Origin: a virus
IMG/VR virus record: IMGVR_UViG_3300034102_002101
Coordinates: 56,667 to 120,666 of that record
Length of the DNA stretch: 64,000 nt
Reading direction: 5' to 3' (one strand)
Positions within the stretch are counted from its first letter, which is position 1. Every line of letters begins with the position of its first letter. A model generated the notes under the pieces. That model searched no databases and was not told the origin of the DNA. It saw nothing but the letters and a program-made list of their open reading frames with translations. The position numbers and the translations under genes were made by a program. This document shows positions 1 to 64,000 of this stretch, one piece after another.

Positions 1-343
1 ACCGTTATTGGATGAACTATCAATATACGTCGATGAATTTTACTGGCTTCCACTTTATACGCAAGCTGGATTATTCGATAACTCTACCGTTGTTGGAAAT
101 GTAGGTAGACACGACAATCAACGAACTGGTATACCTTGCTGGTCAATATTTACTGGAGCACATATCACGCACGAGGGATTATTATCGGCGTGCTGTTTCG
201 ATCATAAGAATGAATTTATTATGGGGGATCTAAAAAGCGACACGTTCGCAAAATCGTGGAATTCTACTGATTTCATCGAATTAAGAAAAGCACATATTAG
301 TGGTGATATACACAATACACAATGTAGAAATTGTATATTGTGA
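1..343 (+). CDS. Radical SAM/SPASM protein, C-terminal part (5' end outside window)
   Basis: SPASM-type Cys pattern: PCW...GLLSACC...MGDL...SWNS..F..LR...CRNC. Confidence 0.75.
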   Translation, partial: PLLDELSIYVDEFYWLPLYTQAGLFDNSTVVGNVGRHDNQRTGIPCWSIFTGAHITHEGLLSACCFDHKNEFIMGDLKSDTFAKSWNSTDFIELRKAHISGDIHNTQCRNCIL

Positions 344-439
344 TATACCGATACTCAGTATACAGACCGAGAAATCGGGTTATTATGTAAGAATAACGTT
401 GATATAGTAGAGAAAAATAAAAATTATTAATTATTGTTG

Positions 440-467
440 TTGACAATAAGTAGTATTTTCATATTAT
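440..467 (+). promoter_or_regulatory. sigma70-like promoter
   Basis: TTGACA-N16-TATTAT upstream of ATG at 476. Confidence 0.55.
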
Positions 468-475
468 ATATTGAT

Positions 476-742
476 ATGAATGTACTACTTATTTTTTGCG
501 TAATCTTACTTCTATCAACATCGATAGTATTATATATATTATTGGAAAAGTCTCTAATCAGAGAAAAGAGGTGTATATCATGGATGATAACCACGGAAAA
601 TGATATATCAAATACATACGAGAAGCTAAAAGAGATTGATGATCGTCAAATATTTGAAAAAGATGATGAAATAGGATTCATGTTCACCGAATTAACAACA
701 ACCCTAGAAAAATTAAATGACAAAATTAAAAATATCAACTAA
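476..742 (+). CDS. Small membrane-anchored hypothetical protein
   Basis: N-terminal hydrophobic helix, then FEKDDEIG coiled segment. Confidence 0.6.
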   Translation: MNVLLIFCVILLLSTSIVLYILLEKSLIREKRCISWMITTENDISNTYEKLKEIDDRQIFEKDDEIGFMFTELTTTLEKLNDKIKNIN

Positions 743-1691
743 GAAGAAGGTAAAGAGTAAGAATGTAAAGGGTAAAAAGATTAAGAAGGTAATATCTAAG
801 TTACCGGCTCTAAAGTTATCTACCCCACCCAAAATTCCTTTTCAGGATATAGAATCCGATAACTACCAAACTACGAATGTTACGGATGATGAATTTAATA
901 AGATAAGAGACAACTCAAAAAAGAAATCGGATAAGCCTTGTATATATTGGACAAAGGATACCGAGAGTAGTATAAATGCATATAATGAATCTATATGCGA
1001 TAAGGAAAAAAACAGAATTTACGAAACCGAATTAAAATGGTCTTTAAATAAGTTAATAGAAAATATATTCAACACGTTCAAGTTCAGCTACTTTGAAACA
1101 AATCAATCGGACGCGAAGAGTGAGTGTTTGTCACATTTAATGGCGAATATATCTAAATTTAAATCAGAATTTGTCGGTAAGTCTTTTGGGTATTTTAGTA
1201 TTATGGCAAAAAACCATTTCATATTGATAAATAATGCGAACTACAAAAAGTGGAAAATTCATGATCAAATTGATCCAACACCAGAACATCCAAAAGAATT
1301 TGTTATTGACGATCACGTAAAGTACAAATTAAAAGAGAAGAATGAATTTATAATATTGATGGTCGAATATTGGGAAGATAATATAGAAAAAATGTTTTCC
1401 AAGCAGAGAGATTATGAGATAGCATCCGCGATAATTGAACTATTCAGACAAAGTGATAGAATAGACTTCTTCAATAAAAAGGCACTATATCTATATATTA
1501 GAGAAATTTCTGGTTGTAGAACTCAACAAATCACCAAAGTGATTAATAAAATGAAGAGTGCGCAGAAGTTGATAACAAAAGAATATCTTCGTAGCGGAAC
1601 CATACTAATGAAGAAGAAAAAGGTAGAAATACAGGTCGATGAAGAAGATGATTTCGAGAAAATTCTACAAGAACCGTTAAATCTAGTTTAA
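717..1691 (+). CDS. Putative phage late-transcription sigma-like factor
   Basis: YWTKDTESSINAYN...KLIENI...KFK....KSFGYFSIMAKN resembles sigma region 2 of gp55-like factors; C-terminal HTH-like segment (IREISGCRTQQITKVIN). Confidence 0.55.
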   Translation: MTKLKISTKKKVKSKNVKGKKIKKVISKLPALKLSTPPKIPFQDIESDNYQTTNVTDDEFNKIRDNSKKKSDKPCIYWTKDTESSINAYNESICDKEKNRIYETELKWSLNKLIENIFNTFKFSYFETNQSDAKSECLSHLMANISKFKSEFVGKSFGYFSIMAKNHFILINNANYKKWKIHDQIDPTPEHPKEFVIDDHVKYKLKEKNEFIILMVEYWEDNIEKMFSKQRDYEIASAIIELFRQSDRIDFFNKKALYLYIREISGCRTQQITKVINKMKSAQKLITKEYLRSGTILMKKKKVEIQVDEEDDFEKILQEPLNLV

Positions 1692-1707
1692 TTAGATATT
1701 TATACCC

Positions 1708-2124
1708 ATGCCATTTGAAGACATCGAATTATATAAAGGGAAGAAATTTTCAGACTTAGCGAAAGATATCGTAACTAATTCTGAAAATACTAAGGGTCAG
1801 ATAGATCTACTGATTAGTGATCTTAGACAATTAATAAAGGGGCCGAATGATGCTATAATGATCGTTCCTCTATTACGCGATTACATCGACATAGGGATAA
1901 AAAATGACGATGAATTAGTTAAGTTAGCAGCAATCGCACAGAGAATAATATCTAATCAACAAAAGGCGGAATCTATGGGTGGAGATGGTCTAGGTATAAC
2001 ACAAGAAGAACGCGATGAGTTAATGGCAGAAATAAACGGAATAAATAAAGAAAAGGACGTTCTTGACAAGAAAAAGACAAAAGTCTTAAATTTCGGATTA
2101 TCTGATAAAGAGGAGACTAAGTAA
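1708..2124 (+). CDS. Helical hypothetical protein
   Basis: 138-aa ORF preceded by the ATATTTATA motif. Confidence 0.6.
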   Translation: MPFEDIELYKGKKFSDLAKDIVTNSENTKGQIDLLISDLRQLIKGPNDAIMIVPLLRDYIDIGIKNDDELVKLAAIAQRIISNQQKAESMGGDGLGITQEERDELMAEINGINKEKDVLDKKKTKVLNFGLSDKEETK

Positions 2125-2125
2125 C

Positions 2126-3547
2126 ATGGCTTATTACGATAAATCAACAAAAAGATCGGAGTTACGTCAAAGACAAGAGTCTAGCTTAGTTTCTCGAAGT
2201 GAACTATTAAATAGAAAACCAGATCCCGATAAGTTCTTCGAGTATGAATCTGCTGTCGTAGTGGACATTATATTGGACGAAAATCATCCGATATTCAAAT
2301 TAAATAATGGTCCGAAAATAGATGTGAGTAATCATCCAGGAACTCCAATTAATAATGATATTGACTATTCTTATATAGGAAGGGCACTTGTGCGGATGAC
2401 AACTAGCGATTCTGGTAAAATAAAAGATACCTTATCATGGGCAATACCAATCAACGGTACTGGTGGAGAAGAATATCCATTGAAGAATGAAATAGTATAT
2501 GTCGTTAAGTATCTGGAACAATTATTCTATGGTAAGGTTAATATTAGAAATTTCATAAATCACAATGCCGACTTTCGATATGAAAAGAAATATGGGCTTA
2601 ATGATGGTGTGGAAAAAACAAAAGCCATAAGCTATACTAGAAATAAAAATTTAAAAGATACCAATAATGATTATAATGGTAGTCTCGGAGATTACTTCAA
2701 GTCGAATGATAATATACGAGCGATTAGGAGGTTCGAGGGTGATTCCGTGATTGAAAGCAGATTCGGACAAAGTATACGATTCTCGGCGTATGATAACAAT
2801 AGACTAAATGACGTTGGTAGCATAAACTACAAGAATTATATTGATGGTGGTGGAAATCCGATGATACTCATCAGAAATAGACAAGGAGACACTACAGTAA
2901 AACCAGATGTCAGTAAAAATGTAGGAGGGACGGTAGAAGAAGATATAAATAATGATGGGACTTCTGTACAAATAACTAGTGGATTAACTATATCCAAATG
3001 GAATAAGGATACGATAACGGTTCAACCGTTCCAATCTGGTTTAGGTATAAATAACAAACATTCTTCTGCGTTTTCTCCAGCTGGTTCAAGTGACTTCACA
3101 TACCCTATACTAGATGGCGATCAATTAATAACACAATCGGATAGAGTAATTATTTCGGCGAAGAAAAATGAGATGTTCCTGTGTTCGAAGAAAAGAATGT
3201 CACTATGTACCGACTCAGAATTTAACACGATGTCAGAAAAACAATCGGTGTTCATATCAAATACTTCACATCAGATACTTGCTCCGTTCATACATTTAGG
3301 AGATTATAACGTCAAGGAAGAACCAATCGTATTGGGTGCAACCACAGCGATATGGTTATCTGATCTAATAGATTGGTTAAAGGTTCATACTCACATATAT
3401 AAACATACGCACCCAAATAGCCCACAAGCATCACCGGATAAAACACAAATTACGCCGGAATTAGCCGGATTGATTGGTTTGCAGCAACGTATACCATCGC
3501 TTCTGTCAAATCGAGTATTTACTGTTGGTAGACAACCATTGAAATGA
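2126..3547 (+). CDS. Baseplate hub/spike protein (gp5-like)
   Basis: OB-fold-like N-terminus (YPLKNEIVYVV), EGDSVIESRFGQSIRF, beta-helix-like C-terminus with HTH.Y.HTH tip; lies before gp25/gp6-like genes. Confidence 0.65.
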   Translation: MAYYDKSTKRSELRQRQESSLVSRSELLNRKPDPDKFFEYESAVVVDIILDENHPIFKLNNGPKIDVSNHPGTPINNDIDYSYIGRALVRMTTSDSGKIKDTLSWAIPINGTGGEEYPLKNEIVYVVKYLEQLFYGKVNIRNFINHNADFRYEKKYGLNDGVEKTKAISYTRNKNLKDTNNDYNGSLGDYFKSNDNIRAIRRFEGDSVIESRFGQSIRFSAYDNNRLNDVGSINYKNYIDGGGNPMILIRNRQGDTTVKPDVSKNVGGTVEEDINNDGTSVQITSGLTISKWNKDTITVQPFQSGLGINNKHSSAFSPAGSSDFTYPILDGDQLITQSDRVIISAKKNEMFLCSKKRMSLCTDSEFNTMSEKQSVFISNTSHQILAPFIHLGDYNVKEEPIVLGATTAIWLSDLIDWLKVHTHIYKHTHPNSPQASPDKTQITPELAGLIGLQQRIPSLLSNRVFTVGRQPLK

Positions 3548-3593
3548 TTTAGATTGAAAAAAACCAAAAACAATAATATTTATAATAAATAAT

Positions 3594-4028
3594 ATGACTA
3601 CGAAAGAATTACGATCAATAATACAGGAAATAGTTGCTAAGGAAATAAAAGAACAATTTCCAGCACTTATTAGTGAGATATTAGGAAGCAAGAACGCGAA
3701 GTTACCATTACAACGCAGAGAATTCGCACCAATAGCGGAGCAGAAGAGATCAACAGTGACAATAAAAACAGGAAATCCAGCACTCGACAAGATACTATCA
3801 GAAACTACTGGTCTCCCTAGGGAAGCATCTTCTCCAAACGTATCCAGTGAATTTGGTTTGATTGGGGAAGGTACTGTTATTCCACAGACAGATATAAATG
3901 GGAATGAGGTCAATATAGATGCCCTACCAGAATCAATATCAAACATATTTAAGAAAGATTATTCGGCATTACTAAAAAAAGCAGATAGCATAGCAAAGAA
4001 GACACATCGTGGCAACTCCCCTCTATAA
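3594..4028 (+). CDS. Hypothetical virion-associated protein
   Basis: ORF within baseplate cluster; amphipathic N-terminal helix. Confidence 0.55.
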   Translation: MTTKELRSIIQEIVAKEIKEQFPALISEILGSKNAKLPLQRREFAPIAEQKRSTVTIKTGNPALDKILSETTGLPREASSPNVSSEFGLIGEGTVIPQTDINGNEVNIDALPESISNIFKKDYSALLKKADSIAKKTHRGNSPL

Positions 4029-4422
4029 AAAGTCACCTGTCGGTATATCATTTCCTATACAACGAGGAAATACTGGGTTTTTTGAACAAACGTTCGATTC
4101 TAACGAATCTTCTAAGACAAACATAAAACTATTGTTATCAACGTATATAGGAGAAAGAAGACTAAATCCATCTTACGGGACAAAGTTATGGACATATCTA
4201 TTCGAAAACATAGATGACACATCCGAAGAAATATTAAAAAACATAATAAGTGAGGATGTCAATAAATGGATACCAGATATTAAAATAATATCTGTTAGTG
4301 TAGCAAAAAAAGCAAACTCTGCTGATAATTATACATTTATAATAACCATGACATTTTATTCTTCACAATACGCAAAAGAGTTGCAGGTTTTAAGTGTGGA
4401 AAATAGTGTTAGTATCAAATAA
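4009..4422 (+). CDS. Baseplate wedge protein, gp25-like
   Basis: NIKLLLSTYIGERRLNPSYGT.L..YLFE motif. Confidence 0.85.
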   Translation: MATPLYKKSPVGISFPIQRGNTGFFEQTFDSNESSKTNIKLLLSTYIGERRLNPSYGTKLWTYLFENIDDTSEEILKNIISEDVNKWIPDIKIISVSVAKKANSADNYTFIITMTFYSSQYAKELQVLSVENSVSIK

Positions 4423-4427
4423 TAACC

Positions 4428-6278
4428 ATGTCAACCAATAAAACATTTACACAGAACAAGAAAAATATTTCTTATCTATCCAAGGATTTTAATCAATTAA
4501 AACAATCTCTGGTAGATTTTTCTAAGTATTACTACCCAAACACATATAAAGATTTTGGTGAAAGTTCTCCCGGTATGATGTTTATAGAATTGGCATCATA
4601 TGTCGGTGATGTTATGGCATTTTACGCAGATTCTCAGGTACAGGAAAGCATATTAACATTGGCGACCGAGAGAAAGAACATAATAAACGAAGCTAATTCT
4701 GCCGGATATAAAATAAAAAATACGTCTCCGTCACAAGTAGTATTGGATGTTTATCAAGTTATTCCGAGCACAGTAGATAGTAATGGTGATACTGTTCCTA
4801 ATTATAACTATGTACAAACAATAAAAGAAGGAATGTCAACGTCAACATCGGACGGTATTTCCTTTATAACTAGCGAAATCATAGATTTTAATGTGGATAC
4901 ATCAATTTCTCCTCGCGAATTATCGGTATTCCAAAGAGATCAAAATGGTATACCGCAAAATTACATATTAAAGAAAAGCGCGAAAGCTTTTTCCGCGAAT
5001 AGGAGAGCGATTGACGTTATCATCAATGCAGCGTCAAAATATTATACAATAAATTTAGAAGAATCTAACGTTATATGTGTAGAAAGTATGGTGGATAGTG
5101 ATGGGCAGAAATGGTATGAAGTTGATTGTTTGGCGCAAGAATTGGTACCAATCACCGTAAAAAATAGTTACACAAATAATCAAAATTTATACTTGGAAAA
5201 GTCAACAGTCCCATACATATTAAAATACATAAGGACATCGAACAGATTCATAACTAGGATAGATACCAACAATTTAACATCGATAGAGTTTGGTGCGGGG
5301 ACAGATGAGTTATACGATGAGGAGTTCTTGATGTCTCCAAATAATCTGGCACTTAGTAGCGCAAGAATTAATTCAGCAACAGATCCATCAAATGTACTAA
5401 ACACAAGAAGCTATGGAAGGGCACCAGCAAATACCACATTAACTGTTACGTATCTATATGGTGGTGGAGTAAATACAAATGTATCTGCAAATTCAATAAT
5501 AAACGTAAATTCTATCGAGTTTGATGGTGATGATAGGGATTTAACTGCCGACGAAATTAACACAATAAAAGCAGCGAGAGCGTCTATACGGGTAACTAAT
5601 CCGTCACCAGCTTCGGGTGGTGGTGACGCAGAAACGGATGAGGAGATTAGGAATAACGCAATATCGCATATCAATTCACAGAAGAGAGCAGTGACTGCCG
5701 AAGATTATGTACTACGTTGCTATTCATTACCAACCAAATATGGTTCAGTTGCCAAGGCTTTTTCAAGAAAATCAGAATTTGGTGTTAATTCTATAGACAT
5801 ATATGTGTTATCATACGACGAGAATAAAAAATTAACATCGATAAACTCATCCCTTAGTGAAAATCTAAAGACATATTTAGGTACATATAAGCTAATGACT
5901 GATTCCATATCTATTGTAGACGGTAATATTATCAACGTAGGAATAGATTTTAAAATATCCGTACAAACAGGTTACTTAAAAAAGGAAGTATTATCCAATT
6001 GCATAAAAGTTGTTCAAGGCTTCATGAATATAGATAATTGGCAATTCAATCAGCCAATAGACATAAGTAGAATACAGATGGAGATAGGTAATGTTGATGG
6101 TGTACAATCCGTTATGTTCGTAAAGGTAAAGAACTTAACCAAAGCCGATGGTAACTATTCATTAAACGTATACGATATCGCGTTCGCAACACAGGATAAT
6201 ATAGTATATCCATCTATCGACCCTTGTATATTCGAATTAAAATATCCAAGTAAAGACGTTCGTGGAGAATACTTATAA
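4428..6278 (+). CDS. Baseplate wedge protein, gp6/baseplate J-like
   Basis: KDF...K..L, PGMMFIELASYVGD, GGGDAETDEEIR...QKRAVTAEDY. Confidence 0.85.
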   Translation: MSTNKTFTQNKKNISYLSKDFNQLKQSLVDFSKYYYPNTYKDFGESSPGMMFIELASYVGDVMAFYADSQVQESILTLATERKNIINEANSAGYKIKNTSPSQVVLDVYQVIPSTVDSNGDTVPNYNYVQTIKEGMSTSTSDGISFITSEIIDFNVDTSISPRELSVFQRDQNGIPQNYILKKSAKAFSANRRAIDVIINAASKYYTINLEESNVICVESMVDSDGQKWYEVDCLAQELVPITVKNSYTNNQNLYLEKSTVPYILKYIRTSNRFITRIDTNNLTSIEFGAGTDELYDEEFLMSPNNLALSSARINSATDPSNVLNTRSYGRAPANTTLTVTYLYGGGVNTNVSANSIINVNSIEFDGDDRDLTADEINTIKAARASIRVTNPSPASGGGDAETDEEIRNNAISHINSQKRAVTAEDYVLRCYSLPTKYGSVAKAFSRKSEFGVNSIDIYVLSYDENKKLTSINSSLSENLKTYLGTYKLMTDSISIVDGNIINVGIDFKISVQTGYLKKEVLSNCIKVVQGFMNIDNWQFNQPIDISRIQMEIGNVDGVQSVMFVKVKNLTKADGNYSLNVYDIAFATQDNIVYPSIDPCIFELKYPSKDVRGEYL

Positions 6279-6280
6279 TT

Positions 6281-7378
6281 ATGCATACGTTTTTATACCC
6301 AACAGCTACTACATTTATAAACTCCCAGCCAAGTTTGATGGATCAAAACATGGGCAAGGATGAAATATTGGAAATAGAAAAGATAGTTACTGATGGTGCT
6401 GTTATTATAAGCGGGTCAATCACTAACTTTTCCGCTTCGGTCTATATATCCAGAACGCTACTAAAATTTGATACTTCTGATATATCTAGGAGTGTTTCTG
6501 TCGGTGATATTCCCTTCCCGACGATGCAATTAAAATTGTACTCCATCGAGTCTAAAAACATCCGCGATACTTACAAAATAGAATGCTTTCCGATAAGCGG
6601 GTCGTGGAGAAATGGTATCGGAAAAAAGTATGATGCTTATAATAGCAACTATGGAGTATCGTGGGTAAGCAGGGGAGATAATTCTCTCGGTGATTGGAGT
6701 AATGTTGGTGGAGACTTTTATAGTGGGTCACATTCCTCGGTAATTATAACACAAAAACAGGACATTTCAATCGATGTATCGAACTTGATTTCTGATTTTT
6801 TCTCTGGGTCTATTGTGGATGATGGATTTTTGTTAAAGCTATCGGACGAAACATCGTCGGTAGATTATGGAACAATAAGACATTTCTCCATGAATACCAA
6901 CACTATATATTCACCATTCCTTGATATTGGTTGGGATGATTCGGAATATAATATTGTAAGTTCTAGTGTATTAGATTCAAATAAACAAGAATATTTAGTT
7001 ATACCGAAAAATATAAAAAAAATATATAATGTTGATGAAATAGTTAGAATAAATTTAGCCGTTCGCCCGAAGTACGTTAATAAAACTTTCCAGAAATGGC
7101 CAAATCAAACATACCCTTATAACGATTATGTTGCTTCTTACGTGTTACCATCAAGTTCGTATTATGCTATAGTCGATGCCGTAACTAATGAACACATATT
7201 AAATTATGATCAATTTACAAAAGTTAGTTCAACAGATTCCGGCAGTTACTTCTTCGTTGATTTTAGTTGCTTCCCTAGAGAGAGATATTATAAAATTCAT
7301 ATAAAGGTTATAGAAGAAAACCAAACGGTCAATATTTATGATACGGGTATTCCTTTCAGGATAACCGGTACATCATAA
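6281..7378 (+). CDS. Virion structural protein, DNRLRE-like beta domain
   Basis: N.G.DEILEI, SRTLLKFD, W..G.G, GGDF, GFLLK, P.L.I.WDD. Confidence 0.6.
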   Translation: MHTFLYPTATTFINSQPSLMDQNMGKDEILEIEKIVTDGAVIISGSITNFSASVYISRTLLKFDTSDISRSVSVGDIPFPTMQLKLYSIESKNIRDTYKIECFPISGSWRNGIGKKYDAYNSNYGVSWVSRGDNSLGDWSNVGGDFYSGSHSSVIITQKQDISIDVSNLISDFFSGSIVDDGFLLKLSDETSSVDYGTIRHFSMNTNTIYSPFLDIGWDDSEYNIVSSSVLDSNKQEYLVIPKNIKKIYNVDEIVRINLAVRPKYVNKTFQKWPNQTYPYNDYVASYVLPSSSYYAIVDAVTNEHILNYDQFTKVSSTDSGSYFFVDFSCFPRERYYKIHIKVIEENQTVNIYDTGIPFRITGTS

Positions 7379-7379
7379 A

Positions 7380-7796
7380 ATGAAAATAACATATAGTAAC
7401 CCAAATCTATCAGAGCATAGTGTAAAGAATATAGAATCGTCATATGTCTTTGATAGTAATTCGAACTTAAAGCTATTCGTTAATTCGTCTTCTGTTGGTA
7501 ACAACATAGCTATGGATTTTATTGGTTATAACCCAAACCAATCGGTAATATCTGAATTTTATGATGTTGAATTTACCGAATTAAAACCTGTTAATGTGTT
7601 AGTTGTTACTCCATCTACTTCGATACCGACCGAAACATCAACACAAGTAAGTTCAACGATAATCATCGATAATCCATCGACTATATCCGATAGTATGATG
7701 ACAAGAGATGTGATAGTGAAATTAAGAATTGGTCTAGGTGAAGGGCGTAATTCGGATGATTTTTCGACTACCTTCCCATATGGAAAGATAACATAA
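7380..7796 (+). CDS. Hypothetical structural protein
   Basis: Tightly coupled ORF in the tail/baseplate operon. Confidence 0.55.
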   Translation: MKITYSNPNLSEHSVKNIESSYVFDSNSNLKLFVNSSSVGNNIAMDFIGYNPNQSVISEFYDVEFTELKPVNVLVVTPSTSIPTETSTQVSSTIIIDNPSTISDSMMTRDVIVKLRIGLGEGRNSDDFSTTFPYGKIT

Positions 7797-7797
7797 A

Positions 7798-10700
7798 ATG
7801 CAAACATACATCACTTCACAATCGGCAGCGATAAACTACTCGACGTTTATAACCCAAGAGGATATAAATAAATTATCACTGTCCACCATTTCACCAATGT
7901 ACAGCGATTTTGGTGAATTTGCGGATGATGTCATTGAGTTTTCTATATACAATAACTACGGGGAGTTAGTTTCGTGGGAGACGATATATCCGGAAGTTAG
8001 TAGTACAAAGTATACTGGTTTCTATATCGATCAGAACAATATAAAGAACACTTTTGATGCGTACAACACATACACAAATTATTCAATAGTAACTACTAAC
8101 GGAATAAGAAGAATAGTATTTCCTGTCCTTTCTGATATACAGAAATTAGGATTATCTACCGGTGAGTATAATATCCAATACTTCCCCGCAAAAAACGTCA
8201 TAGGCAACAACGAAAATGGAATAAAGGTGTCCGAGATATCGTCATCCGGCACAGAAATATCTGTTATCTGTAATGATGTAAACCTATCTCAGTCGTTTAC
8301 TTCTTTCTGTAAGAACCTGATACCGGCTTCTGAGTGGACAAGTTATTTGATTGATGGAATGGATTCGGTTAACATATATTCTAAGTTCATAACAGAAAAG
8401 GACAGTATCGGTCTAGACTTCAACGCAATAAAGTTCTTTTTCAATTTCAAGACAGATAATGAGGTACTGTTCTTCGTCTATGATATATTTAATGGTGTAT
8501 ATTCGGGAAAAAAGAAGTCTAATGGTGATGTATCTAGGACAGACATAGCATCAATAAAAACGCAAGTAGAAAATTATTGTTACTCCCTATACAATACTCC
8601 GTCCAGCTTAGATTCTGTTTTTTTGACCTCTCTAGACATTATAAAAAATATTATAGAAATAGAACTAAAAAAGATATCGAGCAGCGCAACGAACGAAAAA
8701 ACGGTATCGTTTTTCTACAATATATTTACCTCTGTGCTATTAGAGGTGTTCGGTGAAATAAAGAAAAAGGTAATATCTAAATTGTTTTCTCCGATGAAAA
8801 CATGTATAAACTTAGGCAATGGAAAAATATTTCCAGTATTAAATAGATACTATGTAGTGTTGGATGATGGTAGTCTCAAGTTATATTTGAAATTGAAGGA
8901 TAGCATATCTAACATAATTTCGTCGGGTGATATAGTATACGTTACAAATTTTAATACATTAACCGGAATATACCAAAATATTTCTTTAATCAATAAAAAT
9001 TTAATAAATTTTAATTATTTAGGTGGTCCAAACTTCAATGATAGAATCAAGCACGTACAGACCGGAAATTCCGGTAGATCGTATAATTCAGATGAATTAA
9101 ATAGTTCCATATCATCAGTAACAACGATAAATGCGAGCGATAAGATCAACGTCGATTACAGATACTTCGAGAATTTCATAAAGTTCTCATCGGTATCATC
9201 CAGATTGGAAGTATATACAGGTAAAATAAACTTGGTGGAGAATATCGACTCCAGTATAGAGCTACTAAGTAATGTAGAAAATTCAGAAACCGATATTTCG
9301 TTACTTACGGAGAATAAGAATGAGATAATAAAATCGTTTGATGGATATGAAAACTTTCTATACACTAATCCATATTGGTTCGGTGTACATACTACACAAT
9401 ACGGCACGTATTCCATAAGTGGGGATGCACCAGAAACGTCTGGAAGTTTATATGATAGGGATAATACCGAATCGTTATTCAACAATACTCCGGAAACAAT
9501 AAGAGAATCTACTGAGAGTTCCGACTATGTTAAATTTGTTAACATGGTCGGTCACATGTTTGACAATATCTGGATTTATATCGATAATTTTCCACGAACA
9601 AAAACTATAAAAAATAACCCATCTGGTTCCCTGTCTCCATCTATAATAGGTGACATCATAGAATCGTATGGGTGGGAGTGTAATAATGGGAATCATAACC
9701 TAGAACTCCTACAGGGTCTATATAATAATAGTAATGGGAATTCGAACCAAACTCTTTCCGGTAATGAAAGAACTAATGAGATATGGTCAAGAATAATAAA
9801 TACACTACCAGAAATATTAAAAACCAAAGGAACATTAAAATGTGTCGAGTTAATATTGGCTTGCTACGGTATTCCCAAAAACATAATAAAAATAAAAGAA
9901 ACATCAACATCGAATAGTGACGGTGAACTATATCATAATGATATAATAAAATATTCTCCTAAGTTCACAAAGTATAACGAATACGTTGAGTGTGCATGGT
10001 TAAATGGTTGTAGATCATTAGAATTAACAATAAAATATCAGTCGTCCGATTACACAAAAAATTCAACTAATAGATTAGTTCAGTGTGGGGATAAATGGTC
10101 AATAGGGACGATAAAAGGAAGCAAAGATAATGGAAATGTATTTTTTACCATAAGGGATGTATCCGGTTCTGTTAATTCACTAATCGTCCAAAATGTACCT
10201 ATTTTTAGTGGAGATAATTATGATGTACTATTAAGAAAATATGACACTGAATTAATAACCGTACCTACTCGATTTGAACTTACGGTGTTAAAAATGGAAA
10301 ATGGTTCACCATCTTTTGTAGCCTCAGAAGATATATACCTAAGTGGTAGTTTCTTAGACACATTTAATTCCGGTTCAGAGTTAATCAGATTTGGTAATTA
10401 TAATGCCGACCAAAACAACTACTTCATCGGTAATATCGACGAGATAAAAATATGGAATAGCTTTATCGCCGATGTTGAGTTTATAGATCATTCTACGATG
10501 TATGACAACTTTTCTACAGATGATCTATCCAAGGCTCGGGATAATTTAATATGTAGAATGGCATTTGACACACCAGTTGATTTATATAATCCAACCGGTT
10601 CGTTCTATCTACACGCGAATAACGGATTACAAAATAATGGTGTAGAATATATCAAGATGTATAACTTTAGAGAAGCAGATATTTCTACTAAAGTTGTTAA

Positions 10701-12153
10701 TGTATGTGATGTAGTAGAATCGTACAAATACCCATATCAGTTTGATCGATACGAAGTAACGCAGGATATTTCCAGTAACAATTTATACACATCAGACTTA
10801 TCATCACAGAACATAAAGAAGGAATCTCGCTCGTTAAGTGCGTATCTTAGTCCATTAAGAAGCTCGGAAGAAATTACTGATCAGGCTATATCGAAAAACA
10901 AAATAGGAGTATACTTTTCACCAACCGATTTGTATACAAAAGATAAGATAAAATTTACATCACTAATAAAAATCGATAATCTAATAGGAGATCCAGCAAA
11001 ATCAAAATTGGTAAGGTATAAAGATCTAGAATCTTTTAAGAGAACGTTTAATAGTTATTTATATTATAATATAGACAAGAATCAATATATAAACAATATA
11101 AAAAACTTTATAGATAAGTCTCTATTCAAACAATTGAGTAAGGTTTTCCCGGAAAACGCGAATGTGACTACTGGGATCTTAATAGAATCTACGCCACTCG
11201 AAAGGACAAGAATAGAGCAACCAAATCAAGGGATCGAAAGTATACATAGATTAAAACAAGAGCTATCTATAAAACCAACGTTGGTGTCTACCCCGAACTT
11301 AAGTAAGCCGTCCGAAATCATACCAAATATAAAGGGAAAATTAACGAATAAAAACTTTTTCGAAAATGGGTTTTATGAAACTAACGACGGGCTGATAAAT
11401 CCATATGGGATCGCTACCGATTTCTCTCCGAGCGGTGGATATTTCATGATAGATGGCGATGATTACTATGTTAGTAAAGTTGATTATAAATTGAACCAAG
11501 TTCGCAAAAATAATGATGGCACAACAGGAATATCGGAGTCATTTATAACTAGACAAAAATTATCGTTTATTAAATTCCCAACATTAAGTTCGGTATTGTT
11601 TGGTGGTACGGTATCCGGTAGTTTTATTGGGTCTTCATCGGTAATTGGAATAAATACTTATCATATAAATGGGAAATTTAATGGGACTGTTTCGATTGAT
11701 AGTTCGATGCATAATTCAACAATAACTGATCAAATTATATTGTCTGGTTCGTATGTAGGAATAGATCCGGTTTCATCTTCCTTAATTTCGGACTTGGATG
11801 GGTTTAATGGTTTATTTATTACTACAGATGGTTCCGATATATATAAATGGTGCGTAAATAATTTAAGTGGTGCTTGCTTGAACGAAATGATGTATTACGA
11901 AAAACAGGCAAGATATAATAGTATATTAGCAGAATCTCCATTGACGACTAGATGGAAAAGCAAGGAAGAATTCTCCGTTTTACGAAAAAACGTCACGAAA
12001 GCAAAAGAATACAATAAACAAACAACATCAACGACGATAGAACCAACCAATGGGTTGTTAGATGGATCTTTACCATTCTATTCAGTCGGAGTAGATAGTG
12101 GTAGAGTTAAAGTATTCAATCAGAGCAGTGGTAATATTTTAAATTCGAACTAA
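7798..12153 (+). CDS. Large baseplate/tail protein (wedge-like with LamG-like domain)
   Basis: FVNMVGHMFDNIW, LPEILKTKGT..C...ILACYGIP (tail protein I/gp7-like), FIGNIDEIKIW (LamG-like). Confidence 0.65.
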   Translation: MQTYITSQSAAINYSTFITQEDINKLSLSTISPMYSDFGEFADDVIEFSIYNNYGELVSWETIYPEVSSTKYTGFYIDQNNIKNTFDAYNTYTNYSIVTTNGIRRIVFPVLSDIQKLGLSTGEYNIQYFPAKNVIGNNENGIKVSEISSSGTEISVICNDVNLSQSFTSFCKNLIPASEWTSYLIDGMDSVNIYSKFITEKDSIGLDFNAIKFFFNFKTDNEVLFFVYDIFNGVYSGKKKSNGDVSRTDIASIKTQVENYCYSLYNTPSSLDSVFLTSLDIIKNIIEIELKKISSSATNEKTVSFFYNIFTSVLLEVFGEIKKKVISKLFSPMKTCINLGNGKIFPVLNRYYVVLDDGSLKLYLKLKDSISNIISSGDIVYVTNFNTLTGIYQNISLINKNLINFNYLGGPNFNDRIKHVQTGNSGRSYNSDELNSSISSVTTINASDKINVDYRYFENFIKFSSVSSRLEVYTGKINLVENIDSSIELLSNVENSETDISLLTENKNEIIKSFDGYENFLYTNPYWFGVHTTQYGTYSISGDAPETSGSLYDRDNTESLFNNTPETIRESTESSDYVKFVNMVGHMFDNIWIYIDNFPRTKTIKNNPSGSLSPSIIGDIIESYGWECNNGNHNLELLQGLYNNSNGNSNQTLSGNERTNEIWSRIINTLPEILKTKGTLKCVELILACYGIPKNIIKIKETSTSNSDGELYHNDIIKYSPKFTKYNEYVECAWLNGCRSLELTIKYQSSDYTKNSTNRLVQCGDKWSIGTIKGSKDNGNVFFTIRDVSGSVNSLIVQNVPIFSGDNYDVLLRKYDTELITVPTRFELTVLKMENGSPSFVASEDIYLSGSFLDTFNSGSELIRFGNYNADQNNYFIGNIDEIKIWNSFIADVEFIDHSTMYDNFSTDDLSKARDNLICRMAFDTPVDLYNPTGSFYLHANNGLQNNGVEYIKMYNFREADISTKVVNVCDVVESYKYPYQFDRYEVTQDISSNNLYTSDLSSQNIKKESRSLSAYLSPLRSSEEITDQAISKNKIGVYFSPTDLYTKDKIKFTSLIKIDNLIGDPAKSKLVRYKDLESFKRTFNSYLYYNIDKNQYINNIKNFIDKSLFKQLSKVFPENANVTTGILIESTPLERTRIEQPNQGIESIHRLKQELSIKPTLVSTPNLSKPSEIIPNIKGKLTNKNFFENGFYETNDGLINPYGIATDFSPSGGYFMIDGDDYYVSKVDYKLNQVRKNNDGTTGISESFITRQKLSFIKFPTLSSVLFGGTVSGSFIGSSSVIGINTYHINGKFNGTVSIDSSMHNSTITDQIILSGSYVGIDPVSSSLISDLDGFNGLFITTDGSDIYKWCVNNLSGACLNEMMYYEKQARYNSILAESPLTTRWKSKEEFSVLRKNVTKAKEYNKQTTSTTIEPTNGLLDGSLPFYSVGVDSGRVKVFNQSSGNILNSN

Positions 12154-12195
12154 TTATAAATAAAGATTTTTAATATTCTTCCATATTTATTGCAT

Positions 12196-12825
12196 ATGGC
12201 ACAAATAGATAATAGAACAGTAACGGTAACAGCTACATTAACAAAACGAGGAAGAGAACTCCTAGCTCAAAACGGATCATTAAACATAACATCGTTCGCG
12301 CTATCCGATGATGAAATAGATTATGATATGTATCAACCTACACACCCACAGGGGTCTGCCTTTTACGATGCTGCTATAATAAATACACCAGTTCTTGAAC
12401 CATTTAGCGACGAGACACAAAACTTAAAGTACAAATTGGTTACTTTAAATTCGGGCATTACATCTATTCCTACAATAACATTAGGACAAACAGAGATCCG
12501 TGTATCTAAGACATACACCGGAGAAGTAGTTATAACCCCGTCAACCAATCCGTCATATAATACAGTTTCTGGCTATACCGCTATTTTGGCAAATAAGAGT
12601 GCTGGAACCATAATTGGTGAACTATTAAATGGTTCCAATTCATCAACAATTCCTAGCTTTTTTGGTGATACTTCATCATCTACAGCACAAACAGCAATAG
12701 GATTAAGATTTAGATTCGTTCCTAACGGATCTCTCACAACAACAACAACAACGACATTAACAATTATTGGAAATGAATCTGGTGGTAGCGTATCTATCCC
12801 TGTTACTGTTCAAATAGAAAACTAA
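12196..12825 (+). CDS. Virion structural protein
   Basis: LTKRGRELLA....ITSFALSDDEIDY motif typical of large-phage tail/baseplate proteins. Confidence 0.65.
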   Translation: MAQIDNRTVTVTATLTKRGRELLAQNGSLNITSFALSDDEIDYDMYQPTHPQGSAFYDAAIINTPVLEPFSDETQNLKYKLVTLNSGITSIPTITLGQTEIRVSKTYTGEVVITPSTNPSYNTVSGYTAILANKSAGTIIGELLNGSNSSTIPSFFGDTSSSTAQTAIGLRFRFVPNGSLTTTTTTTLTIIGNESGGSVSIPVTVQIEN

Positions 12826-12829
12826 TCTC

Positions 12830-13954
12830 ATGGCATCAGGATCATCAATTTTTAAACCTTTCGATTCCGGTGACATAGTTTCCGGAAGAGTTCAATCGTT
12901 ATCGTATGGGACATGGGCAGATGGTGCTATCTCTCAATCGAACTTCTATACCTCACCATCACAAGTAGCAAACAGTGGTAGCAGCCAATTAGAAATTGGT
13001 AACGGGGCGTACTATTGGGATGTATATAACTTAGCAAACCCAGACACAACGGTGGAATCAGAAAAGTATTTCTCTATCGCTTATGGTCACATAAATGGAA
13101 GTGGGTCTGGTACTTACGATGAAACCGTAACTAAATACTACCCGACAAAGGCTGTTTATAAACAATACAAAAACATATTGTTATCACCAGGCGATGAATA
13201 TTTTAGTTTTGCTACTGGTAGCAGTGGAGCTACACAGACCGACGACGTTTACATAATAAACTTTTCTACCGACAAAGCTAAAGATAGACTTGATTCTGGA
13301 CAATTTGAGATAACGATAGCCGGTCCTAATGGAATAATATCATTGATCGACGATAGTTCTTATCAGTTATCTACTACCGGCGTAAGAAATAAAGGAATAT
13401 ATAATTTAGTTTCTGGTTCGTTGGCTAATGGAATTTATTACGGTGGTGGACAACTTTACGAGGGGATTGGATTGATGTATCCTACTGTTGGTATATTAAT
13501 ACTAAACCCAGCAATGATCGCGACAAAAACTGGATTGCCTGTACCTATTATAAATTCGACAACAATAACGTCCGGTGGTAGTTCTGTTGGTAATCGATTT
13601 TCGTCCAATCAAGCAATATTGTTATATGGATCGCCATCTACCGCGACTACGTTCACTAATTACGGTATAGTAAAATTAGTATCCAGAACAACTGAATATG
13701 TCCCTACCAGACATTATTTCGTAAGAGTTAAGAATCAGGAGTTTAATTATTCCAATAACCCAAGTTTCGTTCAGACTGGTTCTAATGCTGGTCAATTAAA
13801 GATTGACTCTTTTATTGATGACCCAAAGGTTTATATAACCACTATTGGTTTATATGATGATCAAAACGATTTGTTAGCTGTTGCAAAATTAAGTCAACCG
13901 TTACTGAAAAGCTTCGACAGTGAAGCACTAATAAAGATCATGCTTTCGTGGTAA
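12830..13954 (+). CDS. Virion structural protein
   Basis: C-terminal EFNYSNNPSF...YITTIGLYDD.N.LLAVAKLSQP motif, shared with the next ORF. Confidence 0.65.
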   Translation: MASGSSIFKPFDSGDIVSGRVQSLSYGTWADGAISQSNFYTSPSQVANSGSSQLEIGNGAYYWDVYNLANPDTTVESEKYFSIAYGHINGSGSGTYDETVTKYYPTKAVYKQYKNILLSPGDEYFSFATGSSGATQTDDVYIINFSTDKAKDRLDSGQFEITIAGPNGIISLIDDSSYQLSTTGVRNKGIYNLVSGSLANGIYYGGGQLYEGIGLMYPTVGILILNPAMIATKTGLPVPIINSTTITSGGSSVGNRFSSNQAILLYGSPSTATTFTNYGIVKLVSRTTEYVPTRHYFVRVKNQEFNYSNNPSFVQTGSNAGQLKIDSFIDDPKVYITTIGLYDDQNDLLAVAKLSQPLLKSFDSEALIKIMLSW

Positions 13955-13972
13955 TTATCATGGGTACAGGAA

Positions 13973-16900
13973 ATGATAAAACAACTAAAAAAACAACAGA
14001 AATCAATAGTAGATGTCGTCACGAAAAAGGATTGGGTAGTTGACACCACAGTAAACCCAGACATTTACGTATCCAATTCTATTTTCCCAGTATTAAAAGG
14101 GAAGAAATTAAATGGGTATTTTTATCCAACATCTAGCGCATATTACGATGGTAATATCAATGGTCTTAATTGGGACGGTAGTTACGAATCGTTAATATAC
14201 AATCGGGATTATTCGATGTTCTATAAAAATGTAGGAAATCCTGCATTAAATTTTGGTGTTCTAAATTATCCGAAAGAAGTCAGGAAAATAAATGGAGAAA
14301 TAACATCTGTCCATATTCCAAAAAATAGGTACGGCGAAAGAATTATCCCGAACTCATTATATATAAAAGACTATTCCAATCCAGAATTGGTGATCGAGGT
14401 GATAGATGACGGAAATTCAAATATAATAGCAAGTGGATCGATATTAAAGACCGTAGGCAATATTACTGGATCAATAGAGATCGATGAGCTAGTCTATAAC
14501 AATCTGGTTGTATATAAAGATTCTTCTGGAAACATAATAACTAAAGCAGCCTCGATTGAATTATATAAAGCTGGACAGGAAGTTTTTATAGAAACTTCTA
14601 GCGAATCGTTCACGGCGAGAAGTAAGAGGAAGGAATATTACGATCCAACGTTCGAGAGATTCGGTGAGTCTATCGATACGTACGGAAACTACATTTTGGT
14701 ATCTAGTACGATGGACAAAGAATCATTCTCTGCTGCAAAAAATGGTACAGTTTGTTTATACACAAAAGAGAATACCACGTATAAACAAATAAAAACGTTT
14801 AAGTCTCCATTTTCACAGAAATCACTATCGTTAGAGAGTTCTGAGTATGATATTATTACTACAGAGTACGGTGACTTTATACTCTACGATGATATTGGCG
14901 AACTTTGTGGATTTTCTATCCCCACAGGATCGTCCAGACTAGATAATTATGGTATCGCTATATCTATAAACAAAAAAAATTGCGCTATTTCTAGCACTGG
15001 TTATGATAAGTGTTCAAATTCTACTTGTGAAAGTGGGTCCGGTTTAGTTTTTTGTTATAGAGAAGATAAAGGTGGTCCGGATAATTGGGGTATCATAAAC
15101 GTGCTAGAGGGAGAGAACTATACCGACAAGTTCGGACATTCCGTGTCAATTGGTGGAGATGTAATGGCCATAGGGGCACCTGGATATGGCGGAACCGGTT
15201 CCGTTTATGTATATAGACTAAAAAGATATATGTCGAGTGGGTGTGACTATATACCAACATCATCAATAATAAATTCAGCAAGCTTGTCCGATTGGTCCGG
15301 ATCATTGTTATATGGAACCGGCTCGATTGGTGGATTTGAACTAGACATCATCGATTTAAAACAAAACTTCTGGTCCCCAATAAATAGCAAATGTTTGACA
15401 ATGATATCGTCAGACTTATACGAACCAATAATATCAAATTTTTCCTTCGAATCTCTAGTCGCTGATAGCTACGATACCTCCGGATTCAATGATTTCTCGG
15501 TGGTTCCTAGTTTCGTAAGTGGTAGTTTCAGCTGGCAACTGGAAGCAATGATCGTTGGTCCACATCGTGGTAGTGGATTTGGTGGATGTGTAGAAGTAGA
15601 CGATGGAAAAATATTAATAGGGAATAACATATTATCACCATCATCAAGTGCTTGGTTATACGTTTCTAGCGCTAGTTATTCCGGTAGTTGTCCAACATAT
15701 GGTTGGAAATTATCTTCTACATTAGAACGAACTGATGGCGACATATTTGAGGATCTCCCAGTCGGATTAGACGGAAAAAATAATTATAGTGGATTTGGTA
15801 ATTCTGTATCCATTCGTGGAGAATATATGTGCGTTGGTTGTCCATATGATAGATTAGTATCTGGTTATACTTTAGGAACATCAACAATATATAGATATTC
15901 AAACTTCGATAATGTGTGTGGGACGGCATCAATATACGTGAAGCCTATCCAAAAAATCATACCGATGTTGTTGGAAAGTGAGCAATCTAACTTTGGTTAC
16001 TCGTGTAATATATCGGAGAAGTACTTGGTAATAGGAGCACCAGCATCGAGGGATAAAACATTAAATACGGTAGCAATTAGTTCAGCATCAACGTTTGTTG
16101 TGCATGATTATTATTCAACTGGTTCCATCGATAGTTCGATAGGAAAGGCTTACGTATATGAATTAAAGGATAACATATTCTCTGAAGTATTACCTATGAA
16201 GTTAAACAAAGAATATGGAAACGTTAAAAAGACTTTCGGGAATAGTGTATCTATATCCAACATGAACATATTTGTTGGTGCTCCGGTAATTTCAGTACAA
16301 GATACTTCTTCCATATATTACAATAGTGGGTCATATTACGACCAACACATATTAACCAGATCATCTAGTTGGGAAAATAATAGCGGAGGGAAAATGTTTG
16401 GAGGAGTATATAATTTTGAACTAAATACAGACGAATTAATATATATTGGTAATGTATTTTACAACACAGGTACAATAATAATAACAAATACATCATCGAT
16501 ATATAAAAATATGTTGAGTGGAGTAAATGAACGTGGGTTCTACGTATCGTACAAAGGACAACATACATTACAGGAATGTGAATATATCGTAAATATAGAT
16601 GTTGGCGAATTTAACGTAAGTACTAACCCAACATCTATACGTGGAAGATATCCTGTTATAGACGTAAATTCGGATAATGCGATTGACATCAATGATATCA
16701 ATATAATAATGAAATATATAAATGGTGATGTTGCTGTTGGTGATACCGAATCTATACCATCATTACTAGAGAGTGAAAACAATAAATCGTGGTGGAAAAA
16801 TGACTTAATCATTTCTGAAGCGGAAGATGCTATAATCGCGAATAGCTTACTGATAAATTTAAATAGTGATAAATCTATACTAACAGCAACCAGATACGAT

Positions 16901-17380
16901 TATATTACCAATAACCTAATAAAAACTGGCGTATTGGATATAAATGGTGATGGTTTTGTTGATGCGTCGGATGCGAAACTACTATGGAACTATTGGTTAG
17001 GAAAATTAAGCGTAGATATTGTTGATTCATGTGTAACAGATGGATCTACACGTATATACTTGAATGATATATTAGAATATATAAAACGTATAATGGGCAG
17101 AGTTCCACCATATCCTACAAAGCAACAATCGAAATTATTATACCCAGATTCTTCCGGTTCGATTTATTCCGAGAATAATGGTGGGCTTTCAAACGAGTAC
17201 TTTAAAAATTACTCAGTAAGTTCTTCATACGATCCAACCGGTTCATATTTAAGTACGTATATAACTGGCATCGGGTTGTATGTAGGTGGTGACCTAGTGA
17301 TGGTGGGTAAATTGGGAACTCCCATAAAAAATATAATCGACTACCCTCTTAATTTTTCTATTAAGTTCGACGCTTTCTAA
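13973..17380 (+). CDS. Tail-associated protein with FG-GAP beta-propeller repeats and dockerin/EF-hand-like loops
   Basis: Repeats FGHSVSIGGDVMAIGAP, FGNSVSI, FGYSCNIS..YLVIGAP; DVNSDNAIDIND and DINGDGFVDASD loops. Confidence 0.7.
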   Translation: MIKQLKKQQKSIVDVVTKKDWVVDTTVNPDIYVSNSIFPVLKGKKLNGYFYPTSSAYYDGNINGLNWDGSYESLIYNRDYSMFYKNVGNPALNFGVLNYPKEVRKINGEITSVHIPKNRYGERIIPNSLYIKDYSNPELVIEVIDDGNSNIIASGSILKTVGNITGSIEIDELVYNNLVVYKDSSGNIITKAASIELYKAGQEVFIETSSESFTARSKRKEYYDPTFERFGESIDTYGNYILVSSTMDKESFSAAKNGTVCLYTKENTTYKQIKTFKSPFSQKSLSLESSEYDIITTEYGDFILYDDIGELCGFSIPTGSSRLDNYGIAISINKKNCAISSTGYDKCSNSTCESGSGLVFCYREDKGGPDNWGIINVLEGENYTDKFGHSVSIGGDVMAIGAPGYGGTGSVYVYRLKRYMSSGCDYIPTSSIINSASLSDWSGSLLYGTGSIGGFELDIIDLKQNFWSPINSKCLTMISSDLYEPIISNFSFESLVADSYDTSGFNDFSVVPSFVSGSFSWQLEAMIVGPHRGSGFGGCVEVDDGKILIGNNILSPSSSAWLYVSSASYSGSCPTYGWKLSSTLERTDGDIFEDLPVGLDGKNNYSGFGNSVSIRGEYMCVGCPYDRLVSGYTLGTSTIYRYSNFDNVCGTASIYVKPIQKIIPMLLESEQSNFGYSCNISEKYLVIGAPASRDKTLNTVAISSASTFVVHDYYSTGSIDSSIGKAYVYELKDNIFSEVLPMKLNKEYGNVKKTFGNSVSISNMNIFVGAPVISVQDTSSIYYNSGSYYDQHILTRSSSWENNSGGKMFGGVYNFELNTDELIYIGNVFYNTGTIIITNTSSIYKNMLSGVNERGFYVSYKGQHTLQECEYIVNIDVGEFNVSTNPTSIRGRYPVIDVNSDNAIDINDINIIMKYINGDVAVGDTESIPSLLESENNKSWWKNDLIISEAEDAIIANSLLINLNSDKSILTATRYDYITNNLIKTGVLDINGDGFVDASDAKLLWNYWLGKLSVDIVDSCVTDGSTRIYLNDILEYIKRIMGRVPPYPTKQQSKLLYPDSSGSIYSENNGGLSNEYFKNYSVSSSYDPTGSYLSTYITGIGLYVGGDLVMVGKLGTPIKNIIDYPLNFSIKFDAF

Positions 17381-17403
17381 TATTATTTAATATTTATACC
17401 ATT

Positions 17404-17598
17404 ATGGCATCATTAAATCCAATTGTAACAGGAACATCAAAGAGACTAGAAGACCTATACACCAGTAAGAAAAAGGGAAAAATCAGAAAGCCTGCTCGTG
17501 TAAATGGTAGAGAATCATCCGTTGGAACTTTCGATGATAAGAGCCTAAACCACTCCTCTCAGGTTCTAAAGGTAGACCCAAAGAAAAGATATTCTTAA
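17404..17598 (+). CDS. Small basic hypothetical protein
   Basis: Preceded by the ATATTTATA motif; abuts ruvC. Confidence 0.45.
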   Translation: MASLNPIVTGTSKRLEDLYTSKKKGKIRKPARVNGRESSVGTFDDKSLNHSSQVLKVDPKKRYS

Positions 17599-17600
17599 AA

Positions 17601-18107
17601 ATGATCTCATTTGGTCTGGATGCCAGTACACGAACCGCTGGTTTTGCTATTGTCGAAGATGGAAATATATTGGAAATAGGTTGGATAGATTTATCAAAAA
17701 AAGAAACTACTAGAGATAAAATTTCTTTGGTTGTGGAATTTATTAAAAACAACAAACATTTCGACAAAATAGAGAATATTATTCTAGAAAGCGCATTATC
17801 TGGTTTTGCTGGTGGATTTACGTCGCAACAAGTGCTGATGGCGTTGGCTCGGTTTAACGGCATTTTAGAATATGTTCTAGAAGAGACATTTACAACAAAA
17901 AAGATAAAATTAATCGGTGCAATGACTGCGAGAAAAAAGATATTTGGGATGGCTCGCAAAAAAGGAATAAAGTCTAAAGTATTCGTTCGGACACAATTAG
18001 ATTTGCGATTTGACCTTTCTCTATTTTTAAAGAAAAATAAGCTCGGGAACGAGGATAAGAAGAACGAAGATGCGTTAGATGCGTTGGTTCTGGCTTTGGG
18101 ACACTAA
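17601..18107 (+). CDS. ruvC: RuvC-like Holliday junction resolvase
   Basis: GLDASTRTAGFAI, IILES, DALDALVLA catalytic acidic motifs. Confidence 0.8.
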   Translation: MISFGLDASTRTAGFAIVEDGNILEIGWIDLSKKETTRDKISLVVEFIKNNKHFDKIENIILESALSGFAGGFTSQQVLMALARFNGILEYVLEETFTTKKIKLIGAMTARKKIFGMARKKGIKSKVFVRTQLDLRFDLSLFLKKNKLGNEDKKNEDALDALVLALGH

Positions 18108-18148
18108 AAGGTCTTGACAATTCTTGTTTTGTGTGAAATCATTTATGA

Positions 18149-19111
18149 GTGATTCATATTCAGAATTTAAAATCTATTCTAGATAAAGCCTTCGGGGAAG
18201 TTGGTACAGAACGAAATACGGATGACGTAAAGTATCATTGCAAGGCGCATGGTTGTAACCATTCCAAACAAAAACTAGAGGTAAATCTAGTATCGGGCCA
18301 ATATCACTGTTGGGTATGTGGTTTTAAAGGTGGTGGAATCCCAAATCTAATACGTAAAGTGGGTGGAAGTGATGTATTGGTAAAATCTGCACAAGCGATA
18401 GTTGGGGAGTCGGAAAAGCGAATAAAAGTAGAAAATGCACCGGACTTCTTCGGTAACGTAACCAATAAAGATAAAACGGAACAATTGGAATTGCCGATTG
18501 ATTTTAATTACCTACGCAATAAGAGGGACAACAGAGCATGGAGAGCTTGTTATAACTACGCGAAGAGGAGAAAGTTTACGGATATCCAGATTTATAGATA
18601 TAACATGGGATATGTCGATGACAGTGAACTAAAAGATAGATTAATTGTTCCTAGTTACGATAGCGAAGGCAAATTAAATTATTATAGCGCACGCAGTTTT
18701 TTCGATGATTCATTTTTAAAATATATTAACGCGACGGTGAAATCTAGAGACTTGATCGGGTTTGAGCATCTTATTGATTTTAAACAGCCGATTAACCTAG
18801 TAGAAGGCGCATTAGACGCAATTACTTTAGGAATGAATACTATTCCACTGTTTGGCAAAAGTATACCGAATAAATTGAAACAACGGATTATCCAAGAAGA
18901 TACACCGGAAATAAGAATCATATTGGATGATGATGCTTTCGCTGATGCTATTAGACTATCGGAACGAATGATAAAATTGGGGAAAAATGTTAAGTTAGTA
19001 AAATTAGACGGAAAAGATCCGAACGTGTTGGGGAAATTTAAAACTATGGAAATTATAGACAATACAAAGAAACTTGACTTTTTTGATCTTATATCATATA
19101 AGATTAAATAA
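18149..19111 (+). CDS. DNA primase (Zn finger + TOPRIM)
   Basis: HC..HGC.H...HCWVCG zinc domain; LVEGALDA and ILDDDA TOPRIM motifs. Confidence 0.85.
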   Translation: MIHIQNLKSILDKAFGEVGTERNTDDVKYHCKAHGCNHSKQKLEVNLVSGQYHCWVCGFKGGGIPNLIRKVGGSDVLVKSAQAIVGESEKRIKVENAPDFFGNVTNKDKTEQLELPIDFNYLRNKRDNRAWRACYNYAKRRKFTDIQIYRYNMGYVDDSELKDRLIVPSYDSEGKLNYYSARSFFDDSFLKYINATVKSRDLIGFEHLIDFKQPINLVEGALDAITLGMNTIPLFGKSIPNKLKQRIIQEDTPEIRIILDDDAFADAIRLSERMIKLGKNVKLVKLDGKDPNVLGKFKTMEIIDNTKKLDFFDLISYKIK

Positions 19112-19118
19112 ATAATTT

Positions 19119-19820
19119 ATGAAAGTAACTAAACTAAAGCTACCGTTCACTAAGGTAGAAAAGATTCTACAATTTGCTGACGTACATATCAGATTAAACT
19201 CTAGACATGACGAGTACAGAAAAGTATTCGAATCATTATATACAGCATGTGAATCATTACCAGAGAATTCACTGATAGTTTGTTGTGGTGACGTACTTCA
19301 CCAAAAAGTAAACTTGTCACCGGAAGCAATTTCGTTGGTTTCTGAACTATTTGGTAAGCTATCCGCAATTAGACCATTAATAGTAATACCCGGTAATCAT
19401 GACGCACTTATAAACAATAAGTCGAGGATGGATAGTTTATCTCCTATTATACAGAATCTAAATAACGAAAATATTCATTATCTAAAGGATAGTGGACTTT
19501 ATGCTGCTGGTGATATACTATTTAATCATTTTAGCGTATTCGATGATAAGGAATCTTATATCTTGGATAAAGATATTTCCCACCAAATTAGGGTTCAGTA
19601 TAAGAAGATAGTGGGACTCTATCACGGTCCTGTATGTGGGATGACCACTGCTCTCGGTCACATAATAAATGACATAAAGGTTACACCGGATATGTTTATT
19701 GGTCAACAATTTGCGCTACTTGGAGATATACATTCTCAACAAAATGTTTATATTGAAAAGGACATATTAGACGGTGAGATAGAAGATTATAAAAAACAAG
19801 GATGGGAAGAGAAACTATGA
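19119..19820 (+). CDS. Mre11/SbcD-like phosphoesterase, N-terminal fragment of a split gene
   Basis: ADVH, CGD, PGNHD, YHG, LGDIH motifs; stops before the AGS..QN.E segment. Confidence 0.85.
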   Translation: MKVTKLKLPFTKVEKILQFADVHIRLNSRHDEYRKVFESLYTACESLPENSLIVCCGDVLHQKVNLSPEAISLVSELFGKLSAIRPLIVIPGNHDALINNKSRMDSLSPIIQNLNNENIHYLKDSGLYAAGDILFNHFSVFDDKESYILDKDISHQIRVQYKKIVGLYHGPVCGMTTALGHIINDIKVTPDMFIGQQFALLGDIHSQQNVYIEKDILDGEIEDYKKQGWEEKL

Positions 19821-20566
19821 ACCTAATTGGTATGATAAATGAAAATTTGATATCATTGGAAGAAGTAAATTCTGGTATGTTGAGTAGCAATGGGTTTAAG
19901 AAGATACTCGATGAGATTTACAATTCTATTACCGAAAAAGTAAAAAGATTTCCAAATAACAAGAAATTTTCAGAACTTCCTACTAACTTACTGGACTTTT
20001 CAATTTTTATTAATTATTACAAGAAAAACGATCTAGATTTTCCTGTGTCAGAAACTCTCGAAATATTTCTAAAACCTACGGATAACCCCCCGAACGAATC
20101 TAGAAAAATAATATTCCCATCCGCATTTGCGGTCACGGAAGAAAAACCATATAAAATAATAATTGGTGTAAATAAAGAAGCAACAAAAAATGAAGTATTG
20201 GATAGATCAGATATACTATCATTACAAATTTCACATGAATTGACTCATGTGATGAAGGCGTTATATGGAGAATACCAAAAAACATTACCATCTATACCAA
20301 AAACGTTATATGGTTGGAAAAGGTATCTTTCTACACCAAGCGAAATTGAAGCTTTTATATCTCAAATAGGAACCGAGTTAGAAAAAATCAAAGAAGCCGA
20401 CCCAACATTGACATTCAATTCTGCGCTAGAAAAATCAAAAACATATGAAATCTTCTTCGTTAATTTTTCCAAAGTATATAAAGAAAAACCACACGTCGTT
20501 AGTAAGTTACGAAAATATATGATATCTAAGTTATTCAACTATTGGAACACAGATTTTAAAAAATAA
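19817..20566 (+). CDS. Putative zincin-like metallopeptidase
   Basis: SHELTH (HExxH) plus Y...PSEIEAF. Confidence 0.55.
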   Translation: MNLIGMINENLISLEEVNSGMLSSNGFKKILDEIYNSITEKVKRFPNNKKFSELPTNLLDFSIFINYYKKNDLDFPVSETLEIFLKPTDNPPNESRKIIFPSAFAVTEEKPYKIIIGVNKEATKNEVLDRSDILSLQISHELTHVMKALYGEYQKTLPSIPKTLYGWKRYLSTPSEIEAFISQIGTELEKIKEADPTLTFNSALEKSKTYEIFFVNFSKVYKEKPHVVSKLRKYMISKLFNYWNTDFKK

Positions 20567-20568
20567 TT

Positions 20569-20982
20569 ATGAACGAAACAAAAACAGCAGAGTTGTATTA
20601 CTTATACAAAATAGATCCAAATAAACCTATTTCTGTGTGTATGGGTATGCATAGTTGTGACAGGACTTATTTTTCTTCTGTGTTAGAAGCAAGAGAATCA
20701 AATTACCAAGGAACGTACAAAAACAGAGCAAAGTATAAAATAGGAAAAGTAGAAATAGTAACATCAACACATATTATTGATGCGGACGTTGATCCAGCTT
20801 CATTGGAAGAGATAATAAAAAATAAAATCGAGGAAGATGAAAATACATACATTCAGAGTAAAGTTGAAGAATACGCTAAAACTATTAATACCACTAACGT
20901 AGAAGATTATATGGGCAAATTAATGAGCTATGAGATCGATTTAAGATTTATAAGAACAATAGAGAAATTTCTAACAAAATGA
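20569..20982 (+). CDS. Hypothetical protein
   Basis: 137-aa ORF coupled to both neighbours. Confidence 0.55.
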   Translation: MNETKTAELYYLYKIDPNKPISVCMGMHSCDRTYFSSVLEARESNYQGTYKNRAKYKIGKVEIVTSTHIIDADVDPASLEEIIKNKIEEDENTYIQSKVEEYAKTINTTNVEDYMGKLMSYEIDLRFIRTIEKFLTK

Positions 20983-23543
20983 AAATATATAAAAAACTAC
21001 CAGTTATCCGACAAGCAGGCTCAATCGTCGCTCAAAACCATTCTGAACCTATTCATGGTCATGGATATACCGTCTGGGATGTTGCTACAAACACACCAAC
21101 ACATCACGATATAAAAAATGAGATGTCTCACTTTACGATAAACGTAAAGAGTAATAAGATAGTAACTGATTTATCTATATTACCAAAAACTCCACGAATT
21201 CGCCTATTCTACGAGAATACTTCACCGACCGAATTAAAGGAAGTTATCGTAGAAATAAAAAAATTGTGTGAACCAATCGAGCTTATACCATTCAAGAAAC
21301 AAAATTCGGAAGAAATTGACCACACATTGGGAACAGGTGGAGAAAAGAAAGAATTAAAGGATCTAAATGATGTTGATTACCAGAATTCGTTAATCAGAGA
21401 TTATTACAAAGAAGATCCTAATATTAGTGAGGAGATTCTTGATGAAATAATAAGTATCAACAAAAAAACCAATTCCAAATTGGAAAATTATGTTGCTACC
21501 CAAGAAGTAAATTGGGTTCCACATAAATTGACGTTCTCAAATATGTTTTCGTATGGGGAAAACAATATAGTTAACTTTGATAAGATGGATGGTATTATTG
21601 GATTGTTTGCCAAAAATACGTACGGAAAATCATCTATACCATACGTAACATCATTTTGTTTGTTTGATAAGTGCCCGACAACGAATCTCGCTGGTAATAT
21701 ATTAAATTCAGAAAAAGATAATATGTCCGCTCGGTTGGATTTTTCTGTCGGTGATAATAAGTATTTCATCGAAAAGACTTCAACAAAAGACAAGAAGGGT
21801 AACGTTCCTGTTAAGGTGTTATTTAAGCGTGATTCCGGCGATAATAAGAAGTTTATAGACCTTGAAGGGGAAAGTAGGGCTGGTACCAATGATATCATCA
21901 GAAAATACGTAGGAACGTACGATGACTTCATCTTAACTACTCTATCTATCCAAGGATCGAAAGGTAAGAATCTAGTTGAAATGGGACAATCGGAAAGAAA
22001 GGAATTACTATCTAGATTTACTGGACTGGATATCTACGATAAGCTTAATAAATTAGGGGTCGAGGATAGTAAGGAAATTCTCACAAAGTTAAAACTATTT
22101 AAACGGGATGAATTCGAAACAGAATTAGTTAACTTAAAGGCGGAAGTAGAAAACAGGAAAATAAAATCTACTGAACTGTCAATAGAATTGAGGGATATCG
22201 ATGAAATTATCACCAAATTGACGGATAATATAGAGGACGTTACTCGCAAACTAAAACCTATAAATATAGAAATTTTAGATGTTAAGACATTAAGTAGTCA
22301 ATTGTTACAATTAGAAGCTACGAAAGAAACGTGTAAGAAAAAGGTCGCCGAATTAACTGCTAAAAAAGCCACAATTGAGGAAGAAAAGAAAAACATAGAA
22401 GATACGGTAAAGAACCTAAATATAGAAAAAATAAAACAAGATAAGATCAATAATGATATATTAAAGACAGAATTGGTCGGTATCGAAAAAAAGTTAACTG
22501 CTATAAAGGTAACGGTAAAAAATAAATTAGAGAAATTAAAGCATCTAGATAATCACAAATACGATCCTAATTGTAGTTTCTGTGTGGACAACGATTTTGT
22601 GAAGGATGCTATGAAAGCTAAATCTGAACTAGAATCTGATAAGGGAATCGTTCGTGAGTTATTAGATTCGGAATCTTCTATAAAAATTAAAATAAACGAT
22701 AATATAGATACCGAATATAGCGATTATCTCAATTTGAGGGAGGCTTTTTCTAATGTTGTCACTAGATTAAATGATGTTAATTCTCAATTATCTAAATTAT
22801 CACCTACAGAAAACGACACAAAGATAGAAAAAATCAAAACTTCTATTGAAAATATAAAAAATAATGAAGATATCATCAATTGGAACCAGAATGTTGAACT
22901 TGAGATAACTAAATTAAAACAACGAAGATCAAGTGTCCAACAGTCGGATAAGAAGTTAGTAGAAAAAGATATAAAAGATAATTCTGATAGACTTTCTATT
23001 ATTTCCAATAAGATTGTAGAAATTGACAATAAGATCATATCGATTAAAAAAATAGAAATTGAAGCCGCTGCGTATCAAGCATATGTAAAAGCTACAGGAA
23101 AAAATGGAATACCGTTTAAACTTCTCGGAAATATTCTTCCGGAAATCGAAGATGCTACTAATGAAATACTATCAAAGATTGTGGATTTTACCATATCTAT
23201 TACTACAGAAGAAGGTGATATCTCGATTAGAATCCTATATGGCAATAGAAGTTGGCCAATAGAAATGACTAGTGGAATGGAAAGATTCGTATCTTCCGTT
23301 GCTTTACGAGTAGCGTTAATAAATGTAAGTCGTATACCAAAACCATCATTTATAACTATAGATGAAGGTTTTGGAGCACTAGACCCAGATAATCTATCTG
23401 CACTACCAGTCCTTTTCTCGTACCTTAGAAACGAATTTAAGTTCGTTATTATCATCAGTCATTTAGATGGTATCAAGGATTATGTCGATGATACTATCGA
23501 AATAACAAAGAACGGGACATTTTCGCATGTCGAATATCTCTAA
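20979..23543 (+). CDS. C-terminal Mre11/SbcD fragment fused to Rad50/SbcC ATPase
   Basis: N-terminal QAGSIVAQNHSEP..HGYTVWD; Walker A AKNTYGKSS, zinc hook CSFC, signature TSGME, Walker B IDEGFGALD. Confidence 0.85.
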   Translation: MKIYKKLPVIRQAGSIVAQNHSEPIHGHGYTVWDVATNTPTHHDIKNEMSHFTINVKSNKIVTDLSILPKTPRIRLFYENTSPTELKEVIVEIKKLCEPIELIPFKKQNSEEIDHTLGTGGEKKELKDLNDVDYQNSLIRDYYKEDPNISEEILDEIISINKKTNSKLENYVATQEVNWVPHKLTFSNMFSYGENNIVNFDKMDGIIGLFAKNTYGKSSIPYVTSFCLFDKCPTTNLAGNILNSEKDNMSARLDFSVGDNKYFIEKTSTKDKKGNVPVKVLFKRDSGDNKKFIDLEGESRAGTNDIIRKYVGTYDDFILTTLSIQGSKGKNLVEMGQSERKELLSRFTGLDIYDKLNKLGVEDSKEILTKLKLFKRDEFETELVNLKAEVENRKIKSTELSIELRDIDEIITKLTDNIEDVTRKLKPINIEILDVKTLSSQLLQLEATKETCKKKVAELTAKKATIEEEKKNIEDTVKNLNIEKIKQDKINNDILKTELVGIEKKLTAIKVTVKNKLEKLKHLDNHKYDPNCSFCVDNDFVKDAMKAKSELESDKGIVRELLDSESSIKIKINDNIDTEYSDYLNLREAFSNVVTRLNDVNSQLSKLSPTENDTKIEKIKTSIENIKNNEDIINWNQNVELEITKLKQRRSSVQQSDKKLVEKDIKDNSDRLSIISNKIVEIDNKIISIKKIEIEAAAYQAYVKATGKNGIPFKLLGNILPEIEDATNEILSKIVDFTISITTEEGDISIRILYGNRSWPIEMTSGMERFVSSVALRVALINVSRIPKPSFITIDEGFGALDPDNLSALPVLFSYLRNEFKFVIIISHLDGIKDYVDDTIEITKNGTFSHVEYL

Positions 23544-23561
23544 GCCAGATATTTATAGTGA

Positions 23562-25586
23562 ATGAATAAATATGGGAAGACACTAAATTTAAAGAATGTA
23601 AAAGCGGATATAATAGATACCGACCCGTTTTCCTCATATTTTGTCGTTTCGGAATTACCTAATATATTAACGTCAGGAAAAAATGGATTTTCGATAAACG
23701 GATCGAATTTACTGAAAGTTGGTTCTGAGGTGTATATAGAGGTATTGAACGTAAATGGTTCAAACATATACGTTGAAGTGGCAAAAAATTCATCCAAGGT
23801 ATCGTATAAGGAAGGTTCTAGTATAGTATACTCAATACAAATATACGCCGATACCCCAGTTGGTGTCGGTATTATATATCTAGTTGGTACGGATACTTAT
23901 GGGAAATTAGTAAAGTGGAAGAAAAATATAGAGATAAATCCATCTATACAAAACAAGTCGAAGGTTAGATTTTATAATAAACCATCGATACAAGTTACTC
24001 CGTTCATAAATGTAACATCAGAAACAGATGTTATTGAGACAAATATAAATGGAACATTTAAAGGAATACCAGTTAAGCCTATGGCTGGATATCCTATTAG
24101 CTACATAGACCAAGGTAGGGAAGAGTATGAATATATCATAGATATTACTTCTGGTGGGAGTCTCACCAGTGATATGGTCGGAAGAACAATAACGTTGAAT
24201 GGGAATGATTACATAATACAAGAGGTAATAAACTCATCTAAATTAAAAATTGCTTACCCAATAACAAAAAATGGAAAAATATCTAGTGATTCTGGTGACT
24301 TAAGTATCGAGTATTACCCATATAATAATCCAACAACGATATCTAGCAACGCATTTAAAAAGATAGGTACTGCCGAAATATTATTCAGAAACATAGAAAC
24401 ATTTACTGGTAAAATTTATAGATATAAAATATATAGATCCAGTATAAATGCACCATACGATTCTGAATGTATATCTACAGGAATTTTTTATGCTACCGAG
24501 CATATATATGATTCAGAGACGCCGTATAGACACCAAAGCGTTCTTGGTAAAATATTAAACTCCGAGTTTTTAGATCAACATTGGTTTGTCAGTAATCCGT
24601 CTACTGATCTATCACACTCACCAGACAAGATGATAGATTCATTCGAGACTAATGGATTCGAAAACTCGACAAGAAAATCCGACTACATTATTGTAAAGTC
24701 CGGTGTAAGTGGTAGTGTTGATTATGTTCCATATGATAATGTTACTTATATGGATAGATCTAGTGATGTATACAATTCAAATTTTATTAGGTTATATAAA
24801 AATATCGAATATATATTTTCCGCCGACGTAATAAAAACTAGTAACACGCACGATACTTCTGGTATAGAATTCTATCTAAAGAGTTCTTTCAGTAACGCAA
24901 TGAACAATAAAATTTGCGATTCTACTGGTTTGAAATTATTCGAATTAAGTGATAATAAAACTGGTACGATATACTATGGAAAAGTTAATGGATCATTTAT
25001 ATTAGAGGAGGATTGTTATGGTACGTTAGTTATATATCCATACAGGTCCAATTACGTATTATCTAATATTAGCATAAAACCATATACCGATTATTCATAT
25101 GGACCGGACATATTTTCTATCCGAGTTCCATTTGACGTTAGAGCTAAGAACGAAGGAAATAAAATAACCTGTGAGTTACTGGATGTTGATAATAAGTTAG
25201 TAATCGGTGAATTATCTACGATACAATATTTTGATCCATATGGAGTAACGTATCCGTTTAACGTAATCAAAGATAACGCCGAATTAATACTAGACTTAGC
25301 CGATATAGAAATGGAGATGGGCGTGTTATCTGGCAGTTTATATAGTACCAGCCAATCGTTAATATCGTTGTCCTCCGAATTTTATTCTACTTCAGAAAGC
25401 TTCGAAAGTAGATTCATACAATTAAGCGAGTCTGTTTCCCGTATTAGTGGATCTACTGTCAGTGGGTCTTTTGCTATAGCAACTACGACAACCCTCGGAT
25501 CGGTGTCAGTAGGAAATGGATTGAAAATAAACGTGAATGGTTCACTTTCACTCGACTATGCCGCGATTACTTGGGGAGGAGTTTAA
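23562..25586 (+). CDS. Putative virion/tail structural protein
   Basis: Beta-rich; ATATTTATA motif upstream; C-terminal ATTTTLGSVSVGNGLKI tail-fibre-like motif. Confidence 0.55.
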   Translation: MNKYGKTLNLKNVKADIIDTDPFSSYFVVSELPNILTSGKNGFSINGSNLLKVGSEVYIEVLNVNGSNIYVEVAKNSSKVSYKEGSSIVYSIQIYADTPVGVGIIYLVGTDTYGKLVKWKKNIEINPSIQNKSKVRFYNKPSIQVTPFINVTSETDVIETNINGTFKGIPVKPMAGYPISYIDQGREEYEYIIDITSGGSLTSDMVGRTITLNGNDYIIQEVINSSKLKIAYPITKNGKISSDSGDLSIEYYPYNNPTTISSNAFKKIGTAEILFRNIETFTGKIYRYKIYRSSINAPYDSECISTGIFYATEHIYDSETPYRHQSVLGKILNSEFLDQHWFVSNPSTDLSHSPDKMIDSFETNGFENSTRKSDYIIVKSGVSGSVDYVPYDNVTYMDRSSDVYNSNFIRLYKNIEYIFSADVIKTSNTHDTSGIEFYLKSSFSNAMNNKICDSTGLKLFELSDNKTGTIYYGKVNGSFILEEDCYGTLVIYPYRSNYVLSNISIKPYTDYSYGPDIFSIRVPFDVRAKNEGNKITCELLDVDNKLVIGELSTIQYFDPYGVTYPFNVIKDNAELILDLADIEMEMGVLSGSLYSTSQSLISLSSEFYSTSESFESRFIQLSESVSRISGSTVSGSFAIATTTTLGSVSVGNGLKINVNGSLSLDYAAITWGGV

Positions 25587-26842
25587 ATCCTCTTCCAATT
25601 ATAGAAATCATCGTTATTTATTAACTTATTTCTATAATCTTCTAATTTACTTATGTGTATCTTGAATATATCGTATTCAAAATCACCAACTTCTCCGGAA
25701 TCAGATAATATCTGAGATAAGTTTCTGATGAAATCAAATTGATCGTGTCTGGTTAATTGTCTCGCATCGAAACTGATAATTATATCGGTCGTCAATAGAC
25801 CGAGCGTTTCTTCCATAATCTTGTCTGATAGATTGAATATAGTATTTGGTTGTTCGTTCTTGATGTACTCTTTTGATATCTTGGAATTAGTTAAGTGCAT
25901 TTGGTCACACCATGGCTCCAGAAGTGCCAATAGTTGAGCGTTACAATGATTTATATTCAAACCTATGTCGTAGCGTGGATGTGTGATTGGTTTCATTAAA
26001 TCATCATGTAGAACGTCAGTATGCCATTTTCTCCACCAATCTCTGAATTTAATATTTCTTAGTTTCGTGTATTCTTCTGAATCCTTTGGTTTGTACCATT
26101 TAGATCCATCCGGTAAATCAACCACTCTTTCTATTTCGAGTCTACCTTTGAACCTAGAACCTCTGCAAGTCATATGATAGACAAAAGAATCTCTCGATTG
26201 AATTATTCGTAAGTTGTTCAATACGAACCGATTAAAAATATCCGAATCCTCCAATTCCATTGGCGCGAACAATTTTTTATCATGTCCTCCTATTTTTTTG
26301 AAGTCTGATACGTGCATTCCCCATGGAGCGAATATACCTTCTGTCGTCTTGTTTTTATACTCGATTTCACTTATCTCAACAAACTGATCGAATTCTTTCT
26401 TTTTAAATTCTTCTGGCTCTAATCCGAGATTTTTTGTCATTTTTTCGATTCCTGATGGGTGGAGATTTGGTTCTATCCTCGTCGCAGACACCACAATTCC
26501 AACTTCCATATATTTCAACATATTCCTAATATAATTTGGTGATGCTATCATGTCAGCATGAAATATACTAAACACTTCCTTCGTTGCTAATTCGGCTCCT
26601 ACATCGTATAAAACAGTATGTCCCTTCCTTTCCGGTCCCTCGTTTCTATAAATTATAACATTCTCGTCTAACTTCTTTGTCTCATTCATCCATTCCCAAG
26701 TTCCATCGGTAGATGCATCATCCAGCAGAATTATCTCATGTTTCTCTGCTACATTATCACGTATACTGTTATACGCCGATTTTAAATATTTTAGATTATT
26801 CCTACTAGGGATGACGATTGAAATTATTGTGTGTTTATCCAT
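25583..26842 (-). CDS. Glycosyltransferase family 2
   Basis: ISIVIPSRN, LLDDASTDGT, HADM, EDSD. Confidence 0.85.
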   Translation of the reverse strand: MDKHTIISIVIPSRNNLKYLKSAYNSIRDNVAEKHEIILLDDASTDGTWEWMNETKKLDENVIIYRNEGPERKGHTVLYDVGAELATKEVFSIFHADMIASPNYIRNMLKYMEVGIVVSATRIEPNLHPSGIEKMTKNLGLEPEEFKKKEFDQFVEISEIEYKNKTTEGIFAPWGMHVSDFKKIGGHDKKLFAPMELEDSDIFNRFVLNNLRIIQSRDSFVYHMTCRGSRFKGRLEIERVVDLPDGSKWYKPKDSEEYTKLRNIKFRDWWRKWHTDVLHDDLMKPITHPRYDIGLNINHCNAQLLALLEPWCDQMHLTNSKISKEYIKNEQPNTIFNLSDKIMEETLGLLTTDIIISFDARQLTRHDQFDFIRNLSQILSDSGEVGDFEYDIFKIHISKLEDYRNKLINNDDFYNWKRI

Positions 26843-26925
26843 GTTATACCAACAATATACCGATAAATTAAAAAGTCAATCATTTTTGTTGACATCCACC
26901 TTAGATTGTGCTTTCTTTTAGAAAG

Positions 26926-28161
26926 ATGAAACAAATTAAAACTATTTTCAAATTAATAAAAGTTGATTCCAAGGAAAATTCAAATAAATTCTGGAATGGG
27001 ATTATTTATGACGATGGTTCTGCTCGCACGGAATGGGGGCGGGTCGGATATTCTTCACAGTCAAAAGATTTCTCGTGTTCATTGGTAATAGAAAAAAAGA
27101 AAAATGAGAAGTTAAAGGATGGTTATGAAGAACTAAAAATTGTATTAGAAGGAGTTTCTAATCTATTACCAGCATTGGATCAAAAGAAATCACTACTAGA
27201 AATCGCAAAGAAGCAAATAAAAACATCGTCTTCCAAGTTGGACGACCTGATTCAGAGACTGGTGAAGAGTAATATCCATAATATTACGAGTTCCACCCAA
27301 TTGAAGTTTGATTCGTCAACTGGATTGTTCCAGACCCCACTAGGAGTCGTTTTACCGGAAGCAATAACAGATGCACGCGACTTGTTGGTAGAGATTAAAC
27401 AAAATTACCAAAGTCCAGCTAAATTAGAAAAACTTGTCGTGAAATACCTAAGACTTATTCCACATGATATCGGAATGAAGTTTAATGTTAGAAACATTTT
27501 CCCAGACGAGAAACAAATCGAAAAGGAAAATGATATTCTTGACTCATTGAATGCCTCTTATGATGCTATTCAAAATAACTCAAATTCTAAGTTATTTAAG
27601 AAGTTAGAAGAAAAAATATTTGACATTGAAATTGACATATTACAGGACAAAGCAGAATTCGATAGAATCTCTAAGTGGTTTTATCGTAGCAACCACGCGA
27701 CTCATGGATACAAGAATGTAAAAATTGCTAATTGCTATAAATTGAATACGGGATTTGACTTCGATGGTAAGCTAGGAAACATAACCGAAGTATTCCATTC
27801 AACTGGAGAAGCAAATCTATTGAGCATTTTAAAGTCCGGTCTTCGTGTATCTCCACCAGCTACTGCTTATATTAGTGGATTATTGTATAGTTCTGGTGTG
27901 TATGGTGCTGTCGATAGCTCAAAATCCCTACAATATACATTCGGTAGATTCGGTGGGAGTGTTGGTAGTTCTGGTTGGTGCTTTATTGCCGAATTTGCGA
28001 TGGGAAGACAATATAATATAACTACGTATGGGGGTAAATTACCGATTGGATATGATTCGATTTATGCAAAAAAAGAATTGACGGGGCTTAGATTTGATGA
28101 ATTGATCGTCCCACAGTCAACTCAAGTAAAATTAAAATATTTGCTAGAAGTAACAAAATAA
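26926..28161 (+). CDS. WGR-domain PARP-family ADP-ribosyltransferase
   Basis: NSNKFW...EWGRVG (WGR), helical regulatory-like YLRLIPH, catalytic FHST...SILKSGL, GVYGA..SKS..Y, DELIV (H-Y-E triad). Confidence 0.8.
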   Translation: MKQIKTIFKLIKVDSKENSNKFWNGIIYDDGSARTEWGRVGYSSQSKDFSCSLVIEKKKNEKLKDGYEELKIVLEGVSNLLPALDQKKSLLEIAKKQIKTSSSKLDDLIQRLVKSNIHNITSSTQLKFDSSTGLFQTPLGVVLPEAITDARDLLVEIKQNYQSPAKLEKLVVKYLRLIPHDIGMKFNVRNIFPDEKQIEKENDILDSLNASYDAIQNNSNSKLFKKLEEKIFDIEIDILQDKAEFDRISKWFYRSNHATHGYKNVKIANCYKLNTGFDFDGKLGNITEVFHSTGEANLLSILKSGLRVSPPATAYISGLLYSSGVYGAVDSSKSLQYTFGRFGGSVGSSGWCFIAEFAMGRQYNITTYGGKLPIGYDSIYAKKELTGLRFDELIVPQSTQVKLKYLLEVTK

Positions 28162-28172
28162 ATAAAAATAAA

Positions 28173-28706
28173 ATGAAAACATTAAAAGATGTAGTGGAAA
28201 TGATCGTAAATAGCATGAATATGCCGAATTTTTCAGCATATGACATTACCGGATTGATTAGGCATCATGTTGAATGGGCTAAGTCCAGAGAGAAGTTTGA
28301 CATTGCACTATCCCCACCAAATTCACAACATTGGTACAATATCAAACACGAAGATGTCCGTGCTATTATTGTTGATATGTATAAGTCAGGTAAATTGACT
28401 AGAAAGCCAAATGGTGATTATTATACATATAATATTGCAACTCCATTGGTTTCCACACATAAGATTGCCTCCGTACCAACAAAGCAAGTTAAGGTTGTGG
28501 CAAACAAAAGTACAAGTAACGATCTTGCTGATTTAGTTTATAACTTTTTGCTCAGAAGAAAGTCTCCAGCAATTGTTTCACTGAAACAGATCCAGAGCGC
28601 ATTGAAGCGTCGTGGGAATTTCACATGCAAAGAAATTAGTGAGATTAAGCACCCACTATTGCGGCTGGTTGTTAATCCAAGTCTATCGAAGTCATACTTC
28701 CAATAA
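28173..28706 (+). CDS. Hypothetical protein, possibly winged-helix
   Basis: Co-transcribed with PARP; basic. Confidence 0.5.
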   Translation: MKTLKDVVEMIVNSMNMPNFSAYDITGLIRHHVEWAKSREKFDIALSPPNSQHWYNIKHEDVRAIIVDMYKSGKLTRKPNGDYYTYNIATPLVSTHKIASVPTKQVKVVANKSTSNDLADLVYNFLLRRKSPAIVSLKQIQSALKRRGNFTCKEISEIKHPLLRLVVNPSLSKSYFQ

Positions 28707-28710
28707 AAGA

Positions 28711-28741
28711 AAAACCCCCGATTTAAATCGGGGGTTTTTTG
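28711..28741. terminator. Bidirectional intrinsic terminator
   Basis: AAAACCCCCGATT-TA-AATCGGGGGTTTTT between convergent genes. Confidence 0.8.
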
Positions 28742-29254
28742 TTACTTAATTTCGGCGATCAATATATCGTCTTCTTCTATTCCACGCTCATATGAAATAG
28801 AATACTCAGGATTAATTTCCAATACTTTGGATATCAATTGTTCCAATGTAGTTGTAAAGTGACCGTTCTTATATAGTCGAATATCATCAATATAAATTAT
28901 ATGATTTTTTATATGGTGATTTTTTATAGCTTCCAATTCAAAAATAATCGGATCTTCGACCACACCATTTCCAGTATCTCCACCGGAAAAATGACCATCC
29001 AACCAAAACGTTATGGGTTCGTTTATTTCTTCTATTGCCCCATATAGGCAATTAGCAGCATCACCTTTTAGAATTGATACTCTGATATCTCCACGAAACC
29101 TATCAACACAGATATCAGAAAACTTATCCGTCAATTCTATGGATATGACGTTATTAAATCCAGAATCCAATGCTTGTTGGATTCCGTCACCCATAAAGCA
29201 TCCGGTTTCAACGAACACGTTGTTAACCTTCTTAAAAGGCGTTGGTTTAGGCAT
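28742..29254 (-). CDS. Class I SAM methyltransferase-like protein
   Basis: FVETGCFMGDG, ISIE, GDA, FWLDGH, IDD. Confidence 0.6.
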   Translation of the reverse strand: MPKPTPFKKVNNVFVETGCFMGDGIQQALDSGFNNVISIELTDKFSDICVDRFRGDIRVSILKGDAANCLYGAIEEINEPITFWLDGHFSGGDTGNGVVEDPIIFELEAIKNHHIKNHIIYIDDIRLYKNGHFTTTLEQLISKVLEINPEYSISYERGIEEDDILIAEIK

Positions 29255-29255
29255 A

Positions 29256-29894
29256 TTAGTTTATCTTTCTTGCCATTATATCACCTTCACCGAATGGATG
29301 TCCATCAGCAGCATAAAATTCAAATTCAAATCCATTATCAGTCAAGAACTTCTCGATTGATTCTTTGGATGAATGTCCTTTATAATATGCAACTTGTGCG
29401 GCTTCTAGGTGAATATATTTTACATTCTTGATGATCTGTTCAAAACCTTCAAGTACAGCTAGTTCATGTCCCTGTACATCCATCCATACAACTAATGATG
29501 TTGTGTCTAATTGTGGATTTTCTGACATAAATGCATTTACTGTAGTCGCATCAACTTCTATTTTGCTCTTATCTTGACTACCAAACGGAACATGGATTGG
29601 TTCCAGTATTGATGAGCATCCAATATTCCCATCAGTTACCCAAAAATCAACTTTTCCTACATAATTGCTAAGTGCTAAATTATGGACTTTTATATTTGTA
29701 TATCTGCGGCTCTTGTCTTCACAGATATTATACTGATTTGGTGTTGGTTCAAATGCTGCAATTTCACATCCACGCCAAATAGCGTCAAATTCTTCTGACT
29801 GGTCTAAGTCTCTGGAACCAATATCCAATATTAGCGATGGGACGAATGCTGGTTCGTATTTTTGTATGTAATTTATAAATTTTGATATAAGCAT
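29256..29894 (-). CDS. FkbM-family methyltransferase
   Basis: LDIGS, AFEP, ALSN, WMDVQGHELAVLEG. Confidence 0.8.
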   Translation of the reverse strand: MLISKFINYIQKYEPAFVPSLILDIGSRDLDQSEEFDAIWRGCEIAAFEPTPNQYNICEDKSRRYTNIKVHNLALSNYVGKVDFWVTDGNIGCSSILEPIHVPFGSQDKSKIEVDATTVNAFMSENPQLDTTSLVVWMDVQGHELAVLEGFEQIIKNVKYIHLEAAQVAYYKGHSSKESIEKFLTDNGFEFEFYAADGHPFGEGDIMARKIN

Positions 29895-29899
29895 ATTTG

Positions 29900-30514
29900 T
29901 TATCCTAAGTATGTTGATTTGTGATATTCGTAATGTTCGTTTGTTAAATTATACTTTTGCCAATAAAAGTCAATATTATTTTCTGGTAATTTATTAATAC
30001 AATAATCGAAGTATTCTTTCGATTCTTCGAAAGACACTATATTCGTTCCGTGTTTCTTATTATAATTATTTAGTAGTATTCGCTCGGCAAATTCTCCATT
30101 ATGTTCATCTATTGTCCAGAAATCTATTAGATCGTCTGTTTTTCCATACATCAGATAGTCAACCATATAACCATCTACGTGCCATGTGTAAAATATTATC
30201 TTACCCGTATACATTTCTTCAAGTATACTTGCGAATTCCTCTATTTTAGGTATAGAAAAATCAGTTCTGATCTTTAATGAAAATTCATATCCCATTAATT
30301 TAGCAAGAGCCAATCCACATAAAGTAGTATTAGCTTGTCTATTTATATTTCCTACTCCACCGTCAGCGACATCTTGACATTGGTATATATTAATTATATT
30401 ATCGTAGTTATAATCATTGGTAAATATTATATGGTGTGCCTTTGTATAATTTGTTACTAAATTATACAAATTTCCTTTCACTGGTCCTTGTATGACTACT
30501 GCGGATTTATTCAA
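29900..30514 (-). CDS. WavE-like glycan-synthesis protein
   Basis: AVVIQGP, NINRQ..TT..GL, LKIRTD, DYLMYG. Confidence 0.55.
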   Translation of the reverse strand: MNKSAVVIQGPVKGNLYNLVTNYTKAHHIIFTNDYNYDNIINIYQCQDVADGGVGNINRQANTTLCGLALAKLMGYEFSLKIRTDFSIPKIEEFASILEEMYTGKIIFYTWHVDGYMVDYLMYGKTDDLIDFWTIDEHNGEFAERILLNNYNKKHGTNIVSFEESKEYFDYCINKLPENNIDFYWQKYNLTNEHYEYHKSTYLG

Positions 30515-31718
30515 CTTTTAATCCCCACTTTTTAATAGCCGCTTGATATTCGATCCCATAATCCTTATCTATAGATTGGCGCATTGCCTTGGTTCCAGCC
30601 AAAGTGCCGAGTGGATGGGAGCTTAATGCGCCACCAACATTCGCCATCCAGTCAGAGTGTCCAACTGTTTTTATTATGTATTCAATCAAACCAGGATGCA
30701 TTCCGCAACTCAAAGCAGCAACGCTATTCTGTTTAGTTAGTGTATCTATTGACTTTAATGTATTTTCCGCATCATCCAAATAACCACCGATCATACCTGC
30801 ATGTAGAGTATCGCAACCAGACATAGATACAATTTTAAATAGTAGATTTTGTGATATGTGATAATCGTGAGTCGGGTGAGTCAGTAGACGATCACCGCTC
30901 TTCTGATAATGTAATAAAATCGGTAAGTCTAATTGGCGTATTGATTTGTATATACCAAACCCACAGTGGAAATTAGTATGTACTCCATTTATACCGTTCT
31001 GTTCATGTAGCTTTACTATTCTGTCTAGAAGGAACGGGGAGTCCGCATTAATAGATACACAATAAAATACATTAGATTTCTGGCTTCTGATATAATTCAT
31101 CACCAAGTCAGTTCTCTTGTATACATCACAATGTTTCGGATTGCTCAATATTTCGTCTTCTTTTATGAAGTTACACCCACCATCAATTAATTGCTTAACT
31201 AAATCTAAATGACGTTCTGGGGATAGTCCTATCTTTGGTTTAACTATCCCACCGAACAATGGTTTTCTGCTATCTACGTTACATATCTTACGCATACCAG
31301 ATAGACCAATCTTTGGTCCGAGCAATACCTTTTCCATGTTAGTGGTGAATGTTATATCATTCAAATAGCATTTCTTAATTATATCTATATCCATCTGCCC
31401 ACCCATACATTGAACCAATAATTGAGAAATTCCATCGGTAGCGAAATCTATATTATTCTCCGGAAATGCGATAAACACTATTCCTTCTGTTTTTCCCTTT
31501 AATTCATCTTCATCAGCAAGAATTAAACAACTATGATCGTCTATTAGTTCCTGCGTTTCAAATTCAGATCTAGCGGATGGATTACCTATCGATTGACCGA
31601 TTGCCAAATTCCATGCCGCTTCTCTTAAAGTTGATGATGACTTTAAGTAGTACTCACAAATGTAATGTGTATCTTTTAATGTTCCGGTATTTATGTTTTT
31701 AAAAATATTGTAATTCAT
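30507..31718 (-). CDS. RuBisCO-like protein (form IV)
   Basis: GQSIG, GPKIGL.G.R, GGIVKPKIGL, FIKEDE, SCGMHP, GGA..SHP.G..AG.KA.RQ. Confidence 0.85.
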   Translation of the reverse strand: MNYNIFKNINTGTLKDTHYICEYYLKSSSTLREAAWNLAIGQSIGNPSARSEFETQELIDDHSCLILADEDELKGKTEGIVFIAFPENNIDFATDGISQLLVQCMGGQMDIDIIKKCYLNDITFTTNMEKVLLGPKIGLSGMRKICNVDSRKPLFGGIVKPKIGLSPERHLDLVKQLIDGGCNFIKEDEILSNPKHCDVYKRTDLVMNYIRSQKSNVFYCVSINADSPFLLDRIVKLHEQNGINGVHTNFHCGFGIYKSIRQLDLPILLHYQKSGDRLLTHPTHDYHISQNLLFKIVSMSGCDTLHAGMIGGYLDDAENTLKSIDTLTKQNSVAALSCGMHPGLIEYIIKTVGHSDWMANVGGALSSHPLGTLAGTKAMRQSIDKDYGIEYQAAIKKWGLKVE

Positions 31719-31719
31719 A

Positions 31720-32040
31720 TTATACTTCGTATTTATCTCCGACGATTGATGGGATCTTTACTACTATTAATTTAGAGTCTTCTACTGGAGTCGCAAATAC
31801 TACCTCATTTGGGTGAAGAATAAATACTTGACCAGCCAAAATCGTTTCACTGTTTATTATCATTTTCCCCTCGACTAGTAAATTTATTTCTGTTGCTATC
31901 TTGTGATAATGTGGGGTTATTACCTCGTCCTTATGGTGGATTTTATAGCAAACTTCCGCTTTATCGGTTTTGAATGCTGTTGGTAAAAAATCACCAACAA
32001 ACCAATTTCCCTTCATTTCATTTAAATTAAGTATTGTCAT
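31720..32040 (-). CDS. Cupin-domain protein
   Basis: HYHKIATEINL..EG.M; GNWFVGDF.P. Confidence 0.7.
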   Translation of the reverse strand: MTILNLNEMKGNWFVGDFLPTAFKTDKAEVCYKIHHKDEVITPHYHKIATEINLLVEGKMIINSETILAGQVFILHPNEVVFATPVEDSKLIVVKIPSIVGDKYEV

Positions 32041-32042
32041 TT

Positions 32043-32753
32043 TTATAGATTTCTTAGAGCTTTATATGATTCGTAATCCTCGGGAGTTCCTATTGGATAA
32101 TGGAGGTTAAATTGAAACGGCATTAACTTCTTACCACATGCTATCAAATTATTGAACGTTTCTGACAAGTAATATTCCCCATTAACTGTTTTTCCACTGG
32201 CAATCAATTCTTCTGTTGATTTTACGAATAAAATGCCAGACTTCCAGTAATGAAAACCGTTGGTTGCTGTGTTGCTTATTACTTGCTTCTCTCGCAACTC
32301 AATTATTTCGTTCTTTTCGTTTACTTTTACGTAGCTATTTTTTGGACTAGTGGAATGGAATGTTCCTAAGCATCCATCTAAATTATTGGTTTCACAATAA
32401 CTTAAAAATAGTTCCATGTTTAGATCTTCTATTATCTGGTCACAGTTCGTTACTATTAATGGAACATCGTTATTTACATATTCGCGTGCAAGCAACGCTG
32501 AACATGCTGGTCCAGATGGAACATAATCAATCTCGATAACATTTACGCCCAATAGACACAGTTGATCTTTGGTAATTTGATTCTTATTAATTATAATTGT
32601 ATAATCAGCATTTTCATATCTCAAATTCCATAATACTGCATGTATCATTGATGTGCGCCCTATCGGAAGAAGAGCCTTTGGTACTGTATATCCAGCATCA
32701 AAAAACCTTTGACTTTTTCCTGCCATTGGTATCACTATGTTTATTTTACTCAT
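32043..32753 (-). CDS. Sugar-phosphate nucleotidyltransferase (GT-A fold)
   Basis: IVIPMAGKSQRF..AGY..PK.L, NCDQ, EK..IS..AT.G, GTPED. Confidence 0.8.
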   Translation of the reverse strand: MSKINIVIPMAGKSQRFFDAGYTVPKALLPIGRTSMIHAVLWNLRYENADYTIIINKNQITKDQLCLLGVNVIEIDYVPSGPACSALLAREYVNNDVPLIVTNCDQIIEDLNMELFLSYCETNNLDGCLGTFHSTSPKNSYVKVNEKNEIIELREKQVISNTATNGFHYWKSGILFVKSTEELIASGKTVNGEYYLSETFNNLIACGKKLMPFQFNLHYPIGTPEDYESYKALRNL

Positions 32754-33184
32754 TTTTTAAATTTTTCTATGTAATCTGAACATATACCTATACTTCCAGT
32801 TGGTATATTAAACCCATGAAGCTCCGGTAATACACATATTCCCCCACTCGAATCTAATCCGGTATAATACCAAGAATGTCCATAACTAGTAATAACTACT
32901 GGTTCTGTTGTATGATAAAATACGTGGTATCGTTGTTCTGATAGTATCTTAAATGCTTCTAAATTTTTCGCATGAATCCATATGTTTTCTCCCCAACCAT
33001 CTAGCGTAGATTGACTTATTCCGTAGTCTGGTTTGTCATGACCTAACCAGAAAGTTCTGTTTTTATACCACACATCGATCTCGACAATATATCCTTTGGA
33101 TATCGCCGAGCTTATGTATATTGGCTCGTTCTCCCAATTTTCGAGTCTACCGTTAATGTTTCCTCTATGTGAAATTAAGATCAT
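32750..33184 (-). CDS. Glycerophosphodiester phosphodiesterase-like protein
   Basis: ISHRGN...EN, VEIDVW, LGHD, WIHAKN, GICSD. Confidence 0.65.
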   Translation of the reverse strand: MILISHRGNINGRLENWENEPIYISSAISKGYIVEIDVWYKNRTFWLGHDKPDYGISQSTLDGWGENIWIHAKNLEAFKILSEQRYHVFYHTTEPVVITSYGHSWYYTGLDSSGGICVLPELHGFNIPTGSIGICSDYIEKFKK

Positions 33185-33795
33185 TTTACTTTCTGGTAGA
33201 ACGCATCTCCCCAACCATGGTTGGTGTCGTGCATATGTGTGCGTTTAAATCCGAATTGACTCAAATATTTATCGATACCATCCACAGTGACGCACCCCTC
33301 ATATAATTCCTCGTAATTGACCTCGGTATATACATAATCAATATCGTTAGTCAGTAGTTTTTCCGCCCCACACAAAACTTTATATTCTGCTCCTTGAACG
33401 TCTATAAAAAGAGCGTTAAAGTTTCCTTCTTCGTTTACATAAAATTCATCGAGGGTAACGCAGTCTACTTCTATCTGTTTCTCATAATTTATGTGTGGAT
33501 AATAATTTTTGTGATTCTTGAGATTTAAGATAGACGAAGATGAACCATCATTATTTGATACGTTAAATTTTATCTTACCATTAAAGTCAGAAACAGCATG
33601 GTTATAACCATCTTGATTAGGATACTGCGATAATCTATCCATCAATCTTTTATATATCTCTGGGTTAGCTTCATGCCAAATAACAAATTCGGCACCCATC
33701 TGCTGGTAAAAGTCACGCTCCTGTCCTTCATGCGCTCCGACATGAATGACTCCACGCAGTTTTCCATGTAATTCCTTTACTAGATTTATTTCCAT
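33181..33795 (-). CDS. FkbM-family methyltransferase
   Basis: IHVGAHEGQE, EANP, IDVQGAEYKVL.G, WGDAFY. Confidence 0.8.
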   Translation of the reverse strand: MEINLVKELHGKLRGVIHVGAHEGQERDFYQQMGAEFVIWHEANPEIYKRLMDRLSQYPNQDGYNHAVSDFNGKIKFNVSNNDGSSSSILNLKNHKNYYPHINYEKQIEVDCVTLDEFYVNEEGNFNALFIDVQGAEYKVLCGAEKLLTNDIDYVYTEVNYEELYEGCVTVDGIDKYLSQFGFKRTHMHDTNHGWGDAFYQKVK

Positions 33796-33798
33796 AAT

Positions 33799-34467
33799 TT
33801 ATAATGTTCCACGATCACTAAAATCAATATTATATTCTTGTTGTAGTAAAGTCAACTCTTTTCCATATTCACTCACGTTCCATTTGCCTTTATTTATTGC
33901 GGTGGCTATATAGGGCCAAACATTGGAATCGTAATGGAATAATCCGCGTTTATCCCCTACCCATTCTTTTGGTAAAAATTTACTTTCATATTCTCCTATA
34001 GAACATTGGGATAAGAAACCTTCTTGCCTAATCGAGTCTATTTGATATTTTTCGTAAAATGATATGAACTTATCTATGCTATGTACCGCAGCTTGCATAC
34101 AATATTCCGTTCCTCCGCTTTTTATCAATTTAACGAAACCAGTCTTATTAGAATTTATTTCTTCTATCGCCGTATGAATTGCGTTTATATCAATGTCGGA
34201 GTATAAAATAAAATCTTCTTGTGAGTATATGAAATATTCATATCCATTCGCTTTAAGAAATTCAAGTACATGCAACCATTGGTTTGAATATGGTTCGTTG
34301 TTATCATACTTGAAACAGTAATGTCTACCAAAATCATTGATATCTTCATTGCATAACCAGAATGATGGTAATTGATTAGCATGTTTATCGAGTCTATCGA
34401 AATACGGTTTCCACAAATCTTTGCAATTTGTGTGTGAATATGTAATTATACAAAGTTTATTATCCAT
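33799..34467 (-). CDS. Putative glycosyltransferase-like protein
   Basis: DLW..YF, YSQEDF, TAI.KGKW; within glycan cluster. Confidence 0.5.
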   Translation of the reverse strand: MDNKLCIITYSHTNCKDLWKPYFDRLDKHANQLPSFWLCNEDINDFGRHYCFKYDNNEPYSNQWLHVLEFLKANGYEYFIYSQEDFILYSDIDINAIHTAIEEINSNKTGFVKLIKSGGTEYCMQAAVHSIDKFISFYEKYQIDSIRQEGFLSQCSIGEYESKFLPKEWVGDKRGLFHYDSNVWPYIATAINKGKWNVSEYGKELTLLQQEYNIDFSDRGTL

Positions 34468-35199
34468 TTAATTTATCTCCATTTCGCAGATTTGTTTATT
34501 GTAAAAACTTCCTTCTATCATGTATGGTCTAGTTTTTCTCCCATGCACAAATTCATCTAGCGCACTACCTACGTCAATGTATTGATTTCGTGGGTTGAGT
34601 TTCCATAATAAGTATATTATGGCTTCACTTAGTGGTCCGACTGATATGAAAAAGGTTTGTCCTGATGTATTATTAAAGGACTCTCCTAAAATTTGCATTA
34701 TTTGTCCCTTATTTTCTTCCCACACGTTAACACAATCATTTCCGAATGACATATAATCACTTACATTAAACGGATATTTTTTATTTTCTCCGTTTTCATT
34801 AGCGATTATAGTAATGTCTTTCTTTAGCGTTGTCAGTCTATCGATAAATCTATTGTAGTTTCCATTTATCCATAGATTCGCAAACGTTACATATTCTCTA
34901 TCTTGCTTTATGTTATTCAATAGCCATTGTTTATCTTCGGTATTGGATGAGTCACATGATATTGCATAATAATAATATGGATCAACACAACTTAAAGATT
35001 CACGTAGATCTTTTCCCAATTTTGTAATTCCTGTTGGTGCAGACCATCTATCAACATCTGTTGCTTGGCTTCCTCCACCAATTGGGATTCCTTTCATTAA
35101 ACATATTTCACCATCCGCATATCTAGCATGTGCGAATGGCAAATTAGATTCTATTCTATTCCACGCATTATCGAAATCCTCTTTAAATAACTTTTTCAT
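34468..35199 (-). CDS. GT-D-fold (DUF1792-like) glycosyltransferase
   Basis: ARYADGE and SVGP...IDVGSALD motifs. Confidence 0.6.
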   Translation of the reverse strand: MKKLFKEDFDNAWNRIESNLPFAHARYADGEICLMKGIPIGGGSQATDVDRWSAPTGITKLGKDLRESLSCVDPYYYYAISCDSSNTEDKQWLLNNIKQDREYVTFANLWINGNYNRFIDRLTTLKKDITIIANENGENKKYPFNVSDYMSFGNDCVNVWEENKGQIMQILGESFNNTSGQTFFISVGPLSEAIIYLLWKLNPRNQYIDVGSALDEFVHGRKTRPYMIEGSFYNKQICEMEIN

Positions 35200-36181
35200 T
35201 CTTTAATATTTCTAGTATTTTCTGTGCGCTATTACCATCACCATAAGGACAATGATTCATCATTGGTGTAGGATTCTTTATGTGCTCATAAAACAAATCC
35301 TTTAGGTTTTCTATGGTTGTTAGAAAGCTGGTATTTCCAACCGATTCTGGTCTTTCTGTTGCATCTCTACACACTAATATCTTCTTATTTAGAAATGAAC
35401 ATTCCTCCTGCAATCCACCACTATCAGAAATAACCAGCGAACAAGACAACAATTCGTTTATCATTTCGTCATATGGTAACGGTTCAATAACATTTACATT
35501 ACAAAGTATTTCTCTGTGTTTTCTTACATTTGGGTTTGGGTGGATAGGAAATACAAAATTATAATCCAAAAATTCTGTTGCTAGTTCATTTATTTTCTTG
35601 AACCACTCGTCGATCTTATCATGATTTTCTCTTCTGTGTAAGGTAATTAAAATCTTTTTCGCCAATGTTGTTCTTTCCCGCATATTGACCAATCCATCTA
35701 ATCCAGTATTACCAACAACATATATAGATTCATATTTTATATTTTCTCTTAGTAAATTTATTATATTATCCGTTGTTGGGCATAGATGTATATCTGCTAA
35801 TTTTGTTATTAAGCATCGGTTCATTTCTTCTGGATACGGATTGTTGAAATCTCCGCTTCTGAGCCCAGCTTCTAAATGTATTACTTTTATTTTTCTGTGA
35901 TATGCCGTCAATGCCATACCAAATGCGGAAGAAGTATCTCCCTGAACTAATACGTGGGTTATGCCATCAAATATATAACCACGATTTAAGCACGATTGTA
36001 TCACTGAATCTAACCTATTATCACCGTCAGATATCTCCAACTTATAATCAAAATCTACACCGAATAGTAGAGTCGTATGCTGTCCCGTAAAAACTGTTTT
36101 ATATGACTCTCTAGGTAAAATCTTCAATAGTGAAGACACCTTTATCATCTCGGGGCGTGTGCCTATTGCTATAAGTATCAT
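35183..36181 (-). CDS. wecB: UDP-N-acetylglucosamine 2-epimerase (non-hydrolysing)
   Basis: GTRPEMIK, TGQH, QGDT, HLEAGLRS, PYPEEMNR, TLHRREN, DSGGLQEE, TERPE. Confidence 0.92.
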   Translation of the reverse strand: MILIAIGTRPEMIKVSSLLKILPRESYKTVFTGQHTTLLFGVDFDYKLEISDGDNRLDSVIQSCLNRGYIFDGITHVLVQGDTSSAFGMALTAYHRKIKVIHLEAGLRSGDFNNPYPEEMNRCLITKLADIHLCPTTDNIINLLRENIKYESIYVVGNTGLDGLVNMRERTTLAKKILITLHRRENHDKIDEWFKKINELATEFLDYNFVFPIHPNPNVRKHREILCNVNVIEPLPYDEMINELLSCSLVISDSGGLQEECSFLNKKILVCRDATERPESVGNTSFLTTIENLKDLFYEHIKNPTPMMNHCPYGDGNSAQKILEILKNEKVI

Positions 36182-36957
36182 ACGTTTTCCTTTATCAACT
36201 TCCAACCAGCAATTCTCTGATCTACGAATGCTTGGTTCATCAAATGTTTAAATGGTACCCCTTCCGGTGATCTTTGGTTGGTTTCCCACATTGAATTATT
36301 ATCGCACGCATACTTGATATGTGCTATATTGCACCACATGTCTTTATTATCAATTGGGTGTGGAGGAACGTATGTTTTTATGTTACCATATTTTTGTAAC
36401 ATATGACTAAAATGCATATCCTCTTTACATATAAAATATTTTGGATCTGGTAATTCTCTCCAATACATACTTAACCAATCTCGCCTAAAAAACCAGGAAT
36501 GTCCTACGAAATCTACCTCGGTAATTTCATTGGATTGTCCACCATCTACCCAACCGAAACGTGTATAATGCTCGTAATATGAACTTCGTTCTGGTGGGTT
36601 TGGTTGTGAGTATAATAGACCTACTCCACCCATTAAACCATTCTTAATGTTTATAGAATTTATACAGTTTTCCAACCACAGTGGACCTGGAACCATATCA
36701 TCGTCAAATACACAGACATATTCGGTTCTAGAATTTAGTGCATATGCAAATCTCGCCCATACTCCGAGATTTTCATTTGATATGGCGCTGCTTACTTTTT
36801 CTGTGATACCGTAGTTAACATCACCTTTATCCGGATAATTGTACCACAACATTATTTTTTTTGGTACTATACTTCCATTGTTCAATGCGTTAACTTGTTC
36901 ATCTAGACATTCCCCGCGACGGAACCCATTCAAAATTACGGTTACTTCTTTGTTCAT
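36178..36957 (-). CDS. Glycosyltransferase family 2-like
   Basis: VFDDD DxD motif, EDMHFS. Confidence 0.7.
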   Translation of the reverse strand: MNKEVTVILNGFRRGECLDEQVNALNNGSIVPKKIMLWYNYPDKGDVNYGITEKVSSAISNENLGVWARFAYALNSRTEYVCVFDDDMVPGPLWLENCINSINIKNGLMGGVGLLYSQPNPPERSSYYEHYTRFGWVDGGQSNEITEVDFVGHSWFFRRDWLSMYWRELPDPKYFICKEDMHFSHMLQKYGNIKTYVPPHPIDNKDMWCNIAHIKYACDNNSMWETNQRSPEGVPFKHLMNQAFVDQRIAGWKLIKENV

Positions 36958-37973
36958 AAATTATTTAATATAGTAAACATCTTTTCCTTCCAAATGTCAA
37001 TACTAAAATAATTTTTATAATTTGTTTTTGCGTTTGTGCTGCATTCCTCGTAGAATCCAACATCATCCACTAACCTCTTGGCCAATTTCCTCGCAGTTTT
37101 TATATCTTCAACATCAACAGATAACTCCGGAAATATTAATTTTTGAGTATCCATCTTATAATTTCCTATACATGGTATTCCAAAGTATCCACAATTCTTC
37201 GAAAAAGTGCCAGCAGCCACCGTTGGCATCAAATGTATCGCATATCTATATGTTGATAATTCTCTCATCCATTCTAACCACGACATTCTTGGTAAGTGAT
37301 TTAAATCATCTATAAGACCTTCATCTTCTCTTTTTGAGTGAGAATCCATTACATGCTTAGAACTCTCGTAAAACTCGTCGGAAACCATATAGGAATTGAA
37401 ACCACCATAAAACTTACTAAAATTTCCACCGATCATTACTTTATTATAAGTTCTTGAGTCAGGTATAATATCTGTTAACAGATCTTCTATCATCAAACTC
37501 GATATCACATTTACCGGTTTATTTGGAAACATTCCTTCGTAATATGGTTTATCTGATTCATTGTGGCAAAATATGGAATCAAACGAATGAACGGTGTTAT
37601 ACCAATTAAATTGATCTCTCACAGTATAATCCATTGGCCATGAACTTGGTCCTTCCTGTATAAAATGTATTTTTTTGTTATTTTGTTTTCTTAATTGTCC
37701 AACAAAATCGAATTCCAATAATTTAGATACTGGATTAATTCCATCAATTACCTTACATCCTTCTGCACTAAGAAATACCCGCCCTTTCGGTATTATTACG
37801 AAAACATGATCGTAATTGATTATATTAATCAACTGGTTAAATTGGTAATGTGTTGAGTCTAACGCTTGCTGCCATGCAATTTCCGTTCGTGCGTTATTGA
37901 ATTTTTCTGGATATTTTCCACTAAATGGCGACTCGGTAATAAATGCAACTTTTCCAAAGTTATAGGATTTCAT
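36954..37973 (-). CDS. Putative GT-B glycosyltransferase
   Basis: AGTF...CGYFGIPCIG C-terminal GT-B motif. Confidence 0.55.
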   Translation of the reverse strand: MKSYNFGKVAFITESPFSGKYPEKFNNARTEIAWQQALDSTHYQFNQLINIINYDHVFVIIPKGRVFLSAEGCKVIDGINPVSKLLEFDFVGQLRKQNNKKIHFIQEGPSSWPMDYTVRDQFNWYNTVHSFDSIFCHNESDKPYYEGMFPNKPVNVISSLMIEDLLTDIIPDSRTYNKVMIGGNFSKFYGGFNSYMVSDEFYESSKHVMDSHSKREDEGLIDDLNHLPRMSWLEWMRELSTYRYAIHLMPTVAAGTFSKNCGYFGIPCIGNYKMDTQKLIFPELSVDVEDIKTARKLAKRLVDDVGFYEECSTNAKTNYKNYFSIDIWKEKMFTILNNL

Positions 37974-38010
37974 ATATATACATATATATAGAAATCGAAA
38001 TAACGCAATA

Positions 38011-38040
38011 AAAAACCACCTTTTACGGTGGTTTTGTTTT
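38011..38040 (-). terminator. Intrinsic terminator
   Basis: AAAACCACC-TTTTAC-GGTGGTTTT hairpin with U-tracts. Confidence 0.65.
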
Positions 38041-38044
38041 TGTA

Positions 38045-38614
38045 TTATTTTCTAACTATGTGTAGCCTATTACCAGCAGTTACTGAGTATATAGGTGGTT
38101 CTCCAATAATAGCGTCGAGTGAATGTCCCTCTATCACGAAAGTAATGTCTCCGTTTTTATTTGTTTCCCTGCTCAATATTGCATATCCTTGTTTATGCAA
38201 CCAAGTAAAGAATGTAGGTGTGGATCTGATAAACGTATCAGATACTATCAATTTTCCTATTCTTGATGGTTGTATTGTTGGAATAGATGGAACTACTGGT
38301 TCTGGTGAGATTTCAATAATCTGTTCGGCTATAGTTTTCTCGACCACATTTTCAATTATCGGTTCTATCGCTGGAATTATCGCCGGTATTTGTTGTTCAA
38401 TAATATCGTCTACCTTAACATCTAATAATGGTTCTTCTATAATAACCGGAATCGGCTCTGTCACTTCTTCAACCACGGATTCTTGTAATACCTGTGCTTC
38501 TACTTGCACTTCTTGTATTGCTTCCGTAACTGTTTCGGTTGATACGATGGGATCAATAGTTGGTTCAATTTCCTGTTCAGTTGTATTCTTTTTATATTTT
38601 GATGCTTTTGCCAT
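38045..38614 (-). CDS. Acidic low-complexity (E/I/P/V-rich) hypothetical protein
   Basis: ATACTTATA motif upstream and terminator downstream. Confidence 0.55.
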   Translation of the reverse strand: MAKASKYKKNTTEQEIEPTIDPIVSTETVTEAIQEVQVEAQVLQESVVEEVTEPIPVIIEEPLLDVKVDDIIEQQIPAIIPAIEPIIENVVEKTIAEQIIEISPEPVVPSIPTIQPSRIGKLIVSDTFIRSTPTFFTWLHKQGYAILSRETNKNGDITFVIEGHSLDAIIGEPPIYSVTAGNRLHIVRK

Positions 38615-38638
38615 AATGTTTATAAGTATTGCTAACCT

Positions 38639-39316
38639 TTAATTGTGACCCATATTTTCTTTGTTGGAGAAATTCGTATTGTAGAACATGTTTTGGTTTT
38701 TTTGTCTATCTATAGTTTTTACATGTATCAATGATAAATCTGGTTCTGGTGGTATTTCTGCTATTACCTTTGCCCCAACTATTACTTCATGTAATCTATT
38801 TTGCCAGAAGATTTCTAATTTGTTGCGGTAGATGCGACATTGAAAATCCGGGAAATTTATATAATTCTTCCCAAGTATATCACTCACTCGCCACCCCCAT
38901 TGCTTCACATCGGAATCAGTCATTCCATCGATATAATTTAATCTAGGCACTCGCATTAATTCTACTTCCGGATTTAATTCTATAAAGTCATGAATATTTT
39001 CTAGTAGAGTTTCCGATAGTATTTCATCTCCGTCTATTAGAAATATCCAATCTCCGGAGCACGCACGCGATCCTATCGTTTTGTGTCTACCAAAATGATA
39101 CTCTCTACCATCATATAATTGATGATTTACTACTTTTGCTTGGTACTTATCTTTTGCCAAGCTTATGCTTGATATAGTTGAATCATCGGTTGACATATCA
39201 TCCAGTATAACAAATTGATCATTCGTTTTTTTACAGAATTCACCGATTTGATCGAACAGCGGTAATAGATATTTTTCACCTTCGTTGTGTGTACAAATTA
39301 GGAATGATATTTTCAT
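38639..39316 (-). CDS. Glycosyltransferase family 2
   Basis: ISFLICTHNE, LDD.STD, WIFLIDGDE, PDFQCR, LHE. Confidence 0.85.
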   Translation of the reverse strand: MKISFLICTHNEGEKYLLPLFDQIGEFCKKTNDQFVILDDMSTDDSTISSISLAKDKYQAKVVNHQLYDGREYHFGRHKTIGSRACSGDWIFLIDGDEILSETLLENIHDFIELNPEVELMRVPRLNYIDGMTDSDVKQWGWRVSDILGKNYINFPDFQCRIYRNKLEIFWQNRLHEVIVGAKVIAEIPPEPDLSLIHVKTIDRQKNQNMFYNTNFSNKENMGHN

Positions 39317-39317
39317 C

Positions 39318-39704
39318 TTAATAATCCACCAGACCATTACTTCTCTTTGTGTTTATGTCTTTCCTTATGTCGGTAAGAATTTCATTATATTCAGCATTAT
39401 AATGCCCAATAACAGATTGCTGTGATTTAATTGGTGGTACTACTAAACATTCGATATTATTATCTTTGAGGTATTGTGCATTATCATCAACAAAGTCTTG
39501 TGTAACTATACAGAAATTCGTTCCTTTTCCATGTGATTCTTTAATTCTATCCTTAGCCTTATCTATAGCTTTCATAAGATCAGCAAAATCTCTATCTTTA
39601 TCGAACATATGCTGTATTGCATACTTTATAGAAGAGATCTTACCTGTCCTCTTAAACTTTCTACTGTATTTGTATTCAACTATTGCTTTACTTATTATAT
39701 TCAT
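39318..39704 (-). CDS. Hypothetical protein
   Basis: Coupled ORF in operon. Confidence 0.5.
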   Translation of the reverse strand: MNIISKAIVEYKYSRKFKRTGKISSIKYAIQHMFDKDRDFADLMKAIDKAKDRIKESHGKGTNFCIVTQDFVDDNAQYLKDNNIECLVVPPIKSQQSVIGHYNAEYNEILTDIRKDINTKRSNGLVDY

Positions 39705-41002
39705 GATTGTTTATTTAGACCACCAATTCTTTTCAATTTCGGTAACACTAATTTTGCCTTTACAGCAAACTCAGGAATATTCTTATCGAATATTTCTTTT
39801 AATTTTTCGCTCATCTTATCCATGGAAAACTTTTCTTTGTTTTCTTCGGATAAACCAGAACACTTATCTGAATATTTATCATAGTTATAGAATATATCTT
39901 TTAAGGTAATGTTTGCTTCTTGGTAATTTACATAGAACCAACCAGACTCCTTAATGATCCAGTCATTTACTGATGATGCATGGACGGGCTTAACCGAACC
40001 GCGCAATAGGACAGATTTATCTTTATTCAGAAAGTCCAAATGACCTGACCAATTTGGTGCTACCACTGGTTTTCCTGACATTGATGCTTCTATCAATGGG
40101 CGACCGTATCCTTCACCATGAGTGAATGATACGTGTGCTTTTACCTTTGAATGGTTGTATAGATTATTCATATCGGTATCCGTGAGTTCTCCGTGAATAA
40201 CGTACACATTTGGGAGTGTTCCGATGATTCCTTCGCGAGCAGAAATAACACGCTTTAGAACCTCTTGTTGATCCATATAGGAATTATTTCCACATGAAGT
40301 CTTCAATATCAATGCTGGTGGATTATCTATGTTCTTAAAGGTTTCGGAGAATGTTCTAACTAATCCACCGACATCCTTTCGATCATGTCCAATATCACCA
40401 CCCAACCAATGTCCTACGAATAGATATGCGAAACTCTCTGGTACATTATCTAATTCGGATACGGATGTAACATCAGTCTTAAAAAACTTTGTAACATCAA
40501 CTCCCTCAAATAATACTTCTATTGGTTTTGTTACCTTTAGATCGGTTTCTGCTCCCGTATTTTGGTCTTTTCTCTTATATACGGTCTTCATGAAAACATC
40601 CTTGGCAAACTGCGATGATACGATAGTTAAATCCATCTTATTGATCCCTTCTATCCATTCACCTCTAGGCAACGTGGTTTCTATACCAGCAGTAAATAAT
40701 ACGTTGTACTTCGCTGGAGTTATTGCTTCCGATGGTATACTGACTTGAACGAATACATCTGGTTGTTCTGTCAGTGATGCCGTAAGAATTTTTGACAGCA
40801 GAATTCTTATTTCATCGTCAGCTTTACTTGCTTCCTCTAGATTTATTTGTGGAGTTGATCCCCATCTAGTAGGAACAACCTTAATATCGTACTTGTCCAT
40901 TCTCAGGATAGACTTTGCTAAGTCTAGGCTACGCAATCCATAACCGGATTGTGTAAATAATGGTGCTTGTATAACTAGGACTGGTTTTATAATTTCGCTC
41001 AT
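39701..41002 (-). CDS. Glycosyltransferase family 4 (GT-B)
   Basis: SGYG, RKD, HGEGYGRPLIEA...GKPVV. Confidence 0.85.
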   Translation of the reverse strand: MSEIIKPVLVIQAPLFTQSGYGLRSLDLAKSILRMDKYDIKVVPTRWGSTPQINLEEASKADDEIRILLSKILTASLTEQPDVFVQVSIPSEAITPAKYNVLFTAGIETTLPRGEWIEGINKMDLTIVSSQFAKDVFMKTVYKRKDQNTGAETDLKVTKPIEVLFEGVDVTKFFKTDVTSVSELDNVPESFAYLFVGHWLGGDIGHDRKDVGGLVRTFSETFKNIDNPPALILKTSCGNNSYMDQQEVLKRVISAREGIIGTLPNVYVIHGELTDTDMNNLYNHSKVKAHVSFTHGEGYGRPLIEASMSGKPVVAPNWSGHLDFLNKDKSVLLRGSVKPVHASSVNDWIIKESGWFYVNYQEANITLKDIFYNYDKYSDKCSGLSEENKEKFSMDKMSEKLKEIFDKNIPEFAVKAKLVLPKLKRIGGLNKQS

Positions 41003-41073
41003 ATTTTAAATTTTTTATTGTGTATATCTTGTATATTATTCTTAATATAAATGGTAAAACTTATTTAGTCAAC

Positions 41074-41773
41074 TTATAATAATTCATTTATTATATCATC
41101 AACCAATTTTGGTAAAATTTCCGAGGATTTCCCATATATAGTTTTATGGAATCTACCATCAAGAAAACACTTTTCTTCATTTACGAATATTGTATAACCA
41201 CCCAATTGTTTTACTTGCAATACAAAATCAGACGCAGGAAACACTGTCATTGACGTACCTACAGTAATATATAGATCCGTAAAATTCAATATAGAATCAA
41301 TTGTATGTCCATGCATAATTTCTTCTCCGAACAATACAACTTCCGGTCGTTCTAAGTCTGGATTTAGTGGTTCATTACCCCAATCAACGGCAACATTAGT
41401 GTCTATCCTTCTCTTTTTCGATAAACTTCCATGCATATGGATAACATGATTAGATCCAGCCTGTTCGTGTAAAATCATCGATATTTTGCGTGACAATATT
41501 AAAGCATCCAATTTTATTATTCCTCCAATGATTTTCTAATTTAACCAACGCAAAATGACCAGCGTTTGGTTTATAATCATTTTCAATATATCTTCTCTTT
41601 CTTTCATTGAATGCTTCTATTGATTTAACTCGATTGGTTCGTAGTGATTGTATGGTAGAAAATTCCTTAAAATCAGTTCCCCATAACTTATCTTCTCCTG
41701 TTCGGTATGTTGGTATTCCACTCTCAGCGGATATACCAGCACCAGTCAATATTGTTACATTCTTATATTTCAT
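41074..41773 (-). pseudogene. Sir2/CobB-like NAD-dependent deacylase, frameshifted near 41483 (possibly a sequencing error)
   Basis: GAGISAESGIPTYR and TQNIDD in one frame; LHEQAGS...HGS, RPEVVLFGE, GTS..VFPA in another; one extra T in GATTTTACAC. Confidence 0.8.
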
Positions 41774-41787
41774 ACGATTATTGATTC

Positions 41788-42368
41788 TTATCTATTTCCT
41801 TTTCTAAAGTTTTCCTCTTGCCACAATGGTTGTAAATTTTTATAATTGAAACATTTCTGTTGTTGTTCTATATCCGTCAAGTTAAACGCAGAGCATGGAA
41901 TTATATGATCTATATGCCATTTATCTTTTCCAAAACCGTGATTATTAAATGTCATCCCCTGTTGGAATTTTTCTGCCAGATGTATTTTTAGCGTTCGATA
42001 TCACAACCAAGTAAAGACATCGTATTGTCAGATTTATTCTTTCCTTTCAATGCGTCCCACAATCGTTTTCTCAATATTTCTTTCAATTTAAAGTTTATAT
42101 CTATCTTTTTCCTATCTTTTTTATAATTTTTCCCATAATTTAATATTTTTTCTTTATTATTTATCCTGTATTTCTTCTTGATTAACAGAACCTTTTCCCT
42201 ATTCTTTTCTCTATATAACTTATTTCTAGTATCGATAACTTTCTTATTTTTGAAGTATGCTTTACTATCACAAGATTTACAGTACACTCTATACCCATCC
42301 CGACAACTTGTTGATTTACTGAAACAAGTATAATCTTTTTCTGTTATACAGGATGGGCATAATCTCAT
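41788..42368 (-). pseudogene. HNH homing endonuclease, frameshifted near 41995 (possibly a sequencing error)
   Basis: Zn-finger N-terminus; after a one-base shift reads LKIHLAEKFQQGMTFNNHG...WHIDHIIP...NLQPLW.EEN..K. Confidence 0.75.
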
Positions 42369-42372
42369 ATTA

Positions 42373-43905
42373 TTAAATTATATTTAAATTACTATTAAAT
42401 ATATCTATCTCTATACCGATCTTCTTCTTATTTATTTCTGGAATAATAAATCCCATGGAAGATTTATCGAACATCTTATTCCCGACGTAATCATTTTCAG
42501 TTATTATTGAAAACTTTTTACGTGGCATCCACTTAGATAGTGTCAAATCAATTACTTTCTTCATTTCGGTAGACATATTATCAGAAGATAATCCGCCTTC
42601 ATTTATTAACCACCTGCGACCTTCTTTTCCGGCTAAATCTCTTTGTTCTCTCGGAATGCTATACCAATAATACATGGCTTCACCAATATCCTTCCAGTCA
42701 GTCAAGTCGTCAAATATATATGGTGTTGGTGGACTTCCTTGTAATGTCCTGTTAGTGGGATATAATGGCTTAGTCCATACACCGTAGGTCTTGTATCTTC
42801 CGTCAGCGTTAGTTCCCCATGTAGGGGAGAATTCCAATGGTATACCATTATCATCAACTTGTCCGATTTGATCTTGTTGACCACCTGTTACTGGCATAAT
42901 TGTTACTGTCCCAGCTGATATACTTTCAGCTGTAGATATACCGAATCCCTCATTTGATGTTGCCGATACCGTTACATCGGCAATATTATACATCAAATTC
43001 AATTCTTCTGGTGGAATTTTATTAGTAGAAAATACAATATTACCATCTGGACACATTGCATCCTTAACGGCGTTTAGATCTGTACCGGCATCGTCTACTG
43101 GAGGAGTATGCATTAATAATACGCACTTCTCTCTTTGTTCTTGAGTCAATGATTCTAAGAATACTCTATATCCAAGTATTATGTTACTGGTGCGCTTGCG
43201 TTGGATATTTCTGTTATTGTAAAACAACACGAAATCATATTGCTTATCACCGAACAATTGCTTCTTCTTCTTCTCGATCTTTAGAAGATCATCGGATGAA
43301 TATAGTGGTTTATATATTTTTGGATTAACCCCGTGTGGAACATAATGGATTATACTCTTATCCAAGAAATTATCGGATTTTTGTGCATCATCTAGAGATA
43401 ACCAATTTTTATTACCTAGTACATTTTTACAAATATTTTCCGTTTGTTTAGAAATGCATAACAACGCATCGCAGGATCTATAATATGCATGGTTGAACAT
43501 AGGGTACGGAATTGAATCCCAAATTGTATAATATAGAATTGGCATCTTCTGACGAATTTCGTGCTCCATTTGATACATCCATGTCCAAAATCTAGGATCG
43601 GTAAAATGCATTATGCAATCCGGATTCTCTCTTTGGATTATGCTCTTTAGTACATCTGGGTTGCCATAACCAGTAACTGGATATAACATAACATATGCAT
43701 CCTTTACCCCTGTTTCCTTTTTTATGACCTCTGACATATCAACTATCTTACCTTCTTCTGGATGCTTTCCTGCTCCACCAATATATGCAAAATCGTATGT
43801 ATCTACCATACCTAGAATTAGTTCACGAGAAATTGTCCCGATACCAGAAGTAAATCGGAAATCATCCGCCATCCATAATATTTTCTTTTTCTTTTTTGTA
43901 ATCAT
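42373..43905 (-). CDS. Glycosyltransferase family 4 (GT-B)
   Basis: VPHGV, NRNIQRK, NEGFGISTAES. Confidence 0.85.
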   Translation of the reverse strand: MITKKKKKILWMADDFRFTSGIGTISRELILGMVDTYDFAYIGGAGKHPEEGKIVDMSEVIKKETGVKDAYVMLYPVTGYGNPDVLKSIIQRENPDCIMHFTDPRFWTWMYQMEHEIRQKMPILYYTIWDSIPYPMFNHAYYRSCDALLCISKQTENICKNVLGNKNWLSLDDAQKSDNFLDKSIIHYVPHGVNPKIYKPLYSSDDLLKIEKKKKQLFGDKQYDFVLFYNNRNIQRKRTSNIILGYRVFLESLTQEQREKCVLLMHTPPVDDAGTDLNAVKDAMCPDGNIVFSTNKIPPEELNLMYNIADVTVSATSNEGFGISTAESISAGTVTIMPVTGGQQDQIGQVDDNGIPLEFSPTWGTNADGRYKTYGVWTKPLYPTNRTLQGSPPTPYIFDDLTDWKDIGEAMYYWYSIPREQRDLAGKEGRRWLINEGGLSSDNMSTEMKKVIDLTLSKWMPRKKFSIITENDYVGNKMFDKSSMGFIIPEINKKKIGIEIDIFNSNLNII

Positions 43906-44001
43906 ATGTTAAATTGTAATGTGTATTCTTTACTATATAAACAAATATAAGTTGAATATATGCTTTTGTCAAACATATTATTCAACTTATATTTTATAAT
44001 A

Positions 44002-44226
44002 TCAATATGCGCTACCGCTTACCTTTAAATCAGATATCGCTTGTATCTTTTTTCTATATTCTACGTCATTCAAATATAAATATAAACTTCTATTTACTAG
44101 CTTCTGTAAAGTAAAATCTCCATCAGCAACATCTTTAAATGATTGATATTTGTCCTTGAATATTTTTATCGATGTCAACGATGTTTCGTGGGTAACCTTT
44201 TGTTTTTTTGTTAAATTATTTTCCAT
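44002..44226 (-). CDS. Small putative ribbon-helix-helix DNA-binding protein
   Basis: LTSIKI beta strand followed by two helices (TLQKLVNRSLYLY). Confidence 0.5.
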   Translation of the reverse strand: MENNLTKKQKVTHETSLTSIKIFKDKYQSFKDVADGDFTLQKLVNRSLYLYLNDVEYRKKIQAISDLKVSGSAY

Positions 44227-44266
44227 ATATACATATATATATCGCATATATATGGAAATTATCGAA

Positions 44267-45238
44267 TTATTTCTTAGTCTTTTTCTTTTTTCCTTTATCG
44301 CATACCACATTACCATCTTTATCTAACATAGTAGCAAATTTACAGTATTTGCAATTTTTGTTGGCTTTTTCTGGATTCTTAGGGAAATCTTTGGTTCCAT
44401 CTCTATTTCCATTAGCATCGAATGCGTTCGTAACAAACTCTTTCAGTCTCTCATACGATTCTTCTACATCGATCTTGCGATTTAGTGGTTGTACGATCTG
44501 CAATGGTGTTTGTTCATATTGAGCATCCTCGAATAATTGACGCTTTAATATAAAAAACTGCACATCTATATCAGATAACTTTACTTCGAACCTATCAGAA
44601 TAGAATTTTTTATATAATAATACCTGATCTAACTTTAATAGATCTTCTTTTTGGTATTTGTTCCATCCACGGGTAGATGTTTTTATATCCAATATTTTTA
44701 TTTTCTTGGTTATCTTATTAAAAAGAACCAAGTCGATAAATCCCTTGATTTTTACGTTATTACAAATTTCTTCGTCTATCTCTATTTCTATACCAACTAA
44801 CTCATATTCATTCCTAGAAAAATGTTTATCTCTCACTTTTCTGGATAATACATATTCAAGTATTTCTTTACCATCTTCAATGTGTTCCTTACAGTCTTCT
44901 AATGCTATGACTGTTCCCCGTGCGGTTTCCTTCTTAAATTCGGAAATGAACACATTCTTGAACTTTGATAGGTAATCAAATTGTTCTGCTTCTACTGAAC
45001 CTTTACCAAAATATATAGTTAAATAGTCCTGAATAGCCTCGTGGATAGCTGTTCCGAATATAGTCGATACATTGCCATCAAACTTACCGAGCTTATCAAT
45101 TTTATCGAACTTCCAAGATGCTGGACATTTACTCCATTGCGCATATTGCGAATAACTTATGTATCCTTTGCCTTCTTCATATGTTCCCTTTTTCTTATCG
45201 ATGGGAATATCTACCACAATTTCCGTTAATTCGCTCAT
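44267..45238 (-). CDS. PD-(D/E)XK Cas4/RecB-like exonuclease
   Basis: ISYSQ...KCP, GTAIHE, GFID, DIKT, Q...Y, CKYC. Confidence 0.8.
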   Translation of the reverse strand: MSELTEIVVDIPIDKKKGTYEEGKGYISYSQYAQWSKCPASWKFDKIDKLGKFDGNVSTIFGTAIHEAIQDYLTIYFGKGSVEAEQFDYLSKFKNVFISEFKKETARGTVIALEDCKEHIEDGKEILEYVLSRKVRDKHFSRNEYELVGIEIEIDEEICNNVKIKGFIDLVLFNKITKKIKILDIKTSTRGWNKYQKEDLLKLDQVLLYKKFYSDRFEVKLSDIDVQFFILKRQLFEDAQYEQTPLQIVQPLNRKIDVEESYERLKEFVTNAFDANGNRDGTKDFPKNPEKANKNCKYCKFATMLDKDGNVVCDKGKKKKTKK

Positions 45239-45792
45239 AGCTTGAAATTTTTATTATAGAAATCAGAAACGATTGGTTGTAGCGAATCGAATGTTGGGTC
45301 TGTGTTCCACGAAATAGTTTTATCCATTAACTTCATTAATTCTGGTATATTTCTTTTTTCTTCGTCTGTCGGGTCTGGTGCGCCAATTCTTTCGATATTA
45401 ATAAACAACGCAGATTCTCCGTATATTTTTCTAAAATAATTATACTCATTACTAAATCTACCGTCAGTAATTATTGGTATAACCGTTGGGTCTACTGAAG
45501 TTCTATTGTTGATCTGCATATGTACCTGTTTTACCCAATAATCTTCATCGATTGATCGGAATAATCTACCAACTTCAATTAATATTGGTCTAAACATTTC
45601 TTTTTCGCTCGGTTCTAACTGAAATACATTCTTCCCAAACGCTTCTCTACATAATGTCTCGCAGTACTCTTTCAATACATCAGCAAATGCCCATCTCTTA
45701 AATCTACTATCATGTTTACTCAACAACGAAAAGAATGTATCTTTTCCGGTCATGCGTGAACTTCCCAACATTATAAGTTTTATGTTTTTCAT
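45235..45792 (-). CDS. dNMP kinase-like P-loop kinase
   Basis: GSSRMTGKDT, FADVLK, DYWV, ITDGRF.NE. Confidence 0.7.
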   Translation of the reverse strand: MKNIKLIMLGSSRMTGKDTFFSLLSKHDSRFKRWAFADVLKEYCETLCREAFGKNVFQLEPSEKEMFRPILIEVGRLFRSIDEDYWVKQVHMQINNRTSVDPTVIPIITDGRFSNEYNYFRKIYGESALFINIERIGAPDPTDEEKRNIPELMKLMDKTISWNTDPTFDSLQPIVSDFYNKNFKL

Positions 45793-46253
45793 TTTAATAA
45801 TTTTTTAATTTCTTTATCGTCAAATCCGTGTTCTTTATAGATAGCAATAATAATATCTTCTGATAATAAGTCAATATATTCCTCGATCTCTCTGGTTGAT
45901 ATAAGAAAATACTTGGCTAGAAACTCAATAACCTCCGATGAATATATCGAAGTTTTTGTCTTTTTGATGTACTTCGAATATATTCTCTTTTTTGGTATAA
46001 TGCTTATCAGAACCTTATAATAAAGCTCTGGTTCTAAATTGATGGAATATCTCTGCAACTCATTCGTAGTTTCTATATATTCTGGTATCATGGATAATAA
46101 TTTATTTATCATCCAATTCGACCAAGTTTTCTTGTCTCCTTCCGTCAACGTAGAAAAGTAATCAGGAGACTGTGAAGACAATAAATGACCAAAATGATCA
46201 AATAATGTCTTCACTTTCTCCGTAGGGACTTTTACCTTTTTTGGTAGTGCCAT
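45789..46253 (-). CDS. Clamp loader small subunit (T4 gp62-like)
   Basis: WMINKLLSM..EYIE..NE.Q, IPKKR.YSKYIK, LAKYF.IS.RE..EY. Confidence 0.7.
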   Translation of the reverse strand: MALPKKVKVPTEKVKTLFDHFGHLLSSQSPDYFSTLTEGDKKTWSNWMINKLLSMIPEYIETTNELQRYSINLEPELYYKVLISIIPKKRIYSKYIKKTKTSIYSSEVIEFLAKYFLISTREIEEYIDLLSEDIIIAIYKEHGFDDKEIKKLLK

Positions 46254-46257
46254 TTTA

Positions 46258-46500
46258 TTAATATATCTCTCCGTTAGTTTTATCTACAAACCATCTACCA
46301 ACGTCCCCACATACACTATTACTTGTTCCCCGTACGTCACGCAGGTTTTCGATCTGATATATATACGTGGTATTTGTATTTCCGGTTACTAAATTAACTT
46401 TAGTAATCTTATTTTTCTCATGTGTACAATAATGACAATCTTCCTGTATATCATTAAAGTAATACTTACAATTCACGCATATTTTTGGTTTATTTTCCAT
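46258..46500 (-). CDS. Small Cys-rich hypothetical protein
   Basis: CVNCKY...C.H...CG..G.WF. Confidence 0.55.
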   Translation of the reverse strand: MENKPKICVNCKYYFNDIQEDCHYCTHEKNKITKVNLVTGNTNTTYIYQIENLRDVRGTSNSVCGDVGRWFVDKTNGEIY

Positions 46501-46504
46501 ATTG

Positions 46505-47440
46505 TTATTTTCTTAATTTATTCATGTTTCTATATCTCGTTATTCGTCCACATTTTATATATATACCAATTTCTTCTAACTTTTTTGATATCTTAGCAAC
46601 AGACATCGTTGGATTATCGGTTATGACTTTTTTGGCTTCGTCACAAATAATCATATAATTCTTGTGTCTTTTTCCATCTTTTAACGTTAACCCTTCGGAT
46701 ATTTTTTTCCTATGTTCATCTGAGAATTTTCTCCCCTTTAATGCTTTCGATAAATTTTCTCTGTGTTCCGATGACATTACTTTTAATTTACCCGATTCAC
46801 TTTTTCGTCGTCGTGTCTCATCTGAGTCTTTCCTTCCTTTATATATAGAAGAGAAATATTCTCTTAATTCATCTGAGACTATTTTTCCTTTATGTGCCTT
46901 CGATATCTTTTGTTTTGCTTCGTCTGACAATTTTTTTCCGGTGGACTTTATCCGCATTTTTTCGATAGTTTCTTGTTTGTGTTTTTTACCATACATACCA
47001 TTCTTATCACCAGAAACTCGTAATGACATATTCTCTCGTTCTTCGTCACTAACTTTTCTCCCCACTCCACCCAAACTTATTTTTTTCTTATGTTCTTCGG
47101 ACAATTTTCTACCCAATAATTTTGATGGGTTCTTGTCTCTAAATTCCTTGGTATTACAATGAAACCAAGATCCTTTTCCGCCAACTGTTAAGTTATATGA
47201 ATTTTTATCAGCAACTACAGATTCTGTTACGATAGATGCTTCATATTCAAGTGCGTCCTCTTCTGTATCAAATTCCTTGATAATTTCCTTCTTGAAGTTT
47301 TCGATTCCATACTTTTTATGTGCTCGCATCATTGCCATACCAGATCCATAATAGTCGTCATTTATATCATTTGTAGAATGTTTACCGAAATAATATTTAT
47401 TATTTATAACATTTGTTATTTTATATACGTAGTGTCTCAT
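46505..47440 (-). mobile_element. GIY-YIG (Seg-like) homing endonuclease with NUMOD3 repeats
   Basis: YVYKITN..N.KYYFGKH, YYGSG, YNL..GG; repeated G.K.SEE.K.KIS. Confidence 0.85.
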
Positions 47441-47475
47441 ATCTATAAATATCAGACAGTAGGTAGAAAGGATAA

Positions 47476-48573
47476 CTAATTCTTAGTTATCTGATATAAT
47501 AATTTCTTTAGATCTTCTTTTGTTAATGATTTACTATTTAGAATCTTAAAAGCAAATCCGGAACGATTTGTCTCTTTTCCCCACATTTGGAATATTTTTT
47601 CTGCTGCATCTTTTCTAGAAAGAAGTTTTAGTGGTTCTACCCGCACCTTCATAGCATCCACCAATTTATTAACCTCTTTCATACCATCACAAATGATACT
47701 AGTAAATCCTAACACCATATTTGCACATTCAAAGTCGAATTTCTCAATTAACTTGGTTTGGAATTCTCCGTACTCGGGCATACCAAATTCAAAGAATAGA
47801 TCTACAGTAGATTCGAAATTTGCATTGGCTTTAAATCTATGCAATTTTAAATACTCTTCCGTCTTTAATTTGGATATACTTTGATCATTATTATGATATA
47901 CGCAGATACCCTCGATTCCAGTCATGGTTGGTAATTTTTCCAACATCTGTGCCATAGAATCGAACGTATATCTTACTGGTCGTTTAAATCCATTTGATTT
48001 TGCAAACATATCTAAACTATTTTGATTTTCATATGAATAATCATAGTGATGTATCATACCAGTTAATATGATATCTGGTTCTCCATGTCGCAAAACTATT
48101 GGATTTGTTGGTGTATTCCACTCAAATATCAATGATATATCAGATGTTCCACCAACAGAAGTTGAATACAAAATCTGATGTATTTGTGGATATCTGTTTA
48201 GAAACAAATCTATTTCATCTCCATTTTCTTGGTTTCTGGCGTTTATGGTTCCACGAGTACGTACAATCAGATTGTCTTTCCATAGGGAAAAAATTAAAGT
48301 TGATCCGTCTTCCTTGTTAATCAACGAACATTTATCGAAATTAATTGGAACTGGAAATATCTCCGGTTTCTCACCCCAATTACAGAATTTCAAAAACGAA
48401 ATACTCACTGGTAATCCGTCCTTATCCCATACAGATGAACGAAATATAACATTCTCTTTCGTCCAAACACAATTAATCTGTTTTGGTGTAACTAGATAAA
48501 CAGACTCTCCACCGAGAATGTGTTCGGTTACATAGAAAGATTCTCTATCGATGTCGCGTAAATTTATTTTCAT
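47476..48573 (-). CDS. T4 Rnl1-like RNA ligase
   Basis: KF.NWGE, KEDGS (motif I), TRG, FEW, EGIC, KLKTEEY. Confidence 0.75.
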   Translation of the reverse strand: MKINLRDIDRESFYVTEHILGGESVYLVTPKQINCVWTKENVIFRSSVWDKDGLPVSISFLKFCNWGEKPEIFPVPINFDKCSLINKEDGSTLIFSLWKDNLIVRTRGTINARNQENGDEIDLFLNRYPQIHQILYSTSVGGTSDISLIFEWNTPTNPIVLRHGEPDIILTGMIHHYDYSYENQNSLDMFAKSNGFKRPVRYTFDSMAQMLEKLPTMTGIEGICVYHNNDQSISKLKTEEYLKLHRFKANANFESTVDLFFEFGMPEYGEFQTKLIEKFDFECANMVLGFTSIICDGMKEVNKLVDAMKVRVEPLKLLSRKDAAEKIFQMWGKETNRSGFAFKILNSKSLTKEDLKKLLYQITKN

Positions 48574-48577
48574 TATC

Positions 48578-48606
48578 GCAATTTACACGAACATCTCGGT
48601 TTGTCA
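48578..48606 (-). promoter_or_regulatory. sigma70-like promoter
   Basis: TTGACA-N16-TAAATT (TG-extended) just upstream of the RNA ligase gene. Confidence 0.5.
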
Positions 48607-48610
48607 AGAA

Positions 48611-49927
48611 CTACTTACTAGAATTTTCGGAATAAAAATCTAGACACTTTTTGTTTGCTCGAATTTTACTTGCTCTGAATTCTGTTAGTGATAACGCTTC
48701 CAAGTTTCTTACTCTGGATAATGCTACATAAACCATTCCTTCGGCAAACGCACTAGAAACATCTATCACCGCTCTATCTAGCGTGCTTCCTTGAATTTTA
48801 TGCACGGTACATGCGAAAGCTACACGTAAAGGGATTTGTGTTCGCGAAGCAGCTACAGCCATTTGCATTTTACCTTTTGATGGTCGCTGTTCACGTATTT
48901 CCGTTACTTGATTGGTTATGATATGGTCGCCAGTTCTAAAGTGGACAATTACCCCATCAGGTGTATAACCTTTCACTTTTCCCATAGAACCATTAACTAA
49001 ACCTTTCGTAACATCGATATTCTTCAACAACATTACTTGCGCATCTATTTTTAATTCCAATACTTCTGGTATTGGTGTATGTTTATTAAAGAAATCCACA
49101 TGGAATGGAGAACCAGTATCTTTGGCATAAAATTTCTTTATTGTGCCTGGTATTTCATTTAACATTTCCTTGTTTAATATATCTACATCCGAATTTTTAC
49201 AATAAAGAAAAACTGGGTCGATTCCGTCATCGTCAAAATTTGCATCTATTCTACTTTCAAGTAATTGTAGGCTCGAAAAATCCCCTACACGCACCTCATT
49301 TAACATATTAGCAAATGACTTATCGTTAATTTGTCTAACGATTTCGGTCAGCAATACCACTTGTGGAGTTGCTTCTATCCAAGAATCAGACTCAAACGCA
49401 AACATTTCATCTTCCCCATTTTTCCATACGGGGGTAAGTTGCATAAAATCTCCACAGAAAATTATTTGCATACCGCCAAATGGATTTGATCTGTCAAATC
49501 TTATTGTTTTAAATATCTGATCTAATTTATCTAGTAAGTCCGATTTTAACATCGATACTTCATCTATTACCAATAAATCAGTTTCTACGATTCTATTATT
49601 TGCTATCTTATTTCTACTTACTTTTTCTACCAAATCTATGACATCCAAATCACCAAGACCTATTCCCGCCCACGAATGGATAGTTTGTCCACCAACATTA
49701 TACGCAGCAACACCAGTTGTTGCTGTTATGGCTACGTTTACTCCATTATTGCTAAGGAAATCACACAGCCCTTTTAATGCGTATGATTTACCTGTTCCAG
49801 CCGCGCCCGTCAAACATATATTTCTATCTCCGAAGTAAGCTTCATAGAACTTCTTCTGACAATCGGTTGAATTTTGATACAATTCGGTTTGTTCAAATTT
49901 CTCTTTCAGTTTTTTATTATTACTCAT
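48611..49927 (-). CDS. Pif1-family helicase
   Basis: GAAGTGKS, TTGVAA, IDEVSM, PFGG.Q...GDF.QL.PV, GLVNG, HKIQG.TL, YVALSR. Confidence 0.9.
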   Translation of the reverse strand: MSNNKKLKEKFEQTELYQNSTDCQKKFYEAYFGDRNICLTGAAGTGKSYALKGLCDFLSNNGVNVAITATTGVAAYNVGGQTIHSWAGIGLGDLDVIDLVEKVSRNKIANNRIVETDLLVIDEVSMLKSDLLDKLDQIFKTIRFDRSNPFGGMQIIFCGDFMQLTPVWKNGEDEMFAFESDSWIEATPQVVLLTEIVRQINDKSFANMLNEVRVGDFSSLQLLESRIDANFDDDGIDPVFLYCKNSDVDILNKEMLNEIPGTIKKFYAKDTGSPFHVDFFNKHTPIPEVLELKIDAQVMLLKNIDVTKGLVNGSMGKVKGYTPDGVIVHFRTGDHIITNQVTEIREQRPSKGKMQMAVAASRTQIPLRVAFACTVHKIQGSTLDRAVIDVSSAFAEGMVYVALSRVRNLEALSLTEFRASKIRANKKCLDFYSENSSK

Positions 49928-49940
49928 TTTTAGATATTCA

Positions 49941-50399
49941 TTACACTAAGCCACCATCTTTGTCAAACTCTTCTTGCGTCATTCTGAAATATTTAGTTTG
50001 ATTATTTTCCGGTAGTTTTTCCAATTCATCATTCCACGCCCCATCTTTTATCATGGAATCTTTTATTGGTTCTTGTGGTTGTTGGTTTCTCTTAATGCAG
50101 CACCATTTAGTTGATCCCCACTTACTGTCCGCAGCAAACATTTTATATAATTTTGGAATTTCATCATATGTCAAATCTTCGGCATCGGCGCATCCCCATG
50201 CAAACACATCACCACAATTCACAACCACAACAATTGAATTTCCACCCGATTTATACACATCACCAAATTTCATCGGTACATAAGAAAAGTCTCGATTGAA
50301 AGAAACGAATAATACTTCTTCCTTCAATAGAATAGAAACCGCAAGTTCCTCGTCACAATATTCTACACCATTTACTTCGTACATTACTTCATTACTCAT
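49941..50399 (-). CDS. Hypothetical protein
   Basis: CGDVFAWGCADAE motif; coupled ORF. Confidence 0.55.
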   Translation of the reverse strand: MSNEVMYEVNGVEYCDEELAVSILLKEEVLFVSFNRDFSYVPMKFGDVYKSGGNSIVVVVNCGDVFAWGCADAEDLTYDEIPKLYKMFAADSKWGSTKWCCIKRNQQPQEPIKDSMIKDGAWNDELEKLPENNQTKYFRMTQEEFDKDGGLV

Positions 50400-50578
50400 A
50401 TATTATTTAGGTTTATTATTCTATTCGGTTCACCACTAGCGATAACTCTATCATTGATAAAATCATAAAAACACCAAGGGGAATATGTCGTTTTGTCTGG
50501 CATCCAATACATATTCCCCATTTTCCATCGTTGGTGTTCATCATCCCAAATAGAATCCTTATTTGGTGGATTGTTCAT
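50396..50578 (-). CDS. Small hypothetical protein
   Basis: ATGA-coupled to both neighbours. Confidence 0.5.
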   Translation of the reverse strand: MNNPPNKDSIWDDEHQRWKMGNMYWMPDKTTYSPWCFYDFINDRVIASGEPNRIINLNNI

Positions 50579-51492
50579 TTTTTAATAACTCTGACATCTT
50601 TTAAATTTTCATCTTCGTACTTTTTTCTATATTGTTTAAATCCACAAAAATTACCGATATATTTGTCGGAATCCGTTGCTTGAGCGACATGTTCGGTTGG
50701 TGATAAATGTCTCGGTACGCTCCCAAATAACTTATCACACGTATCGATATCCTTCATATAATCATCCTTACCATCAAAGTTATAATAACTAATCCGAGCG
50801 CAACGGGCAATTGCGATTTTTTGTTTAATTGTGTCGGACGTTATAACTGGATTCCAGTTTGCCCAACACATTCTGTTTAGTATCTCATCTATTCGATCAT
50901 TATCGAACTTGTCACCAAACGGAATATGCCATTGACCACGTATCAATTGTTTCGGTACTGACTTATTATATTCTTCTAGCATTCTATATGCTAGAACCCG
51001 AAATTCTGGTTGTGCGTCGTCATGTGCTCTCAGAGCGAAGAAATTTTCAAAATCTGTTCCTGATATGATGATCTTCATGACAAACCATGGTTCAAGAAGT
51101 CTATTACATGTTTGTTTGTGTAGACCTATCTTACTTAACCCATACGCAAGCGCACATGCGAAATATCTAGATTTCAACCATAGTTGCTTAGATAGCCATT
51201 TTCTTATCCCGTTCAATTGAACGTTAGCCTGCATACCCGATTGGTTTTTCCCCCACCATACTGGTATTGCAGGATTGTTGATTACTTGATTAATAACCTT
51301 ACTAATAGGTATTGCTCTCGAAGATGCTGCATTTTTAGACAGCATCCTATGTGTCATTACCTCACTATGGAAAAACCGCTGATATTCCAGAACAAACGTA
51401 GTTAGTCTGTGACCTTTTGGTGATAGTGAGTCTGCTACAATCCCAACAGAAATACAATTTAACCCATCATTATCTAATTTTGAATAGTCCAT
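50575..51492 (-). CDS. thyX: Flavin-dependent thymidylate synthase
   Basis: EVMTHRMLSKNAASSRAIP, FFALR....AQPE, H.SP.EH. Confidence 0.8.
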   Translation of the reverse strand: MDYSKLDNDGLNCISVGIVADSLSPKGHRLTTFVLEYQRFFHSEVMTHRMLSKNAASSRAIPISKVINQVINNPAIPVWWGKNQSGMQANVQLNGIRKWLSKQLWLKSRYFACALAYGLSKIGLHKQTCNRLLEPWFVMKIIISGTDFENFFALRAHDDAQPEFRVLAYRMLEEYNKSVPKQLIRGQWHIPFGDKFDNDRIDEILNRMCWANWNPVITSDTIKQKIAIARCARISYYNFDGKDDYMKDIDTCDKLFGSVPRHLSPTEHVAQATDSDKYIGNFCGFKQYRKKYEDENLKDVRVIKK

Positions 51493-51498
51493 AATATT

Positions 51499-51801
51499 TT
51501 ATCTTTTAATTTCTCTTTTAAATTTTGCGGAATCTCTTTCTAGATCATTAATATCATTCTCCATTAAACGAACCCTCTTCAATAGCGAAGAATGGTCATT
51601 CACCATTTTAACACAATCATTTAACGCAGCAATGCATCTATCGTTGTCATCCTTGGCGTATTTAGCTGCCTTTACGATCAATATATTCATCCAGCGCATG
51701 AAGACTGCGGATAGGACTATAAATAACGGTAAAACGTATTGTGGGAAGAAATAAGCAGTTACTGCTAATGTCAACGTAATCAACCAATATGAGTATTTCA
51801 T
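51499..51801 (-). CDS. Membrane protein with coiled coil
   Basis: Two N-terminal hydrophobic segments. Confidence 0.55.
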   Translation of the reverse strand: MKYSYWLITLTLAVTAYFFPQYVLPLFIVLSAVFMRWMNILIVKAAKYAKDDNDRCIAALNDCVKMVNDHSSLLKRVRLMENDINDLERDSAKFKREIKR

Positions 51802-51850
51802 ATTGGCACAATAAAAAATCCGCTTGATAAAGTCAAGCGGATTCGTGTGC

Positions 51851-52504
51851 TTATTCGGTTTTTTTCTTCGTTATCATGAATGGACCCCATGTTGGATGTC
51901 GCATCTCATTGATAGTTGTGCTAATAGGAACTGGTGATGGTTCTTGTGGTATCTTAATTAACTTCAAACCTACCTCGTGCACCATTTTATCTGCTTTCAT
52001 GCGGTTTATGTTTATATCACACGTTACCATGTTTGAGAAAGTATTTTTTCCTCCGCGAGAAACAGGTATGATATGGTCAATATCCAACTCTTTATTGGAT
52101 AATTTTTTACCCGTGTATTGACAAACATTACCATCTCGCTTACGAATAGAATCTTTCGTTGGTCGTGGACGCTTAATAGGAACCTTGTTGTAATTTACCG
52201 CAATAAGGACGATTGGTGCGCGAATGGCCAACTTAGATGAATGTATTACTAGATCATATTCCCTAACGGGTAACAAAACCCACTTATCCCAACTAACAGG
52301 ATTCATGTAGGTTGGATGATCAAAGTCCCATTCACCATCTTCACCTCGTTCATATTCAATGTCCAAAGCAAGTGCATTTGGGTGACCAATGGAATATCCA
52401 CCACCAGTTAAATCAACAATCGCTTGCTTAACGGTGGAAAATCCAACAGGCATCCAGTTTGCATTTAATTTGAGAACTATAGATTTATTTGTAATATCCG
52501 ACAT
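51851..52504 (-). CDS. HNH endonuclease (McrA-like)
   Basis: VLKLNANW.P; RD...CQYTG, DHIIP.SRGG....NMVT....N..K. Confidence 0.85.
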   Translation of the reverse strand: MSDITNKSIVLKLNANWMPVGFSTVKQAIVDLTGGGYSIGHPNALALDIEYERGEDGEWDFDHPTYMNPVSWDKWVLLPVREYDLVIHSSKLAIRAPIVLIAVNYNKVPIKRPRPTKDSIRKRDGNVCQYTGKKLSNKELDIDHIIPVSRGGKNTFSNMVTCDININRMKADKMVHEVGLKLIKIPQEPSPVPISTTINEMRHPTWGPFMITKKKTE

Positions 52505-52556
52505 AATATCCAGACATTACACTAATAACTCACGTTGTCAATAACTTTTTTCGAAA

Positions 52557-53147
52557 TTAATTAGTTCGATACAAGACGAACATTTTATTGATGTTTGTCC
52601 ATCCGTGGTATTTCGATAATTCATCTGGTGATTTAATTGGTATTTTTCCTTTATTCCCTTTATCGAAAACTATCATCTTTCCGCCTTTTCCCCGCACGAA
52701 TTTTATAAATAACCATTTCCAAAATTCTAGACCAAATTTTGATAATGATATATCGGAAACTATTACTGGATATTTTGGTATAACATATTCAGAAAACCAA
52801 TTTTTCATGAATCCCTTTTCAGATTTCATCTTCCATATAAAACTATTCTGTATTGCTGGTCTGCCATCTATAGTAGTATCTATGAATGAATGTACTGCTA
52901 ATAGCACGGTTTCTTCTGGATTTAAAAAGTAAAAATATTTATACTTTCCATCTTGTGTGTCCGTATACATCACATAATGTTTTCCGCCCACTACTTTATC
53001 ACCAACTAATTTCGCTTTGCTTTTTACTTTAGCTACTTCTTCTTTATTTGCTTCTGGTTGATCCCACTCACCTACAACATCAGAATCATAAGAAATATCT
53101 GTCGGTGCTTCGTTTAACAGTTCTTTATAGAAATCTTTGTATTTCAT
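52557..53147 (-). CDS. Hypothetical protein
   Basis: Coupled ORF; VSD...S..G..FW suggests a GNAT-like fold (weak). Confidence 0.5.
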   Translation of the reverse strand: MKYKDFYKELLNEAPTDISYDSDVVGEWDQPEANKEEVAKVKSKAKLVGDKVVGGKHYVMYTDTQDGKYKYFYFLNPEETVLLAVHSFIDTTIDGRPAIQNSFIWKMKSEKGFMKNWFSEYVIPKYPVIVSDISLSKFGLEFWKWLFIKFVRGKGGKMIVFDKGNKGKIPIKSPDELSKYHGWTNINKMFVLYRTN

Positions 53148-53548
53148 AAGTCGTATATCCATCTACCGAAGTTAGCAGCATATTCCTTTAATAGAATACC
53201 AGCCATTATATTTGCTTCGTCCTCAATTGGTCCACCAATATTCTGAACAGGTACTCCCTCTTTTATCTTACCTTCCTGTTTTTGTTTTAGATGTACAAAT
53301 TCATGTGCCAATGTTCTGGCGCAATCTATTGGTGCTCTTTTTTCTATACGAGAGATAACGTCATTCGTTATTGGATCAAATCCACCAGTAGATATTCCTT
53401 GTATCTGACCTACTTTTGATAATATAATGACACAATCTAATGTTATTCCCAATCTCTTTATCGTCCACGCACAAAAGTGTACCAAAAATTTCTTAACTTC
53501 TGGTTCAAGAGTATTTCCCTTGTATATTTTTATAACTTTTGTTGGCAT
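53144..53548 (-). CDS. Small zinc metallopeptidase-like protein
   Basis: RTLAHEFVH.KQ ... IEDEAN..AG. Confidence 0.6.
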   Translation of the reverse strand: MPTKVIKIYKGNTLEPEVKKFLVHFCAWTIKRLGITLDCVIILSKVGQIQGISTGGFDPITNDVISRIEKRAPIDCARTLAHEFVHLKQKQEGKIKEGVPVQNIGGPIEDEANIMAGILLKEYAANFGRWIYDL

Positions 53549-53556
53549 AATAACAA

Positions 53557-53976
53557 TTATGTTACGTAAGCTACGACTTCCCAACGTGGAAACTTATTGC
53601 TTTCCATTTGTGGACGTTCCATATTTTCCCAATTAAATGAAATTTTACTGTTTATTACTTCTGGTCCTTCACTGAATGGATCTTCACCGGAGGTTTTCTT
53701 CCTGAATGTCAGTAATCTACCACCCTTTTCTCCCATAAGTATATCACCAGTAACCATATCTAACTCAAAACCAAATTCATTAAGAATTAAATTGATTGTA
53801 GTTAATGCTTTTTCTTTCTTATCTAACTTGATATTACCACCAAGTTCGCCCTTAGAATGGAACTTATTATTAATTTTCGTTCTTTCTTGTTGTGTAAGTT
53901 TATATCCTTCATTCTCTTTTAGAATTTCCTTGATACATTCCTTAATTATTTCTTTTAATTTTTTGTCATTTTTCAT
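53557..53976 (-). CDS. Hypothetical protein
   Basis: ATATTTATA motif upstream. Confidence 0.5.
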   Translation of the reverse strand: MKNDKKLKEIIKECIKEILKENEGYKLTQQERTKINNKFHSKGELGGNIKLDKKEKALTTINLILNEFGFELDMVTGDILMGEKGGRLLTFRKKTSGEDPFSEGPEVINSKISFNWENMERPQMESNKFPRWEVVAYVT

Positions 53977-54007
53977 ATTATTCATATAAATATCAATTAA
54001 TAAAATA

Positions 54008-54044
54008 AAAAACCCCATAATAAATTAATATTATGGGGTTTTGT
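54008..54044 (-). terminator. Intrinsic terminator closing the tmRNA transcript
   Basis: AAAACCCCATAATA...TATTATGGGGTTTT. Confidence 0.75.
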
Positions 54045-54108
54045 TTCTCTTTATGGTGGATATGTCGATATTTTTGTATTTTTTATCTCATCCACCATAT
54101 TTATTAAT

Positions 54109-54678
54109 ATGAAAACAATAAATGTAACATGTACACAATGTGGATTAATATTCGATAAATTATTAAAAGAATACAATAGATGTATAAAAAATGATATGAA
54201 GCATTTCTGTAGTCGTTCGTGTACGAGAACATTCACCAACCACAATATGCCTAGTGGATACTGGAACACATGCCCTACCAGTAAAAACGTAGAAGGCTAC
54301 ACTAGAGAAGATGAATTATCTCCATTCAGACAATTTCTTAGGTCTAATAAGTACAAAATCAAGAAAAAAGAAGTATCTATCGATGAGAAATATTTAAAAG
54401 AATTATGGAATTCACAGGATGGTATATGTCCATATACGAAACTAAAAATGGTGTTACCAAAAAATACAAACCGTATACATAACAGTAGAACATTAATTCG
54501 GGCTAGTCTAGACCGAATTGACTCATCTAAGGGTTACATTGACGGAAACGTAGAATTTGTTTGTTACGGTATTAATTTAGCAAAAAATAATTTTTCTAAA
54601 TCCGAAATGTTAAACTTTATAAATAGTATACGTTACGATGGGAATACTCTTGGCATTACTCAGCCGCAACCAACGTGA
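54109..54678 (+). mobile_element. HNH homing endonuclease (DRID.SKGY type), antisense to tmRNA
   Basis: CxxC/FCSRSC N-terminus; Q.GICPYT...ASLDRIDSSKGY..GNV..VC..IN..KN. Confidence 0.8.
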
Positions 54679-54699
54679 AGGTGGTATTCCTCTGCGACC
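54641..54699 (-). ncRNA. HDV-like (theta-type) self-cleaving ribozyme
   Basis: P1 GGUCGCA/UGCGGCU with G1.U wobble, P2 GGAAUAC/GUAUUCC, P3 ACC/GGU, L3 UUCACGUU, P1.1 UC/GA, J4/2 CCAA; begins at the first base after the tmRNA discriminator. Confidence 0.8.
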
Positions 54700-55079
54700 T
54701 GGACGTGCGGAGAGTTGCACTCCGGTGTTTAAAACTGATCAATAACAATATCTACAAGCTTTCTCTTTCTATATAAAATGAAATTGGAAAGAAACCATTT
54801 CAAGTTTTTTTAGCCGTGACTTGACCATTTACTGCTAATTCCTAATGGTGCATTGGTTGTAGTTACACCAATTGAATTACTACCAAAATCTTATTCAATC
54901 GATGGGGCAGTTATTAGGCTGCTACGAGGGCTGTTTCTTCGGTTAGGAGGAAGTCAGCCTTAACTAGATTATTCATCTTGTCATTTATGTTTTTTGGAAT
55001 GTTTATTTAAAAGAGACAACCCCATCTCTTTGCTGTCATTGTTACCTATCCATTCTAAGTCGAATCTAAAAACACGCCC
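54700..55079 (-). ncRNA. ssrA: tmRNA
   Basis: 5' GGGCGUG...AGAUUCGAC; 3' T-arm CGGAG-UGCAACU-CUCCG and CACGUCC-A with G3.U70; tag (A)DKMNNLVKADFLLTEETALVAA** after AUAAAU; no encoded CCA. Confidence 0.92.
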
Positions 55080-55092
55080 AAATTATATTAAA

Positions 55093-55299
55093 TCAATACC
55101 AAAAATTAGCGATCCAGTCAACGAACAAGTTCTCATTGTTAATATCCCAACGTTCGAGCGGGAAATCTATTCTTTTCTATTCGAATGTTTTAAAACTCAT
55201 ATAGAGACATCTACTTTAGTGAAAAGACCGAACCGTTTATTTATTATAATACGGTTATGTAATATTTAACGTTTTTAAATCGCTAATTTTTGGTATTGA
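55093..55299 (-). ncRNA. Putative structured RNA closed by a perfect 21-bp inverted repeat
   Basis: 55093-55113 is the reverse complement of 55279-55299; lies between a promoter and the tmRNA. Confidence 0.5.
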
Positions 55300-55322
55300 A
55301 AATTGTTAAAGAACTAAGGATA

Positions 55323-55350
55323 AATATACACGACTTACCGATTAAGTCAA
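55323..55350 (-). promoter_or_regulatory. sigma70-like promoter for ncRNA/tmRNA
   Basis: TTGACT-N16-TATATT (TG-extended). Confidence 0.55.
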
Positions 55351-55357
55351 CATAATT

Positions 55358-55633
55358 TTAATCGATATCTGTCCAATGTTTCTTTGGTTCCTGTGTTGGT
55401 TGGTTTGGTAATTTTTTGATTGCGTATCCTTTGATGCGTTTGGCATCAAGTATTTTTAAACCAATGGATTCACTTCCCTTTAAATTTTGTATTATTACAT
55501 TACTCAACGCTTGTGCCTCCGATGACGCAATTGTTACTCCATCTATTCTTCTACCATTAAGATACACGTTTTTTACCTCATACTTATCTTTTCCTTCCGA
55601 TAGCAATTCTTTTAATATTTTCGTCAATTTCAT
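55358..55633 (-). CDS. Hypothetical protein
   Basis: ATATTTATA 3 nt upstream of ATG. Confidence 0.55.
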   Translation of the reverse strand: MKLTKILKELLSEGKDKYEVKNVYLNGRRIDGVTIASSEAQALSNVIIQNLKGSESIGLKILDAKRIKGYAIKKLPNQPTQEPKKHWTDID

Positions 55634-55717
55634 ACGTATAAATATAAACGAACACAAAAAATCCATAACCGATTAAAGTTATGGATTGTTATTCTAATTT
55701 GGCGGAAGACGGAGAAT

Positions 55718-56490
55718 TTATTTATTATCATACATATCAATAAAATTAACTCCATACTTTTTTTTCGCGTATTGGATAAATGGAAAAATTTCGTTCTTTC
55801 CTATAATTGTTAATTTTTTGTTGAATTGTGATTTTTTGGCTATCCACTGTGGAGAATCATATCCTTTTATTTCTAAGTATTCATTTTCTGCGATTTTAAA
55901 ATCTGGGAATACTTTTGTTTTTTATTATTAAAATAATAATCAAAACCATGTGTGTTTCTCTCAAACCATATATTATTGTCGATTGCATGTATTACCCAAG
56001 CTAGTTCCCAAGAACTATCGCACCAATAACCTTTATACCAACCAGATTTTCCTCTTCCACCTTTAGATCTATATCCACCACATTTAGAACAGTCCTTCCC
56101 AGCGTCTGCGCACTTTTTACAACAAAATTTTACTTTTTTTCGAGCGGTTAGAAAATTCTTTTTACATACCTCACAAATTTTATTAACTTTATTTCTTTTT
56201 TTTACAATCAAGCGTTTTGTAACTTCTCTTGTTTTATTTAATTCTTGTGCGCATTCCACACAACAACATTTTTTTATAAATTTTACTTTCTTTGTTGTGA
56301 AAGGGTTATTGCAATTTTTACAATTTATTTCAACTAAATCAGCACGTTTACTTTTTCCATTATGTGTCATTGCACACGAATAACAACAAAAAAATTCCGT
56401 CTTTCCGCGTTTTATTAATCTATTGTATTCTCCTATATATCTATCAAATGGCAAATCACAATTCGAGCAAATTAATGATATGGTCTTCAT
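55718..56490 (-). pseudogene. Zn-finger + PD-(D/E)XK (TnsA-like) free-standing endonuclease, frameshifted near 55908 (possibly a sequencing error)
   Basis: GWYKGYWCDSSWELAW; after a one-base shift continues Y.PDFKI...LEIKGY. Confidence 0.7.
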
Positions 56491-56543
56491 AAGTTATAAA
56501 TATACCCCAACAAGTCTTTCTTCCATAATTTTATTTTATTTAC

Positions 56544-56631
56544 TGGAGGAAAGTAATCGGATCGAACGATTGCCGTTTTAGCGACACTATAATTTTCGAA
56601 ATTATTTGAGGAACCAACCTCAGTACCTTCC
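56544..56631 (-). tRNA. tRNA-Ser(CGA)
   Basis: Cloverleaf, loop UUCGAAA, long variable arm, CCA. Confidence 0.8.
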
Positions 56632-56636
56632 GTAAG

Positions 56637-56726
56637 TGGGGTGAGCAACGAGATTTGCACTCGCACGGAATTTTACTTCCAGCAGCTTCACAGGCTACCA
56701 TGTCTTCTGATTTCATCATACTCACC
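56637..56726 (-). tRNA. tRNA-His(GUG), long variable arm
   Basis: G-1:C73 8-bp acceptor, loop CUGUGAA, CCA. Confidence 0.8.
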
Positions 56727-56734
56727 ATAAATAA

Positions 56735-56836
56735 ATCGTGTGGTTGGATTCGAACCAACGGCCCATGTATTATCCCTCTTTTTCGGTGTCATTTACCATC
56801 ATAGGGTACATTTATCTACCGCTGAATTACACACAA
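56735..56836 (-). ncRNA. tRNA-like RNA with expanded anticodon arm
   Basis: Acceptor UUGUGUG/CACACGA, D-loop AGCGGUA, T-arm GUUGG-UUCGAAU-CCAAC; ~50-nt arm in place of the anticodon arm; no CCA. Confidence 0.6.
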
Positions 56837-56839
56837 TTC

Positions 56840-56915
56840 TGGAGCTAGTAGTGGAATTTGCGTCCACATTTTCACATTACCGATGTGACACATCTGCTAT
56901 TTATGTTTTACCAGC
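56840..56915 (-). tRNA. tRNA-Thr(GGU)
   Basis: Cloverleaf, loop UCGGUAA, CCA. Confidence 0.75.
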
Positions 56916-56919
56916 GAAA

Positions 56920-57390
56920 TTAACTTGTTAATAAATTTATGGCATCGATTATATTTTTATCGGATATTCCTTTTTCCATCGTGGTCAATACCAATCTACT
57001 TTTTAATGATACGAAAATATCAACATCATCTAAAATTATAAAGTTATCAATTGGTTTATTTCTAACCAACCAATCAAGTATTTCATCTTCCCTTGTCTTT
57101 TTATACATTTCCGAAAAATCATTGGTATTCCAATCTGTATGTAAGTGATCTAGTAAAAAATTCTCTTTCAATCTATTATATAGATTATGGATATACCCTT
57201 CACCTATGCACATTTCGGAAAATACTCGGTGACTAGATGATATAACAATTTTAGAATTTGTTCTTTTAATTATACCCAACAAAGCACATACGGAATTCGT
57301 GTCAAATTCATAACACAAACCATTTGATGTTTTCTGTGGTTTATTAGTTACCAATACCCCATCGATGTCTAAAAATATAATTTTGTTCAT
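56920..57390 (-). CDS. HAD-family phosphatase (Swiss-army-knife RNA-repair-like HAD domain)
   Basis: IFLDIDGVL, IVISSS.R, R..EI..WL, ILDD. Confidence 0.75.
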   Translation of the reverse strand: MNKIIFLDIDGVLVTNKPQKTSNGLCYEFDTNSVCALLGIIKRTNSKIVISSSHRVFSEMCIGEGYIHNLYNRLKENFLLDHLHTDWNTNDFSEMYKKTREDEILDWLVRNKPIDNFIILDDVDIFVSLKSRLVLTTMEKGISDKNIIDAINLLTS

Positions 57391-57396
57391 AAATTG

Positions 57397-57472
57397 TGGA
57401 GGACTATCGAGGATTGAACTCGTGTAAGTTGATCCCGAAGGCATCAACAGACATTTCCATATAATATAGCCC
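57397..57472 (-). ncRNA. tRNA-like RNA without D-stem or anticodon (tmRNA TLD-like)
   Basis: Acceptor GGGCUAU/AUAGUCC with G3.U70, stem GUUGAU/AUCAAC capped by cUUCGg, T-loop UUCAAUC, CCA. Confidence 0.6.
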
Positions 57473-57563
57473 ATAAATTGTCACCCCAATTTGAAAAAGG
57501 AGTGAGAAAACTTTTCATGTTTTTTATAGAGTCTCAAGGAAAAGTATAAATAACACTGACTCT

Positions 57564-57637
57564 TGGCTGGGGCTGATGGTATTGCGCCATCTTGTGAAGG
57601 TTCAGAATCTCCCATAATACTTTTATATGAAACCCCA
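57564..57637 (-). tRNA. tRNA-Gln(CUG)
   Basis: Cloverleaf, loop UUCUGAA, GCCA end. Confidence 0.75.
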
Positions 57638-57691
57638 AGAATTACCGCGATAACGACAGTATCAACAACATGAACCATTGGTTCATATGAG

Positions 57692-57765
57692 TGGTAGCCC
57701 AACGGAGAATTAAACTCCGACATTCATCTTGAGAGGATGAAAACCTATCCTTAGTTTATTGGGCC
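57692..57765 (-). tRNA. tRNA-Glu(CUC)
   Basis: Cloverleaf, loop CUCUCAA, CCA. Confidence 0.8.
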
Positions 57766-57774
57766 ACAAAATAT

Positions 57775-58224
57775 TCAATTACCGAATATTGAAAAATTCT
57801 TTACTTCAATCTTTTCTCCAACCTTTACTTGAAGTGATCGGATCATTTCATTAACTTTAACGAATCCGTCTCTCACGAATGGTTGATCAACTAACTCTTC
57901 TACTGTTTTTGGTTCCATTGCTACAATATGCAAAACCAAATCATTTCCAAGTTTAGAAAATTCTTCCGTGTTTGATACAAAATCTGTTTCAGAAAAAAGA
58001 TGAACCATTGCACCTTTCTTTCCACCAGTATGTATATAAGAAAAAACTCTACCAGAACCAGATTGTCGATTCTGCATTCTTTCTATTTTTCTACCTACCA
58101 AGTCAGTTGATGCCAATATAGCTTTATCTATATCGCCACCATTTTCTTTTAATAGCTTTGAACATTGGGCAATACCAAGTCCAGTGGATTTTCTCAATTC
58201 AGTTACTAATTTTGTTATATTCAT
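57775..58224 (-). CDS. tsf: Translation elongation factor Ts (short form)
   Basis: LVTELRKSTGLGI..C...L.E..GDIDKA; YIH.G.K.G.MV...SETDFV; GEKIEV..F. Confidence 0.88.
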   Translation of the reverse strand: MNITKLVTELRKSTGLGIAQCSKLLKENGGDIDKAILASTDLVGRKIERMQNRQSGSGRVFSYIHTGGKKGAMVHLFSETDFVSNTEEFSKLGNDLVLHIVAMEPKTVEELVDQPFVRDGFVKVNEMIRSLQVKVGEKIEVKNFSIFGN

Positions 58225-58268
58225 TTTGTATCATAGATATCATCTCAGTCATTAGAGAAGCATCTAAG

Positions 58269-58358
58269 TGGTGGGTGAGGTTGGAGTTGCACCAACGAAG
58301 CCCGAGGGCTAATGTTTTACAGACACTTGGGACTAGCTGACAGTCCACACTCACACCC
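58269..58358 (-). tRNA. tRNA-Tyr(GUA), atypical acceptor and D arms
   Basis: Loop CUGUAAA, variable arm AGCCC/GGGCU, CCA. Confidence 0.75.
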
Positions 58359-58362
58359 GAAA

Positions 58363-58545
58363 TTATTTTTTATCCAATTCAGAAAGAACAGATTTTAAAG
58401 TTCTTCCATTTCTTTCGCAATAGCATTTATATCCATCTTCGTTTTGTTTTAATGTCCATTCTTCTATACACCCAGAACACCAAAATATTTCCTTGATTTC
58501 TTTCTTAGTAAAGAAAGATAAAATTAGATTGAACAATTTTTTCAT
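58363..58545 (-). CDS. Small hypothetical protein
   Basis: CxxC/CxC; fills the gap between tRNAs. Confidence 0.4.
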   Translation of the reverse strand: MKKLFNLILSFFTKKEIKEIFWCSGCIEEWTLKQNEDGYKCYCERNGRTLKSVLSELDKK

Positions 58546-58621
58546 AAATTAAATGTGACCACGACAATAGATTAAATCTATCAACTGTCAACTGTGTAAT
58601 CGTCCTCCCGTATTACACCGC

Positions 58622-58696
58622 TGGTGGGAATACCAAGAATCAAACTTGGACTAAAACCTTCGCAAAGTTTTGTGCGATTCATTACACTATACTCCC
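58622..58696 (-). tRNA. tRNA-Arg(GCG)
   Basis: Cloverleaf, loop UUGCGAA, CCA. Confidence 0.75.
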
Positions 58697-58794
58697 ATAA
58701 TTTTACTTGGTCCGATTCACACGGAACATTTCCTGTTTGTTGGAAATTTAAGAGCAGAATAGATATAACTCTAGTCTCGTTTCGCTCTAAGCAG

Positions 58795-58894
58795 TGGTGG
58801 TCTAGTTAGATTTGAACCTATTTCATTACTATGTACATCTGGTAGTACAATTTCCGACTCATAGTAACTACACGGAACTTATTTCCGTTAGACC
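58795..58894 (-). ncRNA. tRNA-like RNA with expanded anticodon arm
   Basis: Acceptor GGUCUA/UAGACC + ACCA, D-like CGGAA/UUCCG, 9-bp GUUACUAUG/CAUAGUAAU enclosing ~26 nt, T-loop UUCAAAU. Confidence 0.6.
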
Positions 58895-58898
58895 GTAA

Positions 58899-58973
58899 TG
58901 GTGCTCCATGACGGTTACGCTCCGTCCTCTGAAAATTGGCAATTTCCCATATTAACTAATATACGAATGAAGC
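58899..58973 (-). tRNA. tRNA-Gly(GCC)
   Basis: Cloverleaf, loop UUGCCAA, CCA. Confidence 0.8.
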
Positions 58974-59054
58974 ATAAATATAAACCATAAATCATCTTTC
59001 GATGCTTCTTCACATATAGGAATTAACCACCAATGAAGATGTATTTATATTTAA

Positions 59055-59140
59055 TGGCAGGGAGGGTGAGACTTGAACTCACAGGAATCTTTCGATATGC
59101 AGTTTTGGAGACTGCTGCAATGCCATTATGCGACCACCCT
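59055..59140 (-). tRNA. tRNA-Trp(CCA), long variable arm
   Basis: Loop CUCCAAA; variable AUC-GAAA-GAU; GCCA end. Confidence 0.8.
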
Positions 59141-59235
59141 ATAAACTTGTAATAATTTTAAGACAGGGTGTTTAATCAACCTCGACCTCGGTGTTGAATA
59201 TTACGCCACCCAAGAGATCTCAATTTAATGAGAAT

Positions 59236-59319
59236 TGGAGCAAGTGGTGGGAATCGAACCCACTGCATAGTTTCCCATAAAGGCTTATGAAACCTCTTTT
59301 CACCCGGAGAATCACTTGC
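59236..59319 (-). tRNA. tRNA-Met/Ile2(CAU), long variable arm
   Basis: Loop UUCAUAA; variable AUGG-GAAA-CUAU; canonical T-arm; CCA. Confidence 0.7.
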
Positions 59320-59324
59320 GTAAA

Positions 59325-59597
59325 TTAACTTAAAATGGACTTACACCATTTACTTTTTAGTTCGATTGATAGTGTACTAACTAAAATACTTTCTATCTTA
59401 TCGACGATATCTGATATTATTGAATCAATCACTACATTTGTTGTGTATTTATCATATGGACTTTCTAAACACATACATTCATATTCTTTACCAATCCTTA
59501 ACAATCTTTCTTGGAAGATACTATCTTCAAATTTAGGTGTTTTAAATTTGGTATCGAACCTTATTTCGTAGATACTTAATTTTTCTCTTATTGTCAT
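59325..59597 (-). CDS. Hypothetical protein
   Basis: Preceded by a TTGACA promoter near 59626-59631. Confidence 0.45.
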   Translation of the reverse strand: MTIREKLSIYEIRFDTKFKTPKFEDSIFQERLLRIGKEYECMCLESPYDKYTTNVVIDSIISDIVDKIESILVSTLSIELKSKWCKSILS

Positions 59598-59726
59598 AAA
59601 TACACATTACTATATAATTTAATATTGTCAATCAAAAATGTACCTAGTAAAACTCGTCAGTTTTGTTCACATGTTATTTCATGATCTTCTGGTTCGGTGA
59701 TATTTTCATATCGCCCGTTACGGTAA

Positions 59727-59802
59727 TGGTCGAGATACTTGGAATCAAACCAAGATTCCAGATTTAGGAAATCCGTGTATTGTTCATTTATACGATACCT
59801 CG
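59727..59802 (-). tRNA. tRNA-Arg(CCU)
   Basis: Cloverleaf, loop UUCCUAA, CCA. Confidence 0.8.
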
Positions 59803-59879
59803 ATTATAAATATTATTTCGATCCCAAGTTTAACCACCTGTGGAAGCATTTCATCAACCTTTGTCGAATCGAATATAAA

Positions 59880-59955
59880 TGGTAGGAAACCACGGATTCG
59901 AACCGTGAACCTTTTCGATGTAAACGAATTGCGCTAACCGTTGCGCCAGTCTCCC
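59880..59955 (-). tRNA. tRNA-Val(UAC)
   Basis: Canonical cloverleaf, CCA. Confidence 0.85.
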
Positions 59956-59968
59956 ATATTACAAACTG

Positions 59969-60040
59969 AGCTAGATGTGGGATTTGCACCCACTTTTCAA
60001 GTTTACGAAACTCGCACATATCTTCATATGTTTATCCAGC
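59969..60040 (-). tRNA. tRNA-Thr(CGU)
   Basis: Cloverleaf, loop UUCGUAA; CCA not fully encoded. Confidence 0.8.
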
Positions 60041-60042
60041 AA

Positions 60043-60132
60043 TGGTGCCTCCGGTTGGACTCGAACCAACATTTGTGTCCTTGTGTGCCAAACATTTTAA
60101 GTGTTCCGAATAAACCATTCTTCTACGGAGGC
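60043..60132 (-). tRNA. tRNA-Leu(UAA)
   Basis: Loop CUUAAAA, long variable region, CCA. Confidence 0.8.
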
Positions 60133-60135
60133 AAA

Positions 60136-60222
60136 TGGTGGGTAATGTGGGCAACGATCCCACACGATATTTCTATCCTTAGTTTTTGAAACTAAGCTGT
60201 ATGCCAATTCCAGCAATTACCC
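60136..60222 (-). tRNA. tRNA-Leu(CAA)
   Basis: Loop UUCAAAA, variable arm, CCA. Confidence 0.8.
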
Positions 60223-60226
60223 AAAA

Positions 60227-61141
60227 TTAAACTTTACTATATTTTACCTTCTCCCAATATCCTCTTGGTTTCATCTGCAAATCGTACGCTTTGCACCATT
60301 TCCTAATAGCGTTGTCTGATACATTATATTGTTTTGCTATTTGTACGATTGGTGTGTTCTCTATCATTTTACTTAAATCTTCTTTTGATGGTCTATCTTT
60401 TACTCTTCTATTAGATAAACCAATTTTAGTTACCCATTCCTTCGACTTATTCGATCCGTTATATTCACTCTTTTGATGTGATACTTCAATACTATCGATT
60501 GGTTCTACAAATGGTTTCTTTACTAGATGTGGAAGTAATTTTTTTAATCTGTTATAATTTGTTCCAGTTGTCATGTTCATCTTTAACATCACTTGTCGTA
60601 TGTTTGTGCAGTTTTCGGAAGCTTTTTTGATATCTTCGTCCGAATATCTATTTTGAACATTTGAACAATATGTGTCAGTTTGTGAGTGACAATTTGGACA
60701 TAAAAATCTCAAATTTTCTAATCTGTTATCGTTATTTATTCCATTTATATGATCTAAGTGCAGGTTTATTGGTCTGTTATTCCAATTGTCGATTAACCCA
60801 CATTCTCCGCACATATATGGAATAAATTTTTCTTGTATTATACACTTTTTTATCATCGATCTACCCGTCTTTGAATTAACACAAAAATGTTTTTCCATTG
60901 GATTACCAGACTTCGTTGGATACGTTATTATATTCTTTCCCTTTGACCATCCTTGCCCAAGAAAATGTTCCGTTGAAATATTGTATTTTTTTATTGCATT
61001 TTTTAGTCGCCTAATCGCACCGTTACCCTGCTTAAAATTCATATTTTTTATTAAGCACGTAAAAGAAGTTGATATTTTAACATTTTCACGTAACAATTTT
61101 ATATTTTCATCTGTCCATTTATACCATTTAAATTTGTTCAT
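60227..61141 (-). mobile_element. HNH homing endonuclease with HTH domains, inserted in the tRNA array
   Basis: C..CG...LHLDHING...DNRLENLRFLCPNCHSQT; C-terminal IAK.YNVSDNAIRKWC. Confidence 0.85.
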
Positions 61142-61194
61142 ATATTATAAGTATAATGGTAAACACGAAAACGTGTAGAATTCTTTATTATTTT

Positions 61195-61272
61195 TGGTAC
61201 TCATTGAGGGATTCGAACCCATCACTTTACAAATTCTAAATTTGTTGCCGCTACCAATTGGGCTAAATGAGC
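61195..61272 (-). tRNA. tRNA-Leu(UAG), short variable region
   Basis: Loop UUUAGAA, CCA. Confidence 0.75.
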
Positions 61273-61499
61273 ATAAATATATCTGATTCAACGAGACTTG
61301 CATACCCGTATTTACATTCTAACGAAAATAATGAGTCTCTGCAATATTTTTAATATTCTGTAATCTACGGTATCAACTCTTTACTACCGCAATGCTGTTT
61401 ATATTCTCTCCAGCAGTCAAGCCTATGGATCATCAACGGCTTTCTCTAAATTTTTAGCCCCCAATGTTACAATTTCTCATAACACCGGAAATGGGTAAT

Positions 61500-61575
61500 T
61501 GGTGGTGCCCACGGGATTTGCACCCGTTGCCTTACGGTTATCAACCATATGCTCATCTATATGAGCTTGAACACC
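61500..61575 (-). tRNA. tRNA-Ile(GAU)
   Basis: Loop UUGAUAA, CCA. Confidence 0.8.
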
Positions 61576-61676
61576 ATAAACTAATTTATCTCTGGACAAT
61601 CTTATCTAAATATTGTCGTGTTAGGTTACTGTTAGATCAGTCAATCCAATCACATCACATCACATCAGAAATAAAA

Positions 61677-61767
61677 TGGAGGAAGAAGTAGGATTTGAAC
61701 CCACGGGACGCTATTAACATCCTTCGCATTTCAAGTGCGGTGCCTTAAACCACTCAGCCATTCTTCC
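61677..61767 (-). tRNA. tRNA-Ser(UGA)
   Basis: Canonical type II cloverleaf, CCA. Confidence 0.88.
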
Positions 61768-61869
61768 TTAAATTGTCCTCCAAATACATGGAGGTAGTAA
61801 CATTTGCCGTTTCTTCCACCATAGTTTGTTCACGTTATATACCGTATATGGTTTAAGTTACCTAGAAAC

Positions 61870-61944
61870 TGGTGCAACGGACAGGATTTGAACCTGCAAC
61901 AGCCTGTTTGGAAAACAGGGACTCTACCATTGAGCTACCGATGC
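61870..61944 (-). tRNA. tRNA-Gly(UCC)
   Basis: Canonical cloverleaf, CCA. Confidence 0.88.
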
Positions 61945-61961
61945 ATTTAATCTAACTTCAC

Positions 61962-61990
61962 TAACATAACATAAATATTATCTATGTCAA
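61962..61990 (-). promoter_or_regulatory. sigma70-like internal promoter of the tRNA array
   Basis: TTGACA-N17-TATGTT upstream of tRNA-Gly. Confidence 0.55.
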
Positions 61991-62012
61991 ACTTTTTCGT
62001 ATAAATTTATAC

Positions 62013-62106
62013 TGGCGGAAAACGAGGGGATCGAACCCTCACCGGGTTTTAAAGTCCGGAACTGTTTAGCAAACAATCGTAACAAACCAATATTTACCTG
62101 CTTTCC
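62013..62106 (-). tRNA. tRNA-Ser(GCU)
   Basis: Loop UUGCUAA, long variable arm, GCCA. Confidence 0.8.
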
Positions 62107-62216
62107 GTAAAATTTCAAGAGGAATTGAACCTCTACTTACCATGCAGTGACACGGGAGAAAGAATTTACTTTCTGCCATCACTACCCAAGCTAACGAGCC
62201 TATGTTAAATAGGTTT

Positions 62217-62291
62217 TGGAGCCAGATCTCGGTATTGCGCCGAGCTATTTCCTTTTGCAGAGGAACCCATGCACTTGCTTGGTCATCTGGC
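62217..62291 (-). tRNA. tRNA-Cys(GCA)
   Basis: Loop CUGCAAA, U73, CCA. Confidence 0.8.
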
Positions 62292-62354
62292 GAAAATTAT
62301 ACTCATCCATTATTCACATAAAATAAATTAGAGGTGTGATGAGTGTGTTTTTAA

Positions 62355-62577
62355 CTATAAGTTGTGTTGTTACACCAAAAGGATGGTACAGGAGCGACCC
62401 GTGTTAAGCTCTTGTCAATTCAAGAGATCTTACTAACTCATAACTGTTCACCACCATACAGACAACTTTTCAGTTGCCAGAGATCCATTCTATGGAACAA
62501 TCGGGCTGTCTCTTTCGTTAGGTGTTACGATCCTACTCATTATTCGATGGCTACCTCTAGGCCCACGATGCTAATAG
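62355..62577 (-). ncRNA. Structured RNA containing a 23S rRNA uL11-binding (H43-H44) mimic
   Basis: GUGGGCCUAGAGGUAGCCAUC...AAUGAGU-[insert closed by AGGAU/AUCCU]-GGUGUAACAACAC; closing stem CUAUUAG/CUUAUAG. Confidence 0.7.
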
Positions 62578-62584
62578 ATAAAAA

Positions 62585-62669
62585 TGGCTCCAGAGGAAGG
62601 TAACGCTCCTTCATAGGTCTTTCGACCACGCATTAACAGTGCGCTGCATTGCTTGTCTGCCACTCTGGA
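62585..62669 (-). tRNA. tRNA-Asn(GUU), long variable arm
   Basis: Loop CUGUUAA; variable GGUC-GAAA-GACC; GCCA. Confidence 0.8.
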
Positions 62670-62798
62670 ATGTCGTAATATCTCCTCAATATTGTTACGT
62701 TTATCTCTATGGTTATAACACGTTAAATTAGTTATATATAGATTTGCCCTCACATGTCGATTGAGTGACTACAGGGCTAGTCGCCATGATATTACAAG

Positions 62799-62873
62799 TG
62801 GTGGTACATCGGGGTAACGATCCCCGTTCTCAACCTTAAGAGGGTAGAGCATCACCATTAATGCTTATGTACC
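62799..62873 (-). tRNA. tRNA-Lys(CUU)
   Basis: Loop CUCUUAA, CCA. Confidence 0.8.
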
Positions 62874-62883
62874 AAAAACTAAC

Positions 62884-62960
62884 TGGCTGGGGCAGGTGGA
62901 GTTGAACCACCGTGTTTCGCTTCAAAGGCGACCATAATAAGACCGTTATATGATACCCCA
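62884..62960 (-). tRNA. tRNA-Gln(UUG)
   Basis: Loop CUUUGAA, GCCA. Confidence 0.8.
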
Positions 62961-63065
62961 GTAAATTTTTCTCTTCATCACAAATAGGAGATTATAGAGT
63001 ATTGCTTTCCATCTTTACTCAAGCCTACTACCAGTGGGTTAATGGTTATTTACAATGAAGAAAAA

Positions 63066-63144
63066 TGGTGGTCCGTGTGGGCGATGCTCCCACTACCTAT
63101 CCGTTATAAGCGGAGTGCTCTAACTAATCGTGAGCTAACAGACC
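63066..63144 (-). tRNA. tRNA-Ile(UAU)
   Basis: Loop CUUAUAA, CCA. Confidence 0.75.
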
Positions 63145-63152
63145 ATAAAAAG

Positions 63153-63301
63153 TGGACGGTGACGAGAGGATTTGAACCTCCAATTAATCGTCTTATACAA
63201 AGAGTGCAATCTCCATATAATCTTAAATTAATTTTTATTTCAGTAACCATATTGAAATTTAAACAGATGCACCCGTTTATTTCTCTCAACTGAACATCCC
63301 G
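63153..63301 (-). ncRNA. ~149-nt tRNA-like RNA (acceptor + T-arm, large central domain)
   Basis: CGGGAUG/CGUC(A)CCG-UCCA, T-arm GGAGG-UUCAAAU-CCUCU, internal GGGUGCA/UGCACUC stem. Confidence 0.55.
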
Positions 63302-63307
63302 ATAAAA

Positions 63308-63455
63308 TGGTTGACTCGACGGGTATCACACCCTAAACCTTTCGCAATTTCTTCGTCGTTTTTATAGCTAATATTACACGAATAATTAATTGTTACTCCG
63401 TTGACATTCCTTCAGCGCGTATATGCTGCTGCTCCAATTCTTGAGCTACAAATCA
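63308..63455 (-). ncRNA. tRNA-like RNA with ~75-nt insert in the anticodon arm
   Basis: Acceptor UGAUUUG/CGAGUCA-ACCA, canonical D-stem GCUC/GAGC, T-like GGG-UGUGAUA-CCC. Confidence 0.6.
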
Positions 63456-63531
63456 TGGTGGAGAATACCGGCTTTGCTCCGGTCGCCTATTGCTTGCAAA
63501 GCAATTGCTCTACTGAATGAGCTAATTCCCC
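63456..63531 (-). tRNA. tRNA-Ala(UGC)
   Basis: GGGGAAU acceptor with G3.U70, loop UUUGCAA, CCA. Confidence 0.85.
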
Positions 63532-63822
63532 ATAATTAATTTTAACAATAACAGCTTTAAGCTCCCCACCTTCTCATTAGAGTAAAACCGTGACATTGAA
63601 CAAAGAATTTACTTTGTTCGATCACTAATGGTATCTGTTTATGAGTTACATCGATTGTTAAAAGTAATATATGTAGATTATTTTAACCATTTACATATTA
63701 TGTGGGGCTACGATATTTTTAACGTTGTCTTATCATCCACTTGTATCCCTTCATTAAAGGCAGTATAACAACGAGAACTTGATTAGAATTTCTTCCTATA
63801 CGTGGTCCTTAGTCACGCTTGG

Positions 63823-63900
63823 TGGCCCCACCGGAGAATTTCGCAATCTCGACCTTCGGAGTTTCAAACCGATGCTCTACGTAATCTGAGCTACAGTGGG
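63823..63900 (-). tRNA. tRNA-Phe(GAA), atypical
   Basis: Acceptor CCCACUG/CGGUGGG, loop UUGAAAC, followed by CCACCA. Confidence 0.65.
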
Positions 63901-64000
63901 ATAAAATCTTTAGTTTATACGGTCAGATGAATCGTTTGTTAATCCGTATAATAAACCTACTTCCAAATCATCAGCTTGGGTTTTTCGGAACTAAAATGGT

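What the first reader, a model, noticed from the sequence alone, without database searches (positions are those of the whole stretch)
29900..33184. RuBisCO-like protein embedded in a phage sugar-nucleotide module
Seen: a tightly coupled run of GDPD-like, nucleotidyltransferase, cupin, RLP and WavE-like genes within a glycosyltransferase island. The RLP keeps K175/K177 (KPK) and the carbamylation motif (KEDE) but has Q at the H294 position (LHYQK) and Y at loop-6 K334 (GGYL). Established: form IV RLPs perform enolisation-based isomerase, epimerase or (trans)carboxylase chemistry on sugar phosphates, not CO2 fixation. Inference: this is a biosynthetic route to an unusual ketose or branched sugar donor for a phage-made glycan, a different role from methionine salvage or sugar catabolism.
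Basis: partly seen in the sequence, partly recalled or inferred. Interest (0 to 1): 0.78.

Follow-up and report, generated by a model that had tools for sequence, protein, structure and literature searches.

The report
Phage RuBisCO-like enzyme in sugar-activation cassette
A lake-water T4-like phage carries an intact RuBisCO relative that cannot fix CO2 and sits, tightly coupled, with a sugar-activating enzyme, a small cupin and a miniature phosphodiesterase inside a glycan gene island, which points to an untested sugar-building job for the RuBisCO fold.

Summary
Window 29900-33184 (minus strand) is a translationally coupled run: mini-GDPD, NDP-sugar-pyrophosphorylase-type nucleotidyltransferase (NTase), metal cupin, RuBisCO-like protein (RLP), short WavE-like protein. 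It lies in an 18-kb glycosyltransferase/methyltransferase island of a T4-like phage. The RLP keeps KPK, KEDE and both phosphate sites. It has G, G, Q, Y at E60, N123, H294, K334, a signature shared by 22 of 22 clade representatives. It does not group with MtnW, OiaX-like or form III proteins. The neighbourhood is conserved: in 80 viral loci, NTase is present in 77, mini-GDPD in 70, cupin in 68, all four in 58. RLP-NTase, RLP-NTase-cupin, NTase-cupin and GDPD-RLP fusions exist. New here: anchoring on the mini-GDPD shows a much wider phage module (at least 590 contigs), mostly HAD-NTase plus mini-GDPD without RLP, so RLP plus cupin looks like an add-on branch. The clade itself is in print (Jaffe et al. 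2019, function unclear). This scan has also noted the same cassette on about 30 other genomes. Chemistry and product remain untested. Best reading: an enolising isomerase/epimerase feeding a nucleotide-activated glycan unit.

The parts
32750..33184 (-). Miniature GDPD-type phosphodiesterase, 144 aa from the ATG. It is a stripped-down GDPD barrel that keeps the HRG / EN / ExD / HD catalytic motifs.
   Evidence: invariant H6 R7 E18 N19 E35 D37 H49 D50 H71 K73 in 14 of 14 sequences; pLDDT 93.6; Z 10.3 to GDPD 1o1z; GDPD-family chains fill ranks 1-22. No Pfam hit at E <= 0.01. phrog_34507.
32043..32753 (-). Stand-alone nucleotidyltransferase of the NDP-sugar pyrophosphorylase type, 236 aa.
   Evidence: PF00483 E 5.5e-9, above the cut-off. 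phrog_3980. The nearest solved structure is 4evw, an NDP-sugar pyrophosphorylase of unassigned specificity, E 1.9e-9. Invariant G-x-G-x-R, K26, D105, E155-K156, D226 in 17 rows.
31720..32040 (-). Small single-domain metal cupin, 106 aa.
   Evidence: Invariant H35, H44, H46, E51, G58 in 16 of 16 sequences. AF2 pLDDT 88. The best Foldseek hits are small cupins, including archaeal phosphomannose isomerases 7zvm/7zvy and KdgF. phrog_24762. No specific relation to the Bacillus MtnD cupin (hhalign probability 4.5%).
30507..31718 (-). RuBisCO-like protein, 403 aa. The Mg-carbamate centre and both phosphate sites are kept; the CO2-addition residues are replaced.
   Evidence: clade signature G/N/P/G/Q/Y/C at E60/T65/W66/N123/H294/K334/G380; separate clade, SH-aLRT 99.
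29900..30514 (-). Short WavE-superfamily protein, 204 aa, TTG start overlapping the RLP stop by 8 nt. Candidate transferase for the activated unit.
   Evidence: PF07507 E 1e-3, below the cut-off. Its own short family hits it at 1.1e-35. That family aligns to a cluster holding true WavE proteins at hhalign E 1.8e-57. True WavE (E 1e-52 and 1e-46) sits next to the cassette in the two CPR loci.
33181..33795 (-). FkbM-family methyltransferase, overlapping the mini-GDPD start by 4 nt.
   Evidence: PF05050 E 3.1e-20; junction.
29256..29894 (-). Second FkbM-family methyltransferase, 5 nt downstream of the WavE-like gene.
   Evidence: PF05050 E 4.7e-17; junction.
25583..43905 (-). The surrounding glycan island: GT2 genes (25583-26842, 36178-36957, 38639-39337), GT1 genes (39701-41002, 42373-43905), WecB (35183-36205), and several genes with no family hit.
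   Evidence: (TIGR00236 wecB, 239 bits against a cut-off of 210).

Best explanation
The run is a biosynthetic cassette that prepares a nucleotide-activated sugar (or sugar-like phosphate) unit for a glycan.

Shown:
- Five intact, translationally coupled genes in a phage glycan island.
- The RLP keeps the carbamylated-Lys/Asp/Glu Mg2+ centre (K201, D203, E204), K175, K177, H327 and the glycine/serine phosphate clamps (S379, G381, G403, G404).
- The RLP has lost E60, N123, H294 and K334, which RuBisCO needs to add CO2.
- The RLP is linked to the NTase and the cupin by conserved neighbourhood and by fusion into single polypeptides.

Inferred:
- The RLP binds a phosphorylated (possibly doubly anionic) keto sugar. 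It makes a Mg2+-stabilised enediolate and reprotonates it, acting as an isomerase or epimerase, with K175 and the clade-specific Y at loop 6 as acid/base candidates.
- The cupin does a metal-dependent aldose-ketose type isomerisation, as the cupin domain does in type II PMI/GMP enzymes.
- The NTase couples the product to an NMP.
- A WavE-superfamily enzyme puts the unit on a glycan, which FkbM-type enzymes may methylate.
- The mini-GDPD belongs to the NTase side of the pathway, not to the RLP. In most phage loci it sits directly beside a HAD(beta-phosphoglucomutase-like)-NTase with no RLP. So RLP plus cupin is best read as an alternative or extra feeder branch into a widespread NTase / mini-GDPD / WavE-like module.

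The phosphodiester that the mini-GDPD cuts or forms is unknown.
For: - Coupling and intact genes.
- Active site: (22 of 22 representatives keep K175, K177, K201, D203, E204, S379, G381, G403; 22 of 22 have G at E60, Q at H294, Y at K334).
- Neighbourhood, RLP-anchored: 80 of 185 IMG/VR contigs were examined. NTase in 77 of 80, mini-GDPD in 70 of 80, cupin in 68 of 80, all four in 58 of 80. Gene order is shuffled.
- Neighbourhood, cupin-anchored: 80 of 492 contigs examined; RLP in 62 of 80, NTase in 77 of 80.
- Fusions: RLP-NTase-cupin in P0121/P0122. RLP-NTase in P0124, whose 90% cluster has 128 members, and an Atlas cluster of 82 members at 667 aa. NTase-cupin ORFs in 7 of 80 loci and in L017. 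GDPD-RLP in P0158.
- Glycan context: the window island. Partner families are SDR/GDP-mannose dehydratase in 34 of 80 loci, methyltransferases in 27 and 19 of 80, WecB in 11 of 80, and a WavE-superfamily protein in 53 of 80.
- A cellular CPR locus sits on a 372-kb contig that also carries ribosomal protein L2. Its order is GT2, GT1, GT1, WavE, mini-GDPD, NTase, cupin, RLP, IMPase-like, RmlC, GT2, Bac_transf.
- Mini-GDPD partners: 80 of at least 590 contigs examined. NTase in 65 of 80, of which 59 are ~455-aa HAD-NTase directly adjacent. RLP in only 5 of 80.
Against: - No substrate, product or activity has been measured for any member.
- The cupin fold and its 3-His/1-Glu-type site fit dioxygenases and lyases as well as isomerases.
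- The NTase's nearest solved relative (4evw) has no assigned specificity.
- No kinase or mutase that would hand a 1-phosphate to the NTase is conserved in the core cassette. A HAD domain is present in only 13 of 80 RLP loci.
- 22 of 80 RLP loci lack one or more partners within 8 kb.
- The role given to the mini-GDPD is a guess.
- The WavE-like assignment in the window is below Pfam's threshold.
- No GenBank phage record (0 of 50,697) holds a relative, so no isolate links the cassette to a glycan.
- The three anchored scans used different patterns, and each looked only at its best 80 loci.
Confidence: 0.55

Rival explanations
1. Salvage or catabolic auxiliary metabolism. The RLP and cupin rework a host pentose phosphate, in the style of methylthioribulose/5-deoxyribulose salvage (MtnW plus MtnD, or the Rhodospirillum RLP plus cupin shunt, the latter recalled) or of an AMP/ribose-1,5-bisphosphate route. 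This would feed phage nucleotide or carbon needs, with the mini-GDPD acting as the phosphoesterase.
For: An RLP with a phosphoesterase and a 3-His/1-Glu cupin mirrors the enolase, phosphatase, dioxygenase logic of the Bacillus mtnW-mtnX-mtnB-cupin operon seen in L104. The best HMM and PDB scores of the RLP are to form III enzymes of the nucleotide-salvage pathway. The HAD domains of partner NTases resemble beta-PGM and CbbY-type sugar-bisphosphate phosphatases.
Against: The RLP is far below the MtnW, OiaX and form III cut-offs (109/409, 95/700, 141/497 bits) and lies in a separate clade. The cupin is unrelated to MtnD beyond the fold. No kinase, phosphorylase, MtnA/B or IF-2B-type isomerase is among the conserved partners. 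The conserved partners are an NTase, glycosyltransferases, a WavE-like protein and methyltransferases. The catabolic RLPs found on plasmids sit by sugar transporters and four-carbon acid sugar kinases, a quite different context.
Confidence: 0.13
2. A donor for phage DNA hypermodification. The cassette makes an activated sugar that the T4-like phage attaches to modified bases, as arabinosyl- or glucosyl-hmC phages do (recalled knowledge).
For: The carrier is a T4-like myovirus: baseplate wedge, gp46-like SbcC, Dda helicase. Related loci carry gp32, a RecA-family protein (PF00154) and tail sheath. Sugar-nucleotide genes in such phages can serve DNA modification.
Against: The same cassette sits in a cellular polysaccharide locus with Bac_transf, GT2/GT1, WavE and RmlC, and on contigs labelled as giant-virus MAGs. 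In the window it is embedded among GT2/GT1 genes, WecB and O-methyltransferase-type genes. No base-modifying enzyme was seen among the conserved partners. I did not search the rest of the phage record for hydroxymethylases.
Confidence: 0.1
3. The RLP is a non-catalytic scaffold or regulator, or a decaying passenger gene. On this reading the module works through the NTase and mini-GDPD alone.
For: The NTase plus mini-GDPD module is far more common without the RLP (RLP in 5 of 80 GDPD-anchored loci), so the RLP is dispensable for the core function.
Against: The Mg2+ centre and the phosphate clamps are invariant in 22 of 22 representatives, at identities down to 29-37%. The gene is intact in all loci that are not cut by a contig end. 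It is fused in frame to catalytic partners.
Confidence: 0.05

Closest known systems
'Form IV-like' RuBisCO-related proteins of phages and Beckwithbacteria (Jaffe, Castelle, Dupont, Banfield 2019, Mol Biol Evol 36:435, PMC6389311). I read the abstract and the passages on phage found with 'find'.
   Same: These are divergent RLPs on Myoviridae-type phage contigs from many environments that cluster with a few CPR sequences. Catalytic residues are only partly kept, and the function is stated to be unclear. My data fit: 185 IMG/VR contigs, CPR MAG loci, and a separate clade.
   Different: The passages I read say nothing about an NTase/cupin/GDPD neighbourhood, fusions or a glycan role. I could not compare sequences directly with their set.
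MtnW/YkrW 2,3-diketo-5-methylthiopentyl-1-phosphate enolase (methionine salvage)
   Same: A RuBisCO-superfamily enzyme that enolises a keto sugar phosphate on the same Mg-carbamate centre. In Bacillus it sits in an operon with a phosphatase and a cupin.
   Different: The window RLP scores 109 bits against a cut-off of 409 and lies in a different clade. It keeps K177 where MtnW-like rows mostly have C, and has Q/Y where they have H/K at positions 294/334. No mtn genes are nearby. The cupin is unrelated to MtnD.
Catabolic RLPs of acid-sugar/apiose pathways (OiaX-type), next to four-carbon acid sugar kinases
   Same: Non-carboxylating RLPs that act on phosphorylated keto sugars.
   Different: OiaX model score is 95 against a cut-off of 700. 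The named plasmid examples from Roseibium and Haloarcula fall with the OiaX-like clade, not with the window. Their neighbours are transporters and kinases, not NTases or glycosyltransferases.
Type II phosphomannose isomerase / GDP-mannose pyrophosphorylase (NTase fused to a cupin; recalled knowledge)
   Same: The domain logic matches the NTase-cupin fusions found here. The cupin model resembles small archaeal phosphomannose isomerases.
   Different: There is no Pfam MannoseP_isomer hit. The NTase matches PF00483 only weakly. An RLP and a mini-GDPD have no counterpart in that pathway.
Glycerophosphodiester phosphodiesterases (GDPD, PF03009)
   Same: Fold and catalytic His/Arg/Glu/Asp/His motif.
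   Different: 144 aa against about 220-250 aa. No Pfam hit at E <= 0.01. The position of the third metal ligand appears to hold His (H71), by my reading of the motif. The substrate is unknown.

Membership tests
RuBisCO large-subunit superfamily (PF00016) | Match to the catalytic-domain model above Pfam's gathering score | tested here: met
   106.8 bits against 30.1, E 1.6e-30. 98 PDB RuBisCO/RLP sequences match at E <= 1e-3.
Carboxylating RuBisCO (forms I-III) | Complete catalytic set: E60, N123, K175, K177, K201, D203, E204, H294, K334 | tested here: not met
   G, G, Q and Y stand at E60, N123, H294 and K334. K175, K177, K201, D203 and E204 are kept. rubisco_III scores 141 bits against a cut-off of 497.
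MtnW / YkrW enolase | Score above the NCBIfam equivalog cut-off, placement in the clade with named MtnW, and mtn operon context | tested here: not met
   NF007095 109/409 and TIGR03332 90/514 bits. B. velezensis MtnW falls in another starred clade. No mtn genes lie in the window island.
OiaX-type apiose-pathway RLP | Score above the NF042437 cut-off, and a kinase/transporter context | tested here: not met
   95 bits against 700. The context differs (against 60).
Phage 'IV-like' RLP clade of Jaffe et al. 2019 | Encoded on myovirus-type phage contigs; clusters with rare CPR sequences; outside the named RLP clades | tested here: met
   Only 1 of 401 sampled genomes of the CPR locus's phylum carries it. 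A direct sequence comparison with their set was not possible (supplements closed).
NTP_transferase (PF00483), sugar-phosphate nucleotidyltransferases | Model match above the cut-off and an intact G-x-G-x-R / Lys / Asp catalytic set | tested here: met
   36.4 bits against 21.2. Invariant residues. The mapping of these residues to RmlA roles is recalled, not tested. Substrate specificity cannot be tested with these tools.
GDPD (PF03009) | Match to the family model | tested here: not met
   No Pfam hit at E <= 0.01. The profile against the PDB matches only the N-terminal motif, E 0.006.
GDPD (PF03009) | GDPD barrel fold with the HR / EN / ExD / HD catalytic residues | tested here: met
   VIA Z 10.3, rmsd 3.2, 137 residues aligned to 1o1z; GDPD-family chains fill ranks 1-22. 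The motif is invariant. It works like a GDPD, but in a much reduced form.
Cupin superfamily | Double-stranded beta-helix fold and the G(x)5HxH(x)3-4E(x)6G motif | tested here: met
   No Pfam Cupin model hit at E <= 0.01 for the window protein. Cupin_2 hits the fused P0122 at E 9e-4.
WavE (PF07507) | Match above Pfam's gathering score | tested here: not met
   18.8 bits against 27. BLAST to a true WavE gives E 0.09. It is related only through intermediate profiles.

The most novel reading that the evidence does not exclude
The RLP uses its enediolate not merely to shuffle a proton but to build or rearrange a carbon skeleton. In place of CO2, the carbanion would attack an internal carbonyl, or a substituent would migrate. 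The product would be a branched-chain or carbocyclic sugar phosphate, which the fused NTase then activates. That would mean a nucleotide sugar unknown to glycobiology, and the first anabolic, glycan-building role for the RuBisCO superfamily, spread mainly by viruses.
Probability: 0.12. Interest if true: 0.9.

Novelty: new variant of a known kind. Interest (0 to 1): 0.7.

Why it matters
All RuBisCO-superfamily members with an assigned function either fix CO2 or work in salvage and catabolism (my knowledge of the field). A clade wired and even fused to a nucleotidyltransferase in glycan loci would add a biosynthetic role. It may also add a new activated sugar.

The clade is common in lake and marine phages (185 IMG/VR contigs), so it may shape phage or host surface glycans at ecological scale.

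The triple fusion proteins (P0121, P0122) give a one-polypeptide entry point for biochemistry. A clade member in a named bacterium, Azospirillum oleiclasticum, may allow genetics if its neighbours match.

RLP plus cupin appears to plug into a much wider HAD-NTase / mini-GDPD phage module. This narrows the question to what that module activates and what extra input the RLP provides.

Tried and rejected
- Complex prediction with two RLP copies plus the mini-GDPD: no verdict (score 0.00, controls not folded). No conclusion on binding is drawn.
- The look-up of sequencing runs: no RNA holder is listed. The full-length holder is a lake-water run that may be the source.
- tblastn of the RLP against 50,697 GenBank phage records: no match.
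- tblastn against plasmids: only relatives at 27% identity or less. With the Azospirillum protein as query, no Azospirillum record was found, so its gene context could not be seen.
- Paper searches with 0 hits: 'rubisco-like' + nucleotidyltransferase + cupin; 'rubisco-like protein' + polysaccharide biosynthesis + gene cluster; 'rubisco-like protein' + viral + auxiliary metabolic.
- 'rubisco-like' + 'nucleotide sugar' gave 4 listed papers, none relevant by title or abstract start.
- Searches for WavE literature were swamped by the word 'wave', or gave 2 papers that I did not open.
- So 'not in print' rests on these searches of the held library only. Supplements were closed.
- The N-terminal 322 aa of P0154 has no PDB sequence match.
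- True WavE has no PDB sequence match.
- Earlier notes of this scan claim SAR11, Legionella and DPANN carriers. Contigs labelled GVMAG do carry the cassette.
Family 4, the ~360-aa NTase variants and several partner families therefore remain unannotated.
- The tree is a quick LG+G4 search with SH-aLRT support only, midpoint-drawn. It shows separation, not rooting or direction of transfer. Rows shorter than 340 aa or longer than 480 aa were left out, except five fused proteins cut to their RLP part.

Full report
**What is there.** The window is part of an IMG/VR virus record of 120,666 bases. It has a baseplate wedge protein, a gp46-like SbcC, a Dda-type helicase and a block of 22 tRNA genes, with G+C near 0.34. 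This is the make-up of a T4-like myovirus.

From 33184 down to 29900 on the minus strand lie five intact genes:
- a 144-aa GDPD-like protein
- a 236-aa nucleotidyltransferase (NTase)
- a 106-aa cupin
- a 403-aa RuBisCO-like protein (RLP)
- a 204-aa WavE-like protein

Their junctions are -4, +2, +1 and -8 nt. An FkbM methyltransferase overlaps the first gene by 4 nt, and a second FkbM gene follows 5 nt after the last. Around them, from 25583 to 43905, are three Pfam GT2 hits (one marginal), two GT1 hits and a WecB epimerase. The one weak call is 'WavE-like', at 18.8 bits against a cut-off of 27.

**The RLP.** PF00016 matches at E 1.6e-30. The HMMER alignment to T. kodakarensis RuBisCO and a 105-row alignment give the following picture.
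- Kept: K175, K177, K201, D203, E204, H327, S379, G381, G403, G404.
- Changed: E60 to G, T65 to N, W66 to P, N123 to G, H294 to Q, R295 to K, K334 to Y, G380 to C.

The pattern is not a quirk of this gene. In the 22 representatives of its clade, G60, Q294, Y334 and the whole Mg2+ centre are present in 22 of 22, and C380 in 20 of 22. Form III-like rows keep the canonical residues. MtnW-like rows have H294, mostly K334, and mostly C at position 177.

So the metal-enolate machinery and two anion sites are under selection, while the CO2-addition residues are gone. This fits an enolising enzyme on a phosphorylated keto sugar.

**Which RLP.** No NCBIfam equivalog is approached: rubisco_III 141/497 bits, MtnW 109/409, OiaX 95/700. 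A search of 1.84 billion cluster representatives gave 815 hits at E <= 1e-3. In a quick maximum-likelihood tree of 105 rows, the window falls in a 22-row clade with SH-aLRT 99. I labelled other clades with NCBIfam scores of 20 chosen rows. I then added three named proteins from annotated plasmids:
- B. velezensis MtnW, in its mtnK/W/X/B/cupin operon
- a Roseibium RLP next to a four-carbon acid sugar kinase
- a Haloarcula RLP next to the same kind of kinase

MtnW falls in the MtnW-like clade. The two catabolic RLPs fall with the OiaX-like row. The window's clade, now 23 rows with an Azospirillum protein, stays together at 99. The tree is unrooted in substance and says nothing about origin.

**Conserved neighbourhood.** A single-sequence scan gave 17 viral and 3 MAG loci. 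tblastn with the window's proteins found NTase in 19 of 20, cupin in 18 of 20 and GDPD-like in 16 of 20, in several gene orders. An alignment-based scan found 185 IMG/VR contigs with a relative. In the best 80 (70 distinct RLP sequences, five contigs labelled as giant-virus MAGs), HMMs built from the first set found the following within 8 kb:
- NTase in 77
- GDPD-like in 70
- cupin in 68
- all four in 58

Further partners are a WavE-superfamily protein in 53 of 80 loci. This counts the short family that includes the window's gene, together with a ~260-aa 'family 4' related to it at hhalign probability 90%. Others are SDR/GDP-mannose-dehydratase-type enzymes in 34, two kinds of methyltransferase in 27 and 19, HAD-NTase fusions in 13 and WecB in 11. 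The second refutation condition is not met either.

**Fusions.** Searching longer proteins gave P0121 (813 aa) and P0122 (817 aa), which are RLP-NTase-cupin in one chain. P0121 is 50% identical to the window's RLP, 35% to its NTase (E 2e-30) and 37% to its cupin (E 2e-18). Other fusions:
- P0124 (667 aa) is RLP-NTase. Its 90% cluster has 128 members. The ESM Atlas lists an 82-member cluster of the same architecture.
- NTase-cupin single ORFs occur in L017 and in 7 of the 80 loci.
- P0158, a truncated protein, is GDPD-like followed by the RLP N-terminus (n = 1).

These fusions are the strongest evidence that the RLP, NTase and cupin act on one pathway.

**Cells as well as viruses.** L019 lies on a 372-kb contig of a 1.2-Mb genome that also carries ribosomal protein L2, so it is cellular. 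There the cassette is flanked by GT2, GT1, a full WavE (E 1e-52), an IMPase-family gene, RmlC, GT2 and an initiating Bac_transf. L018, from a Saccharibacteria MAG, is similar. Yet only 1 of 401 sampled genomes of that phylum, the centre itself, has the RLP at E <= 1e-50, so carriage in cells is sporadic. A 35%-identical member with the full signature is on record from Azospirillum oleiclasticum. I could not see its neighbours.

**The partners.**
- Mini-GDPD: it folds with pLDDT 93.6. GDPD and GDPD-type PLD chains take ranks 1-22 of a search of 48,161 chains (Z 10.3 to 7.5, then a drop to 6.5). The catalytic His-Arg, Glu-Asn, Glu-x-Asp and His-Asp motifs are invariant. It is about 60% of normal GDPD length and is missed by Pfam.
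- Cupin: it has an invariant HxHx4E motif plus H35. It resembles small metal cupins of many functions: archaeal phosphomannose isomerases, KdgF, quercetinase, Pac13. It is not specifically like the Bacillus MtnD cupin.
- NTase: its closest solved relative is 4evw, an uncharacterised NDP-sugar pyrophosphorylase. Its catalytic motif is intact.

I ran the census the other way round.
In the best 80, only 5 have an RLP and 15 a cupin. But 65 have an NTase, 59 of them as a ~455-aa HAD-NTase fusion lying directly beside the mini-GDPD, and 38 have family 4. The HAD part is most like beta-phosphoglucomutase, sugar-phosphate phosphatases and CbbY.
- Anchoring on the cupin finds 492 contigs. In the best 80, RLP is present in 62 and NTase in 77.

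So the mini-GDPD is a partner of the NTase, not of the RLP. The RLP, with the cupin, is an optional branch on a wider phage module of NTase, mini-GDPD and a WavE-like protein. The three scans differ in patterns and in which loci rank best, so the ratios are rough.

**Mechanism, with what is shown and what is inferred.**
- Shown: intact coupled genes, a conserved remodelled active site, linkage and fusion to an NTase and a cupin, and a glycan-locus context in phages and in a cell.
- Inferred: the RLP enolises a phosphorylated keto sugar and returns an isomer or epimer. The cupin isomerises further. The NTase adds the nucleotide. A WavE-like enzyme transfers the unit, and methyltransferases decorate it. 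The mini-GDPD handles a phosphodiester on the NTase side.

I put this at 0.55. Rivals are salvage or catabolism (0.13), a DNA-modification donor (0.10) and a non-catalytic RLP (0.05). The remainder is chemistry I have not thought of.

**Known or new.** Phage 'IV-like' RLPs, about 80 sequences, some on Myoviridae and grouping with Beckwithbacteria, were reported in 2019 with the function left open (PMC6389311; abstract and phage passages read). My searches of the held library found no paper that ties an RLP to a nucleotidyltransferase, nucleotide sugars or polysaccharide clusters. Supplements were closed.

This scan has already noted the same cassette on other DNA. Look-alike stretches are in 52 windows of 30 genomes, and several follow-up reports reach the same reading. 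I treat those as leads:
- Their counts of about 190 viral contigs, and of fusions, agree with what I measured.
- Their SAR11, Legionella and DPANN carriers I could not test.

I rate this a new variant of a known kind: a known, function-less clade placed in a specific and unexpected pathway context.

Noticed in passing
window 56544-63900 (minus strand), especially 62110-62201: A block of 22 tRNA genes. ARAGORN reports one of them as 'tRNA-???' with a four-base anticodon (aaat).
   Followed up: no
L107-L186, e.g. L159:503-1870 and the adjacent mini-GDPD: A ~455-aa HAD(beta-phosphoglucomutase-like)-NTase fusion lies directly beside a mini-GDPD in 59 of 80 loci, mostly without any RLP. The mini-GDPD family is on at least 590 IMG/VR contigs. 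This is a widespread phage module of unknown product.
   Followed up: partly
L073:9631-10413 and 52 other members ('family 4', ~260 aa): An unannotated protein present in 40 of 80 RLP loci, 38 of 80 GDPD-anchored loci and 51 of 80 cupin-anchored loci, often adjacent to the mini-GDPD. It has only a weak DUF7796 hit, and hhalign probability 90% to the short WavE-like family.
   Followed up: partly
L212, L218-L220, L223, L226, L227, L238, L244, L262 and others: Cupin loci without an RLP carry an NTase-family ORF of about 355-366 aa in addition to a HAD-NTase.
   Followed up: no
P0154 (487 aa, truncated): A 322-aa N-terminal domain with no PDB sequence match, and no hit to my cassette HMMs, is fused in front of an RLP of this clade.
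   Followed up: partly
P0123 (721 aa), P0166 (726 aa), P0183 (742 aa): More distant, form III-like RuBisCO homologues are fused to another domain. For P0123 this is PF01008 (IF-2B / ribose-1,5-bisphosphate isomerase family). They are about 27-30% identical to the window RLP.
   Followed up: no
window 46505-47440 (minus strand): GIY-YIG plus NUMOD3 homing-endonuclease-type gene.
   Followed up: no
window 28742-29254 (minus strand) and 33799-35199, 36954-37973: Several island genes (170, 222, 243 and 339 aa) have no Pfam, NCBIfam or PHROG hit. The 222-aa and 243-aa genes recur next to the cassette in other phage loci.
   Followed up: partly
G002:C10:187702-188078: The ribosomal protein L2 gene of the CPR genome reads in three pieces with internal stops, which suggests frameshift errors in that assembly.
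   Followed up: no
L018:1166-2926 (minus strand): A B12-binding radical SAM enzyme lies two genes from the cassette in the Saccharibacteria MAG locus.
   Followed up: no

Follow-up and report, generated by a model that had tools for sequence, protein, structure and literature searches.

Probable invasion of a phage tmRNA 3′ end by a selfish nuclease element, with a proposed ribozyme-mediated maturation

Theta ribozymes are minimal HDV-like ribozymes described at the 3′ ends of phage tRNAs (Kienbeck et al. 2024, PMC10879173). A second kind of catalytic RNA is involved in the collaborative homing described for the cyanophage psbA gene, where the free-standing endonuclease F-CphI is paired with an ORF-less group I intron (PMC6083498). 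Homing nucleases can also be tied to tRNA genes. SegB of phage T4, a GIY-YIG homing endonuclease encoded within a tRNA gene cluster, recognises the tRNA T-arm through a 27-bp site that includes a conserved T-arm motif, and flanking RNA genes are co-inherited (PMC2330249). For tmRNA genes three forms have been described, namely standard, intron-containing and permuted (tmRNA database 2025, PMC11915505). The word ribozyme does not occur in the text of the latter report, and the main text on theta ribozymes mentions neither tmRNA, HNH nor endonuclease, while the supplements of either might list tmRNA-adjacent ribozymes. A literature search returned no link of tmRNA to an HDV-like or self-cleaving ribozyme, or to the nuclease described below.

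The window analysed here is a stretch of 64,000 nucleotides from a virus (positions 56,667 to 120,666 of IMG/VR record IMGVR_UViG_3300034102_002101). It contains a tmRNA gene into whose 3′ end a selfish element probably inserted itself, and maturation of the tmRNA by a ribozyme is proposed. The initial annotation had listed a tmRNA without CCA, a ribozyme, an overlapping antisense HNH ORF, a sequence ending in ACCA and a terminator, and every one of these elements was found again in its place:

54009..54042, minus strand: intrinsic terminator of 14 pairs followed by a U run, common to full, ribozyme-only and empty alleles
54043..54701, no strand assigned: 659-base block (hairpin with relic, HNH gene and ribozyme) that is missing from the empty allele of a related phage
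54052..54099, minus strand: hairpin with an 11-bp stem (54099-54089/54062-54052) and an A-rich loop, from fold energy
54054..54067, minus strand: putative relic CGACAUAUCC-ACCA, read as a degenerate tmRNA acceptor 3′ strand, discriminator and CCA, within the 3′ arm of the hairpin
54109..54678, plus strand: gene for a putative free-standing HNH-type (beta-beta-alpha-metal) endonuclease of 189 aa that carries a Cys4 zinc finger at its N terminus, from PHROGs and a structure model
54641..54699, minus strand: predicted HDV-like (theta-type) self-cleaving ribozyme, from covariation, with a predicted cut between A54700 and G54699
54700..55079, minus strand: tmRNA gene without an encoded CCA, from Rfam RF00023 and reading of the sequence, its last base being the discriminator A54700
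54911..54982, minus strand: tmRNA tag reading frame, translated as ...DKMNNLVKADFLLTEETALVAA and closed by two stops
55323..55350, minus strand: sigma-70-like promoter match upstream of the tmRNA region, TTGACT-16-TATATT, with 10 of 12 consensus matches

The tmRNA gene is identified by both a model score and its tag. The RF00023 match spans 54699..55079 on the minus strand with 50.3 bits (E 3.4e-18; gathering score 47) and is seen only in an E-value search of the sub-region 53500-56500. It is absent from the gathering-threshold Rfam run over the whole window, and ARAGORN does not call the tmRNA in the window. The tag peptide has a degron-like end, TALVAA, directly before the two stops. The base that follows discriminator A54700 is a G, standing where CCA would be, and CCA is encoded at the 3′ end of 21 of the 22 tRNAs that ARAGORN finds in the window. 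This program missed at least 10 further tmRNAs adjoining nuclease genes of the same kind, and such loci are therefore probably under-annotated. The promoter is a consensus match only, of a kind no commoner in this region than in shuffled sequence. Three RNA runs contained only 0.04-0.06 of the words.

The RNA directly downstream of the discriminator fits the nested double pseudoknot of HDV ribozymes, with P1 (54699-54693/54668-54662), P1.1 (54678-54677/54661-54660), P2 (54690-54684/54647-54641), P3 (54682-54680/54671-54669) and a short P4, comprising 19 pairs. Covariation supports the fold. Across 13 sequences 97.2% of the cells are paired, compared with 29-42% when the alignment is slid, and 11 of the 19 pairs show compensatory changes on both sides; none of 500 shuffles does as well. 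G1 lies in a G.U pair closing P1 in 11 of the 13 sequences, including the window (G54699.U54662), and in an A-U pair in the other two. The candidate catalytic base, C54653 at the start of J4/2, is conserved at 90% or more in alignment A2, the exception being L093, where the 3′ half of the sequence is out of register by one column. Twelve of 13 sequences have the cut site immediately 3′ of the discriminator, and in L092/L013 it lies a base further on; for the window, self-cleavage after A54700 is predicted. Model R1 scores the window ribozyme at 82.1 bits and has no second strong match in the 120.7-kb record. Rfam names no ribozyme family at the locus (E up to 10, 53500-56500), the curated HDV models included. 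A plain minimum-energy fold gives no signal (z = 0.62), as expected for a pseudoknot. Of two pattern searches, a home-made HDV descriptor proved much too permissive to be used, and a narrow ribozyme pattern matched only three contigs, none beyond those already known.

The nuclease gene runs convergently with the tmRNA gene. Its product matches phrog_3322 (E 7.5e-21), phrog_1035 and phrog_3118, the labels obtained being endonuclease (7.5e-21), endonuclease VII (2.5e-11) and HNH (1.2e-9), while a Pfam search of the ORF finds no nuclease domain. The top Foldseek matches of the structure model (pLDDT 82.9, tail below 50) are all HNH nucleases, the best being PacI (E 0.015, TM 0.51), and none reaches E <= 0.001. 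Cleavage activity and a DNA target are predicted. Homologs number 536 in the database and 278 among viral sequences, and in 61 of 79 viral loci the family sits beside or inside tmRNA (49) or tRNA (12) genes. The last ~12 codons and the stop overlap the ribozyme antisense (54641-54678). The resulting tail, TQxQPT before the stop, is disordered in the structure model, and 37 of the 92 database homologs examined share its frame. A regular expression used to label this tail misses ribozyme-bearing genes that end otherwise (L011, L012, L013). For the neighbouring 153-aa ORF no relatives are found in viral contigs, and blastn of 53900-55400 against phage records gives no match.

That the junction of ribozyme and nuclease gene is a chimeric join made during assembly is hardly credible, given that contigs of three other runs cross from tmRNA through ribozyme into the ORF (X2 at 54569-54720, X3 at 54524-55013 and X6 at 54373-54794) and that the full layout recurs elsewhere, at 8 viral loci of which 6 are distinct. 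In the four runs compared no contig lies over 54092-54313, a gap that proves nothing.

The initial annotation had predicted that related phages would carry an empty allele in which a tmRNA ending in CCA stands before the terminator. Such an allele is present in one contig of run X7 (3613 nt), in which 14 other letters stand between 54042 and 54702; on the tmRNA strand these read one base, ACCA and 9 letters, followed by the shared terminator. Over 54702-55288, 19 substitutions and 4 gaps separate this contig from the window. A third state is represented by L104, which is identical to the window at 578 of 583 positions from 55224 to 54642 (99%, tmRNA and ribozyme), with homology ending at the final ribozyme base and with a G-C to U-A double change in P2. 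The same ribozyme-only junction is found in an X2 contig. A second lineage contains all three states, empty with CCA (L176), ribozyme only (L090) and full (L089/L010). The nuclease gene is thus an optional gene at a fixed site, as is typical of free-standing homing endonucleases. CCA is encoded at the cut site in none of the 13 ribozyme loci, compared with all four convergent nuclease loci that are free of ribozyme.

These alleles uphold insertion at the tmRNA 3′ end, the block being absent from a CCA-bearing relative, but they do not fit one obligatory unit of HNH gene and ribozyme. The ribozyme occurs without HNH gene or relic in L104, L090, the L086 type and L099, the very arrangement that had been named as counting against a joint cassette. 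Conversely, most of the 79 nuclease loci have no ribozyme, the ribozyme search having matched 6 of 77 sources (8 of 79 loci). The single cassette must therefore be given up in favour of separable parts. In a quick tree with SH-aLRT support the convergent ribozyme-free nucleases L017 and L019 nest among ribozyme-tailed relatives, which indicates more than one gain or loss of the pairing. Proteins of <150 or >260 aa were left out of the tree, as were viral-locus ORFs of <140 aa, exactly duplicated sequences and a shorter call of the window gene (P0001). Decay of the nuclease gene can be seen in the L098 type, where 8 codons are left and hairpin and relic are kept, and in L087, where a 29-residue C-terminal piece is left. 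Loss of the HNH gene is thus sufficient to explain the ribozyme-only alleles. The same alleles fit equally well an order in which the theta ribozyme came first, as an ordinary phage RNA-maturation device of the kind found at tRNAs, and an unrelated nuclease gene landed later. The hairpin would then be a regulatory or structural part of the nuclease gene, with no displaced tmRNA end. Both the many nuclease genes without ribozyme and L093, where the same ribozyme type follows a tRNA-Glu without an HNH gene, agree with this order. It is nevertheless unlikely, since in the empty allele ribozyme, nuclease gene and hairpin are missing all together with CCA present, decay intermediates exist, and the ORF-ribozyme junction keeps its frame across diverged homologs.

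The sequence between nuclease gene and terminator bears on the same question. The hairpin has an energy of -14.0 kcal/mol (z = -5.84; none of 200 shuffles is as stable), and comparable hairpins with differing inner stems are present in 7 of 9 other loci examined. It is conserved in its own right, as a ribozyme-first order would allow, and may be functional rather than a scar. Its 3′ arm reads ...AUCC-ACCA and contains the letters CGACATATCCACCA (54067->54054), and from the ACCA through trailer and terminator the window is collinear with the empty allele. The initial annotation took these letters for a relic of the old tmRNA end, with the caveat that they might be only a hairpin. The caveat is partly borne out, the relic being one arm of a conserved 11-bp stem. 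However, 8 of 10 loci have a tmRNA-3′-end-like relic in this place, and those of L013, L010, L014 and L098 extend well past a plain hairpin, with T-loop, T-stem, acceptor and CCA-like sequence, which argues against the nuclease gene having landed beside a pre-existing ribozyme. The relics of L013 and L098 start in the T-loop, and an 11-mer is common to those of L098 and L019. The relics are no closer to their own tmRNA ends than to those of other loci (sum 66 versus 62.8 +/- 3.8; 4863 of 20000 permutations are as high), a result favourable to the ribozyme-first order, and it is therefore not claimed that each relic copies the resident tmRNA end. TCCACCA occurs 39 times in the window where 5.4 are expected (~7-fold), so the 7-mer alone is weak and the relic reading rests on comparisons with other loci.

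Another origin is suggested by six relatives (L032, L039, L045, L068, L072 and L084; four recognised by Rfam and two read by eye) in which a tmRNA split in the T-loop holds a group I intron and an antisense HNH gene. The window arrangement could descend from such a gene if a complete tmRNA 3′ end and an HDV-like ribozyme replaced the intron core, leaving the former 3′ exon as the relic. The 3′ exon of the intron-bearing relatives holds the position of the window relic. GUGGA lies 30-45 nt before this exon, AAUAAUG-like letters precede it and it ends in ...CUCCAC, an order equal to that of the hairpin and relic of window type; the T-loop starts of the L013 and L098 relics agree with it. Against such a descent, which is quite improbable, the quick tree keeps intron-borne nucleases apart from ribozyme-linked ones, only short non-coding motifs are shared, and the direction of change cannot be read from the data. 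Furthermore, Rfam detects no intron remnant in 53500-56500 of the window, whereas RF00028 does match relatives (L032, L039, L045, L068, L077) and the crAss-like phage cr128_1.

The favoured reading remains invasion of the tmRNA gene at its 3′ end, in the following inferred order. An HNH-type homing endonuclease gene, whose family is nearly confined to positions within or next to phage tmRNA and tRNA genes, would have come to lie convergent with the tmRNA gene. The encoded CCA and trailer would thereby have been displaced ~650 bases downstream, to persist as a degenerate relic before the original terminator. A transcript started at the tmRNA promoter would reach the old terminator after crossing ribozyme and antisense nuclease gene. 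Self-cleavage would then remove the ribozyme exactly 3′ of the discriminator base, and the tmRNA would become functional once enzymes of the cell, or unseen ones of the phage, had healed the end and added CCA. The record contains no CCA-adding enzyme (PolyA_pol, PF01743), RNA ligase (PF09414), PNK3P (PF08645) or RtcB (PF01139), which says little because the record is estimated to be ~47% complete. The ribozyme probably keeps the interrupted tmRNA gene working, since the related phage without the insert keeps its CCA tail. If collaborative homing is a guide, the ribozyme may in addition disrupt the DNA target of the nuclease and so shield the carrier allele. The nuclease would cut CCA-type alleles, and repair would drag in ribozyme and nuclease gene together. 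Later decay of the nuclease gene would leave ribozyme-only tmRNA genes, from which the ribozyme could not be lost because CCA is gone.

A more far-reaching proposal, put forward tentatively and with more doubt than confidence, is that ribozyme and tmRNA-targeting nuclease cooperate as a mobile pair, which would correspond to an intron with its homing endonuclease but cleave in place of splicing. The pair might be intron-descended, the relic then being what is left of the 3′ exon. The interrupted tmRNA would be rescued by the ribozyme, which would also protect the carrier allele from the nuclease, and the tmRNA would stay ribozyme-dependent after decay of the nuclease, giving a fourth, ribozyme-terminated form of tmRNA gene in addition to the three described. 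If true, selfish nuclease genes would have a second way of residing inside essential RNA genes, in which the RNA is cut free rather than spliced, and the origin and persistence of theta ribozymes flanking tRNAs and tmRNAs would be explained. The three-state allele series in two lineages makes the ideas of homing and immunity directly testable.

Like the published theta ribozymes, as described in their main text, the window ribozyme is a minimal HDV-like double pseudoknot with G1 directly after the discriminator of a tRNA-shaped acceptor end, adjoining an RNA gene without CCA in a Caudoviricetes-type phage contig (PMC10879173). In contrast to those from gut phages, it comes from a freshwater phage, has a tmRNA as its partner, and is overlapped antisense by a nuclease gene within a presence/absence block (PMC10879173); it also matches no Rfam family. 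SegB, too, is a homing nuclease encoded by a free-standing phage gene and associated with tRNA-type genes, but it belongs to another nuclease family and is described with neither a ribozyme nor a displaced gene end (PMC2330249). The group I intron forms of tmRNA genes share a 3′-proximal interruption by catalytic RNA, sometimes with a homing endonuclease gene. Those described are of the LAGLIDADG type, whereas the catalytic RNA of the window is HDV-like and terminal instead of internal (PMC11915505). A true intron version at a tmRNA is present at locus L077. In the F-CphI system, as in the window, a free-standing nuclease gene adjoins a target gene that is interrupted by a function-preserving catalytic RNA, and this RNA could also shield the carrier allele, as is predicted for the window (PMC6083498). 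The partner of F-CphI splices, whereas the window RNA is predicted to cleave (PMC6083498), and the downstream part of the gene would consequently be discarded and survive only as a relic.

The tmRNA gene of this phage ends at discriminator A54700, where the next base is G and not CCA. The source record is a linear IMG/VR virus of 120,666 bases (CheckV completeness estimate 47%), and the window is its final 64 kb. The stretch is present in runs labelled lake, freshwater or aquatic metagenomes and in one run without an organism label. A minus-strand tRNA array at 56.5-63.9 kb comprises 22 ARAGORN calls, 21 of them ending in CCA and 14 reaching the Rfam tRNA gathering score. ARAGORN missed the tmRNA, which surfaced only in an Rfam sub-region search; its tag frame translates as ...TALVAA followed by two stops. 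The elements of the locus are as follows.

55350-55323, minus strand: promoter-like site
54699..55079, minus strand: tmRNA (Rfam RF00023, 50.3 bits against a gathering score of 47, E 3.4e-18)
G54699 to C54641, minus strand: HDV-type ribozyme, fitting a double pseudoknot
54109..54678, plus strand: nuclease ORF of 189 aa (ORF call)
54067-54054, minus strand: relic CGACAUAUCC-ACCA, a degenerate copy of the tmRNA acceptor 3′ strand with CCA, pairing with 54099-54089

Ten related loci also carry an RF00023 tmRNA unseen by ARAGORN (L018, L020, L021, L022, L025, L028, L031, L050, L070 and L077), and intron-split tmRNAs escaped both ARAGORN and RF00023. Between the promoter-like site and the tmRNA, the initial annotation had observed a 21-bp perfect inverted repeat around about 200 nt (55093-55299). 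A relative represented in another sequencing run, X7, has small indels in or beside this repeat (55087, 55093, 55105), and just beyond it a 31-base stretch (55289-55319) is swapped for 65 letters.

The HDV-type double pseudoknot drawn in the initial annotation is borne out: the sequence from G54699 to C54641 fits the fold, and covariation agrees. An alignment was built of 13 distinct sequences, namely the window, six found via nuclease-gene loci and six via a DNA pattern scan of IMG/VR. Standard pairs occupy 97.2% of its pair cells, against 29-42% with partners slid, and both partners have changed in 11 of 19 pairs (0 of 500 shuffles equalled the observed values); five compensated pairs lie in P1 and four in P2. 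The covariance model made from this alignment scores the window ribozyme at 82.1 bits and finds no second strong match in the phage record (next best E 0.2 and 0.4). Rfam, searched up to E 10, returns no ribozyme family at the locus. A plain minimum-energy fold gives no signal, as expected because the structure is a pseudoknot. The same ribozyme type lies directly after tRNA-Glu in another locus (L093:2940-3400), followed by an ORF that resembles a GIY-YIG nuclease by eye; two in-frame TAG codons are its only interruptions, which hints at a TAG-recoded phage.

The decisive result is a set of presence/absence alleles, obtained by aligning contigs of four other runs to window 53500-55700. An empty allele, predicted initially to carry CCA shortly before the terminator, exists in that form: a 3613-nt X7 contig joins 54042 to 54702 with 14 letters between, which on the tmRNA strand give one base completing the acceptor strand, ACCA and nine letters, then the shared terminator. 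The contig lacks all three of ribozyme, nuclease gene and hairpin. It comes from a relative that differs from the window at 19 letters, with 4 gaps, across 54702-55288 and at 72 letters, with 2 gaps, across 53500-53973. The empty allele could be either ancestral or the product of precise excision, since recombining the two UCCA repeats would give back a gene with CCA. The full allele is spanned at the tmRNA-ribozyme-ORF junction by contigs from three runs (X2, X3, X6), which rules out a chimeric assembly. A third, ribozyme-only state is seen in two contigs, one of 203 nt from X2 and one of 1357 nt from JGI (L104). The latter is identical to the window at 578 of 583 positions from 55224 to 54642; homology ends at the final ribozyme base, and beyond it stand fifteen other letters, a shortened version of the same terminator and a different gene. 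Two of its ribozyme pairs depart from those of the window: in P2 both bases have changed, turning G-C into U-A, and in P1 a U.G has become U-A. The L104 ribozyme therefore looks to be maintained by selection. The same trio of states recurs in a second tmRNA lineage, with CCA and no insert (L176), ribozyme then terminator (L090), and full (L089, L010); over about 400 nt, L176 is 77% identical to the other two, and L090 and L089 share 81% identity.

The relic had been read as a displaced tmRNA end that might be only a hairpin. It is neither merely a hairpin nor only a scar. From ACCA through trailer to terminator the sequence is collinear with that of the empty allele, the trailers being alike by eye, and relics at the equivalent position in other loci (L013, L010, L014, L098) reach T-stem and T-loop-like sequence. 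The L013 relic matches its own tmRNA end in 17 of 19 aligned columns, and that of L010 has a 9-mer identical to its own tmRNA end, then CCA. Across loci, relics are no nearer to their own tmRNA end than to the ends of other loci, and two loci share an identical relic 11-mer. Hairpins of the relic type, whose inner stems vary, have z <= -2.5 in 7 of the 10 loci. TCCACCA itself occurs 39 times on both strands of the whole window against 5.4 expected, about seven-fold (0 of 100 shuffles held as many), mostly in coding regions distant from RNA genes; its complement contains GGTGGA, a Gly-Gly codon pair. In six intron-bearing loci the intron 3′ tail and 3′ exon occupy the relic's place, in the order GUGGA motif, A-rich stretch ending AAUAAUG-like, T-loop remainder, T-stem, acceptor strand and AC. 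Given this matching order, the window hairpin and relic appear to be homologous to the 3′ end of an intron together with its exon, a likeness that makes derivation of the window arrangement from an intron-bearing tmRNA gene possible.

Pfam finds no nuclease domain in the 189-aa ORF. PHROGs matches it to endonuclease (7.5e-21), endonuclease VII (2.5e-11) and HNH endonuclease (1.2e-9). An AlphaFold model from 33 homologs (mean pLDDT 82.9) has as its best Foldseek matches exclusively HNH-type folds (PacI, Gme HNH, Cas9 HNH, Cap5 and T4 endonuclease VII), none below E 0.001; PacI gives E 0.015 and TM 0.51 on target. On these matches the product is, with moderate confidence, a putative HNH-type (beta-beta-alpha-metal) nuclease. 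The ribozyme is antisense to the final ~12 codons and stop of the ORF (54641-54678), encoding a tail that is disordered in the model (residues 179-187, pLDDT <50). The tail ...N(T/A)L(S/G)(I/V)TQxQPT* recurs with its frame unchanged in the 33-sequence alignment, and a regular expression finds it at the end of 37 of 92 database homologs, these being drawn from the 120 best of 536 matches after removal of those <150 or >260 aa, of duplicates and of a shorter gene call from the window itself. Most simply, the conserved tail is the conserved ribozyme. A second endonuclease-like ORF of 205 aa (55873-56490, minus strand; phrog_1271 HNH endonuclease, E 2.6e-5) begins 53 nt past the same-strand tRNA-Ser(CGA). 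Residues 1-50 of its product form a Cys-rich zinc finger 46% identical to the N-terminus of the tmRNA-linked nuclease, a shared domain that may read tRNA-type DNA.

Relatives of the nuclease number 278 in IMG/VR. The best 79 loci were classified with ARAGORN, sequence reading, Rfam (on 20 loci blank in ARAGORN) and the ribozyme covariance model, and in 61 of these 79 the gene lies beside or inside a tmRNA or tRNA gene.

Layouts of the nuclease gene in the 79 loci
Convergent with a CCA-less tmRNA plus ribozyme, as in the window: 8 loci, 6 distinct
Convergent with a CCA-keeping tmRNA, without ribozyme: 4 loci (L017-L020)
Same strand, 40-190 nt downstream of the tmRNA, often past a second degenerate copy of its 3′ end: 31 loci
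Between tRNA-Ala and tRNA-Leu: 10 loci
Overlapping tRNA-Arg: 2 loci
Antisense within a group I intron splitting the tmRNA T-loop: 6 loci (4 by Rfam, 2 by eye)
Layout unresolved: 18 loci

The family is generally marked by duplicated tmRNA ends. Same-strand loci such as L034 (1590-1690) show a CCA-less tmRNA, then AGTAAACGA-like letters, then a near-copy of the last ~16 tmRNA bases; in L061 the near-copy sits past the nuclease stop instead. T4 SegB, another kind of homing nuclease, is described in the available text of its report as recognising the tRNA T-arm (PMC2330249), and by this analogy T-arm/acceptor DNA is a plausible target for the family. In crAss-like phage cr128_1 (NC_055885.1, ~8220-9030; L105) the annotated 'endonuclease' gp101, 43% identical to the window ORF, overlaps, on the opposite strand, a group I intron that the annotation lacks (RF00028, 86 bits) within a 1.2-kb feature-free annotation gap; the stretch is probably an unannotated intron-split tmRNA. 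In three loci (L052, L075, L081) the nuclease gene is flanked by sequences that by eye resemble the 3′ piece and the 5′ start of a tmRNA, which may make up a permuted two-piece gene, with RAGATH-9, -20 and -22 RNAs 0.3-1.8 kb away.

Ribozyme and nuclease had been proposed to form one homing cassette, and partly they do: they are absent together from the empty allele, the reading frame across their junction is conserved, and CCA at the cut site is found in 0 of 13 ribozyme loci (one retains a single C) versus 4 of 4 convergent ribozyme-free loci. They are nevertheless separable. The IMG/VR pattern scan gave 18 loci, 10 distinct, with an intact nuclease gene in four, remnants in two, a position behind tRNA-Glu in one and no nuclease trace in three, the ribozyme without HNH gene that the initial annotation had set against its own proposal; the scan pattern derives from nuclease-linked ribozymes, so these proportions are biased. 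The remnants, the first 8 nuclease codons fused to the ribozyme with hairpin and relic (L098 type) and a 29-residue C-terminal piece (L087), show at the sequence level that deletion removes the nuclease gene and leaves the ribozyme in place. With CCA gone, loss of the ribozyme is no longer possible. Such a course agrees with the usual homing-gene life cycle, to which it adds a ratchet. A quick tree also speaks against an obligatory unit: in it, convergent ribozyme-free L017 and L019 nest among ribozyme-tailed relatives (SH-aLRT 97).

Beside the observed fold, anatomy, alleles and family context, a mechanism can be proposed. Transcription would run from the promoter-like site to the terminator at 54042-54009, and the ribozyme would cleave itself after A54700. 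Host enzymes, or phage enzymes encoded in the unseen half of the genome, would remove the cyclic phosphate and add CCA; neither an end-healing nor a CCA-adding enzyme was found in the 120,666-base record (estimated 47% complete). The nuclease would cut CCA-type alleles, repair would copy ribozyme and nuclease gene together, and ribozyme-bearing alleles would be protected because their nuclease target is split.

The available text of a 2025 tmRNA database paper (PMC11915505) recognises standard, intron and permuted gene forms and does not contain the word ribozyme. Full-text literature searches for tmRNA with HDV-like ribozyme, self-cleaving ribozyme or HNH endonuclease returned nothing relevant. 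The nearest described family is that of the theta ribozymes at phage tRNA 3′ ends (PMC10879173), whose main text, as available, mentions neither tmRNA nor HNH. In L077, one of the same-strand loci, a group I intron without an ORF interrupts the tmRNA T-loop and the nuclease gene stands free past the terminator, the arrangement termed collaborative homing in the available account of F-CphI (PMC6083498). As a class, the window locus is a variation on known kinds: theta ribozymes, free-standing homing nucleases and collaborative homing.

What the first reader, a model, noticed from the sequence alone, without database searches (positions are those of the whole stretch)
56735..63455. Family of tRNA-shaped RNAs whose anticodon arm is replaced by larger domains
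Seen: 56735-56836, 58795-58894, 63153-63301 and 63308-63455 keep a paired acceptor stem and T-arm (three have CCA, three have a D-like arm) but carry about 45-110 nt of unrelated structured sequence in place of the anticodon stem-loop. The inserts are too short for group I introns. Inference: they may be cargo RNAs that use a tRNA scaffold for RNase P processing and stability, decoys for anticodon nucleases or uncharged-tRNA sensors, or pre-tRNAs spliced by proteins. The phage encodes an Rnl1-like ligase and a HAD phosphatase.
Basis: partly seen in the sequence, partly recalled or inferred. Interest (0 to 1): 0.75.

Follow-up and report, generated by a model that had tools for sequence, protein, structure and literature searches.

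The report
tRNA-framed small RNAs in lake phage
A large lake-water phage carries four genes shaped like transfer RNAs but with extra folded RNA where the codon-reading loop should be; one belongs to a conserved, unnamed family found in many lake phages, and they most likely act as stable carriers of an RNA module rather than as decoders.

Summary
All four elements are real and lie on the minus strand inside a tRNA array of a T4-like lake phage. They are not one sequence family. Element c1 (56734-56838) is a tRNA-Ile(GAU)-derived RNA. It keeps its D arm, T arm and 5-bp anticodon stem, and carries a 30-nt insert between positions 32 and 33. A 21-mer from the insert found 13 other IMG/VR contigs. 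Across 15 copies (12 distinct), 12 of 30 pairs show compensatory changes. The closing stem is 8-9 bp. None of the 15 copies encodes CCA, against 21 of 22 neighbouring tRNAs. The insert core is better conserved than the frame, and position 33 and the anticodon remnant are not conserved. This points to a non-decoding tRNA-framed module, not an intron. Elements c2-c4 (58795-58894, 63153-63301, 63308-63455) have tRNA-like ends with CCA and tight tRNA spacing, but no relatives were found beyond near-identical strains. Elements c3 and c4 resemble phage T4 stable RNAs C and D in position and architecture only; a T4 rnaC model does not score c3 above ordinary tRNAs. No EndA or RtcB gene was found. No RNA data exist. 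This scan noted the c1 family before on other DNA (e1-6054240), with the same reading.

The parts
56734..56838 (-). c1: tRNA-Ile(GAU)-derived framed RNA. It has an 8-9 bp closing stem, D arm, 5-bp anticodon stem, 5-nt variable loop and a canonical T arm. No CCA.
   Evidence: ARAGORN with introns. Rfam tRNA model 30.6 bits. 15-copy alignment A4 and pair counts. Model R2 scores it 124.7 bits.
56776..56805 (-). c1 insert: 30 nt between positions 32 and 33. It forms a 3-4 bp helix with the loop remnants, an internal loop, the GGU/ACC helix and the 7-nt apical loop AAAUGAC.
   Evidence: In the diverged paralogue L117b the core is 23 of 26 identical, against 54 of 69 for the frame.
58795..58894 (-). 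c2: tRNA-like ends (6 bp plus one mismatch, then A and CCA), a 5-bp hairpin at the D position, a 9-bp stem with a 27-nt loop at the anticodon position, and a degenerate T arm with a UUCAAAU loop.
   Evidence: No relatives found.
63153..63301 (-). c3: closing stem of 7 bp with one bulged A, then U and CCA. Two long hairpins are joined by an A-rich linker. The T arm is canonical.
   Evidence: Absent from one related contig in run X3.
63308..63455 (-). c4: 7-bp closing stem, then A and CCA. It has a canonical D arm, a 4-bp hairpin with an 8-nt loop, about 78 nt of weakly structured RNA, and a 3-bp T-like stem with a 7-nt loop. It starts directly after the CCA of tRNA-Ala.
   Evidence: Kept in the X3 relative, with no listed change between 63339 and 63537.
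56544..63900 (-). The tRNA array that holds the four elements. ARAGORN finds 22 tRNAs by default, and Rfam finds more.
56920..57474 (-). HAD_SAK_2 RNA-repair-type HAD phosphatase ORF inside the array (context only).
   Evidence: Pfam PF18143, E=4.7e-22. Found in G000 only, of the five contigs searched.
47476..48573 (-). T4 RnlA-like RNA ligase (context only).
   Evidence: phrog_562, E=3.7e-32. A homologue with 42% identity is in G002.

Best explanation
The four elements are non-decoding small RNAs built on a tRNA frame.

How it most likely works: they are transcribed with the tRNA array. Host RNase P and the 3' trimming enzymes cut them out like tRNAs, because the stacked closing stem and T arm and the D/T elbow are kept. 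The frame gives a defined, stable RNA. The RNA that sits where the anticodon loop should be is the working part, held at the tip of the long arm.

c1 arose from a tRNA-Ile(GAU) copy by a 30-nt insertion. It now has a sealed end: an 8-9 bp stem and no NCCA tail. It therefore cannot be charged, and its invariant internal loop and apical loop are read by a partner that is still unknown.

c2-c4 are lineage-specific RNAs of the same design that keep a CCA end. Cutting the 5' end of c4 also frees the CCA end of tRNA-Ala.

Shown: the frames, the conservation pattern of c1 and the covariation in c1. Inferred: the processing, the stability, and that the module is the functional part. Unknown: the partner. 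My rough split for the partner is: a tRNA-directed host defence or stress factor about 25%, the ribosome or a translation factor about 15%, something else for the rest.
For: c1 family:
- A 21-mer from the insert hits 13 IMG/VR contigs.
- Alignment A4 holds 15 copies, 12 of them distinct.
- 92.8% of cells are paired. 12 of 30 pairs have changes on both sides. 0 of 500 shuffles reach this. Slid controls give at most 4 such pairs.
- Pair -1:73 is A-U in 7 and U-A in 5 of the 12 distinct rows.
- None of the 15 copies has CCA. By contrast, 21 of 22 window tRNAs and 144 of 148 tRNAs in the relatives' loci do.
- The pair between insert column 39 and position 33 is A-U in 9 rows, C-G in 2 and G-C in 1. 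The same C-G/A-U swap shows up in contigs of runs X2 and X4.
- In paralogue L117b, which lacks the 21-mer used for the first search and turned up by BLAST, the core is 23 of 26 identical and the frame 54 of 69.
- c1 is the only part of the 7.5-kb array found in all 5 whole contigs searched, at 81-84% identity. The RNA ligase of G002 is only 42% identical.

c2-c4:
- Their ends are intact, they have CCA, and the spacers are 0-8 nt.
- In one X3 contig no change is listed in 63339-63537. That stretch is most of c4 plus tRNA-Ala. The spacer 63538-63821 shows 27 listed substitutions plus indels.

Precedent: T4 rnaC has the same kind of frame, with 23 of 49 pairs compensatory. Its role is still unknown (passage read in PMC3014915).
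Against: - No RNA data exist. None of the 24 listed runs is on record as RNA, so expression, RNA ends and size are unproven.
- The 21 nt of the c1 core are identical by construction in 14 of the 15 copies, because they were the search pattern.
- c2-c4 have no relatives. Two 20-mer scans of IMG/VR gave 0 hits. blastn against 13 loci and 5 whole contigs found none. The cultured-phage collection gave none.
- c3, together with tRNA-Ile(UAU), is replaced by 81 other letters in an X3 contig.
- The fold of c4 is no more stable than shuffles (z = +0.59).
- The T arms of c2 and c4 are degenerate.
- Nine differences in the X3 contig were not displayed and could lie in c4.
- In 4 of 12 distinct c1 copies the letters flanking the insert still read as an intact Ile anticodon loop. 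An intron would also leave that.
- No partner for any module is known.
Confidence: 0.55

Rival explanations
1. They are intron-containing pre-tRNAs. An endonuclease removes the inserts, and the phage's RNA-repair enzymes (HAD-type phosphatase, Rnl1-like ligase) rejoin the halves to give working tRNAs.
For: ARAGORN with introns parses c1 and its relatives as Ile(gat), Phe(gaa) or Met with an intron of 13-30 nt. In L106, L109, L110 and L111 the flanks read C + UGAUAA, an ordinary Ile(GAU) loop. In the relatives, a 137-nt tRNA-Asn(GUU)-like gene with a 51-nt insert at 33/34 keeps CU + GUUAA and a CCA end. The window encodes a HAD_SAK_2 protein inside the array and an RnlA-like ligase. Lak megaphage tRNAs are reported to have conserved introns of unknown splicing (PMC6784885, passages read).
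Against: In c1 the loop remnant varies: GAU in 5 distinct copies, GAA followed by U in 6, and none in L117b. Position 33 is G in the window, compensated inside the insert. Positions -1:73 always pair, and none of the 15 copies has CCA. The insert is better conserved than the would-be exons. I saw no bulge-helix-bulge layout by eye. There is no EndA (PF01974) and no RtcB (PF01139) in G000, G001, G002, G003 or G006, and G002 is complete. HAD_SAK_2 is missing from G002, which has c1. A canonical tRNA-Ile(gat) already exists at 61500-61575. ARAGORN finds no sensible tRNA in c2-c4, even at low thresholds.
Confidence: 0.1
2. They are decoys or inhibitors. The tRNA-shaped body is bound by a host tRNA-cutting defence nuclease or another tRNA-binding enzyme. 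The altered anticodon region prevents cleavage or traps the enzyme.
For: Context only. The array holds an RNA-repair-type HAD gene and the phage has an RnlA-like ligase. From recalled knowledge of T4 Pnkp/Rnl1 versus PrrC, these enzymes answer anticodon nucleases. The parents of the two insert-bearing families are Ile(GAU) and Asn(GUU) tRNAs. The frames keep the elbow and the stacked stems.
Against: A decoy needs the nuclease's recognition site, usually the anticodon loop, and that is what has been disrupted. A decoy role does not explain the near-invariant insert of c1. No defence system or host is known for this phage.
Confidence: 0.2
3. c2, c3 and c4 are decaying or disrupted tRNA genes, that is, scars of insertions in a fast-changing array. 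They have no function of their own. c1 is excluded from this reading.
For: No relatives were found for c2-c4. c3 is missing from an X3 contig. The T arms of c2 and c4 are degenerate, and c4 has z = +0.59. Array content differs widely among related contigs.
Against: All three keep a full closing stem, a CCA end and tRNA-like spacing. The 5' end of c4 abuts the CCA of tRNA-Ala. c4 has no listed change in a contig whose next spacer is about 20% diverged. Decay does not add 45-110 nt.
Confidence: 0.15

Closest known systems
Phage T4 small stable RNAs: species 1 (rnaC, 139 nt) and species 2 (rnaD, 119 nt)
   Same: They are encoded in tandem, 6 nt apart, inside the tRNA cluster and right after a tRNA, like c4 and c3. 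rnaC has a 7-bp closing stem, two long arms joined by an A-rich linker, and a canonical T arm, all backed by covariation. That is the layout of c3. Their function is unknown (PMC3014915, passage read; PMC12685909, passages read).
   Different: There is no detectable homology. The rnaC model scores c3 at 14.1 bits and ordinary tRNAs at 17 bits. rnaC encodes no CCA, whereas c3 and c4 do. In rnaC the two arm loops pair over 6 nt in 7 of 7 sequences, but the c3 loops share only a 4-nt self-complementary word. rnaD shows no tRNA frame in its fold.
'Enigmatic' conserved introns in Lak megaphage tRNAs (Devoto et al. 2019, PMC6784885; passages read)
   Same: These are phage tRNA genes with short, highly conserved inserts in the anticodon region, no known splicing route and no Rfam class.
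   Different: They were treated as introns of decoding tRNAs. The c1 data argue against decoding.
Canonical tRNA-Ile(GAU), Rfam RF00005
   Same: c1 keeps the D arm with GG, a 5-bp anticodon stem, a 5-nt variable loop and the T arm (30.6 bits). The best hit of the c1 model outside the family is the tRNA-Ile(gat) of L106, at 53.3 bits.
   Different: c1 has a 37-nt loop region instead of a 7-nt loop, an 8-9 bp closing stem, no CCA, and a variable anticodon remnant.
Engineered tRNA-scaffold RNAs, and natural tRNA mimics such as the tmRNA tRNA-like domain and YrlA Y RNAs
   Same: A tRNA-shaped part gives processing and stability to another RNA part.
   Different: c1-c4 have no G3.U70 pair. At 100-149 nt they are far shorter than tmRNA. 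In YrlA, as I recall it, the free ends lie at the other end of the molecule. None was matched by Rfam.

Membership tests
tRNA (Rfam RF00005) | Score at or above the gathering cut-off of 29 bits | tested here: met
   Applies to c1 only: 30.6 bits, E=0.0025. c2, c3 and c4 have no RF00005 match at E<=10.
tRNA (decoding) | 7-nt anticodon loop with a conserved U33 and a conserved anticodon | tested here: not met
   c1 has 37 nt between the stem strands. Position 33 is G in the window. The remnant is GAU, GAA or none among 12 distinct copies. c2-c4 give no sensible anticodon.
tRNA (chargeable) | Single-stranded NCCA 3' end | tested here: not met
   Not met for c1: 0 of 15 copies have CCA, and -1:73 is paired in 12 of 12 distinct rows. 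c2-c4 do encode CCA, so the feature is met for those three.
T4 rnaC (species 1 RNA) family | Score of a covariance model built from 7 Tevenvirinae rnaC sequences, above the tRNA background | tested here: not met
   c3 scores 14.1 bits and is out of register. Ordinary tRNAs score up to 17 bits. c1, c2 and c4 are not picked out.
T4 rnaC (species 1 RNA) family | Layout: closing stem, two long arms with an A-rich linker, and a T arm | tested here: met
   Applies to c3 only.
T4 rnaC (species 1 RNA) family | 6-nt pairing between the two arm loops | tested here: inconclusive
   rnaC: 7 of 7 sequences paired, with one compensatory change. c3: the loops share only UGCA. I estimate chance at a few percent.
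Protein-spliced tRNA intron (archaeal/eukaryal type) | Bulge-helix-bulge at the exon-intron borders | tested here: not met
   Judged by eye on A4. There is a 4-6 nt bulge on the 3' strand only, and no 3-nt bulge followed by a helix on the 5' strand.
Protein-spliced tRNA intron (archaeal/eukaryal type) | Splicing endonuclease (PF01974) and RtcB (PF01139) available | tested here: not met
   0 of 5 phage contigs for each family, including the complete G002. The control genomes gave hits. The host genome is unknown, so host enzymes could not be tested.
Group I intron in tRNA | Rfam group I match, and a length of about 200 nt or more (length recalled) | tested here: not met
   No such match at E<=10 in 56400-64000. 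The inserts are 30 to about 110 nt.
tmRNA | ARAGORN or Rfam tmRNA call, and a G3.U70 acceptor pair | tested here: not met
   No tmRNA call at these places. The third pairs are G-C, U-A, G-C and A-U.

The most novel reading that the evidence does not exclude
Large freshwater phages, and T4 with its RNAs C and D, use the tRNA shape as a general chassis for small RNA 'tools'. On this reading the invariant 30-nt module of c1 is a natural aptamer-like element, delivered on a sealed, unchargeable tRNA-Ile body. It binds and disables a host factor that normally handles tRNA, such as a defence nuclease, a stress sensor or a ribosomal site. c2-c4 would be younger tools of the same kind. This would give a function to a class of phage RNAs that has been unexplained since the 1970s.
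Probability: 0.3. Interest if true: 0.8.

Novelty: new variant of a known kind. Interest (0 to 1): 0.6.

Why it matters
Phage tRNA arrays are usually read as codon-supply kits. Here at least one member is a conserved, non-decoding RNA in which the tRNA body looks like packaging and the insert looks like the payload.

The c1 family is absent from Rfam as its own family and from 50,697 cultured-phage records. I found it in none of the papers my searches returned.

It offers a compact, testable model of 105 nt, with known invariant loops, for what tRNA-shaped phage RNAs such as T4 RNAs C and D do.

It also warns annotators that 'intron-containing' phage tRNAs called by ARAGORN or tRNAscan may not be tRNAs.

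Tried and rejected
Relatives through proteins:
- The search for related loci with the array ORFs and the ligase found nothing in viral contigs.
- The EF-Ts alignment found only distant EF-Ts genes in metagenome contigs and genome contigs. Among the fetched loci of 3 kb or more, only one besides T4 had 3 or more tRNAs, and it had 4.

Expression:
- No RNA holder is listed among the 24 runs.
- Read laying gave contigs only, so it shows neither RNA ends nor expression level.

Homology of c3 to T4 rnaC: rejected on the model score.

c1 module in other scaffolds:
- The 17-mer core hit 20 loci. Thirteen were the known contigs. The other 7 are unrelated contexts with no R2 match.

Repeats:
- c1-c4 have no second copy in the 120-kb contig. 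The only short matches are to T arms.

Motifs:
- By eye, against recalled consensus patterns, the c1 insert fits neither a hammerhead core, a kink-turn, a box C/D pair nor the 11-nt tetraloop receptor. This is not a formal test.
- A short ORF starts at the AUG AUG in the c1 insert. Its changes fall at second codon positions, and L117b has no nearby stop, so I dropped a tmRNA-like or peptide reading.

Promoter and terminator scan: not above shuffles.

Supplements were closed. The list of 10,006 candidate RNAs in PMC10690425 and Supplementary Table 6 of PMC6784885 may hold c1-like entries that I could not see.

Full report
Setting. The window is the last 64 kb of a 120,666-bp IMG/VR virus record, which CheckV rates 47% complete. 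The genes mark a distant T4-like myovirus: a baseplate wedge protein, a Dda-like helicase and an RnlA-like RNA ligase. From 56544 to at least 63900 the minus strand is a tRNA array. ARAGORN finds 22 tRNAs by default, and 28 with introns allowed and a lowered threshold. Rfam adds more. There are no tRNAs in the first 56.6 kb of the contig. Two protein genes inside the array are of note. One is a HAD domain of the 'Swiss Army Knife' RNA-repair type (56920-57474, PF18143, E=4.7e-22). The other is a short EF-Ts (57775-58224).

The observation. c4 begins at the base after the CCA of tRNA-Ala. c3 follows c4 after 6 nt and is followed by tRNA-Ile(UAU) after 8 nt. c2 follows tRNA-Gly(GCC) after 4 nt. 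c1 lies 6 nt after an Rfam-only tRNA and 9 nt before tRNA-His. c2, c3 and c4 end in CCA; c1 does not. Default ARAGORN and Rfam at gathering threshold call none of them. With more permissive filters, Rfam's tRNA model reaches 30.6 bits on c1 against a cut-off of 29, and finds nothing on c2-c4. Fold z-scores against shuffles are modest: -1.50, -2.04, -2.29 and +0.59. The four share no sequence beyond T-arm letters.

c1 is a member of a conserved family. ARAGORN with introns reads c1 as tRNA-Ile(gat) with a 30-nt insert between positions 32 and 33, and no CCA. Contigs of runs X2 and X4 showed a variant of c1 in which a C-G pair inside the insert had become A-U. A 21-mer from the part of the insert that was unchanged in that variant then hit 13 IMG/VR contigs of 23 to 296 kb. 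With a second copy in L117 found by BLAST, this gives 15 copies, 12 of them distinct (A4).

On a structure that I wrote from the alignment, 92.8% of cells pair and 12 of 30 pairs have changes on both sides. None of 500 shuffles reaches either value, and sliding the partners by 1-3 columns gives at most 4 such pairs. The helices behave as follows:
- The closing stem has 7 of 9 pairs with compensatory changes.
- Pair -1:73 is A-U in 7 rows and U-A in 5, never broken.
- The ninth pair holds in 9 of 12 rows.
- The anticodon stem has 4 of 5 pairs compensatory.
- The T arm is invariant.

Inside the insert, a 3-4 bp helix joins the first insert letters to the old positions 33-34. Its middle pair is A-U in 9 rows, C-G in 2 and G-C in 1. 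Next comes an internal loop (AUGAU opposite G-N-AAAAG), then the GGU/ACC helix, then the loop AAAUGAC.

The model built from A4 scores family members at 111-141 bits and everything else at 53 bits or less. The best outside hit is the canonical tRNA-Ile(gat) of L106. When five whole contigs were searched with the 7.5-kb array, c1 was the only piece found in all five, at 81-84% identity. By comparison, the RNA ligase of the complete 296-kb genome G002 is 42% identical to the window's. No cultured phage has c1.

Why c1 is not read as a spliced tRNA.
First, the seven letters around the insert are not kept. They read C+UGAUAA in 4 distinct copies, C+GGAUAA in the window, C+UGAAUA in 6, and nothing loop-like in L117b. 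The window's G at position 33 is matched by a change in the insert, so selection keeps the pair and not U33.
Second, no copy encodes CCA, whereas 21 of 22 tRNAs of the window and 144 of 148 in the relatives' loci do (some loci are near-duplicates). Positions -1 and 73 pair, which leaves no free NCCA.
Third, the insert is the best-kept part. In L117b, which lacks the 21-mer, the core is 23 of 26 identical to L117a and the frame 54 of 69. For the other 14 copies, 21 of these 26 core letters are identical by construction.
Fourth, I saw no bulge-helix-bulge. No EndA or RtcB gene is present in G000, G001, G002, G003 or G006. The HAD gene is in G000 only.
Fifth, the window already has a normal tRNA-Ile(gat).
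Splicing by an unknown route is not excluded, since no RNA data exist.

c2, c3 and c4. No relatives were found beyond identical contigs in other lake runs:
- blastn of the array against the 13 loci and 5 whole contigs found none.
- Two 20-mer scans of IMG/VR found none.
- The cultured-phage collection gave none.
So there is no covariation test for these three.

What speaks for function is their form: full closing stems, CCA, and tRNA spacing, with the 5' cut of c4 also making the 3' end of tRNA-Ala. One comparison adds to this. In an X3 contig, the stretch 63308-63851 is kept, with 36 substitutions and 31 gap letters. All 27 displayed substitutions lie at 63538 or beyond, in the spacer, and none lies in 63339-63537. 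Nine were not displayed.

The same contig replaces 63065-63307, which holds tRNA-Ile(UAU) and c3, by 81 other letters. c3 is therefore dispensable or cassette-like.

In structure, c3 is a four-way junction with two long arms and a canonical T arm. c2 has a 9-bp stem with a 27-nt loop at the anticodon position. c4 has a true D arm, a 4-bp hairpin with an 8-nt loop, and then about 78 nt of weakly folded RNA. ARAGORN at low thresholds gives only spurious parses.

Comparison with what is known. T4 encodes rnaD and rnaC in tandem, 6 nt apart, behind tRNA-Arg. Homologues of rnaC sit inside the tRNA arrays of other Tevenvirinae. Seven aligned sequences support a closing stem, two arms and a T arm, with 22 of 44 predicted pairs compensatory. 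They also support a 6-nt pairing between the two arm loops, held in 7 of 7 sequences with one compensatory change. This is the layout of c3, and c4 plus c3 repeat the tandem position. But the rnaC model does not lift c3 above ordinary tRNAs (14.1 against 17 bits). The likeness is therefore one of design, not shown descent. The role of RNAs C and D is unknown (PMC3014915, passage). Lak megaphage tRNAs with conserved 'enigmatic' introns are the other near case (PMC6784885, passages).

Earlier notes of this scan. One note reports the c1 family in another genome with the same conclusion (e1-6054240). Others report families of tRNA-framed RNAs in lake phages. I reached the c1 result before reading them and tested it here.

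Verdict. c1 is a solid, conserved, non-decoding tRNA-framed RNA of unknown partner. c2-c4 are plausible lineage-specific RNAs of the same design, but they lack comparative support. This is a new variant of a known but unexplained kind.

Noticed in passing
L112:4152-4288 (-), L118:694-830 (+), L108:8216-8352 (-), L114:8676-8812 (-), L107:3455-3591 (+): The relatives carry a second insert-bearing family. It is a 137-nt tRNA-Asn(GUU)-like gene with a 51-nt insert at 33/34, intact CU+GUUAA flanks, discriminator G and CCA. It often lies next to a normal tRNA-Asn. The anticodon stem and a GGCC/GGCC helix change in step between L112 and L114. It is not present in the window.
   Followed up: partly
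L112:3780-3960 (-), L108:7560-7745 (-), L107:4380-4570 (+): Just downstream of the c1 homologues lie two more tRNA-like RNAs of about 80 nt that ARAGORN does not call. One has a 9-bp closing stem and no CCA. The other has a 7-8 bp stem, CCA and an odd T loop.
   Followed up: no
L001:2909-3047 (-) and alignment A3: In T4 species 1 RNA (rnaC), the loops of the two long arms are complementary over 6 nt (UUGACG with CGUCAA). This holds in 7 of 7 Tevenvirinae sequences. In Yersinia phage TG1 both sides changed together. The papers I read for rnaC do not mention it.
   Followed up: partly
window 57775-58224 (-): A 149-aa EF-Ts homologue (PF00889) sits inside the tRNA array. It has homologues of 60-98% identity in metagenomes, and its nearest cellular relatives (38-39% identity) are in Patescibacteria MAGs.
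   Followed up: partly
window 56637-62669 (-): Several tRNAs that are normally class I carry long variable arms: His 89 nt, Trp 86 nt, Met 84 nt and Asn 85 nt. Many tRNAs also have non-standard T loops, for example in Lys, Leu(CAA), Asn, Gly(GCC), Ala and Cys.
   Followed up: no
window 62110-62201 (-): ARAGORN calls a 92-nt tRNA with a four-base anticodon (aaat) and a long variable arm.
   Followed up: no
window 56843-56915, 59969-60040, 62887-62960 (-): Rfam finds tRNAs here (40.9, 42 and 46.4 bits) that default ARAGORN misses. By eye, the one at 59969-60040 appears to lack CCA.
   Followed up: no
window 63065-63307: In one contig of run X3 this stretch, which holds tRNA-Ile(UAU) and c3, is replaced by 81 other letters while both flanks are kept. 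This is a presence/absence difference within the array.
   Followed up: partly
window 62153-62176 and 63598-63620: Two hairpins in different spacers share the same loop and have stems that differ by paired changes.
   Followed up: no
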